Positions 1 to 64,000 of a stretch of 64,000 nucleotides of DNA are shown here, piece after piece. The translations under genes were made by a program, and so were the position numbers. A model generated the notes under the pieces. The model did not search any database. It had not been told where the DNA came from and saw only the letters and a list, made by a program, of their open reading frames with translations. The DNA is from an uncultured bacterium (GTDB lineage: Bacteria > Patescibacteriota > Minisyncoccia > UBA6257 > 2-01-FULL-56-20): the NCBI GenBank assembly GCA_963844965.1, contig CAWJQC010000004.1:41609-105608 (forward strand), in the 5' to 3' direction. Positions within the stretch are counted from its first letter, which is position 1. Every line of letters starts with the position of its first letter.

Positions 1-633
1 TTTTCCAATCCGCCGACCATCAAAAGCTGTTTATACTGCTGCGGCGACTGCGGCAAAGCGTAAAACTGTCCTTTGAAAATGCGTGACGGCACAAGATAAT
101 CGCGTGCGCCTTCCGGCGTGGATTTTGACAGCACCGGCGTTTCTATTTCCAAAAATCCTTTCCCATCCAGAAAATCTCGTATTAACTTGATTATTCTGTG
201 CCGCGAAATCAAGTTTTTCTGCAAGCGCGCGCGCCGCAAATCCAAATATCTGTATTTCAGGCGGGTTTCCTCGTTGATCTCGTAACCGTCGGCGTCAACG
301 GAAATCGGCGTGGCTTCCGAGCGATTCAGGATTTCCAGTTCGGTCGCGCTGACTTCATAGTGACCGGTCGGCAACTTGTCGTTCACCATCGCCGGCGGCC
401 GCTTCTTGACCTCGCCTTTCACTCGCACGACATATTCCAGCCGCAGGTCGCCGGCGCCTGATAATGATGGCCCTCCGCCAGAGGCGGATCCGCCTTCGGC
501 GGAAAAAACGACCTGCGCTAAACCGCTCCGGTCGCGGAGGTCAATAAAAACCAATTTCCCGTGGTCGCGCCGCGCGTGAACCCAACCGCAAAGCTCAACT
601 TCTTTGCCTTCGTTTTTTATGATTTCTGATACA
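1..633 (-). CDS. aspS: aspartyl-tRNA synthetase, N-terminal part; partial, 3' end runs off the window start
   Basis: Minus-strand translation gives [39 protein letters not shown] ... [51 protein letters not shown]. This is the class II AspRS anticodon-binding domain and motif 1. ATG at 631-633. Confidence 0.8.
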
Positions 634-656
634 GATACCCGCATGGATTGGCGTCC

Positions 657-920
657 TTATTTAGCTCTTGCCTTATCAACCCTATCTATGGCGCTCTGAT
701 ACTGATCGCGTATCTTTTCAAGCTCCTTGCGCTGATCGATCAGTGCATTTGCTGTCGCCTGACCATGCCTGACGCCATATTTTACTTGTTCTTGAATCTG
801 CTTCTGAAGCTCCGCAATCTCTGCTAACTTCTTCGCAAGTTCTTCCTTGTAAATTTCGTACATTTCCTCGTCTTCTTGCGAAGCTTCGCCGCTATTTTGA
901 ATTATTTCTTTCCCGTCCAT
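657..920 (-). CDS. hypothetical coiled-coil protein upstream of aspS
   Basis: ORF MDGKEIIQNSGEASQEDEEMYEIYKEELAKKLAEIAELQKQIQ... ends 24 nt before the aspS start. No recognisable domain. Confidence 0.35.
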   Translation of the reverse strand: MDGKEIIQNSGEASQEDEEMYEIYKEELAKKLAEIAELQKQIQEQVKYGVRHGQATANALIDQRKELEKIRDQYQSAIDRVDKARAK

Positions 921-950
921 ATGAGTATGATATAATTTCACTATACACCA

Positions 951-1439
951 ATGCTGACTTTTGAACAAATGATCTTGCGACTCATCGTCGCCCTCGCCCT
1001 CGGAGCGCTCATTGGCCTTGAGCGCGAACTCATCGGCAAAGAAGCCGGAATACGCACGACGATGCTTGTTTCAAGCGGAGCGACAATCTTCTCAATCATC
1101 GCGATGACTCTCCCCTACCTTGTCGCGACGGACGCGTCGCAGTTGCCCGACATCCTCGCGCACAACGGCGGCTTCCTCACAATAATAGGAAACATCATCG
1201 TCGGCATCGGCTTTATCGGCGCAGGCATAATACTCAAGGAAGAAGGGCGCGTGCGCAGCCTGACCACCGCGGCGGATGTCTGGTTCGCCGCCGCCGTCGG
1301 CATTCTTGTCGGTATTGGCCTGCTCAGCTTCGCTGTCGCTTCCGCAATACTCGTTGCCGGCCTTCTCTACTTACTGCGAAAAGTTAGGCTCTCCGAATAC
1401 GTGCGGCCGGAAGATAAGGCCGAAAACGTGTCGGACTAA
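951..1439 (+). CDS. mgtC: MgtC/SapB family membrane protein
   Basis: N-terminus LGALIGLERE plus multiple TM segments, 162 aa; typical MgtC family signature. Confidence 0.7.
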   Translation: MLTFEQMILRLIVALALGALIGLERELIGKEAGIRTTMLVSSGATIFSIIAMTLPYLVATDASQLPDILAHNGGFLTIIGNIIVGIGFIGAGIILKEEGRVRSLTTAADVWFAAAVGILVGIGLLSFAVASAILVAGLLYLLRKVRLSEYVRPEDKAENVSD

Positions 1440-1455
1440 AAAACTTGTACCTTCT

Positions 1456-1486
1456 ACGCAAACAAAAACGCCCCGTTCATCGGGGT
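1456..1486 (-). terminator. rho-independent terminator after RNase P RNA
   Basis: Minus strand reads CCCCGAUGAACGGGG followed by UUUUUGUUUG. Confidence 0.5.
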
Positions 1487-1489
1487 ATT

Positions 1490-1908
1490 TTTGTTGCTGG
1501 CAATCCGTAAGCCGGATTCTGTCGCGCCTGCCTGTCGGCAGACGATGCGATCATTTATCTGGGCCCTTGATTGCTCGCGGGCTCAAGCGGCACTTCCACC
1601 TCATCGGCGGACACGGCCTTGCACCCAGTAAGGATTTAGCCGTTTCATCTCCACTTTTTTATCCCTATGGCGGAGCTGGACCGACTAGCTTGGGATTGGG
1701 TCCGTCCGACTTTTTCAAATCGGACCGTTTCTGCTCGCACCTCTATTCTTACGAACGACGGCTGTTAGCCGCTACTATTTTATCCCTCCCCAGTTTTGCC
1801 AGTAATGTCACTGGCAAAACTGGGGAGGGATGGTGTCCGGACTTTCCTCCCTACATTTTCTAGAATTTTAAGAAAATGTAGGGCGATCGCCTAGATTGCC
1901 AGCTAACT
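1490..1908 (-). ncRNA. rnpB: RNase P RNA, bacterial type A
   Basis: Minus strand contains GGGAGGAAAGUCCGGACACC (P4 5' strand) and CGACAGAAUCCGGCUUACGG (ACAGAAnCCGGCUUA, P4 3' strand). P1 pairs GUUAGCUGGCAAUC with GGAUUGCCAGCAAC. P3 hairpin is CUACAUUUUC..GAAAAUGUAG. The overlapping plus ORFs 1276-1863 are spurious. Confidence 0.8.
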
Positions 1909-1996
1909 ACAGTGTAACATTCTATCAAAAAAAATCAAGTCCGGAAGCAGTGTTCGCGACTAGCCGGTGATATTTTAATTCACGGCGGACATACCT

Positions 1997-3091
1997 TCAA
2001 CTTATATTGAAAAGCAACTTGAATATGATAAAACACAACGCCGCGAGAACCCCACTCGCGATAATATTAACAAAGCAGACAAATCCCGAATCTTTTACCA
2101 GCCGCCAGCAAACCGCTTTAAAGCGGGATGCCACATCCGCTTCAGCTGTTGAGGATGAGATAACCTGCGCCGTGGAAAGCGGGTAACCGAAAATTGTAAA
2201 AGTATAAATCACGAACGCCGATGCCATTTGCGGCGCGAAGGCGCGCGTCGGTTTAACTTTGCGTGAACGCACCCCCACTGCCTTAATCGCCCTCCAACCG
2301 CCGGCCATCACGCCCGCGGCGATGCCAAGCGAACACAACGCTATCACCCACCACGGAATAACCACCGAATCTCCCGCTCGTAAGACATTAATGCCGACTA
2401 TCACAAGTGTGAAAGCAATGACGCCCATCGCCTTTTGTGCTTCATTCGCGCCACAAGAGAACGTCTGTGCCGCCAAAGACACAGCTTGCATATTTTTAAA
2501 CGATCTATCGGCGCGGTGTCCAAATAGTCCCGAAAAACGGACCGCCACTTTAGCAAAAATACGCGCGACAGCAAACCCGACGAGAGGAGCGATAAGCATT
2601 ATAACTACGATCAAGAGCACTTTCAGCCAATGAATCGGCTGAAATCCCCAAGCGATTAAAAACGCACCGACAAGCCCGCCGATGAGCGCGTAAGATAAGG
2701 AAGACGGGACCCTAAGGCGCCTGGCCAAGAAGTTCCACACTATCGCCCCAAGCAGCGCGGCTATAATTACGAACGCGCCTACGCTCCTTTCTCCCAAAAA
2801 GCTCGGGTCAATAATTCTCTGGCTAATGGTTCTCGCTACCGCCGTTCCCAAAAGAAACGCGCCGGCAAAATTTCCCGCCGCCGCGAGCAAAAACGCCCGG
2901 GTCGGTGAAACAGAACCAGACATAATCACCGCAGCTGTTCGGTCAGACGAATCGCCAAAACCATTCATGAAGTCAAAAAACAAGCCGAGCGCTATAGCGA
3001 TCGCCGCGAGCAAGATTGCCAATCCGGTCACCGGTTCTATGACTTGCATCAATGTAAAAGTTAAATCGTTCGCGAATCGGCGCCCTAACAA
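1997..3091 (-). CDS. inorganic phosphate transporter, PiT family
   Basis: Polytopic membrane protein with duplicated PHO4-like motifs (GFGDSSDRTAAVI ... CGANEAQKAMGVI). Confidence 0.65.
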   Translation of the reverse strand: MLGRRFANDLTFTLMQVIEPVTGLAILLAAIAIALGLFFDFMNGFGDSSDRTAAVIMSGSVSPTRAFLLAAAGNFAGAFLLGTAVARTISQRIIDPSFLGERSVGAFVIIAALLGAIVWNFLARRLRVPSSLSYALIGGLVGAFLIAWGFQPIHWLKVLLIVVIMLIAPLVGFAVARIFAKVAVRFSGLFGHRADRSFKNMQAVSLAAQTFSCGANEAQKAMGVIAFTLVIVGINVLRAGDSVVIPWWVIALCSLGIAAGVMAGGWRAIKAVGVRSRKVKPTRAFAPQMASAFVIYTFTIFGYPLSTAQVISSSTAEADVASRFKAVCWRLVKDSGFVCFVNIIASGVLAALCFIIFKLLFNIS

Positions 3092-3162
3092 GTTAGTGGG
3101 CTCTAGAGTGCTTTGTTTATATTCAGTTAGCCCGCGAACTCGTCAACTGAACAATTTTTCAA

Positions 3163-3595
3163 CTATAACCCATTCTTGTTCAAAACCTCATTCACGACTC
3201 TATCCGCTTTTCTGTTCTCCTCGCGCGGCACGTGGCGGAATTCCACCATTTTAAAGTCAAATTTCAAATTCCATACACCGACGAACAGTGGCTGCAGGTT
3301 TTCTTCCATGATCTTATACTTGCCGTTCAGTTGTTTCACCACGAGTTCGGAATCCATCCTTATTTCAACATCCGACTCCTTCGCTTTCGCTTTGCCAATG
3401 AGCTGTTTTATTTTTTTAAGCGCGAAAATGACCGCTTCGTATTCGGCCTGATTGTTGGTCTTCTCGCCTAGATATTCGCCATATTCTTTATTATCAATCA
3501 CAACCCCGATAGCGGCCGGACCTGGATTTCCCCTGGAACCGCCGTCGGTATAAACGACGTATCTTTGATTCTTTGAATAATTGACCCTTCTTCAT
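3163..3595 (-). CDS. rnhA: ribonuclease HI; N-terminal region disrupted by a 1-nt frameshift
   Basis: The frame holding YVVYTDGGSRGNPGPAAIGVVIDNKEYGEY...AEYEA (RNase H catalytic core) has no start codon. The ATG at 3593-3595 overlaps the TGA of the upstream gene (ATGA) and reads MKKGQLFKESKI in a different frame. Confidence 0.65.
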
Positions 3596-4545
3596 TTTAG
3601 CCTTTCAACAACTTCCATAGCGACCCTTCCAGCGTCTTCCTTACTTTTGAAGAAAGCACCCGCGGCGCCCTTGTGGCCGCCGCCGCCGTATTTTGCCATA
3701 AGTTCACCAGCATGAATTTTTGCCTCGCGCATTCGCCAGGGATTCGCTGAAAGCCCTACCTCAAAAAGGTTGTCGCTCCTTTGCAGGCGGACGGCATAGA
3801 TGGTCTTCGGATAAAGATAGTATGGCGCGAACCGCAGCTTGCCGCTACCTGCCAATGTCAGGTCTATAAATGTCGCCTTGCCGCGAACTTTTATGTTCTT
3901 CCGGTAAAATCTCAATCCCAATCTTATCTTTTTGCGCGCACCGGCTGCGCATTCCTGAACGCGCGGGTCTTTAGCTATTTCCCTGAGCGACTTCCGGGAA
4001 AGAAGGTCTATGAGCGGCCGGCGCGTGCTGTTATCATTGGCGTTCTTTTCAATGAAGGCGTCAATGCGGAGTGCCGGCTCCTTTACTTCAAGCGTCTGCT
4101 TGGCGGATCCATAACCCGCTCCGTCAATAATGTCCAGCCATTTCGTCAACTCCTTGAAGTGCTTGGGTGGTTTCCAGTCGAAACCGACGCGCAGTGACGC
4201 CTCGGTAAAATGGCACGCCGACTTATACGACGGATCGTAACGGCGGAACTTGGATGGTCTGAACTTTTTCCGCCAGCTTTCTTTCTGAAAAGCGGTCGGA
4301 TGGTGGTCAAACCAAAAAAAAGCCCCTGGGTGGTATTGGAAATCCAAAACGATGGCCGGATTGCGCCTGCCGCGGAAGAGTTTGTGCTTCAAAAAGAATT
4401 TTTCGTCCCGCCACTGCGGTAAAATATCAAAACCGAGAGGAACATAACGCTCAATATCGTCGCCGCGGTCGCGCAAAAATGCAAGCATCACCGCCGCTGA
4501 CGCCCATCCGTCAAAATCGTTGTGAAAATAGACGTCGTAAGTCAT
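3592..4545 (-). CDS. DHH/DHHA1 phosphoesterase, NrnA-like nanoRNase/pAp phosphatase
   Basis: Motifs HNDFDGWASAAV (DHH motif I), WFDHHP, and YGGGGHKGAAG (DHHA1 GGGH motif). Confidence 0.7.
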   Translation of the reverse strand: MTYDVYFHNDFDGWASAAVMLAFLRDRGDDIERYVPLGFDILPQWRDEKFFLKHKLFRGRRNPAIVLDFQYHPGAFFWFDHHPTAFQKESWRKKFRPSKFRRYDPSYKSACHFTEASLRVGFDWKPPKHFKELTKWLDIIDGAGYGSAKQTLEVKEPALRIDAFIEKNANDNSTRRPLIDLLSRKSLREIAKDPRVQECAAGARKKIRLGLRFYRKNIKVRGKATFIDLTLAGSGKLRFAPYYLYPKTIYAVRLQRSDNLFEVGLSANPWRMREAKIHAGELMAKYGGGGHKGAAGAFFKSKEDAGRVAMEVVERLK

Positions 4546-4769
4546 TCTCTATTATGATAACGCCTGCCGCCCCTCCTCGCCAACTATCTGAAGTCATCGG
4601 CGAAAAATTCATAACCGCAGATTAGCACGGGCGTGGAAAGAAAATACCAGAATACCACGTCGTCTATGGGAAAAATATGGCCGAAAACAAGAATTGGAAA
4701 GATATATTTTCCGGGTGACCAGGACCCCGTAATTTAGACACAAAGGTCGAAACAAACTACCATTGTGTC

Positions 4770-5033
4770 ATGAGCAACAAAAAAGGGCATCGGATTGCAA
4801 AGGAAGTGAAGGCGGACATCCTCCGCCGCGTGAAGGAAGAAGGCGTTTCGGTGGCCCAAGCCGCGAAGGACCACGGCTTGCACGAGTCCACCATCTATAA
4901 CTGGCTCGGAGCCGGAGCGGCAGGCGCTCCCTCGTGGAGCGAGTTCTCCCGCCTGCAGAAGCAGAACCGCGAGCTCTTTGAGGTGGTGGGCGAGCTCACC
5001 GTGAAGCTCTCTCAGGCCCAAAAAAAGAGTTGA
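4770..5033 (+). CDS. IS3 family transposase OrfA
   Basis: 87 aa HTH/leucine-zipper protein; ends at the slippery motif CCAAAAAAAG. Confidence 0.8.
   Translation: MSNKKGHRIAKEVKADILRRVKEEGVSVAQAAKDHGLHESTIYNWLGAGAAGAPSWSEFSRLQKQNRELFEVVGELTVKLSQAQKKS
5021..5031 (+). other. programmed -1 ribosomal frameshift slippery site of the IS3 transposase
   Basis: CCAAAAAAAG heptamer (A AAA AAG) exactly at the OrfA/OrfB overlap. Confidence 0.6.
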
Positions 5034-5812
5034 CGGAGAAACGGGACAAGTCGGCCCTGGCCAGGGCCATGGGCGTCTCACGGGCATCGCTCTACTACGT
5101 TCCGAAACAGTACGCGAAGGATTGGGCATTCAAGATCCTGATCGAGGAAGAGCTGCGGCGCCATTCCTCGTACGGCTCGCGGCGCCTGGCGCAAGCCCTC
5201 CACGCGAACCGCAAACGGACCAGGCGTGTGATGAAGCTCTTTGGCATCAAGCCATACCGGAGGCGGGGCAAGAAATATCGTAAATCAAAGGCATCGCGGG
5301 CCTTTCCGAACCTCTTACTTGCCATCATGCCCTCGTACGCGAACCACGTCTGGGCAACCGATTTCACGGAGTTCCTGTATCGCGGCAAGAAAGTGTACGT
5401 GTCCACGATACTCGATCTTTTCACGAGACGATTGATGGGCGTCCATGTGGCGTTGCGGAAAGGATCGCCCCTCACGATACAGACCCTGGCCAACGCGCTT
5501 TTCCACCATCCGCATCCGGTCATCTTCCATTCGGACAACGGCAGCGAGTACAAGGCACGAGCGTTCACCGATACACTGGGGGACTGTGGCATCACGATCT
5601 CGCGGTCGCGGCCCGGTGCCCCATGGGAAAACGGCTACCAGGAATCGTTCTATGACAAGTTCAAGATTGACCTCGGTGATCCCAACCGGTTCGGGACCTT
5701 CGGCGAGCTCGTGGCGGAGATCTACAGCACCTTGTGGCAGTACAACCACACGCGGATCCACTCCGCCCTCAAGATGCCGCCGTCCGTGTTTGCCGAGAAG
5801 ATTGCGGCTTAA
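5030..5812 (+). CDS. IS3 family transposase OrfB (DDE/rve integrase core)
   Basis: WATDFTEF, HSDNGSEY and PWENGYQESF give a D, D, E triad in rve-like spacing. Confidence 0.85.
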   Translation: MTEKRDKSALARAMGVSRASLYYVPKQYAKDWAFKILIEEELRRHSSYGSRRLAQALHANRKRTRRVMKLFGIKPYRRRGKKYRKSKASRAFPNLLLAIMPSYANHVWATDFTEFLYRGKKVYVSTILDLFTRRLMGVHVALRKGSPLTIQTLANALFHHPHPVIFHSDNGSEYKARAFTDTLGDCGITISRSRPGAPWENGYQESFYDKFKIDLGDPNRFGTFGELVAEIYSTLWQYNHTRIHSALKMPPSVFAEKIAA

Positions 5813-5864
5813 CGAAAAAAAACGGCAAAAAGCCGTCGAATCACTGTCTAAAGAAACCTATCCT

Positions 5865-6128
5865 TTACAGGTGTTTATAGCTGCCATCTTCTGGTGCCCA
5901 AGACTCAAACAATTTCTTTAAGTCCTCTATGATTCCCACCTCCCACTCCATAATAACAAGCGCTGCAGTCGTTCCAAAAACGAATATGTGCGCGATTCCG
6001 TCCGAGAGGCCGGATTGCTTGACCACCGCAGCAACCCGATCGGTGATGTTTATAAAATCGTAGTGACCTTTTGTTTTGACGGAAAGGATCATCGCCATAT
6101 TATCTCGAAAGTTGCGGGTGGGGTGCAA
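5865..6128 (-). pseudogene. YjbQ/UPF0047 family gene remnant (N-terminal 87 aa only), next to the IS3 right end
   Basis: MAMILSVKTKGHYDFINITDRV...HIFVFGTTAALVIMEWE...PEDGSYKHL matches the YjbQ N-terminal two-thirds. A stop sits 13 bp from the IS end, and the about 50 aa C-terminus (AHLKASLLG...GTWQ) is missing. Confidence 0.55.
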
Positions 6129-6442
6129 ACGATTCTACCGCAAACTGGTTTTTTTTGCGGTTTTGACATGTCCATGTTTCCCAACTCTATCACTTTAATT
6201 CTATCAGAACAGAGAAAATTATATGCATCTCGGTCTGTCCGATACTAAAACTAGGTGCGGGGAGTAGTGGACGACGTTAGAACCTGTTTGATGGAAAATG
6301 CCAGCAAATTCAGTATCCCGAGTCTTGTGAGTTAGGTTCCCCCACCCTATCACCCACCATATCTACTCCGGTGGTTGGACGACATAAGGGCCTGTAAAAA
6401 AACCGAACATTCTTATCGCGATCAGCTTTGAGAAATTAACTT

Positions 6443-7498
6443 CTAGTTCCCCATCTTCGGCCCGCTTACGTCGCCATTGTTATTATATCCAGACTTTTCC
6501 CACGTGCCTTTGTAATTAATATCATCGGACAACTCAATTTTGGTTATCCATTTTATCCATTTGTATCCCCATTTTTGTTCCGCAACAAGCTGAAACGGGA
6601 AGCCTTTTTCTGCCGGAATGACAACGTTATTCATTTTATAGGCCAAGAGAATATTATTATTTTCAATATAATCCAGGGGCAGTGAGGTGGTATAACCATC
6701 GCTCGCATAAAATATGACAACTTTTGCTTGTGCTTTAATACCGGCCGATTCCAAAAGGTCTTTGACCAAGACCCCTTCCCATAAAATTTTTGCAGTCCAG
6801 CCCTCGACACAATCAAGCTCCACAACCTTAGAATATTTCTGAAAATTTAGAACTTGATCGTAGGTATAACTTTTTGGAGTCTGGACCAAGCCAGAGATTT
6901 CCAATGAGTAATTATCAATGTCTATATATTGAGTTCCTTTAATCGCGTTATCCTGAATATCGGCAATTGATGATAATTTTTCTCCCTGGTACTCCTTAAC
7001 CTGACTATCTGTTAATTGTTTTGTTGCGTAATCAGACGATAATTTAATTCTGATAAAAGAAATGCTTGCGATTCCGGCCAGCACCAAAAAAATTATTAAA
7101 AACCAAATTTTGGTTCTCAAACCTAAAAATTTATTTTCAGGAGTTGCGTTGAGTGTTTTTTCGGAAACTTTAATTCGGCCCAAGACGATATTCATCAATG
7201 CCAAAACTACTATAATAATACCCGACCAATCATGTGCAAAATTTATCCAAAATAACGGCAAAGGCGCATAGCCAATTACATGATACAATTCCAAAAACTT
7301 AAAAACGCCCGTAATAACCAGTATTGGAACAAAAAATATCAAAACCAGTCGAACAATTTTTCTTAATGCAATCACGCTTTTATTATATCGTTTCCATCCG
7401 AAGTCAACAAAAGCGAAGAGCGTCAAAAAACCACCCCGTGTGCGGAGCGGCGGAAATTTACTCCAACGGGTGGACGGTGTTAGAATATAAATCGCCAA
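6443..7498 (-). CDS. molybdopterin-dependent oxidoreductase (MsrP/YedY-like Mo domain) fused to an N-terminal membrane domain; AT-rich
   Basis: C-terminal LDCVEGWTAKILWEGVLVKDLL...GYTTSLPLDY is the sulfite-oxidase-like Mo-pterin fold. The N-terminus has 3-4 TM helices. GC is about 33% against about 54% in the flanks. Confidence 0.55.
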   Translation of the reverse strand: MAIYILTPSTRWSKFPPLRTRGGFLTLFAFVDFGWKRYNKSVIALRKIVRLVLIFFVPILVITGVFKFLELYHVIGYAPLPLFWINFAHDWSGIIIVVLALMNIVLGRIKVSEKTLNATPENKFLGLRTKIWFLIIFLVLAGIASISFIRIKLSSDYATKQLTDSQVKEYQGEKLSSIADIQDNAIKGTQYIDIDNYSLEISGLVQTPKSYTYDQVLNFQKYSKVVELDCVEGWTAKILWEGVLVKDLLESAGIKAQAKVVIFYASDGYTTSLPLDYIENNNILLAYKMNNVVIPAEKGFPFQLVAEQKWGYKWIKWITKIELSDDINYKGTWEKSGYNNNGDVSGPKMGN

Positions 7499-7555
7499 AA
7501 GTTAGAACCTCAAATTGCTTACCGGATAAGCGTTAACCGAGAAAAATTATCGTAG

Positions 7556-7626
7556 CGGGGGCAGTAGGAATCGAACCCACGTTAGCGGTTTTGGAGACCG
7601 CTGTCCTGCCACTGAACGATGCCCCC
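7556..7626 (-). tRNA. tRNA-Trp (anticodon CCA)
   Basis: GGGGGCAUCGUUCAGUGGCAGGACAGCGGUCUCCAAAACCGCUAACGUGGGUUCGAUUCCUACUGCCCCCG folds as a cloverleaf with anticodon loop CUCCAAA. Confidence 0.85.
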
Positions 7627-7628
7627 TT

Positions 7629-7652
7629 GCGCTCCGACCATGGTCGGAGCGC
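7629..7652. other. perfect 24 bp palindrome directly 5' of tRNA-Trp
   Basis: GCGCTCCGACC ATG GTCGGAGCGC; possible rpmG terminator or tRNA processing stem. Confidence 0.45.
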
Positions 7653-7724
7653 AATTTTCAAATCACAATTTCCAATTTTCAAACCATTACTGAATTACCA
7701 CTAATTACAACTGAATTACATCTA

Positions 7725-7907
7725 TTACTTCCCTCCTATCTTAACCTCCTTGTGTGCCGTATGTTTTCGGCACCACTTGCAGAATTTTTTATATTCCAGT
7801 TTCCGCTCAACTTTCTTCTTGTTCTTGGTCGTATAATAATTCCGCCGTTTGCAGACGGAACAACGCAGGGCTATTAAATTCTCGGAATGCTTGGATTTAG
7901 CTGCCAT
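7725..7907 (-). CDS. rpmG: 50S ribosomal protein L33
   Basis: MAAKSKHSENLIALRCSVCKRRNYYTTKNKKKVERKLEYKKFCKWCRKHTAHKEVKI. Confidence 0.8.
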   Translation of the reverse strand: MAAKSKHSENLIALRCSVCKRRNYYTTKNKKKVERKLEYKKFCKWCRKHTAHKEVKIGGK

Positions 7908-8027
7908 GGAATCAGAAAGTAGAAGGTAGAAAATAGAATTTAGAACATAGAACTGAGGGCGCGGAGAGAACAATCCTCAAAATTCCACACAGGAAATCTT
8001 AGCAGAAAACCGGTTTTCGCGCAAATC

Positions 8028-9822
8028 TTAAACGGTCCCTCGGGGTGACGCGCGGAACGCAGCCTCAACATCCAGGTCCTCCCAGCCGGCTTTCTTCAAT
8101 TCGCCGCGAATCACGTCGTCCACAAACGCGGCGGCGCGGGCGGCCCTGATATATTCCACGAGCTCCGGATTCTGGGAACCGGCTTGGGTTGATTTCACTT
8201 CCGCGGCCGGAGAAGCGGCGGTTGCGGCGTCCGCGCTAACTTGCCGCGCGGCTTCAGGGTTCGCCGCTGAAGCCGCTGAATTGTTTTTCTCCGCTTCTTC
8301 CCGCGTCGCCTCATGTTTTATAAGTTCTTTCTCTTCCGTCTCCAGCTTCACTATTTCCTCCTCCTCTTTTTTCATCCGCTTGCGAAGCATGACTACGACA
8401 AACGCCGCTATTATCAGAACCAACACTCCGCCGCCCGCGATAAGCCACGCGGTGAGTCCGACTCCGCTCAGCCGCTCCTTTATGACATCCCATGGCGTAT
8501 CAAGCGACCCGCCCGCGGCGATAAGCGCCGCGCACTGCTCTATATACGGGTCAGCGTATTTGTTTACGGAGAATTTCGCGTCGGAATTCTCGGCTATCTT
8601 GAATTGCTCCGTCGCTTTCTTGCACTGCTTGGCGTGCAGAAGCGCGAGACCCTGTTCCATTGAATCGGTGAAGCCGCTTGTATCGTTTTTCAGCGACTGT
8701 GCGTCAAGCGCGGCTTTCGCCAGTTCAACCGGAACGGCGGATGCGAAATTATCCCCTAAAATGTCGCTGAGCCCCGATTCAAATGTCACCAAACCAATGA
8801 CCTCTCCGTCAGCTCCGAAGAGCGGCCCTCCGCTTGAACCTTCGGAGATCTTCGCGTCCGATTGCAATATTTTGAAATCCTTATTTTGGGAATCTTTGAT
8901 GGCGGTTATCACTCCCTGTGTGAACGTCGGCTCAAGATAATCTTGCGACCCGATACTGGGCCGTACCCGGAAAGCCAAACACGTAAATTTTCTGGCCGAC
9001 AGCGGCCAACGCCGAAGCGCCGAGCTTCATGGCCGCGAGGTTACTTTCGCCAATCTTAAGAATAGCGACGTCCTTGTCGTCAAGGTTGTAGTTATCATTC
9101 ACGCTCAAAACCGTTGCCGGAAACGAATCTTTGATAAGTTCGGTGAGTTTTTGTTTCGTTGATGTCGGATTCAGCACGACGACCTCCCGCAAGATGTCAA
9201 AGCGGCTGTTGGCTTCCAGGGCGGATAAAATTTTCTTTCCATATTCTTCTCCCATGCTTTCCGCATCCAGCGAGTCAATCCCTTTATCTTTATAATACTT
9301 TTCCAAGTCCTGTATTTCATTCGGTTTCAAGGAGAACATTTCTTTGAATATCACCGACGTCATAGCCGCGCCGAGTATCGCCTGCCGCATGGTCTCTTCC
9401 GAAACAACATGGGAGTTTGTGAGGACCAGGCCGGATGGATTCACGACGAAACCGCTGCCCGCGAGATACTGCTCCGTGGAAGTGCCGTTAACGGCGCCTG
9501 ATTTCGGAAACGACACGGCAAACGTTCGGAGGTCAATGCTAAAATCGGGCACCGTTGAGGTTACCAGGAAATGCGTGAGCACCCGAACAATGGACGGCTT
9601 CGTTATGTCCGCCAATTCCTCTTCGCTCATCGCGAGCGGCTGCGGCGTGGGCATGCTCCAAAGATCGGAGAGCGACGCCGTCCCCGATCTCCCACCGCCG
9701 GGCAAACTGCGGAGAGCAACGGCGCCCAAAAACGCCGTGCTCACAAAAAGCGCGACCAAAAACAAAAAGAGCGGTAGCCATATCCGTCCACCTTCCCTAC
9801 CGTTGCCGATAAATGGCATGTA
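8028..9822 (-). CDS. membrane-anchored trypsin-like (S1) serine protease with a C-terminal TM segment and acidic/Ala-rich tail; split by a frameshift near 8950
   Basis: The N-terminal ORF carries the catalytic His (VLTNSHVV) and Asp (DVAILKI). The second frame carries the Ser motif GSSGGPLF. The two ORFs overlap at 8932-8978. Confidence 0.6.
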
Positions 9823-9949
9823 TAAATTATAACAAACCCGGAATGAGCCTGGCACTTCACGACAACTTAAACGTGGGTCTGAATTAACTCGTTCAAATCC
9901 AGCCAAAACTTAACCCGTTGCCCTAAACACTTCGTGTCGGGCAGCTAAA

Positions 9950-9985
9950 ACAAAAAAGCAGGCGATTCACCTGCTTTTTTGTTTT
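9950..9985. terminator. bidirectional rho-independent terminator hairpin
   Basis: AAAAAAGCAGG CGATTCA CCTGCTTTTTT, symmetric with U/A tracts on both sides. Confidence 0.5.
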
Positions 9986-9991
9986 AGGCTG

Positions 9992-10064
9992 AGCCGATGG
10001 CCGGATTTGAACCGGCGACCTACTCCTTACCATGGAGTTGCTCTACCAGCTGAGCTACATCGGC
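9992..10064 (-). tRNA. tRNA-Thr (anticodon GGU)
   Basis: GCCGAUGUAGCUCAGCUGGUAGAGCAACUCCAUGGUAAGGAGUAGGUCGCCGGUUCAAAUCCGGCCAUCGGCU; anticodon loop AUGGUAA. Confidence 0.85.
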
Positions 10065-10200
10065 GAACTTAGTCCCGACGCGCTTCGGGCATCGGTTTAA
10101 GTTTACTATTACGAAAACGCACAGTCAAAACACCGTGTTTTTATCCCGTCACACGGTCCTCATTTCTGGCGTGCCGGTGATTCTTCAAAAATAGCCCGGA

Positions 10201-10452
10201 CTAGGCGGCACCGGCCGTGTCGGATTTGTCCTTGCTTATGCCGAGCTTGTTCATTAAACCCTTTCTCGTTTTCTCCAGCTCGGGCAACAGCACTCGGTCC
10301 TCTACCGTAGAATTACCGGCTCCCATCCACATGTTCAATTCTGCAATCCGCTTCTCAAGATTCTTAAGCTCGGCTATATCGGCCTCGCGCCTTGCCATTT
10401 TTGCCTCATCCTCTAACCTTTTTTCTTTTCGTTCAAACCATCCCATAAACAA
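10201..10452 (-). CDS. small coiled-coil hypothetical protein (83 aa)
   Basis: ORF only; lies between the two Thr tRNAs. Confidence 0.3.
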   Translation of the reverse strand: MFMGWFERKEKRLEDEAKMARREADIAELKNLEKRIAELNMWMGAGNSTVEDRVLLPELEKTRKGLMNKLGISKDKSDTAGAA

Positions 10453-10540
10453 ATGTTAGCAAGCAAACGCCACAATATCAATATTTATGCCTACGCGTCT
10501 TATTTAAACCGAACTGTTTTACCCCACACTTTCCGCCGAA

Positions 10541-10577
10541 TGAGCCGAGGAGAGGAGTCGAACCTCCAACCTACGGT
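10541..10577 (-). other. tRNA 3' fragment (T arm plus acceptor 3' strand, discriminator U) abutting tRNA-Thr(TGT)
   Basis: Reads GUAGGUUGGAGGUUCGACUCCUCUCCUCGGCU. The T stem GGAGG/CCUCU and T loop UUCGACU are present, but the segment upstream is occupied by the Thr tRNA, so no anticodon arm exists. Confidence 0.5.
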
Positions 10578-10605
10578 TTATCCCGATTTTGCAAAATTTG
10601 CCTTG

Positions 10606-10677
10606 AGCCGGCGGTCGGATTTGAACCGACGACCTGCTGTTTACAAAACAGCTGCTCTGCCGCTGAGCTACGCCGGC
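10606..10677 (-). tRNA. tRNA-Thr (anticodon UGU)
   Basis: GCCGGCGUAGCUCAGCGGCAGAGCAGCUGUUUUGUAAACAGCAGGUCGUCGGUUCAAAUCCGACCGCCGGCU; anticodon loop UUUGUAA. Flanked by ATTTTGCAAAA direct repeats. Confidence 0.85.
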
Positions 10678-10794
10678 AATTTTTTTGCAAAATCGCGGAC
10701 TCGCGATATTGTAAGCAAATCGTAGATTTGCACAATATCGGAGCAAAACCGTTGCTCCCTGCCCCGCACCGAGCTTTGCTCTGGTGCGCGGGTG

Positions 10795-10812
10795 CCATTG
10801 AACTACCTCGAC
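10795..10812 (-). other. possible tRNA 5' fragment (acceptor 5' strand plus start of D arm) matching the 3' fragment at 10541-10577
   Basis: GUCGAGG UA GUUCAAUGG. The first 7 nt pair with CCUCGGC of the downstream fragment (one G-U). The D stem is never closed. Confidence 0.3.
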
Positions 10813-10912
10813 AAATATGCCTGAACCCAAAAATTATTCTAACAGAAAATTGAAAAATCGGCAATTTTCATCAAAAAAGCCCCGCGCTCGAAGCACGGGG
10901 CTACTCAAAATA

Positions 10913-11152
10913 TCATTGCGCCAATACCTTGTTAGGTTGAGCAACTTGCCGTCTCCCGGTGTATCCCCTGATCTCACTCAGCCCGGCATAAATGACGTGA
11001 CCAACCATCAATTCCGGACGATCTTCGTCCATACCCCCTACAAACTCACAGGGAAAACCGGCTCCCATAACAAGCTGGCAAGCATCCCTTGATTCGTTTG
11101 ACACTCCAAAGATCAGAAGGGCTTCATCTCTGATGGGGATTTCTGTTGCCAT
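10913..11152 (-). CDS. hypothetical small protein (about 80 aa)
   Basis: ORF MATEIPIRDEALLIFGVSNESRDACQLVMGAGFPCEFVGG...; no assignable family. Confidence 0.3.
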   Translation of the reverse strand: MATEIPIRDEALLIFGVSNESRDACQLVMGAGFPCEFVGGMDEDRPELMVGHVIYAGLSEIRGYTGRRQVAQPNKVLAQ

Positions 11153-11311
11153 TACAAGTCTCCTTTCGTAATTCATAATAAACTACTTTCATAATAAGTC
11201 GCGGCGCAAATTTTGTCAAATTTTCACGCATATGTGCATAAATCCTCTTTCGCGGACGCGAGAATTTCTCTATGATTAAGGAAACAACAACCGAGACCGT
11301 CAAAATTTTTT

Positions 11312-14300
11312 ATGTCCAAGTTCACGCATCTCCATATCCACTCCCACTATTCTCTGCTTGACGGCCTCACAAAAATTGACGACCTTGTCGCGCGGGTAAA
11401 GGAACTCGGAATGGATTCGGTAGCGCTCACCGACCACGGCGTTCTCTACGGCGCCGTTGAATTTTACAAAAAGGCGCGGGCCGCCGGCATAAAACCGATC
11501 CTCGGCCTCGAAACCTACGTCGCGCCGAGGGACAGGTTCAGTAAAGAAACGAGTGAGCGGTATTATCACCTCATACTCCTCGCGGAAAGCAACACCGGCT
11601 GGAAAAATCTCATAAAACTTTCCACCAAAGCGCACCTGGAAGGGTTTTATTACAAACCCCGCGTTGACAAAGACCTTCTGCGGGAATGCCACGAGGGACT
11701 CATCGCGCTCTCGGCATGCCTAGGCAGCGAGATCGGCCAGGCGCTCCTTGAAGGCAACACGGAAAAAGCTGAGCGCATCGCTCGGGAGTATGAAGAAATA
11801 TTCGGCAAAGGAAATTATTTTCTGGAGATCCAAAAACATCCGCGCATTGCCGATTCAGAAAAGATAGAGACGGGACTCATAGACCTGTCGCGCGCTACCG
11901 GCATCCCTCTCGTCGCCACGCAGGACAGCCACTACCTCCGCTCAGAGGATGCGGAATACCACGACGTGCTTCTCGCTGTGCAGACCGGCAATCAACTCGC
12001 CGACCAGGACCGCCTGACGATGAAAGACGATGACTTCTCCCTCCTTTCTCCGGAAGCAATGGCGGAAAAATTCGTGCGCGTTCCCGAAGCCATCGCCCAG
12101 ACTTCCGTTATCGCCGAGCGCTGCAATGTTGAACTGCAACTCGGAAAAGTTATCCTGCCGAATTTTCCCAAGCCGGAGGATAAAACCGCGAACGAATACC
12201 TGAGCGACTTGATAAACGAAAAGATCGGTAATCGCTTCACAAAAGAAAAACAAACTCCTGAACTTTTGAAGCGATTGGAATACGAGCTCACTACGATCGA
12301 GAAGACCGGATTCGCCGATTACTTTTTGATAGTCGCGGACATGATCAACTGGGCCAAAACCCACGGCATAGCCGTAGGCCCTGGCCGCGGTTCCGCCGCC
12401 GGAAGCCTGGCTTCGTATATCCTCGGCATAACGGACATCAATCCGCTTGAATACAACCTCCTTTTTGAGAGATTCCTGAACCCCGACAGGGTTCAAATGC
12501 CGGACGTTGACATGGATTTCGCCGACACGCGGCGCGATGAGGTCCTGGCATATCTGCGCGAAAAGTACGGCACCGACCATGTGGCGCAGATAATAACTTT
12601 CGGAACGATGATGGCGAGAGCGGCGTTGCGGGACGCGGGCCGCGCGATGGGATTTAGCTATAATTTCTGCGACCAAATCGCCAAGCTGATCCCGTTCAAT
12701 CCGACACAAGGAATGAAAGAAGGATGGCTGGACAGGTGTCTCGCCATGGTGCCGGAACTTAAATCCACCTACGAAGGCAATGTGGACGCCAAGCGCCTCA
12801 TTGACACCGCACGGCATCTTGAAGGAGTGGCGCGCCACGCGTCGGTCCACGCCTGCGGTACGGTGATCTCCAAAGAGCCGCTCGTGAATTACCTGCCGTT
12901 GCAGCTCGCGCCACAGGACAAAAACAATGTCATCACACAATTTGAGATGCACAGCGTGGAAGACCTGGGACTCCTCAAAATGGATCTCTTGGGACTCAGG
13001 AACCTCACCGTAATAGAGGAAACCGTACGCCTCGTGAAAGACACGCGCGGCGAGGAGTTGAAAATTTCCGAACTGCCGCTCAACGACAAAAAAACATTTG
13101 AACTTCTGCGGGCGGCGAACACCACGGGCGTCTTCCAGTTCGAAAGTTCCGGCATGAAACGCTATATGAAGGAAATTGAACCGACAAGCATTGAAGACCT
13201 AATCGCCCTCGTCGCTCTTTTCCGCCCCGGCCCGATGGAACTTATTCCGTCCTTTATCAATCGCAAGCATGGGCGGGAAAAAATCACATATCTTCATCCC
13301 CTGCTTGAACCAATCCTAAAAAACACCTACGGCATCGGCGTTTATCAGGAACAAATGATGCAAATCGCCCGCGACCTCGGCGGCTACACGCTCGCGGAAG
13401 CCGACACCCTGCGGAAAGCGATCGGCAAGAAAATAAAAAAACTTCTGGACGAACAGAAAGAAAAACTCATAAGCGGCATGCGCAAAAAAGGCATACCGCA
13501 AAAGACGGCGCAAGCTATCTGGGAACTCTTCCCACCTTTTGCGCGCTACGGTTTCAACAAATCGCACGCCGCCTGCTACGCCCTGATCGGCTACCGGACT
13601 GCATATCTCAAAGCGCACTATCCGGAGGAATTCATGGCGGGACTCCTCAATTCCGAGCTGAGCGATATTGACCGCATCTCGGTTCTCATAGAAGAAGCGA
13701 AGCAGTCCAACATCGGGATACTGCCGCCGGACATTAATAAAAGTTTCGTAAATTTCACACCAGAGGGAGAAAAAATCAGGTTCGGTCTGGTAGCTGTGAA
13801 AAATGTCGGCGAAGAGATAGCGAAGAACATCATAGAAGAACGGATCCGCGGCGGCCCGTTCAAGAATTTTGAGGATTTCCTCTCGCGGGTTCAGCACAAA
13901 GACCTGAACAAAAAATCCCTGGAGTCGCTCATAAAAGGCGGCGCGTTTGACTCGCTTGGCGTGGAGCGCAATCAGGCCCTCCAAGGAATGGAGGATGTGC
14001 TCAGGTTCGCGAACGTTTTCCGCAAAGGCGCAGCATCCATGAATGGCAGAAGTACTTCCCTCTTCGGTGTGAGCACGCCCAAAGCTTCGTTAAAATTGAA
14101 AATTGTTCCGCCGGCGACAAACGAGGAAAAGCTTGCCTGGGAAAAGGAACTCCTCGGATTCTACCTGTCCGAGCATCCTCTGAAGGCCTACGAGAAAAAA
14201 ATAAACGGCTACAACGCGAAGCCGATATCCGAAGTGCGGAAGATAACGAACGGCCAGCTTACGGTGCGGACCGCGGGCCTTGTCTCACAAATCAAAAAAA

Positions 14301-14509
14301 TTCTCACGAAGAACGGCCAGCCGATGCTCTTCGCGAAAATTGAGGACCTCTCCTCGCAGCCTATTGAGGTTGTCGTATTCAACAGCACTTTAGAAAAAAC
14401 GGCGAAGGCCTGGGTTCTAAACAACGTCGTCCTGCTTGAAGGCCGCGTCAACTGGCGCGACAACGAACCCAAAATCATCTGCGAGCGAGCGGCGAAGCTG
14501 GAAGCGTAA
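11312..14509 (+). CDS. dnaE: DNA polymerase III alpha subunit (compact, 1065 aa)
   Basis: N-terminal PHP domain (HLHIHSHYSLLDG), polymerase core and C-terminal OB region; intact ORF. Confidence 0.9.
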   Translation: MSKFTHLHIHSHYSLLDGLTKIDDLVARVKELGMDSVALTDHGVLYGAVEFYKKARAAGIKPILGLETYVAPRDRFSKETSERYYHLILLAESNTGWKNLIKLSTKAHLEGFYYKPRVDKDLLRECHEGLIALSACLGSEIGQALLEGNTEKAERIAREYEEIFGKGNYFLEIQKHPRIADSEKIETGLIDLSRATGIPLVATQDSHYLRSEDAEYHDVLLAVQTGNQLADQDRLTMKDDDFSLLSPEAMAEKFVRVPEAIAQTSVIAERCNVELQLGKVILPNFPKPEDKTANEYLSDLINEKIGNRFTKEKQTPELLKRLEYELTTIEKTGFADYFLIVADMINWAKTHGIAVGPGRGSAAGSLASYILGITDINPLEYNLLFERFLNPDRVQMPDVDMDFADTRRDEVLAYLREKYGTDHVAQIITFGTMMARAALRDAGRAMGFSYNFCDQIAKLIPFNPTQGMKEGWLDRCLAMVPELKSTYEGNVDAKRLIDTARHLEGVARHASVHACGTVISKEPLVNYLPLQLAPQDKNNVITQFEMHSVEDLGLLKMDLLGLRNLTVIEETVRLVKDTRGEELKISELPLNDKKTFELLRAANTTGVFQFESSGMKRYMKEIEPTSIEDLIALVALFRPGPMELIPSFINRKHGREKITYLHPLLEPILKNTYGIGVYQEQMMQIARDLGGYTLAEADTLRKAIGKKIKKLLDEQKEKLISGMRKKGIPQKTAQAIWELFPPFARYGFNKSHAACYALIGYRTAYLKAHYPEEFMAGLLNSELSDIDRISVLIEEAKQSNIGILPPDINKSFVNFTPEGEKIRFGLVAVKNVGEEIAKNIIEERIRGGPFKNFEDFLSRVQHKDLNKKSLESLIKGGAFDSLGVERNQALQGMEDVLRFANVFRKGAASMNGRSTSLFGVSTPKASLKLKIVPPATNEEKLAWEKELLGFYLSEHPLKAYEKKINGYNAKPISEVRKITNGQLTVRTAGLVSQIKKILTKNGQPMLFAKIEDLSSQPIEVVVFNSTLEKTAKAWVLNNVVLLEGRVNWRDNEPKIICERAAKLEA

Positions 14510-14600
14510 TTTTAGAAAATAGTAAGTAGAAATTAGAAAATAGAATTTTGTCGGGATTTTCGGCGAAGTTCCGATTTCTATTTTCTATTTACTATTTTCT
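14510..14600. repeat. word-repeat palindromic spacer (tagaaa/ttctat words) between convergent dnaE and the cytidylyltransferase gene
   Basis: AGAAAATAGTAAGTAGAAATTAGAAAATAGAA ... TTCTATTTTCTATTTACTATTTTCTACTTTCTA, imperfect inverted arms. Confidence 0.5.
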
Positions 14601-15006
14601 ACTTTCTATCTACGATATTGCTTTTATATCTATGCGGCTCGTGCGCCCTCAAAACAACCATCTTCGGCCGCCAACGAAATTCCTTGCGGTGATTTTTCAG
14701 GTCCTCTTTGAGCGCCACCTGGTCGTAACCCAAAGCGATAACGTCGGGCTTGTGCTTTTTCACGACCTCGTAAACGCCGAGTTCAGCGTCGCCGAGCGCG
14801 ACCTCGTCAACAAGAGGTTCTTTTCGCAGGTCGTCAATTCTCCGCGCGAGATTTCTCTGCGGCAGACGGCCCTTCAAGTACTCAGCCGTATGGTCCTGCG
14901 CGACTGCGACGAGCAAATAATGGCCGTATTCCCTGGCTTGTTTAAAAAATTGACGGTGACCTTCATGGATGCCGTCAAAAACGCCGAAGACCAGAACTTT
15001 TTTCAT
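14599..15006 (-). CDS. cytidylyltransferase-like nucleotidyltransferase (HIGH motif; TagD/HldE-domain-like)
   Basis: MKKVLVFGVFDGIHEGHRQFF... about 135 aa, Rossmann-like HxGH signature. Confidence 0.5.
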   Translation of the reverse strand: MKKVLVFGVFDGIHEGHRQFFKQAREYGHYLLVAVAQDHTAEYLKGRLPQRNLARRIDDLRKEPLVDEVALGDAELGVYEVVKKHKPDVIALGYDQVALKEDLKNHRKEFRWRPKMVVLRAHEPHRYKSNIVDRK

Positions 15007-15068
15007 GTATCACGCAACATGAAACATGTAGCAGTTAAAACGGTGCTACATGTTTCGTGTTATATGTT

Positions 15069-16517
15069 TCATTTTTTCGGACGCATCAGCGGGAAAATCA
15101 CGGTCTCGCGCACGGGCTTGTCCATCAAAATCGCGAATAGGCGCTCTGACATGCCGAAACCGGCGGCGGGCGGCATACCGTACTCCATAGCTTCCAAGTA
15201 ATCCTCGTCCAGCCGCTGGGCTTCATTGTCCCCTTCCGCACGCAACTTCATCTGCTCCTCAAACCGCGCGCGCTGGTCAAGGGGGTCATTCAGTTCCGAA
15301 AAACCATTTCCCACTTCCGTGCCACAGGCCACTACCTGAAACCGTTCCGCGACTTTCGGATTTTTCCGACTGCGTTTGGCCAAGGGTACTAATTCAACCG
15401 GTGGGTCAACCAAAAAGCACGGCTCAATCAGTTTGGGTCGGATGGCTTTCTTATATATCAGATCAATAAGGCGTCCTCTGCCGAGATTTTCCTCCGGCTG
15501 CAGGCCGAAAGAACGTGCCGTGATAAAAAGCTCTTTGCGCGTGGCAACCGTCGGGTCAAGCCCGGCAGCTTTCTTAAATTCCTCCACGTAATTCACTTTC
15601 GGCCACCTCTTCCCCCAGTTTATTTTTTTGCCGCCGAAGGTCACGGTAAAACCGCCGCAGGTTTTTTTGACAACGGCTTTGTACATTTTTTCCACGGACG
15701 CCATCATGTCGTTGTAATCGGCGTAAGCCCAGTAGTATTCCATGTGCGTGTAGTCCTGCAGATGTTCCTTGTCTATGCCTTCGTTGCGGAACACGCGGCC
15801 AATCTCAAAGACCCTTTCAAAACCGGCGACGAGAAGTTTTTTCAAAGACAGTTCCATGGATATGCGCAGGTAGAAGTCAACATCCAGCGCATTGTGATGC
15901 GTTTTGAACGGCTCGGCGTCCGCGCCTCCGGGAACGCTCTCCAGAACGGGCGTTTCCACTTCCAAAAATCCTTCGCCCTTAAGATAATTGCGGATAGTTT
16001 CCCAAAAAACGGCTTTCTTCTCAAAAAGCACCTTTGCTTCCGGATTCATAAGCAAATCCAGGTATCGTTTCCGCAGGCGCGTTTCAATGTCTTCCAGCCC
16101 GTACCACTCGCTCGGCAACGGACGCAGGGATTTCGCCAGTATTTTAAGCTCTTTAACTTCCAGACTTTCCTCTCCTTTTTTCGTCTTGAACAACGAGCCA
16201 CCCGCGTAAATAAAATCGCCGATGTCCAAAACGGATTTCCAAAATTCAAAATCCGGCAAATTGTCTTTCTTCAAAACCAGCTGCAGCTTGCCCGTGGCGT
16301 CTGCCAGATCAAGAAACACGATATTCCCCTGGTCGCGCGAGCCCAAAATGCGCCCGACCAAAGAAATCTTCTTCCGGGATTTCGCCAGCGCGTTGAATCT
16401 TTTCCGCGCCTCGGCAATCGCAAGCGTCCGCTTCGCCTCCGGCGGATACGGGTCGAGCTTCACTTTCTTTATTTCTTCCAGCTTCTTCAACCGCTCTTTG
16501 ATAAGATCGTCAAGCAT
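15069..16517 (-). CDS. lysS: lysyl-tRNA synthetase (class II)
   Basis: OB anticodon-binding N-terminus plus class II core (FRNEGIDKEHLQDYTHMEYYWAY, motif 3 at the C-terminus). Confidence 0.9.
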   Translation of the reverse strand: MLDDLIKERLKKLEEIKKVKLDPYPPEAKRTLAIAEARKRFNALAKSRKKISLVGRILGSRDQGNIVFLDLADATGKLQLVLKKDNLPDFEFWKSVLDIGDFIYAGGSLFKTKKGEESLEVKELKILAKSLRPLPSEWYGLEDIETRLRKRYLDLLMNPEAKVLFEKKAVFWETIRNYLKGEGFLEVETPVLESVPGGADAEPFKTHHNALDVDFYLRISMELSLKKLLVAGFERVFEIGRVFRNEGIDKEHLQDYTHMEYYWAYADYNDMMASVEKMYKAVVKKTCGGFTVTFGGKKINWGKRWPKVNYVEEFKKAAGLDPTVATRKELFITARSFGLQPEENLGRGRLIDLIYKKAIRPKLIEPCFLVDPPVELVPLAKRSRKNPKVAERFQVVACGTEVGNGFSELNDPLDQRARFEEQMKLRAEGDNEAQRLDEDYLEAMEYGMPPAAGFGMSERLFAILMDKPVRETVIFPLMRPKK

Positions 16518-16755
16518 TAGATTAATTATGCCCCATTATCAATCAAAATTCAAAATCGGGATAACATAAAAAGCTGTTTTTGCCGACAGGCTAAAACACC
16601 TTATATCCAAAAGAATTGAGTGGCGTTTCTTGGGAAACCCGCAGCCGATTTAGCTAGGTCTTTGCCGAAAGGCAAAGTAAATCGGCGAGGACAAGTCGAA
16701 TTTGCCGCCGGAGCAAATTCGACGGGTTCCCAAGAAATCTCGCCGCTCGATTCCC

Positions 16756-17215
16756 TCACTCTATCTTAGTAATCTGGTATACAATCTGTCCCGCCGGCGC
16801 GTTAACGGTCACGCTGTCGCCGACTTTCCTGCCGATGAACGCTCTGCCGAGCGGCGATTCGTCGGAAATCTTTCCTTCCTCCGGCTTCGCTTCATAAGAA
16901 CCGACTATCGTGTAACGCGCAATCTGATTCTCCTTTCTTGGCGAAAACCGTGGAGCAGACGCCAACTTTCTCCGCTCCTTCTGTCTTCTTTATAATCACC
17001 GCTTTTTTCAGAAGTTCCTCCAGATCAAAAATCCGCGTCTCAACGAGCGCCTGCTCTTCCCTCGCCTCCGCGTACTCGGAATTTTCCGAAAGGTCGCCGT
17101 ATTCCTTCGCGTGACGCAAACGCTCCGCGATTTCCGCGCGTTTCGTATTTTTCAGAACGTCAAGTTCCTGCTTCAATTCCTCAAGACGTTCTTTTGTTAA
17201 GTAATATCTGTCCAC
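16756..17215 (-). CDS. greA: transcription elongation factor GreA; single-base frameshift near 16945
   Basis: N-terminal coiled coil with GDLSENSEYAEAREEQ in one frame. C-terminal ENQIARYTIVGSYEAKPEEGKISDESPLGRAFIGRKVGDSV in the adjacent frame. An extra base sits in AAGAAAGGAG. Confidence 0.7.
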
Positions 17216-17277
17216 GATAGAAAATTAAAAAATTTAAAAATCAAAATGCAAAATTTGGGTGTCCTACGGACCAGATT

Positions 17278-18141
17278 TTATAATTTGTCAATTTTAAATT
17301 TTTCATTGTTATTTTGAACTTTGATTTTTACATTTTCAACTTGATACTTGCCGGTCCACAGCCACCAACGAATTTTACACGTTTCCCATAAAGTTTTCAA
17401 GTAGGCGGAAGCCGGAAGCCTTGAGCGGGCATCGTTCACCCAATGAACCGGAATTTCCTTAATTTTGTAGCCGAATTTCTTGGCCAATGCCAGGATCTCC
17501 ACGTCAAATCCCCAACCGCTGATTTTTGATAAATTGAAAATTTTTTCCGCTGCCTCATCCGTAAACGCCTTGAAGCCACACTGCGTGTCCCAAATCTTCG
17601 GCAACAGCAGTGCTTGAATGATCAAATTCCCGACCTTTCCCGGGATCTGGCGGTAGAAGGGCTGCGGCGGGTCAAGTTTGCTTCCTTTGAGCACGCGGTC
17701 ACAGATCACGACATCATATCTCTCGCGCGCCGCCACGGTCGGCGCAGAAAGCGTTCCCAGTTTCATATCATCCGAATCCGACTCAACTGGTACGCCTCCC
17801 GGAGCAAAATACGGCATCATGGCATTGAAGTGATCTATGGACGTAGAATTGTCGGCATCGGTGAAGAGCCGAATCTTCCCCCTTGCGAGAAGCATTCCCT
17901 GCCGGACAACTCCGCCCTTGCCCTTGTTCTCGGAATTATCTATCAGCTTGAGGTTTTTGATAAGCTTCGCCATATTGCTGACGATTTGGGCGGTGTTGTC
18001 CTTTGAGCCGTCGTTCACGACCAAAATTTCGTAGGAATATTCCGCGTCTGCCAGGCGCTTGTCAATATCAACGAGCGTCAAGGGCAGCCGCTCGGCCTCG
18101 TTGTAGGCGGGAATGATGATAGAAAGATAGGGCTGGGCCAT
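17278..18141 (-). CDS. family 2 glycosyltransferase (DPM1-like)
   Basis: IIIPAYNEAERLPLTL ... VVNDGSKDNT ... DADNS motifs. Confidence 0.75.
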   Translation of the reverse strand: MAQPYLSIIIPAYNEAERLPLTLVDIDKRLADAEYSYEILVVNDGSKDNTAQIVSNMAKLIKNLKLIDNSENKGKGGVVRQGMLLARGKIRLFTDADNSTSIDHFNAMMPYFAPGGVPVESDSDDMKLGTLSAPTVAARERYDVVICDRVLKGSKLDPPQPFYRQIPGKVGNLIIQALLLPKIWDTQCGFKAFTDEAAEKIFNLSKISGWGFDVEILALAKKFGYKIKEIPVHWVNDARSRLPASAYLKTLWETCKIRWWLWTGKYQVENVKIKVQNNNEKFKIDKL

Positions 18142-18276
18142 TGAAATAGAAAATAGAATTTAGAAAGTAGAAAGTAGTAGGTAGTAGGAAGAAAAAACTG
18201 AAAATTTCTAAATTCTAATTTCTGATTTCTAAACAATTAAAATTATAACACAAAAGAAACAGCTGAAATTCCACGC

Positions 18277-19038
18277 TCAAATCTTGGTTAGTATTCTTGT
18301 TCCCTGTTCTGTTATAGCAACCGTATGTTCCCAATGAGCGGATGGTGAGCCGTCGGCGGTGATAAAACTATCGTCGGCGAGCTGCTTTGTCGCCCCGGAG
18401 CCCATCGCTACCATCGGCTCAATCGCGAGCACCATTCCTGGCACAAGTTCTTCGCCTTCGCCTTTGCGGCCAAAATTCAGAACTTGCGGCTCTTCGTGAA
18501 GGTCGCGGCCGATACCGTGACCCGTGAGCGAACGAACGACCGAGAAACCATTTTTTGTCACGAACTTTTCAATAGCACAACCGATGTCCCCCACCATTTT
18601 TCCAGGCCTCGCTTCCGCAATACCAATATTAAGTGCTTCTCTCGTGACGTGAATTAATTTCTGTGCTTCACGGCCGATAGCGCCAACGGGAACGGTAATC
18701 GCCGAATCGGAATAAAATCCCTTGTATTTTAGTCCCAAATCCAATTTAAGAAGATCGCCGCTCTTCAGCGCGTAATCCGACGGCAACCCGTGCACGACAA
18801 CGTCGTTCAGGGATGCGCAAATCGTAAATGGATATGGCTTTTCGGAGCCCGCTGGTCGGTAACCCAAAAACGCCGGCTCGGCTCCAGATTCTTTTATCAG
18901 CTTCTTCGCCAATTTGTCCAAAAAAATTGTGGTGACGCCCGCGCGGACCTCTTTCCTAAGCGCCTCAACAACCGAAGCGAGCCGCTGCCCAGCCTCGGCC
19001 ATGATTTCAACCTCAGCGGGAGTTTTTATGGTGGTCAT
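18277..19038 (-). CDS. map: methionine aminopeptidase type I
   Basis: Pita-bread fold motifs (VVHGLPSDYALKSGDLLKLDLG, HGIGRDLHEEP). Confidence 0.9.
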   Translation of the reverse strand: MTTIKTPAEVEIMAEAGQRLASVVEALRKEVRAGVTTIFLDKLAKKLIKESGAEPAFLGYRPAGSEKPYPFTICASLNDVVVHGLPSDYALKSGDLLKLDLGLKYKGFYSDSAITVPVGAIGREAQKLIHVTREALNIGIAEARPGKMVGDIGCAIEKFVTKNGFSVVRSLTGHGIGRDLHEEPQVLNFGRKGEGEELVPGMVLAIEPMVAMGSGATKQLADDSFITADGSPSAHWEHTVAITEQGTRILTKI

Positions 19039-19793
19039 TACGAAAACAAAACCCGATAAAAGTCCACTGAGCCGGCGGAGGCCTTCCTCACGGTGGTTTT
19101 TCTGCCGATGCCGCGCGTTCGCAGCATAATCGTACCAATTATCTTGTTGAGCACTTTATATGGCGCGGCTCTGGCGTTAATAACTTCCAGGTTGTAACCC
19201 AATTTATCCAAAATATTGAAAACCGGCTCGGTGCGATTCTTATACTCCTTAAGACGTACCTTGATCACCTCCGGTTTATCCAATGAACGTCTGTAAAAAT
19301 TTCCGCCGCACACGGGGCAATACCTCGGCTTAACCTTGGGGTAATATTTCGCAAGCAGCGTGTAGCCGCAGGATTTACACACCATGCGGGCGCCGTTTCT
19401 CTTGATTGAATATTCTGCCGGCAGCCGCAACTCAAAAATAAATATATTCTCCCGGCCATAAAGCCGATCCAAAATCGGCATAAGCCGCTCGCCTTCGTAA
19501 ACGGTGCGCGGCGAGCCGCTGAAAGCGACGCCGAATCCCGCCTGCGCGATCTTCGTGACCGCGTTCGCCACCTCGCGCGAAACAAAGCTCGGTGTCATCA
19601 AAATCCCGCCATCAAAAAGTTTCCGCTCGCGCTTTACAATTTTTTCTTTCTGCCGCGCCTGGTCGTGCACAACCGATTCCAAAAATTTTCCCGTGTCAAA
19701 ATGAATCAGGTTCAGTTTTTGCGCCAATAAATTCGCCTGTGTTCCCTTACCCGAACCCGGCGGCCCGTAAATTATAATGGCGATTTTTTTCAT
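19038..19793 (-). CDS. adk: adenylate kinase with Zn-finger LID domain and a C-terminal extension
   Basis: IIIYGPPGSGKGTQ P-loop; CKSCGYTL..CPVCGG LID. Confidence 0.85.
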   Translation of the reverse strand: MKKIAIIIYGPPGSGKGTQANLLAQKLNLIHFDTGKFLESVVHDQARQKEKIVKRERKLFDGGILMTPSFVSREVANAVTKIAQAGFGVAFSGSPRTVYEGERLMPILDRLYGRENIFIFELRLPAEYSIKRNGARMVCKSCGYTLLAKYYPKVKPRYCPVCGGNFYRRSLDKPEVIKVRLKEYKNRTEPVFNILDKLGYNLEVINARAAPYKVLNKIIGTIMLRTRGIGRKTTVRKASAGSVDFYRVLFS

Positions 19794-19915
19794 CCCGTTA
19801 GAGACAGGGAACGCTTCGCCAGTTAGACGAACCGCTATCTGTCATTATTATTTTTGATAAATGAAGTTGGTTTGTGTAAATTAAGCGTCCCCGTAGCGAA
19901 GCGGTCTCTAACGGG
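19794..19915 (-). promoter_or_regulatory. long-range stem-loop leader ending immediately at the adk start codon
   Basis: CCCGTTAGAGAC (19794-19805) and GTCTCTAACGGG (19904-19915) are perfect 12 bp inverted repeats with nested CGCTTCG/CGAAGCG. The 3' arm directly precedes the ATG. Confidence 0.4.
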
Positions 19916-20004
19916 ATTCATGCACTTGAAACAATTCTAACACAAGATGCCCCTGCAATTTAAGGGGGATTTATGCACAGCAAATCGGCACACGCCATGT
20001 CGCG

Positions 20005-20035
20005 ACAAACAAAAACCCCGATTCTCATCGGGGAT
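20005..20035 (-). terminator. rho-independent terminator after the P-loop NTPase gene
   Basis: Minus strand reads CCCCGAUGAGAAUCGGGG followed by UUUUUGUUUG. Confidence 0.5.
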
Positions 20036-20040
20036 GCAAA

Positions 20041-20679
20041 CTATTCCGGCTCAATACCAAGAACATCGCAAACGGCGCAGAAAAGGCGCTCTTTCTTCTT
20101 TTTGAAACCTGTAGAATTATCAATTACCGTCAAATTTCTGTGTGGTCGCCAACCGGCGAGAATGCGCCGATCCAAAGCGCGGGCTTTTTTAGGGGTCTCG
20201 TATCTCACTTCGTTGCTTTTATTCCCATAATGCTTCTCTGCGCCCAACGCGGCCGTCACAAGGTGTATCACGGCGTCGTATCTCGTATAGATGTCGTGAA
20301 GCAACATTTCCTTGTCTTTCAAAATCTTTTCCAATGAAACTAGACCGTCGTATCCAACCCGATCGACGATTCCACGATCGCACAAGATTACTATATTTTC
20401 ACGGGGCAAGGTTTTTGCCAAAACCTCAGTCCCGTCTTCAAGGGCTAGTTGCAAATCAACAATATATCTCCCCATAAGGAAAGAGGTGTGTGAATCTTCC
20501 GCAACAATTCTCTTTATGTCGTATGCGCCCGTGCCTATACCGAAAAGGATGGTTGCAGCTTCCGGAACGAGCAATGGTTGCCAACCAGCCGCCTTCAACT
20601 TTCTAACGACGTACTTTATTCCCAGCGTTTTTCCCGAACAAGGCCCACCGGTAATGGCAATCTTTATAATCCTTCCCAT
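20041..20679 (-). CDS. P-loop NTPase (AAA_28/NadR-like nucleoside or nucleotide kinase fold)
   Basis: Walker A IAITGGPCSGKT near the N-terminus; about 210 aa soluble protein. Confidence 0.45.
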   Translation of the reverse strand: MGRIIKIAITGGPCSGKTLGIKYVVRKLKAAGWQPLLVPEAATILFGIGTGAYDIKRIVAEDSHTSFLMGRYIVDLQLALEDGTEVLAKTLPRENIVILCDRGIVDRVGYDGLVSLEKILKDKEMLLHDIYTRYDAVIHLVTAALGAEKHYGNKSNEVRYETPKKARALDRRILAGWRPHRNLTVIDNSTGFKKKKERLFCAVCDVLGIEPE

Positions 20680-20836
20680 TTGCGACCTCCCGGAAGATAA
20701 TTTCAATTTCGCTGCCTAAAATATATCAGAACCTTAAAATTTGTGCAACAAAAAGTTTTGTATGGTAGCGGTCAATGGACAACAACGTAGGAATGATTTA
20801 GAATTTAGTCAGCATCACAAAATACGGGAGGTGGCA

Positions 20837-21193
20837 ATGGCTACTAAGAAAAAATTCAGATTGACGAAGAAAGAGCGCACAAAACGGAATCCGAAAGGAA
20901 AAATTTCCCGCCGAATTGCCGAATTGCGCCGGAAATTTAAAAAATTTTCAAAGACGCCTACAGACAACGTGTCTATTCGTTCCTTGGTTCGCTCTAATAT
21001 TAAGCGCAAGATTAAGATGCTGAACGACCACCTGAAGGGCAAGATTGATATTTTTGCCGAGATTGCGAACGAAAAACCCAAGACCGAAGTTCTGCGTTCG
21101 GCAGAGCAGCAATTATCTTTAGCTCAAATCAGGGTAGACACGCTCAAGAAAGAATTGCAGAGAATTGTCTGGCTCAAAGATTTGGTCGGTTAG
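20837..21193 (+). CDS. hypothetical Lys/Arg-rich coiled-coil protein; opposite strand to its neighbours
   Basis: GGGAGGTGGCA precedes ATG 20837. MATKKKFRLTKKERTKRNPKGK... Confidence 0.4.
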   Translation: MATKKKFRLTKKERTKRNPKGKISRRIAELRRKFKKFSKTPTDNVSIRSLVRSNIKRKIKMLNDHLKGKIDIFAEIANEKPKTEVLRSAEQQLSLAQIRVDTLKKELQRIVWLKDLVG

Positions 21194-21379
21194 ATGTGGA
21201 ATTTACCAGACAAAATAACGGCGCCCCCTCGGCGCCGGATTTTTTTCGGCAGTTGCACATGCTTAGTTATCTAAATTTTCCCAATGCGGAGGCCATTGCC
21301 TCTCAAAAAAGAAAGGGCCGGATTATCCATCCGGACCCTGCGGCCTGCCGTGGCCGCTTCAAACCGGTCTCGCCCCGCC

Positions 21380-21814
21380 TCATTTGCCAACTTTCGGAGT
21401 GACGTCAGCCGCCGGAACGGCAAACTTGATCTCTTCTATGTCGCTGCCAAAGTCAGTACCAAGGTTATAGACAAACCTACCAACACATACCTGCTCTCCG
21501 ACTACCATCTTCAACCCTGGTTTAACAGGAACAGAACGGATCCTGTCACGCTGACTCTTGATTGCGACCCTGTCGAGGCCGAGGACCCCATCAGGTATCA
21601 CCTTCACGACGGTATAACGATAATCGTCAATGCCCTTGACATAGATGCGCAGGGACTCCCGACTGACGAGATCAATGTCTTTTTGTTCGCGCAACGCTTC
21701 TTGCTTGACGACATCGCGGGCGTGATCGTAGGCGGGTTGAGTTGCCCTCCAAACGATTCCCGCCAGAAGCAATACCGCAGAAATTAATAAAGCGACCGTA
21801 AAGTTCTTCCCCAT
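21380..21814 (-). CDS. hypothetical membrane-anchored protein (single N-terminal TM)
   Basis: MGKNFTVALLISAVLLLAGIVW... 144 aa. Confidence 0.4.
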   Translation of the reverse strand: MGKNFTVALLISAVLLLAGIVWRATQPAYDHARDVVKQEALREQKDIDLVSRESLRIYVKGIDDYRYTVVKVIPDGVLGLDRVAIKSQRDRIRSVPVKPGLKMVVGEQVCVGRFVYNLGTDFGSDIEEIKFAVPAADVTPKVGK

Positions 21815-22144
21815 GTTTCTTCCCTCCGATTTGAGATACCCAACCAGAAAAAGCTGGGCTATAAGACCGAAAACTAGATTGTGCAGAACTACTTATATGT
21901 TAGCATATAGTCAATAATAAGTCAAGTGCTTAAAAACGCTTGATTTTGTTGGCTAAAACGTACTTCGCCCTGCTATCAAGAAAGCGCACGGAGATTCTTC
22001 GCATGGCTCAGAATGACACCGGCTCTTTATAAAAAATCCGTTTTGCGCCAGCAAAACTCCTTATTTCCTACAGCATTGAGGGATGTTTCTTTGGAACCAG
22101 AAGCGGAGGCCGCGCAAAAATGAATGAGTGCGGCGAAGATTTTT

Positions 22145-22176
22145 AAAAGCCGATTTTGCCGTGAGGCAAAATCACC
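22145..22176 (-). terminator. rho-independent terminator downstream of secY
   Basis: Minus strand reads GAUUUUGCCUCACGGCAAAAUC followed by GGCUUUUAAAA. Confidence 0.5.
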
Positions 22177-22292
22177 TTAAGCACTCGCAGAAGTTTTTGT
22201 TTCGCGAGGGTGTATCGCAGGAGCGAAGGCGACGAGATGCAGCGCGTTTTCAGCAGAAAACGACGCGACCATCGCGAAATAAAAACTGGAGC

Positions 22293-23564
22293 TACTCGAT
22301 GCCCTCGTATTCGCGAACCGTCAGCTGCGAATCCACCTGCCTCATTGTCTCCAAGCGCTACCGCGACAACGATCAGAAGCGCCGTGCCCGAAATATTCAG
22401 GACCTGGACGCCGGTAAAGCGCTGGATGACGAGCGGCAAAACCGCGATCAAACCCAGAAACGCTGCGCCGAAAAACGTGATGCGGTTAACGATACCGGAA
22501 AAGAATTGGGTGGTCGCCTCGCCGGGCCGGATACCCGGAACGAATCCGCCACCCTTCTGGAGATTTTTGGCGACCTCTTCCGGATTGAACGTAATGGCGG
22601 TGTAGAAATATGTGAAAATGAAAACCAGGGCGAAGTAGAAAATTCCGTAAAAAATCTGATTGTTCAAAAACGCCGTCACGAAGCCGTTTATTTTAAGCGC
22701 GAGACTCGGAGAAAAAATGGTCGCGGCCTGAGCGATGAACTGCGGGAACAGAAGGACCGAGATCGCGAATATCAAGGGAATCATTCCGGCCTGGTTCACC
22801 TTGAGCGGTAGATAGCTTTGCGCGCCGCCATACATTTTCATGCCGCGAACCCGCCGCGCGTAGGCGACGGGAATTTTCCGTTCTCCCTCGTTCAGATAAA
22901 CCACGCCGGCGATAAGCAAGACGGCCACTACAACGAAACCGATATACGTCGGCAAAAGCGCCGGCTGATACGAAAGAAGCGCGAGTCCGAAAGACGAAGG
23001 CAGACGGCTCACGATACCCGCTAAAATTATGAGCGATATGCCGTTCCCCACCTTCTCTTCGCTTATAAGTTCTCCGAGCCACAAGGCGAGCATGGAACCC
23101 GTAACGATTACCACGACGTTCCTTATCATACTGAAAGGATCCGGCCTGTCTATGACGTTCTGGGATATGAGGAGCGTCAAAAATCCGTAAGCCGAAACGA
23201 CGGCCAGCGGCACGGTTATGAAACGCGAGTAGCGGTTGAACTTCGCCTGGCCGCGGGCTCCTTCCTCGTAATACATCTGCTTAAACTTCGGGAAAATAAT
23301 CGTGAGAAGCTGCATGATGATCGTAGCCGTGATATATGGTCCAACGCCAAGCATGACAACGGACATGTTCACAAGTCCGCCGCCCGAGAAGAAATTCAAA
23401 AATCCTAAGAGCTGATTGGAGTTGAAATAATTCTGAAGTCTAAGCGCGTCCACCCCCGGAATAGGTATCGCGGCCAGGAGCCGGTAAGCGATCAAAAACA
23501 GTGCGACCTTCAAAATTTTGTTGCGAAGGTCCTTGATTTTAAAAATTTGGAGGAATCTGTTCAT
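22293..23564 (-). CDS. secY: preprotein translocase SecY; C-terminal single-base frameshift. The ORF as sequenced runs to 22143; the corrected frame ends at the TAG at 22293-22295
   Basis: Ten-TM SecY fold. After ...VAVAL the frame reads ALGDNEAGGF... junk. The +1 frame gives ETMRQVDSQLTVREYEGIE*, the canonical SecY C-terminus. An extra G sits in CTTGGAGAC. Confidence 0.85.
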
Positions 23565-23656
23565 CTCAATAGTAAACCGCAGAATGCGACGTATTTAATG
23601 GTTGCTTGATCGCGGTTGTGTCAAATCCGATCATTTTACATGTCGCGTTGTCCATT

Positions 23657-24097
23657 CTACTTTATTGTGCCGCCGGCTTTTTCAATCTTCTCCTTGGCGC
23701 TTTTTGATACCCCGATGCCTTCCACCGCAACCGGCACGGTAATTTCCCCGTCACCTAAGATTTTAACATCTCCCGGGTAATTCGCCTTCAAAAGTCCGCT
23801 TTGCGCCAAAAAATCCTTGTCCAGCAAAATTTGCTTCCCGCCGCTTCCGGCGACCTTCAGAACAAGCGACAAATCGTCAAGATTGAATATCGTAGGCTTG
23901 GAACTCTTCGGTTTGTTCCTAAAACCCCGGCGTTTGGGAATGCGCAAAATCAAGTCGCGCTCCGCTGGGCGAATCCTGTGGCCAGCCCTGGATTTTTGAC
24001 CCTTCTGTCCGCGTCCGGAAGTCGTGCCGCGCTTGCCGCCGCGGCCAATGCGCTGCGCCTTCTTGTGGCTTTTAACTTGTAGTTGATGCAGTTGCAT
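23657..24097 (-). CDS. rplO: 50S ribosomal protein L15
   Basis: MQLHQLQVKSHKKAQRIGRGGKRGTTSGRGQKGQKSRAG... Confidence 0.9.
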   Translation of the reverse strand: MQLHQLQVKSHKKAQRIGRGGKRGTTSGRGQKGQKSRAGHRIRPAERDLILRIPKRRGFRNKPKSSKPTIFNLDDLSLVLKVAGSGGKQILLDKDFLAQSGLLKANYPGDVKILGDGEITVPVAVEGIGVSKSAKEKIEKAGGTIK

Positions 24098-24562
24098 TTA
24101 GGCTTTAAGTTTCTTCAACGCTTCTATGGTCGCCAGGGCATTAGTCAGTTTATTTGGCGTTCTGCCGAGACATTTTGCCGTCGCGTCCTTTACGCCGGCC
24201 AAAGACAGCACAAATCTTACCGCCCCGCCCGCCCTAAGACCGTGCCCGGCCACGGCCGGTTTGAGCAATACCTCAGCCGCGCTGAACTTCGCCGTTACTT
24301 CGTGGGCTATCGTGCGGCCGTCCTTCAGATTCACTTTCAAAATATTTTTCTTCGCCGCCGACTTTGATTTGGCGATTGCCTGCTGGACATCCGCGCCCTT
24401 GGCAACCCCTATCCCGACTCTGCCCTTCTCGTCACCAATGACCAAAGTCGCCCGGAAACGGAATCTTTTGCCTCCGGCGACAACGCGCGTCACGCGGCGA
24501 AGGTCCAGAACCTTCTCCTTGAATTCCTCCCTTTTTGCGATTGTTTCTCTACGCTTGAACAT
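24098..24562 (-). CDS. rpsE: 30S ribosomal protein S5; no L30 gene between S5 and L15
   Basis: dsRBD plus S5 C-terminal domain (VVAGGKRFRFRATLVIGD...GHGLRAGGAVR). Confidence 0.9.
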   Translation of the reverse strand: MFKRRETIAKREEFKEKVLDLRRVTRVVAGGKRFRFRATLVIGDEKGRVGIGVAKGADVQQAIAKSKSAAKKNILKVNLKDGRTIAHEVTAKFSAAEVLLKPAVAGHGLRAGGAVRFVLSLAGVKDATAKCLGRTPNKLTNALATIEALKKLKA

Positions 24563-24707
24563 GTTGGCGTTAAATTTCTAATATCTAATTTCTAATTTCT
24601 AAACAATATTTGAAATTCCAATGACAAAAACTTAAAATGGTCTGTTTTCAATTTGGGACTTAGAAATTGGGGTTTGTTTAGGATTTAGAAATTAGGAATT
24701 AGGGCTT

Positions 24708-25064
24708 TTATATCCTAAGTCCGCCCTTTCTGGCTCCTTCGGCCAGCGCTTTGACGCGACCATGGTACTTATACGCGCGGCGGTCCAACACCGCCTCCTT
24801 GACGCCCAACTCCACCGCTCTTTTCGCGATGAGTTCGCCGACCATCAGAGCTTCTTCGCTTTTGGATTTCTTCGCAGCCTTAATTTCGCGCGACGACGCC
24901 TGGGCAAGAGTGTGCGATTTGCCATCATCGATCAGCTGAGCGTAAATGGAACGACTGCTCCGCGAAACCGCAAGACGCGGCTTCGTGGCCGTGCCAAAAA
25001 TCCTGGCTCTGTTACGCGCCGTCCGCCGCACCCTTTTTTCGTTTAACAGTTTTTTCGGATTCAT
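24708..25064 (-). CDS. rplR: 50S ribosomal protein L18
   Basis: [29 protein letters not shown]. Confidence 0.85.
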
Positions 25065-25074
25065 ATCCAAAGCA

Positions 25075-25626
25075 TTATGCCGGGGCCGTTGTCGCCGCTC
25101 CGGCTTTTTTGCCGACTTTTCGCTTTATTACCTCGCCGCGATAGTGTATCCCCTTTCCCTTATATGGTTCGGGCTTCTTCAGCGCCCTGATATTCGCGGC
25201 CACCTTGCCGACCAGATCTTTATCAATGCCGGAAATCTTTATCGCGTTCTTCTCTACCACTACGGCAATGCCTTCCGGAATTTTCAGGCGAACCGGTTGC
25301 GCGTACCCCAAGAAAAGAACAAGCTCGTTCTTTTCGGTTTGAGCGCGATAGCCAACGCCCTCAATTTCCAGATTCTTCTCAAAGCCATTTGTGACTCCCT
25401 CAACGGAATTTTTAACCAGAGACCAAGCCGTGCCAGCAAGCGCCCGAGCGCGTCCCTCGTTGTCAGTTCCTTCGATCCGGATATCCTCACCCTCTACCTT
25501 AACACGAATTCCCGGATTGACGGCAATCTTTATTTCCCCGCGAGGTCCCTTAAAGATCAAAAAGGAACCCTCGTTTTTCACGGTAACGCCCGGCGGTAAT
25601 TTGACTGGTTTTTTGATTAAACGGCT
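25075..25626 (-). CDS. rplF: 50S ribosomal protein L6
   Basis: [33 protein letters not shown]... two L6 repeats. Confidence 0.85.
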
Positions 25627-25736
25627 CATTGATAACAAATGGAAAATGTAAATATCAAAATGTAAAATGACAACCCAAAATGCAAAAATTTTTAATTCTG
25701 AATTGTAATTTTGATTTTTGCATTTTAAATTTTACG

Positions 25737-26117
25737 TTACCATATTTGAAATAAATATTCCCCGCCGACTTTGTTTTTCCTGGCGGTTTTGTTACTCATT
25801 ATGCCTTTAGGCGTGGAAATAATACCGACGCCGTAGCCGTGTTTTACCGGCTTCAGGCTTCTGTAATCCGCATAGATGCGCCGGCTCGGCTTGCTTAATA
25901 TTTTGAAATCGTTTATGGCCGGTTTTTTACCGCCACCGGCAAGTTTAATTTCTATCGCGCCGCGCACACCGGCACTTTTCTTTTCAACGGCTTTCACGTA
26001 GCCCTCTTCGGCCAAAACTTTGGCGACGGCAAAATCAAACTTTGAGAGGGGGGTGGTGATTTTTTCTTTCCCCGAACGCTCGGCGTTTTTTATTTTTACC
26101 AGCAGATCGTAGTACAT
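25737..26117 (-). CDS. rpsH: 30S ribosomal protein S8
   Basis: MYYDLLVKIKNAERSGKEKITTPLSKFDFAVAKVLAEEGYVKAV...; start placed at the internal Met by L14/S14 spacing. Confidence 0.85.
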   Translation of the reverse strand: MYYDLLVKIKNAERSGKEKITTPLSKFDFAVAKVLAEEGYVKAVEKKSAGVRGAIEIKLAGGGKKPAINDFKILSKPSRRIYADYRSLKPVKHGYGVGIISTPKGIMSNKTARKNKVGGEYLFQIW

Positions 26118-26125
26118 AAATTTTA

Positions 26126-26311
26126 TTACCAAGACGCCTTTTTGACCCCGGGTATTTCCTGCTGCGTTGCCATTTCCCTGAAGCAAATCCTGCAAAGATT
26201 GAATTTCCTTATGTAGCCGCGTTTTCTGCCGCAACGAAAACACCGCCGCACAATTCGCGTGGAATATTTTGGCGTTTTTTTGCTTCTTGCGATGACAGAT
26301 TCTTTGGCCAT
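26126..26311 (-). CDS. rpsN: 30S ribosomal protein S14 type Z (zinc-binding, 61 aa)
   Basis: [61 protein letters not shown]. Confidence 0.85.
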
Positions 26312-26392
26312 GATTATAAATAAATTTTCAATTTTTAATTTTCAATTTTAAAATGTTTGGAAATTGTAAAATTGAGAATTATAAAATTGTTT

Positions 26393-26911
26393 TCATTTCT
26401 TCTTTAGCGGCAATCCTAACTCCCTAAATTTCTCTATCGCCCATTGCCGATCTTTCTTGCGCGGAACGATGCTCACTCCCAACGAAAAAGAGAGTGGCGA
26501 TTCTTCCGGCTTCACTTCAGGAAAAACAAATTGTTCTTTAAAGCCGACGTTCAGAACGCCTCCGCGATCAACCGCGCCAAGATCTACCCCCCTGAAATCT
26601 CGGACCCTTGGCCATACTATCTTAACCAAGCGCTCAAAAAAATCAACCATTTTTCCGCGCCTTAATGTAGCTTTCAAGCCGACGATCTGGCCTTCGCGCA
26701 CCTTGAAGCCGGATATCGATTTTTTGGCGCGCCTTACCTGAGGCTTCTGGCCCGCAATGAGCGCGATGTCGCGCGATACCTGCGGCAGCCCCCTTTCCTC
26801 AAAGTTGGGGTTTTGAGCTGCGCGACCCACGCCGGCGTCAATGACGATCTTCTCTAAAAACTGTGTTACACGCCGACTGTTCTCGGATTGTTTTGGCTGT
26901 TCGTATTTCAT
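26393..26911 (-). CDS. rplE: 50S ribosomal protein L5; start uncertain (26911 or 26926)
   Basis: KIVIDAGVGRAAQNPNFEE...GKMVDFFERLVKIVWPRVRDFRG. Confidence 0.8.
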   Translation of the reverse strand: MKYEQPKQSENSRRVTQFLEKIVIDAGVGRAAQNPNFEERGLPQVSRDIALIAGQKPQVRRAKKSISGFKVREGQIVGLKATLRRGKMVDFFERLVKIVWPRVRDFRGVDLGAVDRGGVLNVGFKEQFVFPEVKPEESPLSFSLGVSIVPRKKDRQWAIEKFRELGLPLKKK

Positions 26912-26912
26912 T

Positions 26913-27218
26913 TTATGTTGTGGCATTACATTTCTTGCAATATCGGACTTTTCGCCCAGATTCAAAACGGTAACCAACGCGCGTCGCTTTCTTGCAACCT
27001 GAACATACCAGCATCACCTTGGATGCCGGCATCGGACGCGGAACCATGACCGTTTCGCCTTTCTGCCCCTGTCTCTTCGGACGCACGCGCTTCTTATAGA
27101 GATTTAGTCCTTCAACGGTAGCGCGTCCATCGTCTGGAAAAACATTCAAAACGGTGCCGCTTTTGCCGCGATCTTTGCCGGATAATATTTTAACTTGGTC
27201 GCCTTTCTTTATGTGCAT
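26913..27218 (-). CDS. rplX: 50S ribosomal protein L24 with Cys-rich C-terminal extension
   Basis: MHIKKGDQVKILSGKDRGKSGTVLNVFPDDGRATVEGLNLYKK (KOW). Confidence 0.85.
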   Translation of the reverse strand: MHIKKGDQVKILSGKDRGKSGTVLNVFPDDGRATVEGLNLYKKRVRPKRQGQKGETVMVPRPMPASKVMLVCSGCKKATRVGYRFESGRKVRYCKKCNATT

Positions 27219-27229
27219 GATTGAAGTTC

Positions 27230-27599
27230 TTATACAATTTCTTCGGCCATCGTCATTAATTTTTCAAAACCTTTTTCCTTGAGCTCGCGCGGTAAAGGAC
27301 CGAAGATCCTGGTCGCTATCGGTTCCTTCTTGGCGTCAATCAGCACAACCGCGTTCTCGTCAAAACGCACGTAAGAACCATCCAAACGCCTTATGGGACT
27401 CTTTCGTGCGCACGATGAGCACCCGGACGATGTCCTTTTTCTTCACGGTTTTTCTGGGCTCGGCGACCTGAACGGAGGTCACGATAACGTCACCCACACC
27501 TCCATATCTCCTGCGCGTTGCTCCCAAAATTCTAAAGCAACGGACGATTTTCGCGCCGGAATTATCAGCAACCTTTAAAATACTCCTTTCTTGTATCAT
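27230..27599 (-). CDS. rplN: 50S ribosomal protein L14; single-base frameshift near 27355
   Basis: [43 protein letters not shown]...VRTK in frame 1, then [41 protein letters not shown] in the next frame. An extra A sits in ACGAAAGAG. Confidence 0.8.
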
Positions 27600-27668
27600 T
27601 GCTTTGTAAAATGTTTACTGCGACATGTGAAATGTTTTATTTATATGATCTTTCCATGTCGCTTGTCG

Positions 27669-27929
27669 CTATTCTACTTTTGCCACGATTCTCCATCTTT
27701 TCTCTTTTGATGTCGGCCTTGTTTCCTCTATGACAACCTTATCGCCAACGCGATATTCGTTTTTCTCGTCATGCACTTTAAACCGCGCGGTGACCCTATA
27801 GTACTTTTGGTACTTGGGATGCTTTTTAAACCTTTCTATTTCAATTACCCTCGTCTTCTGCATCTTGTCGCTTACCACCACGCCCTCAAGCTTCCTATGA
27901 TTTAATTTTGCGTTGGATTTTTCCGCCAT
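27669..27929 (-). CDS. rpsQ: 30S ribosomal protein S17
   Basis: RKLEGVVVSDKMQKTRVIEIERFKKHPKYQKYYRVTARFKVHDE. Confidence 0.85.
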   Translation of the reverse strand: MAEKSNAKLNHRKLEGVVVSDKMQKTRVIEIERFKKHPKYQKYYRVTARFKVHDEKNEYRVGDKVVIEETRPTSKEKRWRIVAKVE

Positions 27930-27934
27930 GATAA

Positions 27935-28144
27935 TTATTTGTTGCCGTTATTTTCGGCCTCGCGCATGAAGGTAAGCACCCTCGCGATATCTCTGCGCAG
28001 TTTTCTTAATTCTTCCACGTTCTTGACCTTGCCGGCTGCCAAATCAAACTTCAAAACTCTTAGGCGCTCTCTCCACTCCTTGAGGAGTTTCGCAAGTTCC
28101 GGCATCGGCTTGGTTTTTAATTCTTGGATCTCTTTACGTTTCAT
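27935..28144 (-). CDS. rpmC: 50S ribosomal protein L29
   Basis: MKRKEIQELKTKPMPELAKLLKEWRERLRVLKFDLAAGKVKN. Confidence 0.85.
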   Translation of the reverse strand: MKRKEIQELKTKPMPELAKLLKEWRERLRVLKFDLAAGKVKNVEELRKLRRDIARVLTFMREAENNGNK

Positions 28145-28148
28145 ATCG

Positions 28149-28560
28149 TTATTTACTAATGACCTTGCTTTTGAACGGCAGTTTATATCCGGCGAGGCGC
28201 AGGGCTTCCTTTGCCATATCCCCGTCCACGCCGTCTATTTCAAATATAACCCGACCGGGCTTCACGGGGAATACGTAGTGGTCAACGCTTCCTTTCCCGC
28301 CGCCCATGGTGGTTTCCGGCGGCCGCATGGTGACCGGCTTATCCGGGAAAACGCGTATCCAGAGCCGGCCGCTGCGCTTCAAGTGATTCGTAATGGTTTT
28401 CCTCGCAGCTTCAATCTGCTTGGAATTCAACCACGACGGCTCAAGCGCCTTCAGACCGTACTCGCCGTAATTCAACCCCAAACCGCGCGTTTCCACCGGC
28501 GCGCTTGCGCGACCTGCCCTTTTGCCACTTCCTATGTTTTACTTTTTTGGGAATCAACAT
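28149..28560 (-). CDS. rplP: 50S ribosomal protein L16; single-base frameshift near 28480
   Basis: ATG at 28558-28560 gives [25 protein letters not shown]. The downstream frame gives [30 protein letters not shown]... An extra T sits in CGGTTTGGGG. Confidence 0.8.
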
Positions 28561-28645
28561 GGTTTTATAAATTCGAAACTTAAAAATCAAAAGGCAAAAG
28601 TGGGATTAAAAAGTTTTAAATTTTGACCTTTGATTTTGTTATTTG

Positions 28646-29329
28646 CTACTTTTTGTTTTCTGTTTTGTCTTTTTGGAATATCTCTCCTTTATATATCCAA
28701 ACCTTGACTCCCACCGTTCCATACGTGGTGTAGGCGACGGCGTGGCCGTAATCTATATTGGCGCGGAGGGTGTGGAGCGGCAAAGAACCGCCCTGCGCCG
28801 CAAGCCACTCGCGCCTCGCAATCTCGTTGCCGTCAAGCCGGCCGGAAAGAAGCACTTTTGCGCCTTTCACTTCCTTGTTTTGTTTGACGCCTTCAAGATA
28901 TTTTTTCATCGTCCTGCGGTAAGGCATGCGTTTTTCCAGATCCCAGGCGATCTGCTGCGCAACGTATTGTGCAGAAATTTCGGACCTTTTCAGTTCCTCA
29001 ACGTTCACACTCAAGTTCCCGGTCAATTTCTTGACTCCCTTGAGCTTCCTTACTGCCGCCTCAATCGCCTTGTTCAGTTCTTCTATGCCTTTGCCGCCCC
29101 TGCCGATTATGAAACCCGGCCTTGCGGCTTTTATCCAAATCTTGATATTTCCGCCGGTGCGTTCTATCTCCACGGCAGCGATGCCCGCCTGCCCGATTTT
29201 ATCCGTAATCACCCTTCTAACTGCTTCATCCTCTTCCAGAAATTTTGCGTAATTCTTGGAAAACCAGCGCACTGGCCAATTCTTGGTAACACCAAGCCGA
29301 TATGATAACGGATTTATTTTTTGTCCCAT
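28646..29329 (-). CDS. rpsC: 30S ribosomal protein S3
   Basis: MGQKINPLSYRLGVTKNW... KH and S3-C domains. Confidence 0.9.
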   Translation of the reverse strand: MGQKINPLSYRLGVTKNWPVRWFSKNYAKFLEEDEAVRRVITDKIGQAGIAAVEIERTGGNIKIWIKAARPGFIIGRGGKGIEELNKAIEAAVRKLKGVKKLTGNLSVNVEELKRSEISAQYVAQQIAWDLEKRMPYRRTMKKYLEGVKQNKEVKGAKVLLSGRLDGNEIARREWLAAQGGSLPLHTLRANIDYGHAVAYTTYGTVGVKVWIYKGEIFQKDKTENKK

Positions 29330-29337
29330 GATTTTAT

Positions 29338-29853
29338 TTATTTGGCGAATCCAGCCTTTCTGCTGAAAATTCTCCTGAAGAAACCGGGTCTTTTCTTCGG
29401 CTCGGCGACTTCTTTTTTGGCCTTTTCAACTCTTTTCTTTTTCGCCGGTTTTTCCTCTCCCGGCGGCAACTTAACTTTTTTAGGAACAACTATCTTGAAC
29501 CGCGGCGAAGCCAGATCCGGTTTCTCCGCTAAAATCATAGTAACGTGGCTCATTTTTCTCTGTATCGGCGTGGCTGTGCCGCGCGCGCGGGGCAGATATC
29601 TTTTGAGCATGGGGCCCTGGTCAACGCGCACACTCTCAACGAGAAATCTTTCTTCGGCTAAGCGCTTATTGTTCTTGATATCGGCGACGGCGGAACGCAA
29701 AAGCTTCAAAAGCGGTACGGCGGCTCGGCGCCTTATGGACATAAGCTGCGCTTCCGCTTCGTGGATAGGCAGTCCTTTAAGCAGATCGGCAATGGCGCGC
29801 ACCTTGCGCGGAGTCATTCTAAGATAATTCAGTTTTACTGTTTGCTTATTCAT
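29338..29853 (-). CDS. rplV: 50S ribosomal protein L22 with basic C-terminal extension
   Basis: YLRMTPRKVRAIADLLKGLPIHEAEAQL... Confidence 0.85.
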   Translation of the reverse strand: MNKQTVKLNYLRMTPRKVRAIADLLKGLPIHEAEAQLMSIRRRAAVPLLKLLRSAVADIKNNKRLAEERFLVESVRVDQGPMLKRYLPRARGTATPIQRKMSHVTMILAEKPDLASPRFKIVVPKKVKLPPGEEKPAKKKRVEKAKKEVAEPKKRPGFFRRIFSRKAGFAK

Positions 29854-29865
29854 GCGTAATTTTTA

Positions 29866-30198
29866 TTATTTCTTGACCTCCTTTGCCGGCGCGGCAGCCG
29901 GTGCTCCAGCGACAGCGGCGCTCGCCTCCAACTCACGCTGCATCTTGCCGCCGTGCCGCGTGAACTTCCTCGTCGGCGCGAATTCTCCCAAGCGATGGCC
30001 GACCATTTCTTCGCTCACTTTAACCTCAATGAAGATCTTGCCGTTGTGAACGCCGAAAGTGAATCCCACCATTTCCGGTGAAATCTCCGAAGCCCGCGAC
30101 CATGTCTTAACAACCACCTTGTCGTCGGGCCTGAGTTTGGAAACCTTCTTAAGAAGTTTCGGGTCAACATAAGGACCTTTCTTTAGCGAGCGGCTCAT
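29866..30198 (-). CDS. rpsS: 30S ribosomal protein S19
   Basis: [19 protein letters not shown]... [17 protein letters not shown]. Confidence 0.9.
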
Positions 30199-30274
30199 AA
30201 TGATAAATTTTCAATTTCCAATTTTCCAATTTCCAAACGTTTGGAAATTCTGAACTTGGAATTATTTTCTCCGT

Positions 30275-31087
30275 TTAATTATAAGTTTTGCTCGACCATT
30301 TTTTCTTATTGCGGGTCTTGTGCCCGCCGGTAACCTTACCCCACAACGTTTTTGGTTTTCTCGTGCCGCGCGGCTGTCTGCCCTCGCCGCCGCCGTAGGG
30401 ATGATCAACCGGATTCATGGCTGTGCCGCGGACGGTCGGCCTCACGCCAAGCCAGCGCGAGCGGCCGGCTTTTCCTATTGTAACCAAATTATGCTCGGGA
30501 TTGGAAAGTTGTCCGATGGAAGCGAAGGAGTTCCAGGAAACCCTTCGTATCTCGCCGGAGGACAACTTCAGGTCCGTATAGCCATCGGCGTTCGCGAGGA
30601 CCTCCACGTAAGAACCGGCGGAACGGGCCAGCTTCCCGCCCACGCCCGGCTTCAATTCTATATTATGTACTTGGTAGCCAACTGGAATATTCTTCAATCT
30701 TAACCTATTTCCGATTTTAAGAGGCGCGGTATCGGACGTCACGATGGTATCCCCGACCGCGAGCCCCTGAGCCGCGAGAACGTAGCGGCGCTCGCCATTG
30801 GCGTATAAAACCCTGGCGATGAATGTGGTTCTGTAAGGATCATATTCCAAAGTTTCAACCTTGGCCGGCATATCCGGGAATTCGCTCTGCACGAAATCTA
30901 CCATCCTGTACAGCTTTTTGTGACCGCCGCCCTGATGGCGCACCGTGATTCTTCCCTGCGAGTTCCTGCCCGCGTGGTCCTGAAGGCGCCTAAGCAGCGG
31001 CTTATACGGTTCTGTTTTTGTAAGCGCACCATAATCGGGTACCGTCATCTGCCTGCGTCCCGGAGTTGTTGGCTTGTAAGCTTTCAT
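30275..31087 (-). CDS. rplB: 50S ribosomal protein L2
   Basis: GRNSQGRITVRHQGGGHKKLYR...GAGSYVEVLANADGY... Confidence 0.9.
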   Translation of the reverse strand: MKAYKPTTPGRRQMTVPDYGALTKTEPYKPLLRRLQDHAGRNSQGRITVRHQGGGHKKLYRMVDFVQSEFPDMPAKVETLEYDPYRTTFIARVLYANGERRYVLAAQGLAVGDTIVTSDTAPLKIGNRLRLKNIPVGYQVHNIELKPGVGGKLARSAGSYVEVLANADGYTDLKLSSGEIRRVSWNSFASIGQLSNPEHNLVTIGKAGRSRWLGVRPTVRGTAMNPVDHPYGGGEGRQPRGTRKPKTLWGKVTGGHKTRNKKKWSSKTYN

Positions 31088-31094
31088 CGGAAAA

Positions 31095-31370
31095 TTATTG
31101 TATGTCTATTTTTTGTCCGGCCTTAAGCGTCACAATCGCTTTTTTGTATCCAGATTGTTTGCCGCGCAGGGCGCCGACGCGCTTATGCTTGGCCGGGCGA
31201 TTGACGATATTGACTGCGACCGCATCGGCTTTGTAAATTTCTTTCACCGCTTTTTTGATCTCCGGCTTGGTGGCGTCATTCCTCACGAGAAAAACGTATT
31301 TGCCGAACTTGGACAAGTCGGTCGCTCTCTCTGTCACCCACGGTTTTTTTATCAAAAATACGCTGCTCAT
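31095..31370 (-). CDS. rplW: 50S ribosomal protein L23
   Basis: KPWVTERATDLSKFGKYVFLVRNDATKPEIKKAVKEIY. Confidence 0.85.
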   Translation of the reverse strand: MSSVFLIKKPWVTERATDLSKFGKYVFLVRNDATKPEIKKAVKEIYKADAVAVNIVNRPAKHKRVGALRGKQSGYKKAIVTLKAGQKIDIQ

Positions 31371-32011
31371 GATTTGTAACGTTTACCCATAATTTCAACG
31401 GCTTTTCTGTCCATGAAAATATTCTTATAGTTCAAAATGTCGTAGAGATTCAGCGACTCCGGAGGAACAGTTTTTGTCTTGACCAAATTCCGCGAGGCGC
31501 GCGCCAAATTTTTGTTTTCTTTGTTCGCGACAAGAAGTAGATCAAATTTTTTATCCTTCTTTTTCAAGTTCAAAACCGGCGCGAGCGCCGCGGCAAGAAC
31601 CTTGGTTTTCGGCCGCTCCACGTTCAAATCTTCAAAAATCCTCACGTCATTGTCTTTGAGTTTGCGCGAGAGCGCGCTCACGAGAGCCAGACGCTTCATT
31701 TTCTTGTTTATCTTCTGCGAATAATCGCGCAACTTGGAAGGTCCGTGCGCCTTGCCGCCGCCAACCCACAACGGCGAGCGGATAGAGCCATGCCTCGCGC
31801 GCCCCGTTCCCTTCTGCCGCCACGGCTTTCTGCCGCCGCCTCGGACTTCGGCGCGGGTCTTTGCGTGCGCCCACGGGCGTCTGGCGTTCGCAAGCTGGGC
31901 AACCAAAACCTGTTGCACAAGCTCCGGATTCCACTTCACGCCAAAAATCTTGTCGGGTAGTTCAATCTCGCCGACCACCTCGTTTTTTAAATTATAAACC
32001 GCGGCTTTCAT
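31367..32011 (-). CDS. rplD: 50S ribosomal protein L4
   Basis: RRPWAHAKTRAEVRGGGRKPWRQKGTGRARHGSIRSPLWVGGG. Confidence 0.9.
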   Translation of the reverse strand: MKAAVYNLKNEVVGEIELPDKIFGVKWNPELVQQVLVAQLANARRPWAHAKTRAEVRGGGRKPWRQKGTGRARHGSIRSPLWVGGGKAHGPSKLRDYSQKINKKMKRLALVSALSRKLKDNDVRIFEDLNVERPKTKVLAAALAPVLNLKKKDKKFDLLLVANKENKNLARASRNLVKTKTVPPESLNLYDILNYKNIFMDRKAVEIMGKRYKS

Positions 32012-32012
32012 T

Positions 32013-32564
32013 CTATTTTCTATTTTCTATTTTCTGTACTTCCAAAATCCCTCCCCTCGCTCCGGGAACCGCTCCCTTTATAAAAAGCAATCCGTTCTCT
32101 TTATCAACGCCGGCGACCTTCAAATTTTTTACCGTCACGCGCTCGTCGCCCATGTGGCCGGCCATGCGGTGGCCCGGCGTAACCCGCTGGGGCGCGGTGC
32201 TGCCGATGGAACCGCCGGCGCGGAAACGGTTTTTCTGTCCGTGTGTTTTCGGTCCGCCGGCGAAACCATGGCGCTTGACGACACCAGCAAAGCCACGTCC
32301 CTTCATCGTGCCCGACACGCGCACCACATCACCTTCCTTGAAAGCATCAACCTCTATTGCGTCACCAACTTTAAATTTCTCGCTTTCGGTTCTGAATTCC
32401 CGCTTTTGCTTTCCGAGAGCGAGCTGAACGGCTTCATATCCGTCCCGTTCGTTAGTGCGAACAAAAGTTACCTTATTCGGCTGCGCGCGAAGCACCGTCA
32501 CGGGCACGACGGTTTTGTCCTTCCAAATCTGGGTCATCTTCAATTTTTTCGCCAGGATAAACAT
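32013..32564 (-). CDS. rplC: 50S ribosomal protein L3
   Basis: MTQIWKDKTVVPVTVL... GRGFAGVVKRHGFAGGPKTHGQ. Confidence 0.9.
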   Translation of the reverse strand: MFILAKKLKMTQIWKDKTVVPVTVLRAQPNKVTFVRTNERDGYEAVQLALGKQKREFRTESEKFKVGDAIEVDAFKEGDVVRVSGTMKGRGFAGVVKRHGFAGGPKTHGQKNRFRAGGSIGSTAPQRVTPGHRMAGHMGDERVTVKNLKVAGVDKENGLLFIKGAVPGARGGILEVQKIENRK

Positions 32565-32765
32565 AACTTAATAAAAATCCGCCCAAGCACACCCGGGCGG
32601 TCCGGCTGTCCTTGTGAAAACGTTCTTAATTATTGTCCAGAACGTCCATTAAAGAGACAAGCTAATACTACGCCGGAATGCCTGGAACGTCAATAGCACC
32701 CCCTCCACAAGCAAAATCGGCCTGATTTTGCCGCCTTGCCTTCTAAAATGTCGGTAAAATAAAAA

Positions 32766-32790
32766 GCCGGGCCGTTAGAACTTCAGCCCG
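32766..32790 (-). terminator. rho-independent terminator between the inserted module and rplC
   Basis: Minus strand reads CCGGGCUGAAGUUCUAACGGCCCGG followed by CUUUUUAUUUU, immediately after the stop of the 32800-33903 gene. Confidence 0.55.
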
Positions 32791-32799
32791 GCAACTTGC

Positions 32800-33903
32800 T
32801 CACCGAAGAATGAAACGTCCCGGTTTGCTTGAGTAATCAGAGAAGAAATTCGCATACGGGAAACGCAGAACACCATAGCCGTGCGTCACGCTTTTTGAGA
32901 CGAACGCGGGCCTTTCTCGTTTCCATCGCTCATACTCTTCTTCCTTGAACAGCACGACGCGTAGCGGATTGCGCGATTCATCAATAACGGCAGGAAGAGC
33001 AAACTCCCAAAACGCCATGTCGTCCTGTTCGTCGCGCGTGAAGAGCGAACGAACGTCGGCGATATCGCCTTCGGCCCAGAACGCGAATCCGCCGCAGGAA
33101 GTCAAATATATTCTCTCCAACTCTTTCGGCCGAATACCCTCCAACTTCAACAAATCAAATCTGTTACAAACAGCCAAAGGCTTTAACCGAGAATAGTAAA
33201 AAAGTTGTCGCGCTTCCTTTCTTACACATTTGGCAAATATGTCCTCGATGTAGGCGGCGAGGAACGGGAGCTCGTGACTAATGTCGGCATCAAAACAGTT
33301 GACCGAATGTTCAACCGGCAGGGCGTATTTCCAAATGCTCGGAATCGTTTCTTGGAGAATGGCAAGTGTGTCCGGCACCGACCCGCCGATAGTACTGAGA
33401 GAATTGAGGCCGGGAACCGTTTCGCCGTGTATGAAGTGCCGGTGGCAAACCGACACATACCGGAGATATATACCCATGCCGTCGCTGTGCATGAATTCCA
33501 GAAGACGCAGGGTTTTTTCCGGCGCGAACATAACGAGCACGCATTTCTTCGTTTTCTCAATCGGCACCGTTTCGCCGGGCAGTACGTGCCCTTTATCCCC
33601 GAGCGCGCGGAGAAGTTCTTCGGCGGCTTCATCGCAACCGTCACGCCGGAGCTGGGCATAAAAATCGGCGAGAACGCGCGCATCGCTGAAAAGTCCGTTA
33701 AGTTCGTTCAAAAACGCGGTTGGGGTGTCGGCTTTATCGGCGATATTTGCCAACGTTTCCGTCATAAATCCGAGTTTGCCGCGCCTTCGCCCAAACACTT
33801 TATGGCCGGCGAGTTTCTGAAATAACCGGTCAAATTGCTGTCCACGAAGAACCGTCTTTCCTTCAGGCACCTGTTTCATGGGAACCTCCTTGTTCCGAAA
33901 CAC
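32800..33903 (-). CDS. hypothetical cytoplasmic protein (367 aa); first upstream gene of the module inserted in the S10 operon
   Basis: Intact ORF with no TM; Cys/His-containing segment ...YLRYVSVCHRHFIHGETVPG...; no family assigned. Confidence 0.45.
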   Translation of the reverse strand: MFRNKEVPMKQVPEGKTVLRGQQFDRLFQKLAGHKVFGRRRGKLGFMTETLANIADKADTPTAFLNELNGLFSDARVLADFYAQLRRDGCDEAAEELLRALGDKGHVLPGETVPIEKTKKCVLVMFAPEKTLRLLEFMHSDGMGIYLRYVSVCHRHFIHGETVPGLNSLSTIGGSVPDTLAILQETIPSIWKYALPVEHSVNCFDADISHELPFLAAYIEDIFAKCVRKEARQLFYYSRLKPLAVCNRFDLLKLEGIRPKELERIYLTSCGGFAFWAEGDIADVRSLFTRDEQDDMAFWEFALPAVIDESRNPLRVVLFKEEEYERWKRERPAFVSKSVTHGYGVLRFPYANFFSDYSSKPGRFILR

Positions 33904-34082
33904 ATCTGAAGCAACACTTCCTGGGAAATGCCTATTCGTCTGCCTTTCAGCAGACCGTCTCCTGGGAAACGTGGATTAGCGCATTTTCAAAGAACATGCA
34001 CCGAACAAATCATAAGCAATGCGGACTTCTAAGTCAAGCGCATCGTAGATGCGGCCGACACCGAAAATCTTCCGTTCCCAAT

Positions 34083-35000
34083 TTACTGTGCCACCATAAG
34101 CGTCCTCCTTATTGAGTCAAACTGATTAAGCAATGCCGTGCGGTCAAATTCATGGACAACGCCAGGCGGATAGTTATAAATATCCGTGGAGTGTATGAGA
34201 TAGCGCACCGCGAGGCAGGGATTTGTGCCGGGAACGGCCCAGACTTGTTCTTCGTAAAAATTGCCCGCCGCCCCTTCGGTCGTCGTAGCAACGGAATACT
34301 CCGCGCCGCCGTCGGTCACATTCTCTGCGACCAGATTTTGCCGGTCAAGAAAAGGAAGCGCGCTGCAATCCTTTATGTTCGGAGTTTCTTCAACCGACAC
34401 GCCCGTGTCGTAGTGTGAAAGATTGGTACCGGTCGCCATCGCGGCGGGAATAACAAATTTGACGCCGCTGATATCCTTGCCCGGGCCGAGTTCCTGATAC
34501 TTATACGAAGCGTCAACGGAGTAGCCCACGGGATAACGTATGGAAAAACCCGCCGTTCCGCTTGCGTAAGTTTGCGGCAAACCGCCCGAGTCTGGCGCAA
34601 GCACAATACAGCCAACGTAATTTTTCTCTTCGTTATTCTCAAAAACGAGCGCGCCGTTGCCCTTGCCCCAGAAAACGAACGACTCGTCACTGTTGGCGTA
34701 ACGTATTCCGTCCGCCGATATTGTTTGCGGCAAAGTGAATCTGCGCCCGTCGCTTAAAACCAAGGCAACGCTCCCACCGGGAACCGGCGGCTCGCCGGGC
34801 TTTACGGGCGGCGGAGTTCCCTTGTAAAAACTTGCGTCAATCGTCTTTCCGCCATTGCACAGATAGGTAACTTCATTGATAGGCGCGGGCGCCGCGGACT
34901 TTTCCGGCGCGCCGCGGCGGGCGTACCAAAACCACACGCCAAAAAACACCAAGATGACCGCGAGCACCGCAAACAATATTTTAATATTCCTAAATTCCAT
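34083..35000 (-). CDS. membrane-anchored protein with MliC-like (lysozyme-inhibitor-type) N-terminal domain plus unknown C-terminal domain
   Basis: TM anchor MEFRNIKILFAVLAVILVFFGVWFWY, then VTYLCNGGKTIDASFYKG...LVLSDGRRFTLPQTISADGIRYANSDESFVFWGKGNGALVF (MliC/PliC-like pattern). Confidence 0.45.
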   Translation of the reverse strand: MEFRNIKILFAVLAVILVFFGVWFWYARRGAPEKSAAPAPINEVTYLCNGGKTIDASFYKGTPPPVKPGEPPVPGGSVALVLSDGRRFTLPQTISADGIRYANSDESFVFWGKGNGALVFENNEEKNYVGCIVLAPDSGGLPQTYASGTAGFSIRYPVGYSVDASYKYQELGPGKDISGVKFVIPAAMATGTNLSHYDTGVSVEETPNIKDCSALPFLDRQNLVAENVTDGGAEYSVATTTEGAAGNFYEEQVWAVPGTNPCLAVRYLIHSTDIYNYPPGVVHEFDRTALLNQFDSIRRTLMVAQ

Positions 35001-35098
35001 GATTTTAGTTTTTAGAAACGCCCGATCCGATAAGCACAGGTGGCACTCTGTGGAGATAGCGAGAGGCACCAGTTGCAACTTCGCCAAACCAACCGCCG

Positions 35099-35410
35099 TC
35101 AGCTGTAAGCCAAAATGATAAACACAATCGCGACGATTACGACGAGGAACGTAATGGTTGCCGCAACAAGATTTATCGCTTCCCTTTTTTTGCCGTTAAA
35201 GTACCAAAGAATCGGCCGGCCGAAGATAACAATGCCCATTACAGCCGCGGAAATCACAAAAACAAGAAGAAACGCCGAGACGACCAGCACCCCGCCCCCG
35301 GGACCGAAAACGTGGTTCGCGTTTGAAATCAAAAGAGCGACGAGCCCCACGTAGGCCGCGGCGGCAAGCGCGTTAAGCAAGCCGTAGCCGATTATTCGTT
35401 TTGTTTTCAT
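35099..35410 (-). CDS. small integral membrane protein (3 TM, 103 aa)
   Basis: Hydrophobic profile; ORF tightly packed between neighbours. Confidence 0.4.
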   Translation of the reverse strand: MKTKRIIGYGLLNALAAAAYVGLVALLISNANHVFGPGGGVLVVSAFLLVFVISAAVMGIVIFGRPILWYFNGKKREAINLVAATITFLVVIVAIVFIILAYS

Positions 35411-35422
35411 TGTATAGAAATA

Positions 35423-36814
35423 TTACTGCTGGCATGCCTGGCCCGTCAGCCACGGTCCACTCGTGGCGTTGGGATCGTATGGCACGAGCGGCACTACGCA
35501 CGACCAGGAAAGGCCAGTGGATTTGAGCACGATTTTGCTATCGCTTCGGTCCGTTATTACGCTACGCAGTCCGATGGTAATTGTCGGGTCAACGCCGGAA
35601 ATGCCCATGCGGTGCACCCCCAATATTTCAATCGGGAGCATTCTCTGGGTGGTTGGTCCTAATGGGAAGGAAAACGGAACGTTAATGTTCTCTCCGCTGT
35701 GCGTGAAGGGAATAGATGGGTCAGCCGCCAGATTTTCCAGGTGATAATCGGTTGACGGATCATCAGCTACGCGCAAAACCAGCGGCGAATCGGCGACATT
35801 CAAAGCCGTGTAAGAAATATCAACGTTTAGTCCGGTAATCGTAATCTGGTTGGAATCTATATTGTTGAAAACAAGACCACCATTGTCCGTACTTTCCTGA
35901 AGCACGGTGCTCATGGCCGACGGCGAAGTGACGATCAGTTGGCCGGGGTCGGTCGTAAAGGAAAAATTTTTGGACTGAACCCGCTGGTCGTTTCCGGAAG
36001 TCTGAGCCAAACCGATGGCACAAGCGTATGAAGTTCTCACATCGAACATCGGATTTTGGTCGGTATCGTCGGAAGACGGGATATTCGGCGGCGGATTGCA
36101 GGAGAACGAAACGAAAAAACGCGGCACCGAACCGCTGCCGCCGATGGAAGTTTCGTCCAAACCCCATATTACACTGCTTTTTGTGCCTGCGAACGTGGTA
36201 AATTTTGCTTCGTATGGGCCGTCAAACCGTTCGTTCAAAGAAAGCGTGGTGGCGTCCAAAAACGTCCGCGCCGTAATTACCGCCGGGACGGAAGCGGCGG
36301 CTGTTGTCGGGGTCGTAGCGGATTTTGCCTGCGCTCCGGCCTTTTTACTTGTAGTTTTCCCACCGGACTGGGTGGTCGCGGCGGCCGTCGTGGCGGTCGT
36401 TGTGGAAAACGGCACATCCACGCTTGGCAATAGTCCCGCCACAATCTCCGTCTGTGCATCCAAACTCGCGACGCTTGAGGTGGCAACGCTTGAAGTAGCC
36501 GTGGAAGTTGAGAACGCAATAACACTTTGCATCATGGCAATCTCTTTCGGGACGCCTACTGCCATGCCCAGGCGTGCCTGCATGCCCATAACTTCAATCG
36601 TCTGTTTATAGGAAACAATTTCCGTCAAAGTTTTCGCCGCGAAAACTCCTCCGAAGAGGATTGCCGCGAGCCCGACAAGAAAAGGAACTCTCGTGCTGAA
36701 CAACTTCAAGATTTTTCCGGAGATATTTCCGCCGCCCAAAAAAATGGCCTTGAAGCCGCCGGGTCTGGCGGGCTTTTCACGGCGCACAATATCTTGTACG
36801 CGCCTGTTATTCAT
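35423..36814 (-). CDS. membrane-anchored extracytoplasmic protein with Ser/Thr/Ala-rich linker and Cys-containing C-terminal domain (463 aa)
   Basis: N-terminal TM (VPFLVGLAAILFGGVFAA), low-complexity STTTATTAAATT linker, C-terminal beta-rich region with paired Cys. Confidence 0.45.
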   Translation of the reverse strand: MNNRRVQDIVRREKPARPGGFKAIFLGGGNISGKILKLFSTRVPFLVGLAAILFGGVFAAKTLTEIVSYKQTIEVMGMQARLGMAVGVPKEIAMMQSVIAFSTSTATSSVATSSVASLDAQTEIVAGLLPSVDVPFSTTTATTAAATTQSGGKTTSKKAGAQAKSATTPTTAAASVPAVITARTFLDATTLSLNERFDGPYEAKFTTFAGTKSSVIWGLDETSIGGSGSVPRFFVSFSCNPPPNIPSSDDTDQNPMFDVRTSYACAIGLAQTSGNDQRVQSKNFSFTTDPGQLIVTSPSAMSTVLQESTDNGGLVFNNIDSNQITITGLNVDISYTALNVADSPLVLRVADDPSTDYHLENLAADPSIPFTHSGENINVPFSFPLGPTTQRMLPIEILGVHRMGISGVDPTITIGLRSVITDRSDSKIVLKSTGLSWSCVVPLVPYDPNATSGPWLTGQACQQ

Positions 36815-37109
36815 TTGACGTATTGTTATATATTACCTCAGGACGCGTGGGGATTCAAACGTAGGCAAAATCGCAGTTTTGTTGCGGCAGGGCAAATCAC
36901 CCGGAGCGCTGAAGGATTAAAAAACAAAGCCGCAACCACGACTGTTCACTTTTTATGAACAATCATTTTATCGCTTGTTAAAAATTGAAACTGCCGACCG
37001 TGGATACAAAAATCTTTCAAAAGCCCGAAAAGAAAACACCCCGAAAACGAATTGGCTTTCGGGGCGACTTGTTAGAAAAAAACAGGAGTCAGGATTCTAT
37101 TCTCTGGTT

Positions 37110-37554
37110 TCAATTGAGGCCCGTTGCGGCAAGAAGTGTGCGGCGAATCACCGAATCGTGTCCCATCTCATTGTATGTGGCCGCCTCTATACGCCTCTCC
37201 AAAACAGCAGGAAGCCCAAGTATTTCTTTCTTGACCTCCCGTTCGGCAGAGCTCGCCACACCTTCCGTAATCATCGCGTATACCGCAGTCAACGGATAGT
37301 AGTCATTTTCCGCGGTGATGATGACACCGAGCGGCGTCAGCTTCCATCGGTGGGGTCTTTGCGCAGATACTCAAGAATACGCTGTAGTCGTAGATATCGC
37401 GCCCCAACAGTGCGCCGAAGAACAGCAACAAAACACCCTGAATTCCTACGACCACGTGATGACCTTGTATTTGATCTTTTGAAAAAAGAGCGAAAGCGGT
37501 GCATATTCCACCAAACACCAGCAGCACGACAAGCGATGGCTTAGCGCCCTTCAT
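37110..37554 (-). CDS. small two-TM membrane protein, probably frameshifted (two adjacent ORFs 37303-37554 and 37110-37292)
   Basis: MKGAKPSLVVLLVFGGICTAFALF...GVLLLFFGALLG in one frame. ...GVIITAENDYYPLTAVYAMITEGVASSAEREVKKEILGL... continues in the next frame. Confidence 0.3.
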
Positions 37555-37826
37555 ATACCCCCCCTTCCTCTTTTTTATCTTTGGCCTATCCAGCTGGCCT
37601 CAACCTAACACAGCGAAAGTTATTAGTCAAATGCGGCGGCTTTTTATAACTTGCGCGCTGATCACGGCAAAAATCTGCCGCCGGCCGGGAATGCGGGGGT
37701 TTAAACGAGGTCCAGCTGGTCCTCGGCCACAGGGTTTTAGAAAACCAATTCAAAACTGCCCTTTCCTGCGCTTCGCCGAAGGCTTCGGCAAGGCGAGCGG
37801 GCGGTGGTGAAAAAAATTACCTAGTT

Positions 37827-38174
37827 CTATTTGCCGTCGGCGCTGCTGGCCGGAAACTCGGAAGACGCGTCTCCGTCGTTCATCCATTGCCAAATTTCGG
37901 CTCGGCGCTTTTCGGCGCCGGGAAACACGTCATCGGGTATGGCAATACGCCGCAATTCTTCTTCGGTCAAGCTGCTGAGGTTAACCGACGAGGGGTCTTT
38001 GCCTAAAAGAGATTTGAGCGTTTTAAGGCTCGCTTTTATCCGTTTCGGGGCGAGAGCGTCCTTATTCCACAACTCTGAATCTTTTCTAATTGCGTCCAAA
38101 TTTTCGTGCGCCAGGGCGATCCTGTCGTTCCTGGAGAGTTCGTTCCCGCCAATCTTATCTGCAGGTTCTGGCAT
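37827..38174 (-). CDS. hypothetical cytoplasmic protein (115 aa); first gene after rpsJ
   Basis: ORF only; acidic C-terminus. Confidence 0.4.
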   Translation of the reverse strand: MPEPADKIGGNELSRNDRIALAHENLDAIRKDSELWNKDALAPKRIKASLKTLKSLLGKDPSSVNLSSLTEEELRRIAIPDDVFPGAEKRRAEIWQWMNDGDASSEFPASSADGK

Positions 38175-38287
38175 AAATTTATATTACAACAATTTAATTT
38201 CTAAGTCCAAGCCCTGAATTAACAGAGAAATTCAAAACCGCCTTTTCGGGCGGCTTTGTTTCTGCGTAATTCCGCGTAGTTCCGCGC

Positions 38288-38618
38288 TTAGACCATTTTG
38301 ATTTCCACATCTACGCCAGCCGGTAAATTCAGATTGCTCAGCGATTCCACGATTTTCTGACTGGGATTCAGTATTTCCACGAGGCGCTTGTGGACGCGGA
38401 GCTCAAACTGCTCGCGCGAGTCCTTGTGGACGAATGTTGAACGATTTACGGTGTAGCGCTTAATCTCGGTCGGCAGCGGAATCGGCCCTACGATGCGCGC
38501 GTCCTGCCTCTCGGCGGCTTCAATAATTTGCCGCGCCGAATTATCAATCAGCTTGTGATCTGTATGACTTGATTCTCAGCCTGATTTTTTGCGGAAGGTC
38601 CGCTACTTTTTTGGCCAT
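38288..38618 (-). CDS. rpsJ: 30S ribosomal protein S10; single-base frameshift near 38555. Missed by the ORF track
   Basis: [19 protein letters not shown] then, after a shift, [64 protein letters not shown]...GVDVEIKMV. Confidence 0.75.
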
Positions 38619-38929
38619 TATTTTTTCCTATTGAGGGAATTCATCCGGATGTTCGTCCTCGTATTTTTCAAGAAGTCCGTTGTACAGATTTATATCCCTT
38701 TCGAGTTTGGAGCAGGATTCAAGCTCCCAGTGCCCGATATCCCCTTGACGGGACGCCGCTGGCTCGCCACTTCCGCAAATTGGCTCTCTAATCGCTTAAC
38801 CAGGGCTTTCAGTTTTTCGTAGTCCTCGTGATTTTGAGGCGGATTTTTCAACCAGCTCCTGTTGTCAAAGTTAGTTTCTTTTTCCTCACCAAGCTAATTT
38901 TGGATTCACTGCGATTTTTTTCACCCATA

Positions 38930-40132
38930 TTATTTCAGTATCTTAGTCACCGCTCCTGCGCCGACCGTCTTGCCGCCTTCGCGGATGGCAAAACGCTGTT
39001 TTTCTTCAAGCGCGACCGGGAAATGAGTTTCACGGTGAGTTTAACGGTGTCGCCCGGCATGACCATTTCCATGCCTGCCGGCAAGGGTCACTTCGCCCGT
39101 AACATCGGTCGTCCTGATATAGAACTGCGGCTTGTAGCCGTTGAAGAACGGCGAGTGGCGGCCGCCTTCCTCTTTTGAAAGCACGTAAACCTCGCGCTCG
39201 AATTCCGTGTGCGGCGTGACGCTGCCCGGCTTCGCGACAACCTGCCCGCGCTCCACGTCTTCTTTCTTCAGGCCGCGGAGCAGAACGCCGACGTTGTCGC
39301 CCGCCATGCCTTCGTCCAAGAGTCTTATTGAACATTTCAATGCCCGTGACGACGGTCTTCTGCCGTCGGCCTGCAGGCCGACGATCTCCACTTCTTCGTT
39401 CACTTTCACCTTGCCGCGCTCCACGCGGCCGGTCACGACCGTGCCGCGTCCTTCAATCGAGAAGATGTCTTCGATCGGCATAAGGAACGGCTTGTCGAAG
39501 TCGCGGACCGGATCGGGAATGAATGTCATCCACCGCTTTGATAAGGTCCAAGATCGGTTTCGCGTCCGGGTCGTCGGCGATTTCGCGGCCAACGCTTTCA
39601 AAGCCGAACCGCGGATGATCGGAGTCGTGTCGCCCGGGAATTCGTATTTCTTCAAAAGCTCGCGGACTTCGGACTCAACGAGATCAATGAGTTCCGGATC
39701 GTCCACCTGATCGCACTTATTAAGAAACACGACGATGGTCGGCACGCCGACCTGGCGGGCAAGCAAAATGTGCTCGCGCGTCTGCGGCATCGGGCCGTCG
39801 GTCGCGGCGACGACCAAAATCGCGCCGTCCATCTGCGCGGCGCCCGTGATCATGTTCTTGATATAGTCGGCGTGTCCCGGCGCGTCAATGTGCGCGTAGT
39901 GGCGCTTCTCGGATTCGTACTCCGAATGGTGCAGGGCGATCGTGATGCCGCGCGCCTTTTCCTCCGGAGCGTTGTCAATTTGGTCCACTCTCTCTTCTTT
40001 CTTCGTCAGACCCTTCAAATGCAAAACGTGCATAATCGCGGCGGTCAGGGTCGTCTTGCCGTGGTCAACGTGGCCGATCGTGCCGATGTTCATGTGCGGC
40101 TTGGCCCGGTAGAATTTTTCTTTTTCAGCCAT
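38930..40132 (-). CDS. tuf: elongation factor Tu; at least four compensating single-base indels (1203 nt = 401 codons overall)
   Basis: [18 protein letters not shown] and NKCD motifs are intact. Out-of-frame islands: [22 protein letters not shown] should be [21 protein letters not shown]; the C-terminus is restored as [20 protein letters not shown]...[29 protein letters not shown] in alternate frames. Confidence 0.8.
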
Positions 40133-40259
40133 GGTTTTATTATTTTATTTTTATTTATTTTTTTAGTGAGAACCTGGCCTGATGGATATCGCGTATGAAA
40201 AGCCCCAAACCAATCGACCGGGGCCGCGAACACATCATCGGACCTTATAATGCTAGATT

Positions 40260-40440
40260 ATATACCATTCCCCCAACTGCTGTCAATTGCCATTGTGGAA
40301 TGATTGTGGACGGCGAAAGGGGGCAGGATTTGGACAAATCATAGATAGATAGCATGAATTAATTTATTACTTATTAACGGATTAACGAATTGCGAATTGA
40401 ATCCGATGCGTTAATACGTTAATTCGTTAATTTTAATAGA
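40260..40440. repeat. AT-rich palindromic TTAACGAATT/AATTCGTTAA repeat cluster upstream of tuf
   Basis: GGATTAACGAATTGCGAATTGAATCCGATGCGTTAATACGTTAATTCGTTAATT; operator- or promoter-like. Confidence 0.4.
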
Positions 40441-40482
40441 ATAAAAAACCCGCCGACGCTTACACCTAACGCGCGGCGGGCT
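40441..40482 (-). terminator. rho-independent terminator after the secreted hypothetical gene
   Basis: Minus strand reads GCCCGCCGCGCG..CGUCGGCGGG followed by UUUUUUAU. Confidence 0.5.
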
Positions 40483-40492
40483 CGTTCAAGAC

Positions 40493-41296
40493 TCATTTCC
40501 CTAGAGCGGAAAACGCCTCGTTGCCGGGATACTTTCTATGAAGGTAATCGTGGATATTAGCTTTGTCATCTGCGGTATATTGGCAGGCGTTTTTCTTGTC
40601 CGTGATTATCTTCAAAATCACGAACCAAACGTCGTCGGCGTACATACCGCCGTCCAGAGCCACCGATTCGAATATTAATTCCCGGCCGCGATAGTCGTTG
40701 TTCGGAATGCCGAACAGTGTTGTCACCACGGGATGCGACGACGCCCTATAGTTCGTAAGGCCGAGAAGGAATTTCGCGCCACGGTACTTTGAGGCGGAAG
40801 CGACGGCAACGGCGGACTGCAAGGTGTTTTTTGCCGCCCACCACGAGCCGCAGCCATACAACAGAACTGCCTTGGTATATAGAAGATTCGCCTCTACATA
40901 CTGATAAAAATCAATCTGCTTGCCGTTTCCTATTTTCTTATCAGCCTTGTTGATGCCCACATCAAGCAGCTTGAAAAAATCCGCGCGCGGGCCGTCCTCC
41001 AATTTAGGCGCGTCCTTTTTTTGTTCGTGCCGAAGCCGGAAAAGCCAGCTCAAAGATAGCCGCAGTTCACCGACGGGATCGTCCGGCTCCATTTCCGCGT
41101 ATTTTCTGAACTTGGCGTCGGCGCAGTTATAATCGCTGTTGTAAAAACAATTCAGGCCCGCCTCAAGCACAGCACGGCTCTCGGGCCTCATCTCACGGTC
41201 CGAGATAGAATCCGCAGAAAAAACCGGGGCAGCCGAACCCGAGAAGAGACACACCGACATAAAAAAGATGAGCATCCTCGTTCTCTTCGCGCCCAT
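40493..41296 (-). CDS. secreted hypothetical protein (signal peptide, 267 aa) inserted between fusA and tuf
   Basis: MLIFFMSVCLFSGSAAPVFSA signal-like N-terminus; no family. Confidence 0.45.
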   Translation of the reverse strand: MGAKRTRMLIFFMSVCLFSGSAAPVFSADSISDREMRPESRAVLEAGLNCFYNSDYNCADAKFRKYAEMEPDDPVGELRLSLSWLFRLRHEQKKDAPKLEDGPRADFFKLLDVGINKADKKIGNGKQIDFYQYVEANLLYTKAVLLYGCGSWWAAKNTLQSAVAVASASKYRGAKFLLGLTNYRASSHPVVTTLFGIPNNDYRGRELIFESVALDGGMYADDVWFVILKIITDKKNACQYTADDKANIHDYLHRKYPGNEAFSALGK

Positions 41297-41436
41297 TTTT
41301 CTCCTTTCAACGGCAAAATTTCAACGCAAGCCCATCAGCTACGAAGCATTATACGGAAATACTTCATAAAAGTCAAACAAATTGCCAAATTGCCCCGAGG
41401 GCGCAAGAGAACGCGACCAGGATCTCCGGCAAAAAA

Positions 41437-43541
41437 TTACCGTTTTTTGCCTTCGATAATCAACTGCGCAATGTTCTGCGGCACTGGCTCATAATGGTCA
41501 AATTCCATCGTGAACGCTCCCCTGCCTTGCGTCATGGAACGCAACTCGGTCGCGTAGCCGAACATTTCCGCGAGCGGAACTTTGGCGTCAATCACTTTCA
41601 CGTTGGGCCGGTCGGAAATTTCCTCAATCCTGCCGCGCTTGGAGTTCAAGTTGCCGCTCACCTCGCCCAAAAATTCTATCGGGATGATAACCTGAAGCTT
41701 CATTATCGGCTCCAATATGACCGGCTTCGCGCGCTTCGCCGCTTCCTGCAGGGCGATGGAGCCAGCAATTTTGAAAGCCGCCTCCGACGAGTCAACTTCA
41801 TGGAAAGAGCCGTCATAGAGCGAAACTTCAAGGTCGGTCATCGGGTAGTGGGCAACGACCCCCTTACTCAATGCTTCCACCACACCTTTTTCCACCGCCG
41901 GGATGAATTCGTTCGGAATGATCCCTCCCTGATATCGTCTATGAAAACAAATCCCTTGCCGCGCTCCAAGGACTTCACGCGCAGCCAGACATGTCCGTAT
42001 TGTCCGCGGCCGCCGGATTGCCTGATATATTTGCCTTCCGCCTCCGCTTCGCCCATAATCGTTTCTTTATAGGCAACCTGCGGCCGCCCCACCGAACCCT
42101 CAACACCGAACTCCCGCTTCATCCTGTCAACAATAATTTCCAGGTGCAACTCGCCCATGCCAGAAATAATCGTCTCGCCAGTTTCCAGGTCGCCCGCCAC
42201 GCGGAAAGTCGGGTCTTCTTCCGCCAAGCGGTGCAGGGCAATGCTCATTTTTTCCTGGTCGGCTTTCGTCTTCGGCTCAATGCGAATGCCGATCACCGGC
42301 TCGGGGAATATGATCTTCTCAAGCACTATCGGCGCGTCGGGACTGCAAAGCGTGTCGCCGGTCGTCGTATTCTTCAAACCGACGATCGCCGCGATATCTC
42401 CGGCATGCACTTCCTCCATTTCTTCGCGGTGGTTGGCGTGCATCCGCACCACGCGGCCGACACGTTCCTGCTGGTCCTTCTTGGAATTCAAAACGTACGT
42501 GCCGCGCTTCAAAACGCCGGAATAATTCCGGAAATAGGTTAAAGTGCCGACGTACGGGTCTGTCGCAACCTTGAAAGCCAGCGCCGAGAACGGCTCTTCG
42601 TCCTTGGGGTGCCGCACGATATCGGCGCCGCTCTTCGGGTCAATGCCCTTAACCGGAGGAAGGTCCGTCGGCGCGGGCAAATATTCCACAACCGAGTCAA
42701 GCATAAATTGCACGCCTTTGTTTTTCAGGGCCGAACCGCAAAGCACCGGCACAATTTTGTTGGCAATAACGGCTTTGCGCAAAACGCGGCGCAAATCTTC
42801 AATGTCAAGCTCAGTACCATCCAAATACTTGGTCATCAAGGCATCGTCATTGTCCACAATGCGTTCCACAAGTTCATGCCGCGCCTTCTTCACGTGCACT
42901 TTCATATTTTCCGGCATCGGAATTTCTGTAATCTTTTCGCCATGTTCACCCTCCGAGCCGTACGCCTTTTCGGTTAAGAGGTCTATCATTCCCACGAATT
43001 CACCCTCAAGGCCGATGTTCAACTGCAAAGGCAGTGCGTTCGGCGTGAGCCGTTCTTTGATTGACTGCAAACTTTTTTCAAAGCTCGCACCCAAGCGGTC
43101 AAGTTTGTTAATAAAGCAAATCCGCGGCACGTGGTACTCATCGGCATAGCGCCAGTTCGTTTCCGACTGCGGCTCAACACCTGCGACGCCATCAAAGACG
43201 ACAACCGCGCCGTCCAAAACGCGGAGCGAACGCTTCACCTCCACCGTAAAGTCAATGTGCCCCGGCGTGTCAATCAAATTTATCATATGCTCAAATTTTT
43301 TGTCGCCCTTGCGGTAAGTCGGAATCCAGAACGCCGTCGTTGCGGCGGAAGTAATCGTAATTCCCCTCTCACGTTCCTGCTCCATCCAATCCATCACCGT
43401 GTCGCCCGTGTGCACCTCGCCGATTTTGTGACTGACGCCCGTATAAAAAAGCACCCGTTCGCTCACGGTGGTTTTGCCGGCATCTATATGGGCGATGATG
43501 CCGATGTTACGGACCTTCTCGACAGGATACATTCTAGGCAT
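41437..43541 (-). CDS. fusA: elongation factor G; single-base frameshift near 41880
   Basis: N-terminal ORF has [17 protein letters not shown] and NKLD. C-terminal ORF (41437-41895) holds domains IV-V. The two overlap at 41868-41895. Confidence 0.85.
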
Positions 43542-43755
43542 TGAATTTGAATAAACTTATTTTAATTCTCGCGCATATTGATGCGGGAAAGGGGTCGGGA
43601 AAACGGGAGTTTTCCCGTATAGGAAAAAGGCCGGAGGCCGAGTTAAAAACCGAGAGGTTTTTAAGGAGCGGGTTGCTGTATAGCGACTCGCGACCGTCTA
43701 TATGCGCGATTATTCCTATATTTCTTACTTTTTCTACTGGATATTGTCGCGGCAT
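43534..43755 (-). other. upstream mini-ORF duplicating the first 20 codons of fusA ([20 protein letters not shown]), then unrelated sequence; overlaps the fusA start
   Basis: 19/20 aa identical to the true EF-G N-terminus ([20 protein letters not shown]), but 18 of 20 codons differ at synonymous sites (AT-rich codons). Followed by hairpins GGCCUCCGGCC and CGGGAAAACUCCCG(U4). Confidence 0.45.
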
Positions 43756-43763
43756 AAAATAAA

Positions 43764-44150
43764 TTATTTATCTTCTTCAACTTCCGGCAAACCTGTTCCG
43801 CCTCTCACCCCTTGGCCGCCGCTCTCCACGTAAGACATGGTGACATCGAATGCGTTCCGGAGATAAGGAATTTTGGCGGGACTGCTGTTGCCTTCCTCTA
43901 TCTCCGACCAGCTAATTTTGCCTTTTTCCAAAAGAGCGCTCAGAACTTCTATTTTTGATTTGGTGCCGAAATCCAAAACCGTTTCCGGTGGTGCATAAGC
44001 GATGTTTTTACCCTGCCGAAGCGCTTCCAATTCGTGGCGTTTCGCTCGTTCCTTATATTCTTCCAATTTTAATCGCAATTGCTTTACGCGCCGTCCGTCA
44101 GTAGGCAAAACTATCTCTAAACCACTTTTTTCGGCTTCCGGACCTTTCAT
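43764..44150 (-). CDS. hypothetical protein (128 aa) inserted between rpsG and fusA
   Basis: ORF only; charged, coiled-coil-like. Confidence 0.4.
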   Translation of the reverse strand: MKGPEAEKSGLEIVLPTDGRRVKQLRLKLEEYKERAKRHELEALRQGKNIAYAPPETVLDFGTKSKIEVLSALLEKGKISWSEIEEGNSSPAKIPYLRNAFDVTMSYVESGGQGVRGGTGLPEVEEDK

Positions 44151-44278
44151 CGTGGCAAATAATTACCGGGCGAAGTGCGCGAATGCCCTGTTCGCTTCCG
44201 CCCCCGCACCAAAGCTACGCTTGGTACGGGACTCCGCCTCTTCTAAATATCTTAAATTAAGGTGGCTACGCATTCTGT

Positions 44279-44746
44279 TTATCTGGCAAAGTGTGCAAAG
44301 GCACGATTAGCCTCAGCCATCCGGTGCATATCTAACTTCTTTTTGATTGCCGCGCCTTCATTCTTGGAAGCGGCAATGATTTCTTCCGCCAATTTGTCGG
44401 CCATGGGCTTGCCTTTGCGGCTGCGCGCAGTGCCGATTATCCAGCGGATTGCCAAAATAAACCTGCGTTCGGGGCGCACTTCAATCGGCACTTGATAGTT
44501 CGCGCCGCCGACCCGCCGCGATTTCACCTCCAATAAAGGCGAGGCGTTTTCAACGGCTTTCTCAAAAACCTTCAGGGAATCTTCTTTCGTGATTTCTTTC
44601 ACTTTATCAAACGCGTCATAGACAATTTTTTCGGCAATTGATTTCTTGCCGTCGCGCATCACGTAATTAATAAAACGCTCCACGTCTATGCGCTCATGCT
44701 TTATGTCCGGCTTGTGATATTTTTTGTAAACTCGTTTTTTGCGCAT
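44279..44746 (-). CDS. rpsG: 30S ribosomal protein S7
   Basis: ...[56 protein letters not shown]... Confidence 0.9.
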
Positions 44747-44829
44747 TGTTACATATGGTTGTCATTCCGAGCTTTGCGAGGAATCTCATGAGATCCTTCA
44801 CTTCGCTCAGGATGATGCTCTGCGGAGCG

Positions 44830-45240
44830 TCATTTCGGCCGCTTTACACCGTATTTACTGCGCTGCTGTTTCCTGTTATCCACTCCGGTCGTGTCCAAAA
44901 TTCCGCGGATAACGTGGTAGCGCACGCCCGGCAAGTCCTTCACGCGGCCGCCGCGCACGAGAACGATGGAGTGCTCCTGCAGGGTGTGGCCTTCGCCGGG
45001 AATATAAGCCGTGATTTCCATGCCGTTCGTGAGACGGACGCGCGCGACTTTGCGCAGAGCCGAGTTCGGTTTCTTCGGCGTTGTCGTGAAAACCTTGAGG
45101 CAAACGCCGCGCTTGAACGGTGAGCCGGAATCCACCGGCCGATTCTTCAGCGTGTTGAAATAATAAGACAGCGCCGGCGCCTTGGTCTTTGCTTTAAGCG
45201 GCTTCCTTCCTTTTTTAATTAGTTGACGGATTGTCGGCAT
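44830..45240 (-). CDS. rpsL: 30S ribosomal protein S12
   Basis: [12 protein letters not shown]...[59 protein letters not shown]. Confidence 0.9.
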
Positions 45241-45410
45241 CCTTAGATAATCTCCAATTTACAATACCCAATTTCCAACTAAATTTCCAGATTAACAAAA
45301 TTAGCAGCCAGCCACAGCCGCTACATTAGGAAAGTGTACAGTAAACGGCGGCCAGTGTCAAACCCACCACGCTTACCCACCGCGCCTAAGAGAGATAAAA
45401 AAAAGCCGCT

Positions 45411-46124
45411 TCAAAATCCGAAAGACTGCCCCGTGATGAGCGTGAAAAGAAACTGAATGATGGGCGCTATGAGCTGAAATCCGAAGAATACGAAAATGAG
45501 AACGAGAATCATGCCGTAGCGCTCCAGGAAATATGCCGCGCGGTAGCTCGCTTCGGTTTTCGGCAAAACGGCGAATAAAACCTTGGAGCCGTCAAGCGGC
45601 GGAATGGGAACAAGGTTGAATACGGCGAGCAGAATGTTAATAAGAGTTATCACAAAAAAAGCATATAAAATCATAGCAACTGGCGAAGTTAGTAAAGTTA
45701 AAACTAGGTCCGTTCTGCCAGAAAGCACGGCTATAGCCATATTATTTCGCAACATTTCGGATACTGGCAAAAACCGACTAGCAATTCCAAAAAAAATTGC
45801 TATTAACAAGTTTGAAGCTGGCCCAGCAACGGCGATTTTTCCAGCTCCAGAAAGAGGATCGCGCAGATTATTCGGGTTGTATGGCACGGGCTTCGCCCAA
45901 CCGAAGACCATGCTGCCTCCGGTCAAAAAATAAAGAGAAACCGGCAGCAGAAACGAGCCGAAGAAATCCAGATGTTTTATGGGATTCAAAGTCAGCCGCC
46001 CGGCGAGCCGCGCCGTGGGGTCGCCCAAGTGCTCGGCGACGACGCCGTGCGAAACCTCGTGGATTACGGCGGACATTATGAGTATCGCGAGCCAAAATAA
46101 AAAAGCGATTGTGGATGTCATATC
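45411..46124 (-). CDS. site-2 protease family (M50) zinc metalloprotease
   Basis: HEVSHG (HExxH) within a TM helix, multiple TMs, LDG motif. Confidence 0.7.
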   Translation of the reverse strand, partial: DMTSTIAFLFWLAILIMSAVIHEVSHGVVAEHLGDPTARLAGRLTLNPIKHLDFFGSFLLPVSLYFLTGGSMVFGWAKPVPYNPNNLRDPLSGAGKIAVAGPASNLLIAIFFGIASRFLPVSEMLRNNMAIAVLSGRTDLVLTLLTSPVAMILYAFFVITLINILLAVFNLVPIPPLDGSKVLFAVLPKTEASYRAAYFLERYGMILVLIFVFFGFQLIAPIIQFLFTLITGQSFGF

Positions 46125-46222
46125 AACAATAATATCCGAAAACCGCGGTCTTTGCCAATTAAGAAAAAACAAATTAAAATGAGCATGTCGCCCTCGTGGT
46201 GAAACTTGCCCTCCCACCTTTG

Positions 46223-46294
46223 TCCCTGTAGCTCAACGGATAGAGCGTGTGGCTTCGAACCACAAGGTTGCAGGTTCAAATCCTGCCAGGGACG
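46223..46294 (+). tRNA. tRNA-Arg (anticodon UCG), embedded between perfect 13 bp inverted repeats
   Basis: GUCCCUGUAGCUCAACGGAUAGAGCGUGUGGCUUCGAACCACAAGGUUGCAGGUUCAAAUCCUGCCAGGGACG. Flanks are CCCTCCCACCTTT / AAAGGTGGGAGGG. Confidence 0.85.
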
Positions 46295-46327
46295 CAAAGG
46301 TGGGAGGGTGAAGATATCATATGTGGC

Positions 46328-46375
46328 TTCGAACCACAGGTTCCAGGTTCGAGTCCTGGCGAGGGCACACACAAC
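46328..46375 (+). other. partial duplicate of the tRNA-Arg 3' half (anticodon arm through acceptor), att-like repeat
   Basis: UGUGGCUUCGAACCACAGGUUCCAGGUUCGAGUCCUGGCGAGGGCA lies 33 nt after the intact tRNA. Confidence 0.5.
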
Positions 46376-46464
46376 ATTTCGTATCGCGGCATCGTGGGGG
46401 CCGACGCTCTAGCGCGACCCCGAGAGGCCTACCGATACGGAATATCGTCCTCCTTATTTCTCTA

Positions 46465-46716
46465 TTAAGAGCCGGCAAAAATACTTTTGATAAGGCTTGT
46501 AATGCCGCCTGCTATCAGCACGATCACAAAACCGACTGCCGCATACGTAAGGGTCTTCTTCCCTTTCGAAAATTTTTCAGGATCGCCAGCCGCCGTCATC
46601 ATTTGAAACCCGCCGACAAGCACCATTATACTTGTGAGCGGCGCTGCAATATCGTAAAAAAGAAATCCCGCCACACTATTCGCGACGGACACCAAGCTGC
46701 CCCCCCATTCGTACAA
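46465..46716 (-). CDS. small two-TM protein resembling TrbC/VirB2-type conjugative pilins
   Basis: LVSVANSVAGFLFYDIAAPLTSIMVLVGGFQMMTAAGDPEKFSKGKKTLTYAAVGFVIVLIAGGITSLIKSIF. The pattern matches VirB2/TrbC pilins by eye only. Confidence 0.35.
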   Translation of the reverse strand: MYEWGGSLVSVANSVAGFLFYDIAAPLTSIMVLVGGFQMMTAAGDPEKFSKGKKTLTYAAVGFVIVLIAGGITSLIKSIFAGS

Positions 46717-46883
46717 TTTGGATCGAACGGATTAAAAAGTTGGTTGGGAGGGCACGCGGCAAAAGCTAACTTCGCGACGGTTAAGGCGCTGACTGTTATT
46801 AAAATCTTTGTTGTGCGGCGGATAATATGCATATGGATTATTATAGCATACGAGATAGCGTGGCAGAAGCCCATTTTGTTTAG

Positions 46884-48278
46884 CTATTTCTGCAAGCTCA
46901 GAATTTTATTCCTGAACGTCAACTTACTCTTGAAGCAAGATAGCAATTCGCGTTTCTCGACCGTGCTGCCCTTTTTGAGAAGATATTTTGCGTACGTTTT
47001 AAGGTCAATTTCTTTAGTGGCCGCTTTCGATCCTTCTCCCAAGACATCGTTCGCGAATTTGCGATATCGTTCCATCTCGTCTTCGAATTTCTTCTGCATC
47101 CCAATCTCACTGATATCCATCTCGTCAATGATAGCGAGAAGTTGAGCGATCAATTCCTCTTCGCGAATGTATCCGCACTTGCAATCCTTATCTTTCGAGC
47201 GTGAGCATCCATAGTACACGTACCGCGCCGTCGTTCCATCCTTGTGCGCCTTATATTTCTCGCACGCACTGATGCCCGATCCGCATAGGCCGCACGAGAT
47301 CAGTTTCGTAAACGAAAATTCCTTTATCTCCGACCTGATGACAAAATCTCGGTGCAGCTGCTCCTGTACTTTATCGAACAGCTCCCGCGAAATGATTGCT
47401 TCGTGCTTGCCGCTGTACCAGTTACCGCTCTTCAGTGGATACTCAAAGATGCCGCAGTAAAATGGATTTTTGAGGATGATATAAATATTGGATAACGAAA
47501 GCACTTTCCCATTCTTTGTTCTGAATTTGATTTCCGACTTCAGCCAATGATAAAGCTTCCGGCCCGACCATTGTTCGTCGGCGACTTTCTGGAGCATTTG
47601 CTTGATGACGGGCGCTCGCAGGGGATCAATGATAACTTCACAAGGACGGTCGGTGCTCTTCTCGTTAAGATACCCTGTCGGTGCGATAGACGGACGCAAA
47701 CCTTGTTCGCACCGCATCCGTAATCCGCGCTTCACGTTTTCCGATTTGTTATCATTCTCAAGTTTCGCTTGGCTGCACAAAATCATCAACATGAATTTCT
47801 CGCTCGGCGAGTTCGTGAATTTCTGGCTGAAGGTTCTGATCTCGATAAGTAATTTTTGATCCATCAAGTCCACCAAGCCGCCAAGGTCGCCCGCGTTGCG
47901 GCTCAAGCGATCCGGCGCCCATGTAAGGATACCGTTGAATTCGCCGGAACGAATATCAATAAGCAACTCGTTAAAAATTTTTCGCTGGCCGACAGCTTTT
48001 GCGGAATGGCTTTCCTTTCTAACTTCGGCGATCTCAAGGTTATCGCGCTCGGCGATTTTCAGCATCTCCTTTATCTGACTATCAATGGAAAGCACTTGCT
48101 GTTCCTCGCTCTCCGTACTTTTCCTCGCATAGAGGCAGTATTTTATTTTTATCGCTTCGGCCTTTGTCGCAGAAACGCCCGACTGATCCCAGCCCTTTGG
48201 TATATTTGTTATTTTCTCCATACCTAAGGGATGCCGCAACGGCGGAAGGAGTCCAGAGCATCCTTGTCGGTAACTCAA
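46884..48278 (-). CDS. large serine recombinase (integrase)
   Basis: N-terminal resolvase domain with YARKSTESEEQ (catalytic Ser), recombinase domain, Zn-ribbon CGLCG..C and coiled-coil C-terminus. Confidence 0.8.
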   Translation of the reverse strand: MSYRQGCSGLLPPLRHPLGMEKITNIPKGWDQSGVSATKAEAIKIKYCLYARKSTESEEQQVLSIDSQIKEMLKIAERDNLEIAEVRKESHSAKAVGQRKIFNELLIDIRSGEFNGILTWAPDRLSRNAGDLGGLVDLMDQKLLIEIRTFSQKFTNSPSEKFMLMILCSQAKLENDNKSENVKRGLRMRCEQGLRPSIAPTGYLNEKSTDRPCEVIIDPLRAPVIKQMLQKVADEQWSGRKLYHWLKSEIKFRTKNGKVLSLSNIYIILKNPFYCGIFEYPLKSGNWYSGKHEAIISRELFDKVQEQLHRDFVIRSEIKEFSFTKLISCGLCGSGISACEKYKAHKDGTTARYVYYGCSRSKDKDCKCGYIREEELIAQLLAIIDEMDISEIGMQKKFEDEMERYRKFANDVLGEGSKAATKEIDLKTYAKYLLKKGSTVEKRELLSCFKSKLTFRNKILSLQK

Positions 48279-48377
48279 AACTCGATATCAGGCGACGAAG
48301 GGGCAAAGAAGGCAAGCAGAGTGATTTCCCCAGCCACCCTCTTTAAGACCATTTATAAACGAGCTATAATAATTCTA

Positions 48378-49343
48378 ATGTTCAGTACCAATGCGCGACG
48401 GGTAATGTGTGTCGTTGCAGGTTTGATTTTGACTTCGCTCGCTTGGATCGGATGCGCGAATTATTTCAACTGGTACGCCGACACAATCGGTCCCGTGGCC
48501 TGGTTTGGCACCCTGTTCCTATTTGCCGCAGCAGGAGTCGGCGCCGGTCTGCTCTTCGAAAAATCGACCAGGGCTCATTATCAGTCTGCAATGACGGCAA
48601 ATCCCCAACTTAAGGAACGAATGGAAACTACTCTCGGAAGGCGCCTCAAGTTTGGCTACGTGCTTGCCGGGCTTTATGTCGCCTATAGGCTTTTCGGATA
48701 TTATCTGTTTTTTGTTCTCGGCTTCTCTTTATCTCCAGCGGCCCATCTTCAACTGATTCTTTCGGCGGTCGTTGAGGCGGTTGTCGCCTTAGTGTGTTTG
48801 TTGCTTTATTGGGAGCGCGGAGAAGATGCCAGTACGGCGAATATAAAAAAGCATTTGCTTGTCTATGTTATTTTCTTCTTCGTTCTCGCAGTGGTTGACG
48901 GTGTCGCACTGCTTGTCTTGAAGCCCGCTTCGGCGGTAGTTCAAACACCCGCAACTCTCGAATCCGCGCTCGAAGCATTTTCCGCCGAGGAATTTTCCGG
49001 GGCAGCAGCAAAAGGGGCGCAAGCGCTACAAGTAAAAGATATGGTCGGGATAGCTTCGGCGCTCCAGAAGATCAATGCTCATTTTAACCAATCATTAACC
49101 AGCGCGGATCTTTATGACATGCGGTACACCATTAATTGGGGCTTGAATGAAGCAATTGCATATTACCAATTCGAGGCCGACGATCAATCCATTTACGCTC
49201 TTCAGCTTACCGAAAATCTTGCGACCAGCAATATTGCCGAGAGTTATTATTCGTTTCCGGCAGGTAGCACCTCCGCTCTAACCGGACAGAGGTATCTCTT
49301 CGTGGCAAACGGATTCAAACGCGGCCGAAACTTTGTTCCTTGA
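48378..49343 (+). CDS. hypothetical polytopic membrane protein
   Basis: Four or more TM helices followed by a soluble C-terminal domain; no family. Confidence 0.4.
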   Translation: MFSTNARRVMCVVAGLILTSLAWIGCANYFNWYADTIGPVAWFGTLFLFAAAGVGAGLLFEKSTRAHYQSAMTANPQLKERMETTLGRRLKFGYVLAGLYVAYRLFGYYLFFVLGFSLSPAAHLQLILSAVVEAVVALVCLLLYWERGEDASTANIKKHLLVYVIFFFVLAVVDGVALLVLKPASAVVQTPATLESALEAFSAEEFSGAAAKGAQALQVKDMVGIASALQKINAHFNQSLTSADLYDMRYTINWGLNEAIAYYQFEADDQSIYALQLTENLATSNIAESYYSFPAGSTSALTGQRYLFVANGFKRGRNFVP

Positions 49344-49522
49344 TACTGCAGGTGCTTATCTCAACCTACCTATGCAATCTCCGATTATGAACGAAGACCT
49401 TTATTATCCTTTAACGGCATCTGCTCCTTCGTGGACAGTGTCCGTCCTCTTTACGAGCACTACGGAGGAGGGACAACAGCAAGTTCACGCTCTATAATAC
49501 CTTTGACGCGAATACCGAGCGG

Positions 49523-49918
49523 GTGACGACGAGTACTTACGTTCCCTCCGGAAACTATTTGCCCTTGTCACCACAATCGCCATCCGTGTCGATGAACGTT
49601 GCTCCGCCTCCCTCAAATTCCTCCCTGAAAATAATTTCTCCTGCCAACGGACAGAAATTGAAGCAGGGGTCAACATACACGATTAGCTGGCAGTCGTCTG
49701 GTGATTTCAATTTTGTCGTCGGGAATATCGTCGCTCCCGTTCCGGGCGAAGGGGGTGTAGGAATATTCCAAGCCCCCGCGACTTCAAGCCGCTATAGCTG
49801 GACCGTGCCGACCGGCTTCCCACCTGGGATGTATAAACTGGGGCTTGCGGGCAGCGATCAAGATTTTGTGAATCATAATTTTGCCTCGTCCAGTGTTTCA
49901 ATCTACATCATTCCGTAG
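49523..49918 (+). CDS. Ser/Thr-rich beta-sandwich (Kre9/KNH-like) surface domain protein
   Basis: ISPANGQKLKQGSTYTISWQSSG ... YSWTVPTGFPPGMYKLGL pattern. Confidence 0.35.
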   Translation: MTTSTYVPSGNYLPLSPQSPSVSMNVAPPPSNSSLKIISPANGQKLKQGSTYTISWQSSGDFNFVVGNIVAPVPGEGGVGIFQAPATSSRYSWTVPTGFPPGMYKLGLAGSDQDFVNHNFASSSVSIYIIP

Positions 49919-49959
49919 TAAAACTTATTTAAGATGAGACGCGGCCTTGGGACACCCTT

Positions 49960-50420
49960 TTAGTGCCTCATTTGTCTCATTTGCATAAAAAAGCCTTATT
50001 TTATGGGCATCGATTTTTCGGAATGAGACACTGCTTTGTATAAATCGGACACGTCCAGAATGGCATTTCTGTGTCCGATTTGTCCGATTTGCCTCCAAAA
50101 TGTTACACACCACAAAGTGCAAAAGTTGTGTAACATTTGTAACATTTTGAGGAAAAGCGGGGGGTTGGAACATGGGAATGGGACACGAAAAATCGACCTC
50201 TTGTGTCCCATTTGTTCCATTTTGTAGAAATGAGCCCTGCTGCGTTACGTTTGCCGCGTTACATTCCGAACGCTCAGAAATCTTTGATTTATCTACCTAA
50301 CAGGACAGCTCCCCAAAAAAGTGCCGCCCTCTCAACTTTTCACATCGCGTTACATTTGTTACATGTTACATTTGATCCCTCCGAAAACCGCGACCGTGAG
50401 CCTTCCAAGGGAAATTTGGG
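49960..50420. repeat. iteron-like direct and inverted repeat field
   Basis: Repeated GGGACAC(N)..TGTCNNATTTG units (49997, 50080-50100 tandem TGTCCGATTTGTCCGATTTG, 50200-50225). Also GTTACATTTGTTACATGTTACATTTG, TGTAACATTTGTAACATTTTG and GCGTTACGTTTGCCGCGTTACATTCC. Confidence 0.5.
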
Positions 50421-50580
50421 GTCGTCCTCAAAAACCCTTATACTGATTGCACAGGGAAAGTCCGCATCCGCGAGGGGGCACAACAAAACTATATCTTTTT
50501 AGTTACCGCACGGTTGTCGTCGAGACGCGTGAAAAACAAAAAAGGAGCTTGCAGAGCTCCTCTATCTAACTCAACCTAAC

Positions 50581-51300
50581 TCAACGGGATGCGGCGGAAA
50601 CATGGGACAGCACGTCCGCAATGGCGTTCACGAGAACTCTTAATCCGTCTCTCCGGTAGAAAATTTCCTCACCGTCTGCCGGTCCGAAGCGATCAATGTG
50701 GCGGTGAGATTTTTTCCTTATGAAACGACTGTTCGAAAGAGCGTGTAAGTTTACCCTTATGTTCTCAATCATTTTCTCGTGATAAGGGTTCTCCCTGCCA
50801 TGCCATTGCTCACAAAGGGCAATCTCGCCTTCGGCGGTCGTAAAAAACAACGACCGAAGGAAGTAATTAAAGTGACGCTCAACGGCAGTCTCAACCAATC
50901 TTTGCAACTCCGGCCCGCTTTTCGCGCTTCCCAAGACCGGTATCGCCGAGATATCGTTACCATACTTCTTTTTGGCCAAGTGGTCCCAGGCATAACCAAG
51001 AGCGATGAGCCAACGTTTGCCGTGGACGGTGGCAAGGAACACGTCGCCGTACTTCATATATAACCTTTCCGAATTATTGCCGTTGACGGCATGGTCGTCA
51101 ACGATCGCGTAGACAGATGACGGAATGGGCAACTCGATTTTCCTACGGGGACGCAATCTATAATCATCCCAAAGTCCGTGAAATACCCCGTAGGTAAGTT
51201 CCTCAGGCGTAATCAACCGCCTGAACGGATGGACAATAGAACGAAGAGCACCGTGCTTTCCTTCCAGCACTTCCTTCAGGCGTTTTCTAAAAATTTTCAT
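50581..51300 (-). CDS. hypothetical protein (about 240-274 aa)
   Basis: ORF only. Confidence 0.35.
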   Translation of the reverse strand: MKIFRKRLKEVLEGKHGALRSIVHPFRRLITPEELTYGVFHGLWDDYRLRPRRKIELPIPSSVYAIVDDHAVNGNNSERLYMKYGDVFLATVHGKRWLIALGYAWDHLAKKKYGNDISAIPVLGSAKSGPELQRLVETAVERHFNYFLRSLFFTTAEGEIALCEQWHGRENPYHEKMIENIRVNLHALSNSRFIRKKSHRHIDRFGPADGEEIFYRRDGLRVLVNAIADVLSHVSAASR

Positions 51301-51628
51301 CCGACCCCCAATCAAAAGATTTTCACTCAAACAACTGCAAGCAGTATAACGAAATTTTTTGAATTTGGCAAATTTGATATTTTTCGCCGCAGAAGCCAAC
51401 GCCACTTCTCGGCCATAAAAATATCCGCAAACGGCAACCGTTTGCGGATTTCAACTTATCGCGACGCACTCTCAACGCACCTCACGCACAAAACACGCAC
51501 CTGCCGCCAAGGAATCTCGCCCTCAGCGGCGAGAAGAAAATCTCCGGCCAATATAAAGCCCATGGATTCAAGAATTCGCGCGCGGCATTTGCAACAATTC
51601 ACTTTCACGCCGACCTTCCTTAGAATTT

Positions 51629-52648
51629 TCAATCGCGCCTCTTCAAAACAGGCGGCTGCTCCTCGCCCTTATTACCTTTATTCTCGCCGCCCTGCTGTGT
51701 CTGGTCGGTCGGCTCGCGCTTCTTAAGCGTCGGCTTTCCTTCGGTTACTTTCCTTCTGCTCGTCACAATTTGCAGCCGATCTTTCACGTCATCAAACTCG
51801 GATGTAGACACGAGATACTGGTCCTTTTTCGGAAGAATTTCCTTAATCTCCTTCTCTATTTTTATAATCCTGTCACCAGTTGGCGGATGGTCGGCAAAAA
51901 CGTTTGGCACGCTTCCGGGTATTCGCCTTTCTTCTTCAATAACCTTGGAAAACATACCTACGTAGGACTCCGGGTCGTAGCCCGCCTTATACATGTACTG
52001 CAATCCCAGATAGTCCGCCTCGGCCTCGTCGTTGCGGCTGAATTTTAAAAACGCAATAGGTATGCCAAAGTTCATGGCCTCCATAGTCGCAATGTAAACA
52101 GGATAAGACATGGGTACGAAGATAAGAGGAATTGTGGCGTATTGGAGGAGCGTGGCTTTTGTCATCTGCGACGCCCAATGCCGGCACGCAACGTGCGCAA
52201 TCTCGTGCGCCATCACTCCGGCAACCTGACTTTCTCCATCGGCAACAAGAAGCAGGCCAGAATTAATATACAAGAACCCGCCAGGGAGAGCGAAGGCGTT
52301 GATTCCGGGCGCATCTATAACTTTCACCGTAAGAGGAACTTTCAGGTCCGAATTCCGCGCAATGTTCTGAGCGACGCGGTTGACATACTCGCCCACCACA
52401 GGGTCGGTCAAAAGTTTCGCCGATTTCTCAACTTCGGTGGAGTATTGTTTCCCGATGGCAATCTCTTTTTCAATGGAAATTATTGACTTGTGCGCGACCT
52501 TGCGGTTGCCGATTTCTTCGGGGTTGTCTTTGCTCTTCTGTCCGTCCGCCGAAGCGCCATAAGCCCTGGGAGGGCACGCCATAATGGCCAAAAGGATAGC
52601 AAGAATAATTACAAGAATCAGGTATCGTTTCTTGACCGTACCGCTCAT
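51629..52648 (-). CDS. M48 family zinc metallopeptidase (BepA/YcaL-like), secreted or membrane-anchored
   Basis: HEIAHVACRH (HExxH), GINAFALPGGFLYINSGLL; N-terminal signal/TM. Confidence 0.7.
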   Translation of the reverse strand: MSGTVKKRYLILVIILAILLAIMACPPRAYGASADGQKSKDNPEEIGNRKVAHKSIISIEKEIAIGKQYSTEVEKSAKLLTDPVVGEYVNRVAQNIARNSDLKVPLTVKVIDAPGINAFALPGGFLYINSGLLLVADGESQVAGVMAHEIAHVACRHWASQMTKATLLQYATIPLIFVPMSYPVYIATMEAMNFGIPIAFLKFSRNDEAEADYLGLQYMYKAGYDPESYVGMFSKVIEEERRIPGSVPNVFADHPPTGDRIIKIEKEIKEILPKKDQYLVSTSEFDDVKDRLQIVTSRRKVTEGKPTLKKREPTDQTQQGGENKGNKGEEQPPVLKRRD

Positions 52649-52881
52649 AAGCCACCTCCTTTTCCAGATTCAACCAACTGCTTCCACTCTACCAAAAAGC
52701 GGGAAAAAATCCAGAACCTGTCCAAGTCGTTGCGGAAAGACGTTTTTGGATATAAAATAATAAAACCGGCCGCGAAGCCCGACATAATCAGCGCCATTCG
52801 GCTTAATAAAAATCCGCCCATAGCTCCCACCTTCGCCGAGGCTTCGGCGGGCAAGCAACTGGCCCCGCACCAAAATTTATC

Positions 52882-52954
52882 CGCGCGTAGCTCAACTGGC
52901 AGAGCAGCTCCCTCTTAAGGAGACGGTTGCAGGTTCGACTCCTGCCGCGCGGAC
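52882..52954 (+). tRNA. tRNA-Lys (anticodon CUU)
   Basis: CCGCGCGUAGCUCAACUGGCAGAGCAGCUCCCUCUUAAGGAGACGGUUGCAGGUUCGACUCCUGCCGCGCGGA; anticodon loop CUCUUAA. Confidence 0.8.
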
Positions 52955-53084
52955 TGGAAAAATTAAGGATAAATTTGGTGCGGGTTAGACGCCGCAGCTC
53001 TCCTCTTACAACCGCGTAGCGAGGCGAGGATAAAAATCGCCAATTTTTATTTTCGCCGAGCGAGCGGGTGGCGAAACAGGTTTT

Positions 53085-53125
53085 CGCAGGAAAAGGTTCC
53101 AGGTTCAAGTCCCTGCTTGCCAGCA
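53085..53125 (+). other. tRNA T-arm-like repeat matching the fragment at 46328-46375 (candidate att core)
   Basis: AAAGGTTCCAGGTTCAAGTCCCTGCTTGCCAG versus ACAGGTTCCAGGTTCGAGTCCTGGCGAGGGCA (21/23 identities in the core). Confidence 0.4.
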
Positions 53126-53623
53126 GGCAGGCAGGTGGGCGGACACAGAATCGAGGATCTCCGGCAGCTCACCTCTTTTTTATTGACAACACACACGTTA
53201 TTTTTTAATCTAAACAGTAGCGTCTGTTAAAAATTAAAAATCGGGAGCGGCAATGTATAGTCTGTTTGGAAGATTCGAGCGGATAGGCGAAGCGAAATAT
53301 TCCGCCGAGGAAATCTGTCTTTTCCGGTTAATCGACCTTCTATTACATCGCGGATGGAGATTCCTGGGATGCCTGTGGAACGGCAAAAAATATAAGATAA
53401 AAATAAAAAATCTCCGCACCGGCAAAAAACGCTCTTTCAAATCAGGACGCCCATATTGGCTCTCAAGCGATGCCGACGGAAATTTATTCTAACCCCACCG
53501 AATGAACAGGTGGGTTTTTGTTTTGGGGTAAATTTGGTATAATATGTGCGCGATGTGCTTGGCTCATATTGGGAAAACGTGGCGCCGGACACCGAACAAA
53601 TTCCGTTCTATGTATAAATCATT

Positions 53624-56305
53624 ATGAGTGGGATAAAAATAAATCTTTCTCTCAGCGAAATCCCAGGCATCGGCCCGCGTTTTCTGGAACGGCTGGGAAA
53701 ACTCGGCATAAAAACCGTCCGTGATCTCATTTATCATTTTCCGGCCCGCTACGAGGATTTCTCCCAGATATACAAAATTTCCGACGTTGAGCCGGGGGAA
53801 CAGGTAACAATACGTGGCGTTGTTGAAGACACCAAACTGCGGCGGACTTGGAGAAAACACATGACAATCGCCGAAGCCCTGATCCGCGACGATTCCGGAA
53901 CGATACGCGCCATCTGGTTCAACCAACCATATGTTTTGAACACTCTGCGGGTCGGGCGCACGGCGAATTTCGCAGGCAAAATATCCATATCGGACGAGGA
54001 CGAAATTTATTTGAGCCACCCGGCTTATGAAATCGTCGGCAGTCGGGAGTCGGGAACGGAGAAGCAAGAAACAAAACATACAGCGCGGCTCGTCCCCATT
54101 TATCCCGAAACGCGCGGCCTCACATCCAAGGGGTTGAGATATCTGATCCAGCCAATTCTGAAAAACAGCGAACAGCTGGAGGAATGGCTGCCGCCGGAAG
54201 TTCTGCGCGAAAATAATTTTCCCGAAATAAACCTTGCGCTCAGATCCATACACTTCCCCGAAAAAACCGAGGATGCTCTTGTCGCGAAAAAACGCTTCAC
54301 TTTTGAAAACCTGTTCCTGCTGCAACTCGCCAATCTTGAACAAAAATTGAAACTCGCGCGCGAAAAAGCGCCAGTGATCAAAACCGACATAGAACACCTG
54401 AAAAAAATGATCTCGGAACTGCCATACGAACTCACGTTTTCGCAAAAGAAATCATTGTGGGAAATCATCCAGGACCTCGCCAAAAAACAGCCGATGAACC
54501 GCCTGCTCCAGGGCGACGTGGGCTCCGGCAAGACGGTTGTCGCGGCGCTCGCCGCGGTAATTACCGCGGAAAACGGGCTGCAGACCGCGTTTATGGCGCC
54601 AACCGAGGTTCTCGCGAGACAGCATTTTGAAACATTGAAAAAATTATTCGCCGGAATTCCCTCGATCCATCAACCCGTAGTTGGGCTTCTCACGTCAAGC
54701 GAAGCAAAAATCCTCTACGCGACAGACCTTGAATCAAAAATCAAAAAACCGGAGTTGCAGGAAAAAATAAAAAACGGCGAGGTAAAAATAGCCATCGGCA
54801 CGCACGCTTTGATACAAAAAGACGTGGCGTTCGGCAATCTTGCCTTTATCATCATTGACGAACAGCATAGATTCGGCGTCTCACAACGAGCTGCGCTCGT
54901 TCGCGGACAGACGCAGAATGATAATACGCGGACAGACGCTGAACAACTACTATACGAAAAAACGACGTTTGAGATAAGAAAAAGTCTGTTTGAGGTGAGA
55001 AAACAACTGGGCCTTGGTCATAAAGAAGTGGTGTATCAGAAAGCATTGGAGGAGGAGTTCAAGAAATCCGGTGTAATATTTGAGAAAGAAAAGAAAATTC
55101 CTGTCGTTTATAACAAGAAAAAGATTGGCGTTTATCAACCGGATTTTGTCATAGATAATGAAGTAATTTTGGAACTTAAGGCTCTTCCCTTTATCGGCGG
55201 CATCGAAAAAAAACAGCTGTGGAATTATTTGAGGGGTTCGGATTACAAACTCGCGCTTATGGCAAACTTTGGACCGGAAAGATTATCCATAGAGCGGGTA
55301 GTATACGATATTGCGCGGAGTCGGCGGCTGTCAGCGTCCGGTCAGCAACTGTCCGCGCCTATCCCCCACCTCCTCTCAATGTCCGCCACGCCAATCCCAC
55401 GCACGCTCATGCTCACCGTCTTCGGCGATTTGGATATATCGCTCATCACCGAACTTCCCGCCGGCAGAAAAAATATCGTAACAAAAATAATCCCCCCACG
55501 GGGCAGGAGCGAAGCCTATGAATTCATCCGCGGCGAAGTGAGGGCCAGCCGGCAGGTTTTTGTCATCTGCCCCCGCATTGACAAACCGCAGACAGGCGCA
55601 GACCACACGCAGACAAACGCAGACAAGACACAGACAGACGCAGACAATTTTCAGCGGCTGTCTGCGTCAAGTCAGCGACTGTCCGCGTTAAGTCCACGTA
55701 AGTCCGCGTTAGTGTGGGAAGTAAGATCCGTGAAAGAAGAATTTGAAAAATTATCCAAGAAAATTTTTCCGGATTTGCGCGTCGCCATGCTCCACGGCCA
55801 GCTCAAGCCAAAAGAAAAAGCGGGTATCATGAAGGACTTCCGCAACTACAAAATAGATATTCTCGTTTCAACTTCCGTCGTGGAAGTTGGCGTGGACGTG
55901 CCGAACGCAACAATAATGATGATTGAAGGCGCCGATCGCTTCGGGCTGGCTCAGATCTACCAATTCCGCGGACGCGTGGGGCGCGGCGAACACCAATCCT
56001 ATTGCTTCCTGTTCACGGATTCGTCCGCCAAAACTACGCGCGAGCGGCTGCAGGCCGTCCTTGAAGCCAAGAACGGCTTTGAGCTCGCCGAGAAGGACCT
56101 GAAGATCCGCGGTCCCGGCGAATTCCTCGGCACGGCGCAGACCGGCTTTCCCGACACGGCGATGAGCGGCCTCATGAACCCGGAGCTCGTGAAAGCAAGC
56201 CGCGAAGCGGCGGCAAAAATCGTCCAAAAAGATCCGCTTTTCAAAAATTATCCGCTCCTGAAAACCAAATTAAACGAGTTCCGGAAGGAAATCCACTTGG
56301 AGTAG
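53624..56305 (+). CDS. recG: ATP-dependent DNA helicase RecG (893 aa) carrying two in-frame insertions
   Basis: Wedge/OB N-terminus; helicase motifs GSGKTVVA, IIIDEQHRFGV, SATPIPRTL, TSVVEVGVDVPNA, QFRGRVGRG; intact ORF. Confidence 0.85.
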   Translation: MSGIKINLSLSEIPGIGPRFLERLGKLGIKTVRDLIYHFPARYEDFSQIYKISDVEPGEQVTIRGVVEDTKLRRTWRKHMTIAEALIRDDSGTIRAIWFNQPYVLNTLRVGRTANFAGKISISDEDEIYLSHPAYEIVGSRESGTEKQETKHTARLVPIYPETRGLTSKGLRYLIQPILKNSEQLEEWLPPEVLRENNFPEINLALRSIHFPEKTEDALVAKKRFTFENLFLLQLANLEQKLKLAREKAPVIKTDIEHLKKMISELPYELTFSQKKSLWEIIQDLAKKQPMNRLLQGDVGSGKTVVAALAAVITAENGLQTAFMAPTEVLARQHFETLKKLFAGIPSIHQPVVGLLTSSEAKILYATDLESKIKKPELQEKIKNGEVKIAIGTHALIQKDVAFGNLAFIIIDEQHRFGVSQRAALVRGQTQNDNTRTDAEQLLYEKTTFEIRKSLFEVRKQLGLGHKEVVYQKALEEEFKKSGVIFEKEKKIPVVYNKKKIGVYQPDFVIDNEVILELKALPFIGGIEKKQLWNYLRGSDYKLALMANFGPERLSIERVVYDIARSRRLSASGQQLSAPIPHLLSMSATPIPRTLMLTVFGDLDISLITELPAGRKNIVTKIIPPRGRSEAYEFIRGEVRASRQVFVICPRIDKPQTGADHTQTNADKTQTDADNFQRLSASSQRLSALSPRKSALVWEVRSVKEEFEKLSKKIFPDLRVAMLHGQLKPKEKAGIMKDFRNYKIDILVSTSVVEVGVDVPNATIMMIEGADRFGLAQIYQFRGRVGRGEHQSYCFLFTDSSAKTTRERLQAVLEAKNGFELAEKDLKIRGPGEFLGTAQTGFPDTAMSGLMNPELVKASREAAAKIVQKDPLFKNYPLLKTKLNEFRKEIHLE
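54903..55357 (+). mobile_element. in-frame insertion inside recG encoding a GxxExxY-type PD-(D/E)xK domain, bounded by inverted repeats
   Basis: Left end is a tandem CGCGGACAGACGC (54903, 54927). Right end is GGCTGTCAGCGTCC...CAGCAACTGTCCGCG (55349-55357 is the reverse complement of CGCGGACAG). Encoded segment: GLGHKEVVYQKALEEEFKKSGVIFEKEKKIPVVYNKKKIGVYQPDFVIDNEVILELKA...LMANFGPERLSIERV. Confidence 0.5.
55588..55712 (+). mobile_element. second, cargo-less in-frame palindromic insertion of the same repeat family inside recG
   Basis: CAGACAGGCGCAGACC...GACAGACGCAGACAATTTTCAGCGGCTGTCTGCGTCAAGTCAGCGACTGTCCGCG. Translates as QTGADHTQTNADKTQTDADNFQRLSASSQRLSALSPRKS between conserved RecG blocks. 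Confidence 0.45.
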
Positions 56306-56571
56306 TGCCTTCGGTAAAAATGCTTTTCGGTAAAACTCGTTTTCAAACGACCGTCCGCTCATTCCGACAATCAATAGGCGGTAGCAGTGCCGCAAACGCC
56401 GTTCAGATAATTTTGAAGCGTTGCTTCCCAAGCATAATCGTTGCCAGCGGCGCAGAAGTGGGACAAGTGGCTCCACTTGTTACCTATTTCACATAAGCCT
56501 GCGTTTCCTTCCGATGCTCTGCCGGATTCTTTTGATCGGCTCTCGCTATTTTCGTGGAACTTGTTATGTCA

Positions 56572-59017
56572 CTACTGCTCCATATGACCGACAAGGGTGC
56601 ATGTATAAAAGTTACCAGTGCATTGGGATGAATTAGTAACATCCCAACAAGTTGAATAAGTCTCCAGCGCGCCACTACAAGGAGTGGTATTAGCGCATGA
56701 ACTGTTGTAGTAACGAATATAAGTCATATACTGCGGGCAGAAGTAAATCGGCGTCCCGCCTGTAACTTTAAGAGTGCCGGGAATGATGACGTTGCCGTTT
56801 GCTAGAACCTGTATAGCTGCTCCGGTTGTAGTAGCTGTACCAGTATTCGGCATACTGCCGCCAATACCGACGTTGCCGGCATAGTTGATGACTAATTTAT
56901 TTGATTCTGCCGCACTAGGATAATTTCCCACCATAAGCATGGCGCCCTGATTAACATCGCCCACATCGAGCAGCACCGCATCCGCATTGGTCGTAGCCGC
57001 GGTGCCGTAGAACGTGCCGGTATTGGTATCCCTGTTCTGCTCGAACTGGGTGCCGTAATCACCGGTGTTATACAAGAACGAATAGGTGGGATTACTAAAA
57101 TCGCTGTACATCTCAAGGCCGGGGCCGGTACCGGCAGTATTTGAATATGCATAAAATTGATAGTTGGCGGGCGCCGCCGCTCCCACCCCGATTCCGGAGG
57201 TGAATAAACCTCCTCCAGTTACCGTCAGTTTCTGGGTCGGCGCCGTATTCCCGATGCCGACGTTGCCGGAGGAATTCCAAATACCGGTGCCAGGCATCGT
57301 AACGTTGCCAGTAAAGGTCGGGCTCGCTAAAAGCGCCGCTCCGGTAACCTGCGCTACCCCGTAGTCACCAGATGCCGCCACCACGGCTCCGGTTCCGCCA
57401 AATACCGAGGTGACGCCGCCGCTCGGCCAAGCCGTGATGCAATTCGCCCCGGAGATGCAATATTGAGTGGCGTTTGCGGTAACCGTTGACGTACAGAGCG
57501 TACCCTCCGCCTGAGTTTGTGAAATACCCACCGTAGCCGCCGGAGTTGGTGGCTAATCCATAAACTCCTACGCCGTTACCTGCCGCTGACTGTCCGGCAA
57601 CCCCTACCCAGTAAGAAGCGCCGACCTGTCCGCCGAGAATCCCATTCGTTGTGGCGTTGCTATTATTTCCCGTTACCGAGCCGACCCATGATGAATTGAC
57701 GGCGCTCGTGAAACTGCCTACGCCAGCAACAACCAACGGATATGCCGGCGTCGTCGTCCCGATGCCGACGTTGCCGTTCGTGATGGAGAAATATGGACCA
57801 CCCCCCATCCCAGTGCCAAGCGCCAAATTGAGGCCATAAGATTGTGACGTCAAATCAGCGTATGTAAATGCTCCGTTGCTGGTGGTGAACTTTATCCAAT
57901 CTACGTTTGACCCGTTTGTATTGTCTAGCCGTAAGGTAGACGTACTTCCACTCTGAATATCAAGTTTTGCGACCGGCGCCGTGTTCCCGATGCCGACGTT
58001 GCCGTTGTTATTTATAAACAAGGCGGGTGACGCGCCGGATGAGTCAGAACCCTGAGTCAAAAAGGCCATTGGAGAACCGTTACTGCCGATCCGGGCCCAG
58101 TTCGCAACTGCTGCCGGTCCAAGCTGTAGCAAGGCATCGGTACCGTTAGATGTCAAGTCAAACTTGGCGAATTTTGACCCGTTCACGACATGCAACGTCG
58201 TTGCCGGCGACGCCGTCCCGATGCCGACGTTGCCGCCATATGCAAGCGTCATTATTTGGGAGTACCAACTGCTGGGGTTCTGATACCCAATCGTCAAGAC
58301 CGAATTATCTGACGCTGGTGCAAAAACATACCCATTATTACTGCCAGCCATATCGCGGAGCTTGAAGGCTCCAAAGACATCAAGTGTATTTTGTGGTGAC
58401 GGCGTCCCGATGCCGACCGAGCCCGAGAAATACCCGCCGCCGTAGACGGAGAGGGCCTGCGGCAAGTTGCTGGCGGAGGATGTGGTAACGCCCAGAGCGG
58501 AAGAAACAAACACACTGTGGGGGAACCCGTAGGGAACGCCGGAATCGGCCTCTAGAGAATTGAACACCGCGGGCGTGACATAGCCGGCGTTGACGGTCCC
58601 GTTAAAATTGCCGTGGATCGTGCCGTTCACGTCAAGCTGGTAGCCAGGCGACGCCGTCCCGATGCCGACAGAACCGTCATTGCGCACGACAAGTATGGGC
58701 GACGAATTCGGATAAAGGATCTTCAATGTGTAATTCGCGGCATCAGCGGACGAAGAAGCAACGATGAGGAGTTTGGTTTCCGGCAGAGGCGTGGGCGTAC
58801 CAACGCCCAGATTCCCAGCCGCATTAGTGCTTACCGCTCCCGAACCGAAACCGGGGGTGGGAGGAGGAGAGGCAAACGCGTAGTAGGTAGTAGGTAGTAG
58901 GTAGTAGGTAGTAGCGAGAATGACGAAAAACAAAACGTGCGGCGCAAAACTCGGACGCACACCGTAAAACTTGCGGCGGAGCTTTTGCTGTTTTTGGAAC
59001 AAATCTGCGTCCATCAT
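56572..59017 (-). CDS. large repetitive surface protein (GNVGIGT-type Gly-rich repeats, Cys-rich C-terminal domain); frameshift near 57400-57530
   Basis: Two overlapping ORFs (57365-59017 and 56572-57531) in the same direction. Repeated NGNVGIGTTAP / SYGLNLALGTGMGGGPYFSITNGNVGIG units. Probable signal peptide MRPSFAPHVLFFVILATTYYLLPTTYYAFA from a GTG start. Confidence 0.5.
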
Positions 59018-59040
59018 AATAATTTACTACCTACTACCTA
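58879..59040. repeat. long inverted repeat (GTAGTAGGTAGTAGG x5 versus CTACCTACTACC) bracketing the start and signal-peptide coding region of the surface protein gene
   Basis: 58879-58913 GTAGTAGGTAGTAGGTAGTAGGTAGTAGGTAGTAGC and 59017-59040 CTACCTACTACCTACTACCTACC. Confidence 0.5.
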
Positions 59041-59251
59041 CTACCTACCGCTTTTAATTGTTTCGGGGCGACAATCTCATAGCTTTATTATATAAGAACA
59101 GGGAAAGATATGTAGAAAGGGGTGTGCATAGGCGCGAAAACTGCCCGAGCGGCGGCCGCAAATTTCCCGGCCATCCGGGATATAAAAAAGGCTCTCGCGA
59201 GGAATTGCGAATTGCGAATCCTCACGAGAGCCAAACATACCGGAGGGGAAT

Positions 59252-59959
59252 CTAGTGGCCGACGATGGGTGGAAGACCGGCCTGGTAGCGGCGGTAATTC
59301 CCCATGTACCGGTCCGCCACCTGAATATTCCGCACGCCGTACCAAACGTGAACCGTGCTAAGGTAACCGGCAAAGCCGATGCTTGCGAGACGCTCGGCCC
59401 TCACCATTCTCCTGCCCCACTTATGTCCCCCCCATTTATGCTCTGTCCAGCGAGGGATAGCCGAAGAAAAGTAGGAAAAAACGACATCGAACGCCGAGGC
59501 GCTCCCTAACACCCCAGCAATATTGCGATTGCCAAATTGGGTATATAGGGAGTCCGTCTCACGGGGGCCCTGCTGGCTAGCATAACGCAAACCGTTGCTA
59601 GCGACGTACTCTGGAATAAAGGGTGGCGTAGAGAGGGAACGGAACGTGGTTATGTTGTCAAACGCAAATGGCCCGCGCTCAACACCCCACATCCAAGCCT
59701 GTGTCCTCTCAAGCTTGCTCTGGTCCCGGTTTAACTTGCCGCCAGGCCAAGCCATAACCCTAAACACCTTATCAAAGGTTGATGGCTCAACCGGTGCCGC
59801 CGAACGCAAGGGCGAGATAGCGGGTGCGAGTGCCGGTGCAGACGCGGCGGATGCCGCCACGGGCGTTGACGCTAAGGGCAGTTCGGTAAGACCGTCTGCC
59901 GGAAACGCGCGAACCGAAATGATTGTCAAGATTGTCAACAAAAGCACCAGTCGCTTCAT
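59252..59959 (-). CDS. secreted hypothetical protein
   Basis: Signal peptide MKRLVLLLTILTIISVRAFPA. A palindromic TTGCGCAAAGCAATTTGG / CCAAATCGCTTTGCGCAA site lies upstream. Confidence 0.4.
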   Translation of the reverse strand: MKRLVLLLTILTIISVRAFPADGLTELPLASTPVAASAASAPALAPAISPLRSAAPVEPSTFDKVFRVMAWPGGKLNRDQSKLERTQAWMWGVERGPFAFDNITTFRSLSTPPFIPEYVASNGLRYASQQGPRETDSLYTQFGNRNIAGVLGSASAFDVVFSYFSSAIPRWTEHKWGGHKWGRRMVRAERLASIGFAGYLSTVHVWYGVRNIQVADRYMGNYRRYQAGLPPIVGH

Positions 59960-60097
59960 AACGACCTCCTCAAAAAGATTTAATTTAATTGCGCAAAGCA
60001 ATTTGGCTACTCCCAAGAATAACCAAATCGCTTTGCGCAAGCAATATATTCATTTTTCAAGATACTTGCCTATCTATGCTAATTATAGCACAAATAA

Positions 60098-60700
60098 ACA
60101 ACCTGTCAACCCCCACCTTTTTCCGAAAAGGTGGGGGTCAAGTGGCCGCGGCGGCTGACCCGCTGAAGCGACGATACCCTACAACTCATAAATCTCATCT
60201 CGCTTGCCTATTTTGAGTATATAAATTGCGCCATTTCTAACGTCAAATACCAACCTATAATCGCCCACGCGAAATCTGAACTCCCCGCCGCGGTTGTCAG
60301 CCAAACGCTTGGCAAACCTCAACGGATTATCCTCTGACGCATAAATGCGCATCTTCTTTGCTTTGCGATGCGCACTTGAACTTCTCTCGGCAGGGATTCC
60401 AACTGCTTAGCCGCCCGCTTGGCATAGAAAATCTTCGTTACAATCCCAACTTCTTAAACAGCTTATCCTGCGATATAGTTTTTTTTGCCTTGATTTCTTT
60501 TCTCGCTTCGCGGACATCCAAAATATGCGCGAGGTAGCCAAGCAGGGCGCCGAAGCGAGCATCCGTTTTCCTCAAACGCTCGTATTCTTGTTTTGGTATA
60601 GTAACCGTGGTCATATAAGTGCATTATAGTAAACCGGCGGCGGATATCAACCCCCACACCAAACGAGGACTTTCCGGGTCCCGCGCCGAAGGCGCATGTC
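60098..60700. repeat. about 0.6 kb direct repeat, copy 1 (degenerate RelE-like toxin plus intact antitoxin)
   Basis: About 97% identical to 62117-62715. Toxin start codon is ATG to ACG, plus a 5 bp indel. Terminal hairpins CCCCCACCTTTTTCCGAAAAGGTGGGGG and CCCCCACACCAAACGAGGAC. Confidence 0.7.
60438..60614 (-). CDS. orphan antitoxin (59 aa) of the degenerate repeat copy
   Basis: MTTVTIPKQEYERLRKTDARFGALLGYLAHILDVREARKEIKAKKTISQDKLFKKLGL, identical to the copy-2 antitoxin. Confidence 0.45.
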   Translation of the reverse strand: MTTVTIPKQEYERLRKTDARFGALLGYLAHILDVREARKEIKAKKTISQDKLFKKLGL

Positions 60701-60737
60701 CTCGTTAGGATTCTCGATAGGAATTGCCGGTGCGACA

Positions 60738-60956
60738 TTACAACAGAGAAACAAACTGCTCCGGTGCAAGTTCGGCATCACGTAGTATTTTGCGAAGCAG
60801 AGAAACATCCACTGCCTTATAGTTCGGCACCGTTACGGATTTCTTGCCGGGACAGGACAAACGAATATGGCTGCCGCGCTGGCGAACTTCGCGATAACCG
60901 AACTTTGCCAAAGCAGAAATAATCTTGCGGCCGGAGATAACAGGCAGTTTAGACAT
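60738..60956 (-). CDS. hicA: HicA-family toxin (YcfA-like mRNA interferase)
   Basis: GYREVRQRGSHIRLSCPGKKSVTVPNYKAVDVSLLRKILRDAEL. Confidence 0.6.
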   Translation of the reverse strand: MSKLPVISGRKIISALAKFGYREVRQRGSHIRLSCPGKKSVTVPNYKAVDVSLLRKILRDAELAPEQFVSLL

Positions 60957-60962
60957 GACGAG

Positions 60963-61214
60963 CTATACGGCAATTGTATGTAAGCTGATTTCCTGCGGCT
61001 TGTAATCCTGCAAAATTTGCCTGGACTGCTTTTCTTCCAAAATAAGCATTATAACCTCTCGGATATTGCGGAGCGCCTCGTCAATCGTCTTGCCCTGCGC
61101 ATAACATCCTTCAAAAACAGGGCATTCAACAACATAAAACCCGCTCTCTCCTTTTTCGGCGAGGAGCGGCAATTGCCGGCCGCGGCCTATAAATTTTGCT
61201 CTTGTTCTTGCCAT
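60963..61214 (-). CDS. hicB: HicB-family antitoxin
   Basis: GFYVVECPVFEGCYAQGKTIDEALRNIREVIMLILEE (HicB/UPF0150 RNase H-like fold pattern). Confidence 0.6.
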   Translation of the reverse strand: MARTRAKFIGRGRQLPLLAEKGESGFYVVECPVFEGCYAQGKTIDEALRNIREVIMLILEEKQSRQILQDYKPQEISLHTIAV

Positions 61215-61493
61215 AGTGAAATAATACCACAACCCTTTAGGCGGTCAAGTGAAATTGGTAGCCAAAATCGCCCTGCCACACTAAAACCCCTTTAAATTCT
61301 TCCAGCAAGCAAACTGCCCGCGCTTTTCCGCGCGGGCTTTTTTTAAATCCCCGCTGAATACCCAGCCGAGACGTGGCGGAGACGAAACAGTGAGATATCT
61401 TTCTTTCCTCGCTTCGCAAGAAATCTTGCCGTTCCTCCGCGAGCCAATATCTACGGCCCCCGGCTGGAGGGATGAAATGAAATGGACGCTCAA

Positions 61494-61688
61494 CTATTTC
61501 TGTTTAATCTCTCTAATACCGAGGTCCCGGCAGATTTTCTTTGCCAAAAATTCATTGATTTCGCTATGGCGGGGCACCGTAGACGAACGTCTGACTTTGG
61601 GGTTAAAAAAGACGCTGTGCTTGGCGCCTTCCCGAACAAAAACACACCCCTCATGCTCAATGTGGCAAATTAAAACAACTCGCTTCAT
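61494..61688 (-). CDS. hicA: HicA-family toxin, second pair
   Basis: GAKHSVFFNPKVRRSSTVPRHSEINEFLAKKICRDLGI. Confidence 0.55.
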   Translation of the reverse strand: MKRVVLICHIEHEGCVFVREGAKHSVFFNPKVRRSSTVPRHSEINEFLAKKICRDLGIREIKQK

Positions 61689-61691
61689 TCA

Positions 61692-61907
61692 TCAAACTGT
61701 AAGCAGCTGCCGCGTCAACTTCTGTTTGCCGGCCTCGGCATCAGCCAGCGCCCGGTTGGTTTCCAAAATTAGCCGAAGCGCTTCTTTAAGATTTTCTTTT
61801 ACTTCCTTCACGCTTTTCCCTTGAGTATTTACCCCGGGCACTTCCTCTATCCAGCCGACATACCATTTACCGCTTTTTTTAAACACGGCTGTAAATTTGT
61901 ATTTCAT
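61692..61907 (-). CDS. hicB: HicB-family antitoxin, second pair
   Basis: MKYKFTAVFKKSGKWYVGWIEEVPGVNTQGKSVKEVKENLKEALRLILE. Confidence 0.55.
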   Translation of the reverse strand: MKYKFTAVFKKSGKWYVGWIEEVPGVNTQGKSVKEVKENLKEALRLILETNRALADAEAGKQKLTRQLLTV

Positions 61908-62203
61908 GACTGCCATACATTTAAGATAATCCCAAAGCATGTAGCTGTCAACTCCTCTCAACTCCCGAGAAAACCCAGATGGCGAGCTTCTCCCTGCCTC
62001 GATAGGGTAGAAAAACAACTCAAACAGCCCAACGAAATTCGTTGGGCTGGATTTTTTTAACCAATGGCGTCACCCGCCGTTGAATTCCTTAATATCTTTT
62101 GGCGAACACCGTTTAAACTACCTGTCAACCCCCACCTTTTTTCCGAAAAGGCGGGGGTCAAGCGGCCGCGGCGGCTGACCCGCTGAGCTGAAGCGACGAT
62201 ACC

Positions 62204-62458
62204 CTACAACTCATAAATCTCATCTCGCTTGCCTATTTTGAGTATATAAATTGCGCCATTTCTAACGTCAAATACCAACCTATAATCGCCCACGCGAAAT
62301 CTGAACTCCCCGCCGCGGTTATCAGCCAAACGCTTGGCAAACCTCAACGGATTATCCTCTGACGCATAAAAGCGCATCTTCTTCGCGATGCGCATTTGAA
62401 CTTCTCTCGGCAGGGATTCCAACCGCTTAGCCGCCCGCTTGGCATAGAAAATCTTCAT
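62204..62458 (-). CDS. RelE/ParE-family type II toxin
   Basis: MKIFYAKRAAKRLESLPREVQMRIAKKM...EFRFRVGDYRLVFDVRNGAIYILKIGKRDEIY. Confidence 0.7.
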   Translation of the reverse strand: MKIFYAKRAAKRLESLPREVQMRIAKKMRFYASEDNPLRFAKRLADNRGGEFRFRVGDYRLVFDVRNGAIYILKIGKRDEIYEL

Positions 62459-62634
62459 TACAATCCCAACTTCTTAAACAGCTTATCCTGCGATATAGTT
62501 TTTTTTGCCTTGATTTCTTTTCTCGCTTCGCGGACATCCAAAATATGCGCGAGGTAGCCAAGCAGGGCGCCGAAGCGAGCATCCGTTTTCCTCAAACGCT
62601 CGTATTCTTGTTTTGGTATAGTAACCGTGGTCAT
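62458..62634 (-). CDS. cognate antitoxin (59 aa); stop overlaps the toxin ATG (TAATGA)
   Basis: Same sequence as 60438-60614; coupled to the toxin. Confidence 0.5.
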   Translation of the reverse strand: MTTVTIPKQEYERLRKTDARFGALLGYLAHILDVREARKEIKAKKTISQDKLFKKLGL

Positions 62635-62946
62635 ATTAAGTGCATTATAGCAAACCGGCGGCGGATGTCAACCCCCACACCAAACGAGGACGCGCGCCTT
62701 CGGCGCAGGACCCGGAAAGTCCTCGTTTGGTGTGGGGGTAAATTATGCCGAAAAAGCCGGAAGGAAAGATGCGATCTATGTTTCTCCCGCAAGAATACCC
62801 CCGCCGCAGGCGGGGGATGAATTGCGGTTCGAGAAACATAAACCCCGCCGATGGCGGGGTGAACTACCACCTAACATGCTGCATGTGCTAAGTATTTCGT
62901 GCGCAGCACGGCAGTTGAGATACCACCGCTGTGAGGCGGTGGTAGT

Positions 62947-64000
62947 TCATTTCAGAAGAGCGTCAACTTTTTCTTGGAGCGCGGCGTTCTGCGCCTGAAG
63001 AGCGCTGATCTCTTGTTGCTGCTCCTTGATGGATTCTATCATCGGCGCGATAAGCCCAGTATAATCCAGACCAAGGGTTCCGCTCGCGTCAGTTTCCACC
63101 AACTGCGGGAAAACCGTCTGTACATTCTGCGCGGTTAAACCGAGCTGCTCTCCACTGCCCATCAGTTTTGTATCTTTCCATTCAAAGGAAACCGGCGTCA
63201 GTAACTCAAGCTCCGCAAGCGAACCCGACAGTGGAACTATATTCTTCTTCAAACGCTCGTCGGAGCTATTTATCCACTGCCCAGCATTGTTTGTATACTC
63301 GCCGTGGGCTCCCTGAAAGTCATACGTACTGCCGGAACCATAGACGCCGATTGCAGCAGTTGAAAACACCCCATACCCTGCGGGATTACCGAAGTATCCA
63401 GCGGAACCGTTCGCGCCCGCGGTATCCGAATATCCTTCCACCCCAACCCCAGTACCAGCGTTGTAGCCATAGACGGCGGGAAGACCATTACCAGTACCGT
63501 AGCCATAGACCCCATACCCAGTCGCACCAGCAGTGCCATAGACACCATACATAGAGCCGGTGCCATAAATCCCTGCCCCAGCTTGCCCGGCGCCACCGAC
63601 GCTTAATGTTGACGCCGGTGCCGTCGTCCCGATGCCGACGTTGCCGTTCGTGATGGAGAAATATGGACCACCCCCCATCCCAGTGCCAAGCGCCAAATTG
63701 AGGCCATAAGATTGTGACGTCAAATCAGCGTATGTAAATGCTCCGTTGCTGGTGGTGAACTTTATCCAATCTACGTTTGACCCGTTTGTTTTGTCTAGCC
63801 GTAAGGTAGACGTACTTCCACTCTGAATATCAAGTTTTGCGACCGGCGCCGTGTTCCCGATGCCGACGTTGCCGTTCGTGATGGAGAAATATGGACCACC
63901 CCCCATCCCAGTGCCAAGCGCCAAATTGAGGCCATAAGATTGTGACGTCAAATCAGCGTATGTAAATGCTCCGTTGCTGGTGGTGAACTTTATCCAATCT
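62947..64000 (-). CDS. tail-fibre-like repetitive protein with C-terminal peptidase S74 intramolecular-chaperone domain; partial, 5' end beyond the window
   Basis: C-terminal SSDERLKKNIVPL...LNPVSFEWKD... (S74 SDxRxK motif) plus coiled-coil. GNVGIG repeats. Shares identical 260 bp modules with the gene at 57365-59017. Confidence 0.6.
   Translation of the reverse strand, partial: DWIKFTTSNGAFTYADLTSQSYGLNLALGTGMGGGPYFSITNGNVGIGNTAPVAKLDIQSGSTSTLRLDKTNGSNVDWIKFTTSNGAFTYADLTSQSYGLNLALGTGMGGGPYFSITNGNVGIGTTAPASTLSVGGAGQAGAGIYGTGSMYGVYGTAGATGYGVYGYGTGNGLPAVYGYNAGTGVGVEGYSDTAGANGSAGYFGNPAGYGVFSTAAIGVYGSGSTYDFQGAHGEYTNNAGQWINSSDERLKKNIVPLSGSLAELELLTPVSFEWKDTKLMGSGEQLGLTAQNVQTVFPQLVETDASGTLGLDYTGLIAPMIESIKEQQQEISALQAQNAALQEKVDALLK

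Follow-up and report, generated by a model that had tools for sequence, protein, structure and literature searches.

Genes between rpsJ and rplC

The window analyzed here is a 64,000-nt stretch from a Paceibacteria (Patescibacteria) MAG. Its rpsJ gene (S10; 38288-38618, minus strand) is the last gene of an upstream tuf-rpsJ unit (tuf, 38930-40132, minus strand), and its rplC gene (L3; 32013-32564, minus strand) heads a large ribosomal-protein operon, rplC-rplD-rplW-rplB-.... The two are 5.7 kb apart and are separated by six ORFs, all on the minus strand. That six same-strand genes part rpsJ from rplC had been noted in the initial annotation, and it is supported by the gene calls and, at the rplC side, by a second assembly. 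The rpsJ frame is broken by a 1-base insertion near 38561, beside a GATC; after repair of the frame, the S10 protein finds matches at 50%-94% identity in 60+ loci. The tuf reading frame contains at least six frame switches, and indels are found in other conserved genes too. The frame breaks in rpsJ and tuf indicate that the assembly contains indel errors.

We refer to the six genes, from rpsJ toward rplC, as g1 to g6. The first two are orphans: g1 (37827-38174, minus strand) encodes a soluble protein of 115 aa that forms a singleton cluster and has no tblastn match in 121 loci, and g2 (37303-37554, minus strand) encodes 83 aa with two TM helices. By a frameshift, g2 may continue into the frame at 37110-37373, which would give a longer gene across 37110..37554.

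The g3 product (35423-36814, minus strand; 463 aa) is a TM-anchored beta-sandwich surface protein with an S/T-rich stalk: a short cytoplasmic N-terminus and one TM helix are followed by an S/T-rich linker and an all-beta ectodomain of ∼280 aa with four invariant Cys. In two other genomes, homologues of g3 are located elsewhere on the chromosome; none were found in viral contigs. The adjacent g4 (35099-35410, minus strand) encodes 103 aa with three TM helices and shares 71% identity with a 107-aa gene located 3′ of the g3 homologue in the nearest relative, locus L082. Only there is the g3-g4 pair also found ahead of rplC.

The 305-aa product of g5 (34083-35000, minus strand) consists of a TM anchor, an MliC domain, and a C-terminal domain of ∼170 aa. 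Residues 46-125 match Pfam PF09864 (MliC) with 39.1 bits against a cut-off of 22 (E = 7.7e-10); the score for the NCBIfam equivalog is far below its cut-off (21.9 vs. 168). The loop motifs with which MliC/PliC proteins contact lysozyme are SxSGAxY and YxxxTKG-like. The corresponding region of g5, ISADGIRY...FVFWGKG, aligns with ISASGARY...YVFWSKG of E. coli YdhA/MliC (PDB 2F09), and two motif positions differ. More than 1100 homologues were found, and they represent a widespread group of ∼300-aa Paceibacteria proteins designated "MliC family protein"; in other genomes these are stand-alone genes in unrelated contexts. The probable role of g5 is protection of the wall against enzymes of the lysozyme type.

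The last gene, g6 (32800-33879 or 32800-33903, minus strand; 359 or 367 aa), encodes a cytoplasmic alpha/beta protein of an uncharacterized family with 247 cluster representatives in a HMMER search. It has no match in Pfam, and its predicted fold (AF2 pLDDT 82) has none in the PDB or among viral folds (BFVD). Elsewhere, its homologues are again stand-alone genes in unrelated contexts. The gene descriptions given in the initial annotation (a TM-anchored protein with an S/T-rich linker and a Cys-containing ectodomain, an MliC-like protein, and so on) are thus borne out.

Transcription signals across the segment

Directly 3′ of rpsJ, 30 nt after the gene, lies a predicted intrinsic terminator (38223..38258, minus strand; stem 38258-38233) of the form CAAAGCCGCC-CGAAAA-GGCGGUUUUG followed by AAUUUCU, with a fold z-score of −4.68. 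A strong intrinsic terminator, with a 12-bp stem (37066-37037) and a U-run, is predicted at the end of the g1-g2 unit (37027..37066, minus strand). Upstream of g6, there is a promoter-like site (34009..34037, minus strand; TTGACT-17-TATGAT, 10 of 12 matches). The terminator described earlier after the last gene is present: it is predicted at 32757..32792 on the minus strand (stem 32792-32766) and reads GCCGGGCUG-9 nt-CGGCCCGGC then UUUUUAUUUU. The rplC operon has a predicted sigma-70-type promoter of its own (32665..32693, minus strand; TTGACG-17-TAGTAT), whose −35 element is at 32693 and whose −10 element ends at 32665.

The initial annotation had the six genes riding on the rpsJ promoter. 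The predicted terminators 30 nt past rpsJ and after g2, and the promoter-like sites that also precede g6 and rplC, speak against this; some read-through from rpsJ is possible, because terminators leak. In the classical S10 operon, rpsJ stands directly before rplC and is co-transcribed with it; here the two genes are separated by the 5.7-kb gap with a predicted terminator and a predicted promoter.

Similar signals occur in relatives. A terminator is found within 110 nt of rpsJ in 30 of 63 relatives, and a promoter match of at least 10/12 lies within 320 nt upstream of rplC at 43 of 77 loci (coding-sequence control, 1/77).

The same boundary in related genomes

Among 30 close relatives, the rpsJ-rplC spacing varies from 85 to 4602 nt (median 1032) and is at least 700 nt in 23; at 13 non-Patescibacteria loci it is 18-244 nt. 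Comparable insertions between the two genes occur in many relatives, complete chromosomes among them. At seven Patescibacteria loci, rpsJ is absent from the 9-12 kb around rplC, and the earlier statement that S10 and L3 are adjacent in essentially all bacteria was in this respect too strong.

The ORFs in the gaps of relatives are nearly all mutually unrelated (81 singletons). They include genes for a MazF toxin (L010), an IS481-family transposase (L004), and a reverse transcriptase (L052), as well as LiaF-like, VanX-like M15 peptidase, HisG, methyltransferase, and EamA genes and a Ddl fragment. In the nearest relative (L082; L3 81% identical), rplC is preceded by g3-g4 only, and the leader is of a different type. 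The rpsJ-rplC boundary in Paceibacteria thus appears to be the border of two operons, not the interior of one. The six genes had been described as inserted inside the S10 operon and splitting it; what they appear to occupy is an inter-operon gap, with a predicted terminator and promoter, that varies in length and content across the lineage.

A conserved leader RNA upstream of rplC

The separate structured leader that had been proposed in front of rplC is present, and its conserved part, which we call type A, comprises 87 nt (32571..32657, minus strand). A weak helix P1 (UCUUU/AAGGA) is accompanied by a variable hairpin, P2. The linker AAGGAYAGCC is predicted to pair with the loop of the terminator (GGCURKCCUU), forming an antiterminator, and the predicted terminator or attenuator itself (32600-32579 plus a U-run) lies 7 nt ahead of the rplC ATG. 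The hairpin CAAAAUCAGGCCGAUUUUG, which the initial annotation had assigned to this leader, exists at 32730-32712; it falls outside the leader, since it is upstream of the rplC promoter.

All 27 instances of the type A leader immediately precede rplC and share its strand, and in 26 of them the same promoter is found at a constant spacing, 7-8 nt ahead of the leader. In the alignment, 93.1% of cells are paired, with compensatory changes at 13 pairs; none of 500 shuffles was equally good, and slid controls reached 36%-59%. Part of the set was retrieved by a sequence pattern that fixed P1 and the linker, so the invariance of P1 is partly an effect of retrieval. Nine pattern matches were not recovered by the covariance model (search cut-off E ≤ 0.01), and none of these nine has an L3 gene. 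The antiterminator is present in 25 of 26 nascent-RNA folds, and in the window leader the antiterminator and terminator states are nearly isoenergetic, 0.4 kcal/mol apart. A scan of region 32400-32900 against Rfam 15 gave no relevant match at E ≤ 10, and the loci with the other, type B, leader had no Rfam match either.

The predicted structures combine a terminator before the first gene with a mutually exclusive helix, as in a transcription attenuator, and the leader shares with ribosomal-protein leaders a 5′ UTR location and a secondary structure supported by covariation. The ligand would most likely be a ribosomal protein of the rplC operon (L4, by analogy with E. coli) that steadies the weak P1. 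Stabilization of P1 would sequester AAGGA and block the antiterminator, and the terminator would then halt transcription 7 nt short of rplC; when the ligand is absent, the antiterminator would form and the operon would be read through.

As an alternative for the leader only, the element might sense a small molecule or some other ligand that is not a ribosomal protein, or act as a mere constitutive partial terminator. The motif is small, it resembles nothing in Rfam, and the candidate ligand is only inferred. We nevertheless think this alternative rather unlikely: the tie to the rplC operon is exclusive and tight in all 27 instances, known leaders of S10/L3-type operons respond to L4 (PMC3616713; the L4-Archaeoglobi candidate, PMC7247131), and the conserved alternative pairing favors a regulated switch over a fixed terminator.

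Nature and origin of the segment

Taken together, these data make it fairly probable that two independent transcription units flank the 5.7-kb segment, which would be a variable slot typical of the lineage and not a module inserted in a working S10 operon. The Paceibacteria tuf-rpsJ unit would end at its intrinsic terminator, and the rplC operon would start from its own sigma-70 promoter and attenuator leader, so that unrelated accessory genes could be gained, lost, or replaced in the gap between these two highly conserved anchors. Turnover probably proceeds by recombination between the conserved flanks, with occasional mobile elements; this route is inferred from relatives because the window has no visible recombination scars or mobility genes. 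The slot would here hold at least three separately punctuated units: the terminator-closed g1-g2; the envelope genes g3-g4-g5, for a surface protein, a small three-TM partner, and a membrane-anchored MliC-domain protein; and g6, which has a terminator and a promoter-like site to itself. As a set, the six genes form a mosaic and are not conserved together.

A discrete mobile island (an integrative element, transposon, or prophage remnant) inserted site-specifically between rpsJ and rplC appears unlikely. It would fit the transposase, reverse transcriptase, and MazF genes found at the same site in relatives, and a partial copy of the rpsJ terminator just downstream of g1 (24 nt, 83% identical; repeat D3) could be the footprint of a g1 insertion. 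However, the segment itself contains no integrase, transposase, or phage gene (Pfam, PHROG). Its flanks show no convincing direct or inverted repeats, the one weak 24-nt pair bracketing g1 only, and its G+C (0.47-0.56) is similar to that of the surroundings. The viral comparisons of g3 and g6 point the same way, as does the piecemeal look of the segment, L082 sharing g3-g4 and not g5-g6. Of the two options offered by the initial annotation, a captured island is still the nearer one, although the mobility genes and convincing flanking repeats that would mark such an island are missing.

The other option, a single functional surface or defense complex co-transcribed from the rpsJ promoter and tracking ribosome synthesis, we consider very unlikely. 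The genes are all on one strand between highly expressed genes, four of the six encode membrane or surface proteins, and the g3-g4 pair is kept ahead of rplC in the nearest relative. Against this stand the predicted terminators and internal promoter-like sites, the fact that other genomes have their homologues of g5 and g6, and most of those of g3, as isolated genes at other sites, the lack of relatives of g1 and g2, and the unrelated genes found at the same site in relatives. None of the six proteins matches a PADLOC family (0 families), and PHROG and NCBIfam defense searches gave none either; nor are the six genes conserved together, and the proposal of a complex is not supported.

An assembly chimera, with the true place of the segment not between rpsJ and rplC, is highly improbable despite the many assembly indels and an rpsJ-side junction that is present in this one assembly only (a second copy was looked for and none found), since a Logan contig from a separate short-read assembly (run ERR10755942, L001) matches window 30769-34587 at 99.97% and confirms the order g5-g6-terminator-leader-rplC, i.e., the rplC-side junction, and continues into rplD, since g3-g4-rplC also occurs in L082, a different MAG, and since relatives, some of them with closed chromosomes, as a rule show insertions at this boundary.

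Implications

Combining these results, we put forward, at roughly even odds, a joint proposal: that the 87-nt leader is a new class of ribosomal-protein-sensing attenuator, switching among three states (P1, antiterminator, terminator) and controlling the main Paceibacteria ribosomal-protein operon; that it alternates among close relatives with an unrelated, uncatalogued type B leader; and that, with the rpsJ terminator, it bounds a lineage-wide slot that sits beside the genome's most conserved genes and is open to the exchange of mobile elements, toxins, and envelope genes.

Operon models would need to place rpsJ and rplC of a large CPR class in different transcription units, with the gap between them a hotspot of recombination and insertion. 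The 16-protein syntenic ribosomal block used in binning and phylogeny is affected as well, since the S10 gene is in some cases unlinked or kilobases distant. The leader is a well-supported new cis-regulatory RNA of the principal ribosomal-protein operon in organisms whose regulation is almost unknown, and the g3 surface protein, the 300-aa MliC-plus-domain protein, and the g6 family are lineage-specific candidates for episymbiont envelope biology.

Comparison with known systems

Like the MliC/PliC inhibitors of c-type lysozyme, which are periplasmic or membrane-bound, g5 scores above the PF09864 cut-off and retains, in alignment with YdhA, the region of the ISAxGxRY...FVFWxKG motif. Unlike them, it has an N-terminal TM helix in place of the lipoprotein signal and reaches 305 aa with its additional conserved C-terminal domain.

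The E. coli S10-operon leader interacts with L4 and mediates L4/NusA-dependent attenuation by transcription termination (PMC3616713). Both it and the type A leader are structured 5′ leaders of an operon holding rplC-rplD, in which a hairpin is followed by an intrinsic terminator immediately ahead of the first gene, and both regulate by transcription termination (predicted for type A). They differ in that the type A leader precedes rplC and not rpsJ, and in size, the E. coli leader having 172 nt and five hairpins and type A 87 nt with two helices and a terminator; moreover, type A has an explicit antiterminator alternative and is without an Rfam match. The L4-Archaeoglobi ribosomal leader candidate is found upstream of an rplC-rplD-rplW-rplB operon, with L4 as proposed ligand (Eckert and Weinberg 2020, PMC7247131). 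It is likewise a conserved RNA before an rplC-first operon in a lineage in which S10 is not first, but it is archaeal, whereas type A is bacterial (Paceibacteria) and has a bacterial intrinsic terminator. In the Rfam scan, the L4-Archaeoglobi model had no match in the window.

In cyanobacteria, plastids, and archaea, rpsJ follows tuf in the str operon, apart from the L3 cluster. The Paceibacteria arrangement is similar in that rpsJ is grouped with tuf and the L3-led cluster stands apart as a unit of its own; it differs in that the two units usually stay neighbors, the gap between them being a variable slot for accessory genes. In horizontal-transfer hotspots, a short interval between core loci gathers unrelated accessory genes across strains. 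The Paceibacteria gap does the same between its conserved loci, but its flanks correspond to the two halves of a ribosomal-protein operon that most bacteria have in one piece.

Six ORFs separate rpsJ from rplC

Six ORFs lie between rpsJ (S10; 38288-38618) and rplC (L3; 32013-32564), in transcription order g1 (37827-38174), g2 (37303-37554, in a frame that may continue to 37110), g3 (35423-36814), g4 (35099-35410), g5 (34083-35000), and g6 (32800-33879/33903). All are on the minus strand, as are rpsJ, rplC, and tuf (38930-40132), which is located upstream of rpsJ. These coordinates confirm the observation made in the initial annotation; its interpretation, an envelope module inside the S10 operon, is only partly supported.

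The rpsJ gene is absent as a single ORF from the listing because of one extra base at about 38561, adjoining a GATC. We find at least six frame switches in tuf, in compensating pairs, and the frames of rplN (27360-27599), rplP (28149-28496), and greA (16756-17215) also look broken. Essential, highly conserved genes are thus frameshifted, whereas long lineage-specific ORFs are intact, which looks like consensus or indel error of the assembly rather than biology. The ORF limits, those of g2 above all, are subject to these errors. On the rplC side, a chimeric join is contradicted by a Logan short-read contig (run ERR10755942) that is 99.97% identical to window positions 30769-34587 and therefore independently reproduces the junction from g5 through g6 and the leader to rplC.

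The gap is a variable slot

The best matches of the L3 protein among species-representative genomes are Paceibacteria/Parcubacteria MAGs, with up to 73% identity. With S10, L3, L4, and EF-Tu placed by tblastn in all fetched loci, the rpsJ-rplC gap measures 18-244 nt in 13 non-Patescibacteria loci and 85-4602 nt (median 1032) among 30 close relatives, defined by an L3 identity of at least 60%; 23 of these have at least 700 nt. At 5.7 kb, the gap in the window ranks with the largest. Seven Patescibacteria loci have no rpsJ or tuf within 9-12 kb upstream of rplC.

Gene content also varies by genome: nearly all gap ORFs of the relatives lack kinship to each other or to g1-g6, and some are on the opposite strand. 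Those matched by Pfam comprise a MazF/PemK toxin (locus L010, 5507-5905), LiaF-like membrane proteins, a VanX-type dipeptidase, a Ddl fragment, HisG, an IS481-type transposase (L004, 7218-8237), a reverse transcriptase (RVT_1; L052, 7307-8353), a methyltransferase, an EamA transporter, and an APH-like kinase. The varying length and the unrelated, mixed content therefore identify the site as a variable slot.

Unlike the rpsJ-rplC gap, the tuf-rpsJ spacing is tight in most loci. In the window this spacer (38619-38929) has 311 nt, exceeding most relatives, and holds short ORFs without a family match (e.g., 38690-38851, 53 aa); it is also enlarged, to ∼1.0-2.6 kb, in three relatives (L010, L019, and L026). 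Elsewhere in the window, secY (22143-23564) and adk (19038-19793) are ∼2.3 kb apart, and their gap (19794-22142) encodes a 144-aa membrane ORF (21380-21814) and a 221-aa AAA_28 P-loop protein (20041-20706), a second insertion within a usually contiguous ribosomal cluster. At L082, the locus of the window's nearest relative, a dCMP/cytidine deaminase gene (6816-7220) between rpsC and rplP is a further non-ribosomal gene inside the ribosomal cluster of this lineage.

Relatives of the six proteins

All six proteins are singletons in clustering at 90% identity and come from one 216-kb NCBI/ENA contig. The initial annotation had named no confident family for any of them. No relatives of g1 and g2 are detectable. 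The MliC domain of g5 scores above the Pfam threshold and aligns with Escherichia coli YdhA across the conserved motif region; the only NCBIfam hit among g1-g6 is likewise MliC-related, to g5. The g5 family numbers >1100 proteins of ∼300 aa, annotated as MliC family in Paceibacteria, and its members occupy unrelated genomic contexts.

For g6, a word-indexed search returned only g6 itself; an exhaustive HMMER search found 247 relatives, so that we reject its status as an ORFan. The relatives that were checked lack Pfam domains. Its structure model is confident (pLDDT 82) and has no significant structural neighbor in the PDB or among viral folds. Two g6 homologs are found in ordinary CPR chromosomal contexts.

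The ∼30 homologs of g3 (41%-60% identity), none with a Pfam domain, share a conserved short N terminus, one TM helix, a low-complexity S/T/P linker, and a domain of ∼280 aa with four invariant Cys. The closest (60%) is located at L082, in another MAG, where together with a g4 homolog (71%) it directly precedes rplC; g5 and g6 are not present at that locus. Two more g3 homologs are single genes elsewhere in their chromosomes.

Transcription signals and origin of the segment

Predicted signals punctuate the minus strand of the segment repeatedly: an intrinsic terminator 30 nt after rpsJ (38258-38233; fold z = -4.68), a terminator with a 12-bp stem after g2 (37066-37037), a promoter-like site before g6 (34037-34009, 10/12 match), the terminator already noted after g6 (32792-32757), and an rplC promoter, TTGACG-17-TAGTAT (32693-32665). 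Among the relatives, 30 of 63 rpsJ genes have a terminator in the 110 nt that follow, and at 43 of 77 loci the 320 nt upstream of rplC contain a promoter match of 10/12 or better, compared with 1 of 77 for a control inside rplC-rplD. Given this punctuation, the proposed expression of the module from the rpsJ promoter is not supported. Nor does the module appear to split an operon: to judge from these signals, the "S10 operon" would already be two transcription units in this lineage.

A 24-nt direct repeat (83% identical; 37747-37770 and 38229-38252) brackets g1; the copy just downstream of g1 corresponds to the 3′ part of the rpsJ terminator. The repeat could have been left by insertion of DNA into the terminator region, or it could be due to chance.

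Of the two origins suggested earlier, a captured island comes closer, but the segment lacks mobility genes, convincing flanking repeats, and a break in composition, and is not a recognizable mobile island. A phage origin is rejected: the PHROGs matches are limited to two weak ones (E = 0.011 and 0.073), viral contigs carry no member of the g3 family, and no viral fold matches g6. The proposed surface or defense complex is not supported: PADLOC hits none of g1-g6 and the segment is not a conserved complex. In our preferred reading, the segment represents what a variable inter-operon slot holds at present, in at least three separately punctuated units, and is a mosaic of relocated envelope genes common in the lineage and orphans. 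Genes may have entered the slot with IS and reverse-transcriptase elements, such as those present in the slots of relatives, and the very conserved flanks would favor homologous exchange. In itself, the gene module amounts to ordinary accessory content; the noteworthy results are the lineage-wide rpsJ/rplC split and an uncatalogued, putative attenuator leader.

Two leader types upstream of rplC

At least two conserved types can be distinguished among the regions upstream of rplC. Type A is found in the window and type B in its nearest relative, L082; this replacement of g5, g6, and the type A leader by a type B leader points to a recombination that may have spanned the promoter region.

The type B leader occupies ∼150-220 nt upstream of rplC (loci L004, L006, L010, L011, L013-L015, L017-L020, L025-L028, and L082). 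A near-consensus promoter is followed by AAGGUUUCCUCGGAAGUUUUAUGCC, a GAAGACG...CGUUUUC hairpin, a CCCGC/GCGGG hairpin, and a AACUCCGG...CCGGAGUUUUU terminator, with an additional CUGGAUUCC...GGACGAUCAAG element in some loci; the MAFFT/RNAalifold alignment is poor in its 3′ half. The type B loci have no match in Rfam. Among other RNAs of the window, the bacterial RNase P RNA (1493-1902) is divergent, scoring 100.2 bits against an Rfam gathering score of 100. A partial tRNA-like match (46307-46359; 30.2 bits, model positions 9-63), which receives no ARAGORN call, directly follows tRNA-Arg (46222-46294).

The separate structured leader reported before rplC is present as the type A element (32571-32657, minus strand). 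However, the hairpin assigned to it (32730-32712) precedes the -35 element and is not within the predicted rplC transcript; in our coordinates GCAAGGCGGCAAAAUCAGGCCGAUUUUGCUUG spans 32708-32739, between the g6 terminator and that element. A 248-nt fold of 32553-32800, in which the promoter region pairs with the terminator, was rejected, since the promoter region would not be part of the transcript.

A covariance model seeded with six type A sequences found four more matches among the genome loci, each of them in front of rplC. Scanning metagenome contigs with a sequence pattern yielded 29 loci; the 20 that matched the model are all immediately upstream of rplC, and none of the nine that failed has an L3 gene. 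Across 26 distinct sequences, 93.1% of cells are paired and 13 of 24 pairs show compensatory changes, although the retrieval pattern fixes part of the first helix (P1) and the linker, so that unbiased covariation comes only from the second helix (P2) and the terminator. No shuffled alignment attains these values, and slid controls reach a pairing of only 36%-59%.

The first model position is preceded, at a distance of 7-8 nt, by the end of a TTGACA-17-TAnnAT promoter in 26 of the 27 instances, which indicates that the RNA starts at the motif. It comprises P1 (UCUUU/AAGGA), an internal loop, the variable hairpin P2, the linker AYAGCC, a terminator, and a U-run. The sequence AAGGAYAGCC, made up of the 3′ side of P1 and the linker, can also pair with GGCURKCCUU as an antiterminator, and this alternative helix accounts for the conserved terminator interior. 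It forms in 25 of the 26 sequences when the nascent RNA is folded without the last six stem bases; in the window, the two states are within 0.4 kcal/mol. As modeled, the type A leader has the architecture of a regulated attenuator.

No family in Rfam 15 matches this leader. By analogy, its ligand would be an r-protein, most likely L4: The closest precedents are the L4-responsive S10 leader of E. coli (PMC3616713) and the L4-Archaeoglobi candidate RNA located before rplC-rplD-rplW-rplB (PMC7247131).

Follow-up and report, generated by a model that had tools for sequence, protein, structure and literature searches.

A predicted compact integrative element with a large serine recombinase at the 3' end of a tRNA-Arg gene, and nested tRNA genes, in a candidate-phyla-radiation bacterium

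The window analysed here, a 64,000-nt stretch of contig CAWJQC010000004.1 from an uncultured candidate-phyla-radiation (CPR) bacterium, carries a tRNA-Arg(tcg) gene (46222-46295) and a tRNA-Lys(ctt) gene (52881-52954), both of them named in a preliminary description of the sequence. Between them, on the reverse strand at 46884..48221, lies a gene for a large serine recombinase (LSR) of 445 aa that is the predicted integrase of the element described below. It matches the Pfam domains Resolvase (PF00239, 70.4 bits), Recombinase (PF07508, 54.7 bits) and Zn_ribbon (PF13408, 32.8 bits), its best PHROG match is the integrase family PHROG 95 (1.4e-64), and the nearest solved structure is that of SPbeta SprA, aligned over residues 33-393. 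All three domains and the catalytic motifs are intact, with YARKSTESEEQ and DRLSR invariant across 22 homologues. The three-domain architecture and catalytic motifs are common to SPbeta SprA, TP901-1 Int, SCCmec CcrA/B and XisF, but no recombinase of annotated phages or plasmids is more than 30% identical to the LSR. The 110-nt region upstream of the gene (48222..48332, reverse strand) is shared with two other CPR genomes, L001 and L003, and conservation stops near 48332.

Two cargo slots flank the recombinase gene. Slot 1 (46465..46716, reverse strand) encodes an 83-aa VirB2-like pilin with two transmembrane segments, which matches T4SS_pilin (PF18895) above the cut-off (44.7 bits, 1.4e-11) and NF045849 below it (34 bits); the gene is missing in L003, and L001 has an unrelated 235-aa gene instead. 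Several VirB2-like pilins are described for the type IV secretion system that Patescibacteria encode on the chromosome (PMC12857230), and the 83-aa protein belongs to the same family. In contrast to that system, the pilin gene here is a single one, carried by a mobile element, and other secretion components are missing from its neighbourhood; its product is likely to be a variant subunit and not a transfer apparatus. Slot 2 holds two genes on the forward strand. The first (48378..49343) encodes what appears to be a multi-pass membrane protein (321 aa when counted from Met50 of the open reading frame), whose hydrophobic stretches were read from the translation by eye; it has no family match in Pfam, PHROG or NCBIfam and no homologues beside other LSRs. 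Profile searches, which the preliminary description had suggested for the small proteins, thus placed the pilin and left the membrane protein without a family. The second gene (49523..49918) encodes a 131-aa Ig-like protein for which the Kre9/Big_7 matches are weak and below the Pfam cut-off, so that of the genes listed earlier the LSR, the pilin-family protein and an M48 peptidase are clearly present and the Kre9-like assignment is the soft one. In L001 and L003, slot 2 holds unrelated transmembrane or Ser/Thr-rich proteins.

To the right follows a conserved non-coding distal arm of about 550 nt (49934..50482, forward strand), a block shared with other insertions. It contains modules of one inverted and two direct TGTNNCATTT sites together with GACCGTGAG motifs, carries pairs of 9-nt tandem repeats at 50072-50374 and terminates in a mimic of a tRNA 3' end, AGTCCGCATCCGCGAGGGGGCAC, the putative attR. 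The iteron-like field noted earlier is therefore present and part of the conserved arm. The arm is also detected in L005, L006, L008, L022 and L034, and weakly in L037 (E 0.3). As a structured RNA it was discarded, with no conserved fold or covariation in seven sequences; most likely the repeat-rich arm binds an accessory or directionality protein. Beyond the arm lie hyp274 (50581..51405, reverse strand), a hypothetical protein with no Pfam, PHROG or NCBIfam matches that is missing from the closest relatives L183 and L184, and the M48 peptidase (51629..52648, reverse strand), a backbone gene with 67-71% identical orthologues at the same place in both relatives.

The tRNA-Arg at the left is nested inside an older copy of itself. 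The native outer tRNA-Arg(tcg) starts with positions 1-15 at 46190..46204 (100% identical to the same positions in L183) and resumes with positions 18-73 at 46313..46368 (56/56 identical to L183), both on the forward strand. The inserted unit between them (46209..46308, forward strand) consists of a 14-nt left repeat arm, the intact inner tRNA-Arg(tcg) (74.5 bits) and a 14-nt right arm; the intact tRNA with its repeats forms a 108-nt insertion in the D loop of the native gene. Removing the insert in silico restores a tRNA-Arg that is called by ARAGORN, and the outer tRNA-Arg would then be intact. Rfam detects a partial tRNA-like copy at 46307-46359 (30.2 bits, model positions 9-63). The preliminary description had read it as a second 3' half of the intact gene; the copy is there, but it is positions 18-73 of the native tRNA-Arg. 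The inverted repeat (46209-46222 / 46295-46308), which had been singled out as unusual, is indeed perfect, 14 nt long and abuts the acceptor stem, and shuffled flanks reach at most 8-10 nt; however, tRNA-Lys and tRNA-Thr(tgt) have an inverted repeat too, and the one at tRNA-Arg is no mark of this element. A promoter-like site just upstream of the native 5' piece (TTGCCA-17-TAAAAT, 46152..46180, forward strand), identified by consensus match only, probably drives the whole nested unit. The T arm of the outer gene is Lys-like, and an origin from the element or as an Arg/Lys fusion was considered; L183 has exactly this tRNA-Arg without a recombinase, and hence the T arm is native.

We consider it about 80% probable that 46369-50482 is a compact integrative element, inserted site-specifically by its LSR at the very 3' end of the native gene for tRNA-Arg(tcg). 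The element would be 4.1 kb long and comprise a conserved flank, the VirB2-like pilin gene, the LSR, two surface or membrane cargo genes and the ~550-nt non-coding arm. A comparison of three independent insertions establishes the predicted boundaries: the window, L001 (between dnaJ and tRNA-Lys(ttt)) and L003 (after tRNA-Lys(ctt)) share three conserved DNA blocks, namely the T arm with its flank, the recombinase with its 110 nt, and the 550-nt distal arm, and the cargo between these blocks is unrelated. Conserved are thus both ends, the recombinase gene and its upstream region, and variable are the two cargo slots. The flank beside the putative attL (46369..46432, forward strand, ACACAACATTTCGTATCGC...GCGCGACC..GAGAG) is 86-88% identical to L001 and L003 and is also matched in L005, L025 and L034 (nhmmer). 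G+C content is flat across the region.

These boundaries bear on the extent proposed in the preliminary description, in which one integrated plasmid or mobilizable element of 6.9 kb would run from tRNA-Arg to a T-arm repeat at 53085-53125 (46376-53085) and include hyp274, M48 and tRNA-Lys. A T-arm-like core, GGTTCCAGGTTCRAGTCC, does occur at both ends (46339 and 53095, 18/19 match), the recombinase lies on the left, and the stretch between includes pilin-like and iteron-like features. However, each core is the T arm of a native tRNA, a different one on either side, and neither is an attachment repeat: the right one matches parts of the native L183 tRNA-Lys at 100% identity, and no rebuild of a chromosomal site with 53095 as the right attachment site worked. 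Conservation of the element runs out at 50482, where a GCAC-centred repeat of its own lies, and M48, tRNA-Lys and orf79 are syntenic backbone in L183 and L184 (67-84% identity), so they and hyp274 fall outside. The element genes besides the LSR and pilin have no matches in Pfam, NCBIfam or PHROG, and searches against these databases found no Rep proteins, relaxases, secretion genes or phage genes; the VirB2-like pilin paralogue is the only trace of the supposed plasmid layout. Without relaxase, Rep protein or phage genes, the locus does not qualify as an integrated plasmid or mobilizable element, and we regard the longer version as highly improbable.

Conservation of the 4.1-kb element ends exactly at GCAC on the left and right, and short GCAC-centred direct repeats lie at both ends. 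The far boundary repeats the tRNA end, in direct orientation, in the window, L001, L003, L005, L008 and L034. In four insertions the junction repeats are 8-11 nt long (GGGGGCACAC in L001, GGGGGCAC in L003, GGGGCACCAGC in L005 and GCACCAAAAA in L034), and in L008 the repeat is GGGGCA[C/T]AA with one mismatch. In the window itself they consist of GCGAGGG and GCACA with a 2-nt indel between, so that attL and attR are unequal, which counts against the integrative reading. More than 100 nt are conserved on each side of the junctions, with repeated GACCGNGAG and TGTNNCATTT motifs. Longer tRNA-fragment repeats upstream of the recombinase were sought in 35 loci and none was found, the true repeats being only 8-11 nt, and no orphan T-arm hairpins were found at recombinase loci. 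The native 3' piece of tRNA-Arg would form the host-side arm of attL, and the chromosomal attachment site would run through the T-stem and the acceptor 3' strand, up to ...GGGCAC, and include the trailer. Joining the two ends of the element gives its own predicted site, the tRNA-end mimic AGTCCGCATCCGYGAGGGGGCAC followed by ACACAACATTTCGTATCG. We infer a crossover at or just after GCAC, an exchange that would leave the tRNA sequence unaltered and short direct repeats behind. The excised circle is then predicted to read ...CCGCGAGGGGGCAC joined to ACACAACATTTCGTATCG, and the empty site ...GGCGAGGGCAC joined to AACAAAACTATATC. Neither an excised circle nor a joined-ends pattern was found in viral contigs, the only set scanned, which weighs against integration, as does the fact that all loci compared are metagenome assemblies.

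In these comparisons the recombinase family is clearly linked to tRNA 3' ends, which adjoin about 28 of the 33 chromosomal homologues. At 23 distinct genome loci a convergent tRNA lies within 1.3 kb of the recombinase stop codon (mostly at 110-215 nt, in some at about 750-1,250 nt), and five further loci have a T-arm relic in its place; by chance, approximately 6% per locus would be expected, as estimated from tRNA density. The conserved ends and this tRNA association bear out the earlier proposal of an integrated element beside the tRNA-Arg 3' end with the serine recombinase as its integrase. The putative element is absent from the closest relatives, L183 and L184. As the preliminary description had advised, we looked for an empty site, and in L183 the same tRNA-Arg, identical in sequence, runs into other DNA that has no recombinase, the window diverging from it directly after ...GGGCAC. 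The recombinase is present in none of 80 M50-linked, syntenic loci. These relatives stand no closer than genus or family distance, and an empty site at strain level was not found, the nearest relative having only 71-73% M50 identity, which is a point against the element.

A different account sees in the recombinase a CPR gene that has been domesticated and passed on vertically, such as one for an invertase or resolvase, and that lies near tRNAs by chance, with the extra DNA an ordinary rearrangement. The family is extremely conserved, as this account would have it: among the best 120 of at least 8,000 candidates (E <= 0.001), which come from several CPR classes, identity is 64-72% across classes, two are 84-91% identical and one is the source protein itself. 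Flat G+C and the lack of an excision product in the scanned viral contigs point the same way. However, recombinases of 84-91% identity sit at different tRNAs and in different neighbourhoods, in genomes whose M50 proteins are only about 52% identical, and some genomes have two copies. Recombinase identity so far above that of the housekeeping M50 in the same genome pairs, with differing insertion loci, we count as horizontal spread. Together with the gene's absence from the 80 syntenic loci and the conservation of both termini with direct repeats, this makes domestication unlikely.

Descent from a phage is the other account to weigh, in which the island would be a decayed prophage or satellite and the integrase its sole remnant. 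In IMG/VR, a profile-based scan found LSR homologues on 64 contigs (44-68% identity, best-segment values), several of them close to provirus ends that abut a tRNA, and the best PHROG match is an integrase family; a single-sequence scan of the viral contigs gave no match. Many of the IMG/VR homologues have no nearby tRNA, which speaks against tRNA-directed integration. Yet apart from the integrase no gene of the window, L001 or L003 elements matches any PHROG, including those for prophage structure, packaging or lysis. The three independent copies agree in size (4-5 kb) and two-slot layout, which favours a complete small element over random decay; we hold a prophage remnant to be improbable and retain the compact integrative element.

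Among characterised serine integrases, protein-coding or intergenic sites are the usual targets. Their attachment sites are short and simple, usually about 50 bp, built around a central crossover dinucleotide and lacking accessory sites; conserved arms that exceed 100 nt and carry iteron-like modules are atypical, and this counts against the element. As in phage and cassette systems, the integrated DNA has its integrase gene at one end, and the two junctions share a short identical stretch. In contrast to them, the window element targets tRNA 3' ends, carries a tRNA-end mimic and has conserved arms much longer than the typical 50-bp site, and, unlike phages with serine integrases, it is only 4-5 kb long and has no phage genes. 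Tyrosine integrases of P4-like islands and SLP1- or pSAM2-type AICEs integrate at tRNA 3' ends, and these islands share with the window element an intact tRNA, an integrase gene beside it and direct repeats derived from the tRNA end (PMC2440964). The window element differs from them in its serine recombinase, its shorter repeats (8-11 nt) and its lack of conjugation and replication genes. The recombinase family could account for horizontal spread of surface proteins and pilin variants among episymbionts. To our knowledge, few mobile elements have been defined in CPR/Patescibacteria and genetic tools are very few; with simple tRNA-end targets, these recombinases are candidate integrases with predictable attachment sites for engineering CPR bacteria. 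A literature search on CPR serine recombinases returned nothing relevant.

The nesting seen at tRNA-Arg recurs twice in the window, so that tRNA-Arg, tRNA-Lys and tRNA-Thr(tgt) are each flanked by repeats and enclosed by the parts of an older, broken gene for the same tRNA; the arrangement also recurs in other CPR contigs. At tRNA-Lys(ctt), all on the forward strand, the native 5' piece (52813..52826) is 14/14 identical to the tRNA-Lys of L183, and this fragment and its junction are also found in L055. The intact inner tRNA with its inverted-repeat arms (52864-52877 / 52971-52984) spans 52864..52984. The native 3' pieces (53095..53158) are the T arm (53095-53112), a 21-nt insertion (53113-53133) and the acceptor 3' strand with trailer (53134-53158), 18/18 and 25/25 identical to the tRNA-Lys and trailer of L183. 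A single deletion was discarded here, the in-silico scan restoring no tRNA because the outer gene has lost its anticodon arm. The third case, at approximately 10400..10820 on the reverse strand, is a repeat-flanked tRNA-Thr(tgt) (10605-10677) between an older 5' piece, GTCGAGGTAGTTCAATGGCA, and 3' piece, GGTTGGAGGTTCGACTCCTCTCCTCGGCTCA.

Archaea have split, permuted or intron-containing tRNA genes, and integrating elements leave tRNA fragments. As in archaeal interrupted genes, the break falls in the D loop or anticodon loop, and the sequences bounding the insert can form a helix; unlike there, the insert is a complete tRNA of the same anticodon and the lineage is bacterial. Decay is visible in at least three outer genes (the window tRNA-Lys, L047 and L183), and hence the nested tRNAs are probably not spliced genes; they also have no Rfam match to intron families. 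The inverted-repeat sequences are unrelated across eight cases, unlike those of a MITE or IS element. A generic relic detector was too noisy in AT-rich flanks for a genome-wide rate, and a literature search on repeat-flanked tRNAs gave nothing relevant.

We see here a process at the same locus but separate from the element, in which the intact tRNA-Arg, tRNA-Lys and tRNA-Thr(tgt) are probably replacement copies, flanked by inverted repeats, inserted into the D arm of older native genes. A complete tRNA of the same anticodon with its bounding repeat, apparently made from the gene's own leader or trailer, would enter the resident gene at its D loop or anticodon loop and capture the resident promoter, leaving the two old halves around the insert. 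That this CPR lineage renews tRNA genes by such a specific, undescribed process, and moreover that the recombinase family perhaps uses a complex attachment site of several hundred nt with iteron-like modules, is a tentative proposal that we think possible but doubtful. A dedicated mechanism, if real, would be a new route of tRNA gene turnover and may indicate a new kind of pre-tRNA processing signal, and the complex site, if real, would be unlike that of any characterised serine integrase. Fold-back DNA synthesis with a template switch, starting from the palindrome of the acceptor stem, would place the repeats against that stem, where they lie in five of seven measured cases. Alternatively, the repeat around the tRNA might have been selected as a stem for RNA processing. 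A 6-nt duplication, GGTGAA, accompanies the insertion at tRNA-Arg only.

Gene content and database matches assign the window to the Candidate Phyla Radiation (CPR, Patescibacteria), and the features listed in the preliminary description are present. ARAGORN and Rfam place tRNA-Arg(tcg) at 46222-46295 and tRNA-Lys(ctt) at 52881-52954; tRNA-Arg is abutted on either side by a perfect 14-nt inverted repeat, a partial tRNA match (30.2 bits, model positions 9-63) lies at 46307-46359, and GGTTCCAGGTTCRAGTCC occurs twice, at 46339 and 53095. With M50 protease and rpsL/rpsG upstream and RecG downstream, the ORFs encode a T4SS_pilin protein, a large serine recombinase (LSR; 46884..48221, minus strand), a membrane protein, a weak Kre9/Big_7-like protein, a hypothetical protein (hyp274, 50581-51405) and an M48 peptidase (51629-52648). 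G+C content shows no shift over the region. The integrative element proposed for 46200-53130 is real, but both its span and its character were misread: it ends at 50482, and M48 and tRNA-Lys are backbone.

Close LSR homologues occur in two other contigs, between dnaJ and tRNA-Lys(ttt) in L001 (91% identical) and after tRNA-Lys(ctt), beside M50 and tRNA-Arg, in L003 (84%). DNA comparison of these contigs with the window found three common blocks: the tRNA T arm and acceptor with a 57-nt flank (46339-46425), the recombinase gene with 110 nt upstream (46912-48332), and a non-coding distal arm (49934-50482), whose conservation ends precisely with CCGYGAGGGGGCAC. At the left boundary the window diverges from recombinase-free L183, one of its two nearest relatives, directly after the tRNA's ...GGGCAC. 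Short direct repeats are common to both junctions, namely GGGGGCACAC in L001, GGGGGCAC in L003, GGGGCACCAGC, GCACCAAAAA and GGGGCA[C/T]AA in the further loci L005, L034 and L008, and GCGAGGG plus GCACA with a 2-nt indel between them in the window. Shared blocks, conservation ends and junction repeats together delimit an element of 4114 bp (46369-50482). Profile searches also detected the distal arm in L005, L006, L008, L022 and L034, with a weak match in L037.

The two nearest contigs, L183 and L184, whose M50, M48 and RecG are 66-84% identical to the window's, share the order M50, tRNA-Arg(tcg), short spacer, M48, tRNA-Lys(ctt), RecG in window orientation. The spacer between tRNA-Arg and M48 is 375 nt in L184 and about 670 nt in L183, and L184 has an additional stretch ahead of RecG that resembles the window gene orf79. 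In remoter relatives just 62-130 nt separate tRNA-Arg from tRNA-Lys; 80 loci of this kind all lack the recombinase. This absence and the gene order kept in L183 and L184 show that M48, tRNA-Lys and orf79 belong to no element; M48, earlier placed inside it, is syntenic backbone, and hyp274, also counted as part of it, lies outside the conserved element. No relative in the collections searched had an M50 above 73% identity, and the empty-site comparison is with relatives at genus or family distance.

The LSR falls within a CPR clade that is both very large and highly conserved. The database search scored at least 8000 candidates, every one significant, and the best 120 of these span several CPR classes and are 64-72% identical, the exceptions being the source protein and two hits of 91% and 84%. 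Among annotated phages and plasmids, identity to any recombinase is 30% at most. All three LSR domains are present with intact catalytic motifs, and SPbeta SprA is the closest solved relative. A genome scan gave 35 LSR loci; at 23 distinct loci an opposite-strand tRNA lies <=1.3 kb downstream of the LSR stop codon with its 3' end toward the LSR (110-215 nt away in most), and a T-arm relic takes its place at five more. The chance expectation is ~6% per locus, from the density at these loci (180 tRNAs in 2.06 Mb). The tRNAs are those for Lys, Arg, Val, Leu, Gly, Trp, Met, Gln and Asn, and nearly all have a terminal ...GCAC with A or C as the next base. Five predicted viral IMG/VR contigs carry two LSR homologues each (L123/L130, L127/L142, L154/L159, L160/L162 and L180/L181).

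Most likely, the serine recombinase integrated the element at the 3' end of the tRNA. On the chromosome, the site would run from the T-stem through the acceptor 3' strand and GCAC into the trailer. Joining the ends rebuilds the element site, in which a tRNA-end mimic would occupy one side and ACACAACATTTCGTATCG the opposite side. Crossing over at the very end of the tRNA would leave its sequence unaltered, which fits the intact tRNAs beside most LSR homologues; both the crossover position and present-day activity are what we infer. The rebuilt site holds three occurrences of GACCGNGAG. A second copy of the tRNA-end-mimic motif, GCATCGTGGGGGCC (46390-46403), lies in the flank beside the left attachment site (attL), compared with GCATCCGCGAGGGGGCAC at the distal end (50461-50481), and the motif is therefore repeated inside the rebuilt site.

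The distal arm is unusual among serine integrases. Its 9-nt tandem repeats form four pairs, of which three follow an inverted site copy; the site consensus, TGTNNCATTT, has 13 matches window-wide, seven of which fall within 400 nt of the arm. The "iteron-like field" noted earlier is this conserved block, and we take its repeats and motifs to be putative protein-binding sites. It is possible that the arm is a replication origin, although a Rep gene is absent. Seven aligned copies of the arm show no conserved RNA fold.

Between the conserved blocks, the genes are unrelated among the window, L001 and L003. The window carries genes for a VirB2-like pilin, an Ig-like protein and a third product with several hydrophobic stretches; the slot beyond the LSR gene in L001 and L003 holds different membrane-anchored or Ser/Thr-rich proteins, and a 235-aa gene in the other slot of L001 has no hydrophobic segment. 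None of these cargo genes matched a phage family. In Patescibacteria the chromosome encodes an essential type IV secretion system with several divergent VirB2-like pilins (PMC12857230). The lone pilin, as variable cargo, is better interpreted as supplying a variant subunit than as a sign of a conjugative element. The element is part of a CPR-wide family of small serine-recombinase elements targeting tRNA 3' ends. The family is apparently undescribed so far, and our literature searches found no description of such elements.

The locus is layered with tRNA-gene replacement events, which merit separate study. In-silico removal of about 105 nt around the intact tRNA-Arg yields a second complete tRNA-Arg(tcg) starting at 46190. 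This native gene is uninterrupted in L183; its positions 1-15 match window 46190-46204 (15/15) and positions 18-73 match 46313-46368 (56/56), the stretch first taken for a second copy of the tRNA-Arg 3' half. The inner tRNA-Arg is a different allele (acceptor GTCCCTG/CAGGGAC vs native GCCCTCG/CGAGGGC) and lies with its 14-nt repeats in the native D loop as an insert of 108 nt, 3' of the native promoter-like site. Compared with 46313-46368, the inner gene (46222-46295) ends in ...GGGACGC and lacks the ...GGGGCAC common to tRNAs adjacent to this LSR family, so the replacement allele may not be a target of these recombinases.

Native tRNA-Lys pieces likewise lie on both sides of the intact, repeat-flanked tRNA-Lys: window 52813-52826 equals the first 13 nt of the L183 gene plus the preceding base (14/14), and 53134-53158 its acceptor 3' strand and trailer (25/25). 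The right T-arm repeat, read before as an element boundary, is the native T arm (53095-53112, 18/18). The T arms of tRNA-Arg and tRNA-Lys differ by one base in L183, and each window relic has the sequence of its L183 counterpart. Nor is the inverted repeat peculiar to tRNA-Arg, since tRNA-Lys, tRNA-Thr(tgt) and tRNAs of other contigs are also repeat-flanked. The tRNA-Thr(tgt) (10605-10677, minus strand), far from any recombinase, has a 13-nt leader-trailer inverted repeat and lies between 5' and 3' pieces of an older tRNA-Thr, in a region extending about 140 nt to either side; the two pieces pair through their acceptor strands and do not pair with the inner gene. Independent assemblies supplied further nested cases: tRNA-Lys in L047 (17-nt repeat at the insert boundaries) and L183 (11-nt repeat), tRNA-Arg in L183 (within an older tRNA-Arg that is broken at the anticodon loop), tRNA-Leu in L034 and, in part, L005 and L077. 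In L005 (9464-9651), two tRNA-Arg(ccg) copies with 63 nt identical lie 40 nt apart, adjoining the recombinase flank; the distal copy is intact and repeat-flanked, and the proximal one has a degenerate 5' end. Only in L183 (1631-1704) and L047 (6093-6165) is tRNA-Lys(ctt) inverted relative to M50 and RecG, flanked by 11- and 17-nt inverted repeats, respectively, which hints at repeat-mediated inversion or one process producing both features.

The repeats of the nested units are mutually unrelated in sequence, and a single transposon family was therefore rejected. They abut the acceptor stem in five of seven measured cases, and one of the arms is similar to the leader or trailer of the native gene. 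Such repeats could arise if the acceptor-stem palindrome primed fold-back DNA synthesis, or alternatively through selection for an RNA processing stem, but neither accounts for a foreign allele within the resident gene. All sequences are metagenome assemblies; the microhomology of only 5-6 nt at the nested junctions and the recurrence of the arrangement across separate projects argue against k-mer chimeras. The 5' fragment and junction of the tRNA-Lys relic are common to the window and contig L055, and the spacer of roughly 105 nt between inner tRNA-Lys and relic (52990-53094) is conserved in L183 (about 1735-1845), where two hairpins show compensatory changes; this spacer could be a structured RNA or a tRNA-like one. 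From this sharing and these changes it follows that part of the nested architecture is old, and it may be functional.

Homologous mini-insertions of 175-190 nt lie 3' of tRNA-Arg in L183 (about 3715-3930) and 3' of tRNA-Lys in L184 (about 7975-8170); bounded by 17-23-nt direct repeats of a tRNA 3' end, they look like non-autonomous tRNA-targeting elements. RecG (53624-56305) has an in-frame PD-(D/E)XK nuclease (PF13366) insertion at residues 447-558, between the helicase lobes, which is likewise present in the L184 orthologue (5013-7628), and a free-standing PF13366-family gene lies between rpsG and fusA in L183 (6055-6423); the insertion looks like a mobile nuclease module. The type A bacterial RNase P RNA at 1493-1902 (minus strand) scores 100.2 bits where the gathering score is 100, and is therefore a divergent CPR version.

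Follow-up and report, generated by a model that had tools for sequence, protein, structure and literature searches.

A field of short repeats in the window (the whole stretch of DNA analysed, 64,000 nucleotides) appears to be the upstream array of a composite non-coding module of Patescibacteria. We identified this module in about 100 Patescibacteria chromosomes, in gene contexts that are unrelated to one another. It consists of one to seven repeats that we call W units, a gap of 1-25 nt, a G element of approximately 95 nt whose tail resembles the end of a tRNA and, usually, an intrinsic terminator, with the W units in a fixed orientation that points to the tRNA-end-like element and terminator. 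Our best explanation, held tentatively, is that proteins bind the W units to control a gene for a tRNA-like small RNA, and that islands also use this gene for attachment. The module has no match in Rfam or in the searched literature and is, on this basis, previously undescribed; full-text searches, including one for the 16-mer TGTCTCATTTGTCTCA, returned no description of it.

Anatomy of the repeat field

Positions 49931-50374 of the window hold six repeat units (U1-U6), and the field leads straight into the conserved G element of about 95 nt at 50386-50481, which the first-pass annotation of this DNA had missed. U1-U4 share a common plan, an inverted repeat with a tandem copy of its right arm: an 11-bp arm (AAAT-NNN-ACAC), a 16-20 bp spacer, an inverted arm (GTGT-NNN-ATTT) and the tandem arm copy 9 bp further on. 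The formula for the window units is [AAAT-NNN-ACAC] - 16-18 nt - [GTGT-NNN-ATTT][GT-NNN-ATTTG]. The central word varies from unit to unit (CTC, CCG, AAC, CCC/TCC, TAC), and the GGGACAC and GTTACAT repeats, which a first-pass annotation of this DNA had listed as separate families, are variable centres of one unit type. The features of the field and the G element, all on the forward strand, are:

49931-49983 (+): U1, word GAGAC, with outer left arm AAGATGAGAC; kept in L008, L018 and L107
49948-49954 (+): U1 inner left arm, GGGACAC
49963-49973 (+): U1 right arm, GTGCCTCATTT
49974-49983 (+): U1 tandem copy, GTCTCATTTG
49987-50031 (+): B-like block AAAAAGCCTTATTTTATGGGCATC, then an inverted right-hand copy of the U1 word; invariant alignment columns
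50022-50031 (+): the right-hand inverted copy of the U1 word, AATGAGACAC
50042-50091 (+): U2, word CGGAC; AAATCGGACAC, 18 nt, GTGTCCGATTT GTCCGATTTG
50098-50149 (+): U3, word GTTAC; AAATGTTACAC, spacer, GTGTAACATTT GTAACATTTTG
50176-50224 (+): U4, words GGGAC/GGAAC; GAATGGGACAC, 16 nt, GTGTCCCATTT GTTCCATTTTG
50238-50265 (+): U5, GTTACAT-based, tandem TGCTGCGTTACGTT / TGCCGCGTTACATT; kept in L008, L018, L106 and L107
50238-50300 (+): U5 together with a second B-like block, AGAAATCTTTGATTTATCTACC
50346-50374 (+): U6, GTTACAT-based, the unit closest to the G element; CGCGTTACATTTGTTACATGTTACATTTG
50386-50481 (+): G element (nhmmer profile match, E 2e-8 and 1.7e-9; family alignment)
50390-50402 (+): A block of the G element, GCGACCGTGAGCC
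50429-50445 (+): B block of the G element, CAAAAACCCTTATACTG
50454-50481 (+): C block of the G element, GGGAAAGTCCGCATCCGCGAGGGGGCAC, with a tail like that of a tRNA from T-loop to 3' end

The repeats lie where the first-pass annotation had placed them, and comparison with shuffled and expected counts confirms their excess over chance. Allowing at most one mismatch, TGTNNNATTTGTNNNATTT occurs four times in 64 kb, each time within 49964-50222 (0.12 expected; none of 100 shuffles reached four). Exact matches to TGTNNNATTTG number nine in 64 kb, against 2.3 expected, and six of the nine fall in the field. The words are not dispersed through the other intergenic DNA of the window, as they would be in the refuting case that the annotation itself named. 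The GC content of the field is 38-43% compared with 47-55% in its flanks; it is only mildly AT-rich and contains no strongly AT-rich block.

About 470 bp (49962 to 50373) is homologous to loci in other genomes, and in L018 and L107 the homology includes the G element. U6 is the best-conserved part of the field: one 24-mer within it is identical in six other loci, and the cross-genome alignment shows a 28-nt invariant block in this region. The word class of U3 is also present in L003, L012, L097 and L011.

Distribution across the Patescibacteria

A search for AAATNNNACAC-N14-20-GTGTNNNATTTGTNNNATTT among 185,579 species genomes returned 104 stretches, with approximately 0.5 expected by chance according to our own estimate. 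Nearly all of the matches are from Saccharibacteria, Parcubacteria/Paceibacterota, Microgenomates, and Doudna- or Kerfeldbacteria. The host of the window is itself a member of the Patescibacteria, as its SecY is 76-96% identical to Liptonbacteria/Paceibacterota proteins. The unit pattern has no matches in the 2.9 million viral contigs of IMG/VR. The form AAATGAGACAC...GTGTCTCATTTGTCTCATTT is that of, for example, a Saccharibacterium carrier.

The arm consensus and the spacer length are kept phylum-wide. Family spacers are 17-20 bp long, with a peak at 18-19, and when aligned from the right they yield the consensus cAAAtACCCTTtTATA directly before GTGT, placing a TATAGT-like hexamer 17-18 bp from ATGAGA. 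The word classes GTTAC, GGCAC, GGAAC, GGTAC, CGGAC, CGAAC and TGGAC agree in all three arms and recur in distant lineages; in about 40% of units the words disagree between arms. The fullest form of the unit, W<W<-7 bp-W>W>, spans 51 bp and was found in L043 and L082, the W unit otherwise being a 40-bp dyad. In multi-unit fields, the units are 57-75 bp apart, with no cargo in between.

The window field shares 73-83% nucleotide identity with L008, L018 and L107, where the flanking genes are unrelated and cannot be aligned. Unit number and order differ among these related fields: the CGGAC unit, second in the window, comes last in L107 and L018, and the window field has no GGCAC unit.

The tRNA-end-like G element

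The G-element profile identified 65 copies in 60 loci, with the window copy at 50386-50479. Nearly all copies lie 1-25 nt downstream of the tandem arm pair on the same strand, and the gap is merely 1-4 nt in several loci; copies without a W unit are the second copies in L100, L092 and L065. In many loci, as judged by eye, a hairpin and T-run follow the tail. In the window, the only hairpin downstream of the G element is at 50541-50563.

Features of tRNAs kept by G elements are the T-loop motif, its spacing to a downstream (C)CA, and a "GC". Among the copies that a crude pattern could score, six clearly have CCA exactly 11 nt past the T-loop-like motif, many more are seen by eye, and most other copies retain just the "GC" at the CCA position. 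The T-stem is not formed, and neither ARAGORN nor the Rfam tRNA model called a tRNA on the G elements of the window and 30 loci. In the window and 18 loci, no Rfam 15 family matched the field or the G element at its gathering threshold, and permissive searches (E of 5-10 or below) gave nothing relevant on the field or on 7 loci; the only Rfam finds were tRNAs, a weak ssNA-helicase match and, at some loci, LOOT RNAs located elsewhere. RNAalifold found no consensus structure for the G element, and single-sequence minimum-free-energy folds are weak and inconsistent. Also present in the element is a palindromic core, GGTTCTAGACC, and copies of the Saccharibacteria type contain a fourth, inverted copy of the word that can pair with the right arm. 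Terminators and conservation suggest that the G element may be a functional RNA.

Several identities for these sequences were considered and rejected. The G element matches no tmRNA, SRP or 6S model, is of the wrong size and has no tag reading frame. A riboswitch or leader function does not fit the genes downstream of the module, which are mutually unrelated. The variable triplet is mostly GNN on the left-arm strand, which had suggested an anticodon, a codon or something like a T-box. Such a function does not fit the common occurrence of AAG and AAA, which are not bacterial anticodons, or the position of the triplet within a paired arm.

The recombinase island

The field lies inside a genomic element, as the first-pass annotation had supposed, and this island encodes a recombinase. 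Genes and other features around the field are:

46222-46295 (+): intact tRNA-Arg(TCG), left edge of the island (ARAGORN, Rfam)
46322-46366 (+): partial tRNA 3' half (anticodon arm, T-arm, acceptor strand), with an Rfam sub-match at 46307-46359 and a 17-nt exact anticodon-arm repeat
46884-48278 (-): large serine recombinase with Resolvase, Recombinase and Zn-ribbon domains (Pfam; PHROG integrase)
48231-49343 (+): 370-aa membrane protein, cargo ORF
49523-49918 (+): 131-aa Ig-like protein, cargo ORF, ending 13 nt before U1
50541-50563 (-): GC-rich hairpin and T-run, terminator of the 239-aa ORF
50581-51300 (-): orphan 239-aa ORF, listed for context only

The field sits between convergent genes (49523-49918 on the forward strand and 50581-51300 on the reverse), which also agrees with the earlier description. 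Pfam and PHROG searches of all ORFs from 46.3 to 52.6 kb identified the serine recombinase, the Ig-like protein and an M48 peptidase, and two ORFs have no family; among 5.8 billion proteins, the 239-aa ORF found no homologue but itself. The partial tRNA, which includes the T-loop, lies between tRNA-Arg and the 3' end of the recombinase gene, and its tail GAGTCCTGGCGAGGGCAC resembles the C block of the G element at 50454-50481. We regard this fragment (46322-46366) as a candidate left attachment junction.

The layout of tRNA fragment and recombinase is repeated in L036 and L111. Overall, the 3' end of the recombinase gene always faces a T-loop-like fragment, in four independent layouts (the window, L036, L024/L101 and the IMG/VR locus L111). 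Recombinase homologues adjoin modules in L036, L042, L105, L097, L024, L101 and L102; in L036, L042, L105 and the window, members of the same clade are encoded 1.5-1.7 kb upstream of the unit in the opposite orientation, and in L101 the recombinase and cargo are flanked on both sides by modules of a unit plus a mini-G.

Comparison of L013 with L036 fixed the left breakpoint only. An empty-site comparison for the right end of the island was uninformative, as the M48 peptidase homologues are Acidobacteria-like and not syntenic, and a direct-repeat search around the other recombinase loci gave no clear att repeats. All-against-all clustering of flanking ORFs identified no universal neighbouring protein as a candidate binder. 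Zn-ribbon proteins of approximately 215 and 337 aa recur upstream, at 4-5 loci each, and have no informative family.

Proposed function of the module

At the arm positions of 160 distinct units we counted 1632 Watson-Crick, 42 G·T, 33 A·C and 53 other combinations; on neither strand is there an excess of wobble among the mismatches. Because the arm mismatches have no G·U bias, the repeats act as DNA rather than as RNA, and the first-pass view of dense, non-random direct and inverted repeats behaving as DNA-level recognition sites is borne out.

We propose that the W units are double-stranded DNA sites for one or more sequence-specific proteins, each unit offering a two-fold symmetric pair of 11-bp half-sites and a third, tandem half-site. 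Units of the common form would bracket a sigma-70-like promoter, with a -35-like ATGAGA in the left arm and, 17-18 bp away, a -10-like TATAGT that would fall at the junction of spacer and right arm. Under the control of the W units, the G element would be transcribed into a small tRNA-like RNA. The T-loop-like tail of the G element may further be where islands of one large-serine-recombinase clade attach or insert, a use that would parallel that of tRNA and tmRNA genes elsewhere. If the tail is such an attachment point, this would explain the location of the window copy at the right end of an approximately 4-kb recombinase island by tRNA-Arg. What the sequences show is the anatomy and its conservation, the constant direction of the units relative to the G element, the non-wobble character of the arms, the terminators, and the physical link to the recombinase and to gene cassettes; protein binding, promoter activity, transcription of the G element and its use for attachment are inferred.

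Elsewhere, islands attach at tRNA and tmRNA genes, and partial-tRNA repeats form arrays between cargo modules, for example in the tycheposon islands of Prochlorococcus. The module resembles these systems in that a terminator comes after a T-loop-like to 3'-end-like tail, a T-loop fragment beside a real tRNA adjoins a recombinase gene, and accessory cargo lies between directly repeated copies of the target, which accumulate in tandem arrays. Unlike those sites, the repeated target of the module is not a tRNA (ARAGORN and Rfam were negative and the T-stem is unformed), the module has its own upstream W-unit array, and whole elements of approximately 95 nt are duplicated rather than 3' fragments alone.

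The module also resembles the multi-operator promoters of stable RNAs and small RNAs, which are tandem promoters flanked by half-sites for repressors or activators: its half-sites lie on either side of a -35/-10-like spacer of 17-18 bp, its array is directly upstream of a short terminated element, and the number of upstream modules varies. It differs from them in the unusual distance between half-sites (about 29 bp centre to centre), in the equally unusual tandem third site, and in a predicted product RNA with no Rfam family.

Some observations stand against the proposed function. A sigma-70-type promoter has TTGACA-like and TATAAT-like hexamers 16-18 bp apart. The promoter-like arrangement (ATGAGA, 17-18 bp, TATAGT) is that of the family consensus, but a consensus promoter scan of the window field found no site at 9/12 matches, and U2-U4 lack the -10-like spacer end. 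Fields contain up to five or six word classes, and to read them a very small genome would have to encode either several specificities or a single tolerant binder. Discordant arm words fit recombinant hybrid sites as well as they fit decayed operators. Further points against are the gap of 1-4 nt between arms and G element at several loci, the G copies that have no W unit, the restriction of an exactly spaced CCA to some copies, and the negative structure and Rfam searches of the G element.

The candidate phyla radiation represents a large share of bacterial diversity that has only lately become genetically tractable, and its cis-regulatory DNA, small RNAs and mobile-element mechanics are almost unexplored. 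A motif of approximately 50 bp that ranges from Saccharibacteria to Parcubacteria and Microgenomates, and that is tied both to a tRNA-end-like element and to one recombinase clade, provides a starting point in the search for a DNA-binding factor common to the phylum and for a new small RNA, as well as a marker of genomic-island boundaries and assembly breakpoints. Together with the recombinase, it is possibly a natural site-specific integration system for genetics in Patescibacteria.

Alternative explanations

The alternative that survives best, although we consider it somewhat doubtful, is that the W unit (a dyad of approximately 40-51 bp) and/or the palindromic G core are DNA substrates of the large serine recombinase. 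Modules would then mark the 3' ends of mobile gene cassettes, as in integrons or in tycheposon-like arrays of partial-tRNA repeats, with the recombinase gene leftward, cargo rightward and a site after each cassette, and a field of several units would have built up from sites that had recombined or decayed. Within single genomes, directly repeated copies of the module do bracket co-oriented accessory cargo. Those in L067 and L074 are 98% identical over 190 bp, lie at contig ends and have RhuM-like and ArsM/CcdA cargo, and further cases are L100 (GIY-YIG plus MsrA), L092, L084, L102 and L065; in L101 recombinase and cargo lie between two modules. The upstream neighbour is co-oriented in 59 cases against 11, its stop codon is 0-30 nt from the left arm (often a TGA within AAATGAGACAC), and neighbours are enriched in DGR RT/bAvd, ParB-methylase, GIY-YIG and recombinase genes. 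Hybrid units, in which left and right words differ, resemble attL/attR products; pairing without wobble fits DNA hairpins or duplex sites; and the B-like remnants between field units resemble decayed G elements.

A likeness to integron attC sites can be seen in the imperfect palindrome directly after the stop of a cassette ORF, with conserved ends and a variable centre, in its DNA-level character without RNA wobble, and in the co-oriented cassettes with a divergent recombinase at one end and many arrays with no nearby recombinase. These attC-like characteristics (post-ORF palindrome, co-oriented arrays) hold by analogy only, as units also stack without cargo. Unlike integrons, the enzyme here is a large serine recombinase and not an IntI tyrosine recombinase. 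The R''/R' cores of attC (RYYYAAC/GTTRRRY) are absent, the module arms being AAAT...ACAC / GTGT...ATTT, and the module has an extra tandem arm, cargo-free stacks of units, and an attached G element and terminator.

The W unit is a 40-bp dyad (51 bp in L043 and L082); a large-serine-recombinase att site would be an imperfect dyad of approximately 40-50 bp, centred on a dinucleotide, at the ends of an element that encodes the recombinase. Known att sites of these enzymes are single sequences of about 40-50 bp whose inner and outer motifs differ and which lack accessory arrays, and this tells against the recombinase-substrate reading. So do the occurrence of a recombinase within 3 kb at only about 8 of approximately 105 loci, the implausibility of five word classes for one recombinase, and the spacing of field units 57-75 bp apart without cargo; no empty/occupied site pair was recovered for junction mapping.

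In a more specific form, which we think unlikely, the Patescibacteria would have an integron-like cassette system in which the large serine recombinase captures, excises and reshuffles cassettes and W units. Each cassette would end, by the same improbable scheme, in W-unit palindromes and a tRNA-T-loop-like G core, and the window field would, with equally low likelihood, be a stack of such sites ending an active element of approximately 4 kb. If true, this would be a second, independently evolved integron-type architecture.

It is quite improbable that the field and G element are transcribed as a structured RNA, either the 3' UTR of the upstream gene or a long non-coding RNA, in which inverted arms form hairpins, pair alternatively with the tandem arm and provide processing, stability or protein-binding signals. 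In accord with this possibility, the upstream gene stops at the first arm, and a terminator comes after the G tail and not ahead of the module; a 561-nt segment of the window folds better than its shuffled versions (z = -3.5); and the right arm of the Saccharibacteria type can pair with the inverted word copy in the G element. The mismatch counts argue against it, as G·U is not in excess (42 versus 33, plus 53 of transversion type), and the stems have loops of 16-20 nt that are not conserved. The folding results for the G element point the same way, and Rfam gives no match for the RNA beyond a single sub-threshold one, to RF03070 (ssNA-helicase), at 21.3 bits against a gathering score of 41.5 (E = 0.25 in a 771-nt search). 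There is a likeness, in that the minus strand of U6 is a hairpin plus AUGUAACAUGUAACA and RF03070 is a hairpin plus tandem heptamers UGUAGCAUGUAGCA, but given this score and the absence of a helicase gene we do not claim membership.

Very improbable is the view that the field is non-functional debris, i.e., tandem insertion and excision scars beside a tRNA-like hotspot. The degeneracy of many arms would fit such scars, as would the differences in unit number and order between related fields (the moved CGGAC unit and missing GGCAC unit). These are outweighed by 73-83% identity across genomes whose neighbouring genes do not align, by long invariant blocks such as the 28 nt of U6, and by an arm consensus and spacer length held throughout the phylum; moreover, Patescibacteria genomes are highly streamlined.

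The first-pass annotation had assigned the repeats to an integrated plasmid-like element, as the iterons of its replication origin or as its partition site, and this we now find scarcely credible. Direct and inverted copies of one word close by, recognized at the DNA level, are the classical iteron and operator pattern, the field is mildly AT-rich and within a recombinase island, and a ParB-N-methylase gene adjoins the module in L047, L063, L092 and L103. In theta-replicating plasmids, direct repeats are bound by Rep monomers and inverted half-repeats by dimers. Unlike such plasmids, the island encodes no Rep, ParA, ParB or ParR (Pfam, PHROG), and the units have two direct copies with a 9-bp period and differing words, rather than three or more near-identical, helically phased direct repeats of 17-22 bp. 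BLAST found no similarity to 72,556 plasmid and 50,697 phage records, in line with the null result for viral contigs. The module is chromosomal in approximately 100 species across the phylum, right after ordinary genes, with a fixed polarity toward a tRNA-end-like element and terminator that an origin or centromere does not predict. Cumulative GC skew falls monotonically over the 64 kb, with no inflection near 50 kb, and a chromosomal origin or terminus was rejected for the same lack of a switch. The ParB-N-methylase fusions near the four other loci are of the nuclease/methylase type and are not partition operons.

Repeat units in the window

The segment 49930-50380 is non-coding. To its left an Ig-like ORF of 131 aa ends with its stop codon at 49918, and to its right is a convergent ORF of 239 aa (50581-51300). 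Four sites in the 64-kb window match TGTNNNATTTGTNNNATTT with at most one mismatch, every one within 49964-50222 (0.12 expected), and TGTNNNATTTG occurs exactly at nine sites, six of them inside this field, versus 2.3 expected window-wide. Thus, the repeats reported by the first-pass annotation are real and local, and within the window their words are not dispersed through other intergenic DNA. The two repeat families into which it had divided them are replaced, using a repeat finder, by a single design: AAAT-NNN-ACAC as the left arm, a spacer of 16-18 nt, GTGT-NNN-ATTT as the inverted right arm and, 9 bp on, a direct repeat of that right arm. We refer to this as the W unit, and to its variable arm centre as the word. 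The field is not an assembly artefact, as L001, assembled independently from a different read set, matches 49518-51873 with one mismatch.

Repeat units of the field in the window
U1, 49931-49983: word GAGAC, common design
U2, 50042-50091: word CGGAC, common design
U3, 50098-50149: word GTTAC, common design
U4, 50176-50224: words GGGAC/GGAAC, common design
U5, 50238-50265: GTTACAT-based variant
U6, 50346-50374: GTTACAT-based variant

The Rfam ssNA-helicase motif matches 50357-50413 on the minus strand below threshold (21.3 bits vs a gathering score of 41.5), a match that stems from the tandem TGTAACA heptamers of U6 beside a short hairpin.

Distribution across genomes

The pattern AAATNNNACAC-N14-20-GTGTNNNATTTGTNNNATTT (22 specified bases) was scanned against one genome per species for 185,579 species. 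It matches 104 stretches, where about 0.5 are estimated by chance, and has zero matches in 2.9 million viral contigs. The matches are labelled almost wholly as Saccharibacteria, Parcubacteria/Paceibacterota (including Kaiser-, Staskawicz-, Nealson-, Yanofsky-, Giovannonibacteria and others), Roizman-, Doudna- or Kerfeldbacteria, or "Patescibacteria group"; the few with other taxon labels are mostly on short contigs. The commonest word is GAGAC (AAATGAGACAC ... GTGTCTCATTTGTCTCATTT), and GGGAC, GGAAC, GTTAC, GGCAC, GGTAC, CGGAC, CGAAC, TGGAC and GTGAC also recur.

The G element

Downstream of the tandem arms, most pattern matches have a conserved sequence of about 95 nt, the G element, usually with a hairpin and T-run 3' of its last block. 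A profile identified 65 copies distributed over 60 loci; almost every copy follows, at a distance of 1-25 nt, a tandem arm pair on its own strand. In the window the element (50386-50479, E = 2e-8) begins 20 nt past the U6 tandem arm match.

Conserved blocks of the G element
A block: (tTA)GACCCCGACCGAGAC
B block: cAAAAAnCCCTTAtA
C block: GGTTCTAGACC-NNN-NNNNNNN-G-C(CA)

In its geometry the C block corresponds to the part of a tRNA between the T-loop and the 3' end: after a GGTTCNAGNCC motif come 3 + 7 + 1 nt and then CCA (many copies) or at least "GC". The A block repeats the C-block core in direct orientation and co-varies with it (e.g., GACCGAG/GACCGAG, GACCCAC/AACCCAT, GACCTAGAT/GACCTAGAT and GACCGGT/GACCGGT) and contains a left-arm-like GAGACAC. 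Identification of the element as a tRNA itself was rejected, with no call by ARAGORN or the Rfam tRNA model and an unformed T-stem. No Rfam family matches it, even at permissive thresholds.

Genes for LOOT RNA (RF03000) occur near the W units and G element, together the module, in four of 21 distinct loci scanned (L080 886-1007; L033 2077-2199; L010 1682-1813; L047 3761-3879); that in L080 is divergent from the unit and just 67 nt away. This hints that small non-coding genes cluster near the module.

Conservation of multi-unit fields

Window positions 49962-50373 share 73-83% nucleotide identity with fields at three other loci (L008, L018 and L107). In L018 and L107 homology extends into the G element, detected by the profile or visible in the sequence; L008 is divergent at that position and the profile detects no G element there. 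A U5-B-U6-G core is kept in L106. The protein genes flanking homologous fields are unrelated: L008 has one for a diversity-generating retroelement (DGR) reverse transcriptase, and L018 one for a secreted protein of 207 aa. The repeat units behave as cassettes: a GGCAC unit present in L008, L018 and L107 is absent from the window, and the CGGAC unit, second in the window, is last in L107 and L018, directly before the G element. Unrelated lineages also carry multi-unit fields ending in one G element.

Multi-unit fields in other lineages
L012 (Yanofskybacteria): GGTAC, GAGAC, GTTAC
L002 (Staskawiczbacteria): six units
L013/L036 (Paceibacterota): >800 bp; TGGAC, GCCAA, GAGAC twice, CGAAC, GTTAC

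At the left edge of the Paceibacterota field is a box of about 38 bp, CCTGCAG-N8-GCG-N-AAAAGG-N-TATTGTGCA (L013 1357-1394 and 2186-2222; L036, reverse complement, 7497-7535). In L013 it recurs right after the G-element terminator, and direct repeats bound the entire field-plus-G unit of about 830 bp.

Probable DNA-level recognition and promoter-like features

Across 160 distinct units, left and first right arms are 92.7% Watson-Crick paired, and the mismatches (42 G·T, 33 A·C, 53 others) show a wobble excess on neither strand. RNAalifold found no consensus structure for G elements, whose folds are weak and inconsistent. Given these results, we treat the arms as probable duplex-DNA (or DNA-hairpin) recognition elements, not RNA helices. 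Shuffled versions of the window segment fold less well than the segment itself (z = -3.5), as is expected of any set of inverted repeats. Divergent words agree in all three arms and reappear across lineages, which indicates discrete classes of W site; arm words are discordant in about 40% of units.

Across the family the spacer measures 17-20 bp (peak 18-19). It follows a consensus of its own, cAAAtACCCTTtTATA|GTGT, which puts a TATAGT-like hexamer 17-18 bp downstream of the left-arm ATGAGA. In Saccharibacteria-type copies the stretch from the tandem arms to the A block contains an extra box, TAGCTTAAAAT or TGCTAGAAT. Counting against a promoter reading are the lack of any consensus promoter at 9/12 matches in the window's own field, the missing -10-like spacer end in U2-U4, and an arm-to-G-element gap of just 1-4 nt in several loci.

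Gene neighbourhood

No single neighbouring gene is conserved across loci, and the genes on the downstream side vary widely. Of the upstream neighbours, 59 are oriented as the module is and 11 are not. The stop codon of the upstream neighbour usually falls within 0-30 nt of the left arm, and often it is the TGA contained in AAATGAGACAC; thus, the module occupies the place where a terminator for that gene would be expected. Accessory or mobile functions are enriched among the neighbours.

Recurrent neighbours of the module
Large serine recombinase of the window clade: L036, L042, L105, L097, L024, L101, L102
DGR reverse transcriptase with bAvd: six loci
Small GIY-YIG protein directly after the G element: seven loci
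ParB-N-methylase: four loci

The DGR genes (a reverse transcriptase with an LGNLTSQ motif and a divergent bAvd) are upstream of the W unit in L008, L043, L082, L086, L099 and L015, ending 50-155 nt from it in five loci and about 1.8 kb away in L015. The module comes after DGRs as it does after other cargo.

Direct module repeats surround co-oriented cargo within single genomes. The module is at both ends of L067 and at the terminal end of L074, contigs with RhuM-like and ArsM/CcdA cargo whose end copies are 98% identical over 190 bp. In L100 and L092 modules bracket GIY-YIG plus one gene, and direct repeats are also present in L084, L102 and L065; the second copies in L100, L092 and L065 are without W units. 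On short contigs the module is often within about 250 nt of the contig end (e.g., L010, L033, L039, L062, L067, L074, L076), which suggests that short-read assemblies break at it because it is repeated in several copies or varies between strains.

Serine recombinase, tRNAs and island extent

At L036, L042 and L105, as in the window, the recombinase gene points away from the field, its start lies 1.5-1.7 kb upstream, and the intervening cargo differs. In L101 a W unit and minimal G element lie on either side of the recombinase plus cargo. The L013 and L036 fields are 86% identical, and only L036 has the recombinase, immediately left of the field. In the window, L036, L024/L101 and an IMG/VR contig, a T-loop-containing fragment always faces the recombinase 3' end.

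Sequences on the recombinase 3' side
Window: tRNA-Arg, 27 nt, partial tRNA 3' half (46322-46366)
L036: tRNA-Gly, hairpin, G-like repeat
L024/L101: mini-G C block
IMG/VR contig (64%-identical recombinase): tRNA-Asp, then GTTCAAGTCC fragment

The tail of the partial tRNA in the window, GAGTCCTGGCGAGGGCAC-ACACAACA, resembles the C block AGTCCGCATCCGCGAGGGGGCAC-AACAAAAC. From these comparisons we infer that T-loop-like sequences of real tRNAs and G elements may be attachment sites for this recombinase clade. The candidate island in the window would then start near 46.3 kb and end at the C block near 50.47 kb, and the field would lie at its right end. Relatives of the M48 peptidase gene sought for the right junction were Acidobacteria-like, and none was syntenic.

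The partial tRNA-Arg copy is identical to the intact gene over 17 nt of the anticodon arm and has its own T-arm and acceptor strand. As the latter mismatches the intact tRNA-Arg 5' strand, the copy derives from a different tRNA-Arg-like sequence. The tRNA-Arg lies between perfect 14-nt inverted repeats (46209-46222 / 46295-46308; CCCTCCCACCTTTG / CAAAGGTGGGAGGG), and tRNA-Lys between 14-nt inverted repeats that match at 93% (52864-52877 / 52971-52984); these would lengthen the precursor acceptor stem.

The M48 (BepA-like) peptidase (51629-52648, minus strand), which has a signal peptide, shares 65-73% identity with Terriglobia/Acidobacteria-named proteins, whereas for SecY, also encoded in the window, identity is 76-96% and the matched proteins carry the names Liptonbacteria, Paceibacterota or Patescibacteria, the last being the group to which the window's genome itself belongs. 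This suggests that the peptidase may have been horizontally acquired. The tRNA-Arg to tRNA-Lys interval (46.3-52.9 kb) may be foreign throughout.

Possible function of the module

We tentatively favor a reading in which W units are predicted protein-binding DNA sites and would serve as the control region for the G element, a putative gene for a small tRNA-like RNA. The T-loop-like tail of this gene would double as a landing site for serine-recombinase islands, which would explain the duplications and mobile neighbourhood. The main rival, which we rate somewhat less likely, takes the palindromic W units, the G core or both to be cassette-boundary recombination sites themselves, in an integron- or tycheposon-like system. 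Nothing resembling the module was found in Rfam 15 or by full-text literature searches, including one with the unit's 16-mer.

RNA-structure and debris models are less likely still, as is the origin model. The plasmid origin or partition site proposed by the first-pass annotation fails on several grounds: no Rep or Par gene was found, there is neither a skew switch nor a strongly AT-rich block, plasmid and phage similarity is absent, the arm pairs are non-identical and 9-bp-spaced with no phased iterons, and polarity toward a terminated tRNA-like element is fixed in about 100 chromosomes.

Other features of the window

The RecG helicase (53624-56305, plus strand, 893 aa) has a PD-(D/E)XK nuclease domain (PF13366, residues 447-558) inserted between its DEAD and Helicase_C domains. 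The EF-G frame (41868-43541, minus strand) reaches only 557 aa, matching positions 1-531 of the 691-position model, so the gene may be split, frameshifted or interrupted. Also identified was a class A RNase P RNA (1493-1902, minus strand), scoring 100.2 bits, just over the gathering score of 100, which is consistent with a reduced, divergent RNase P RNA of the Patescibacteria type.
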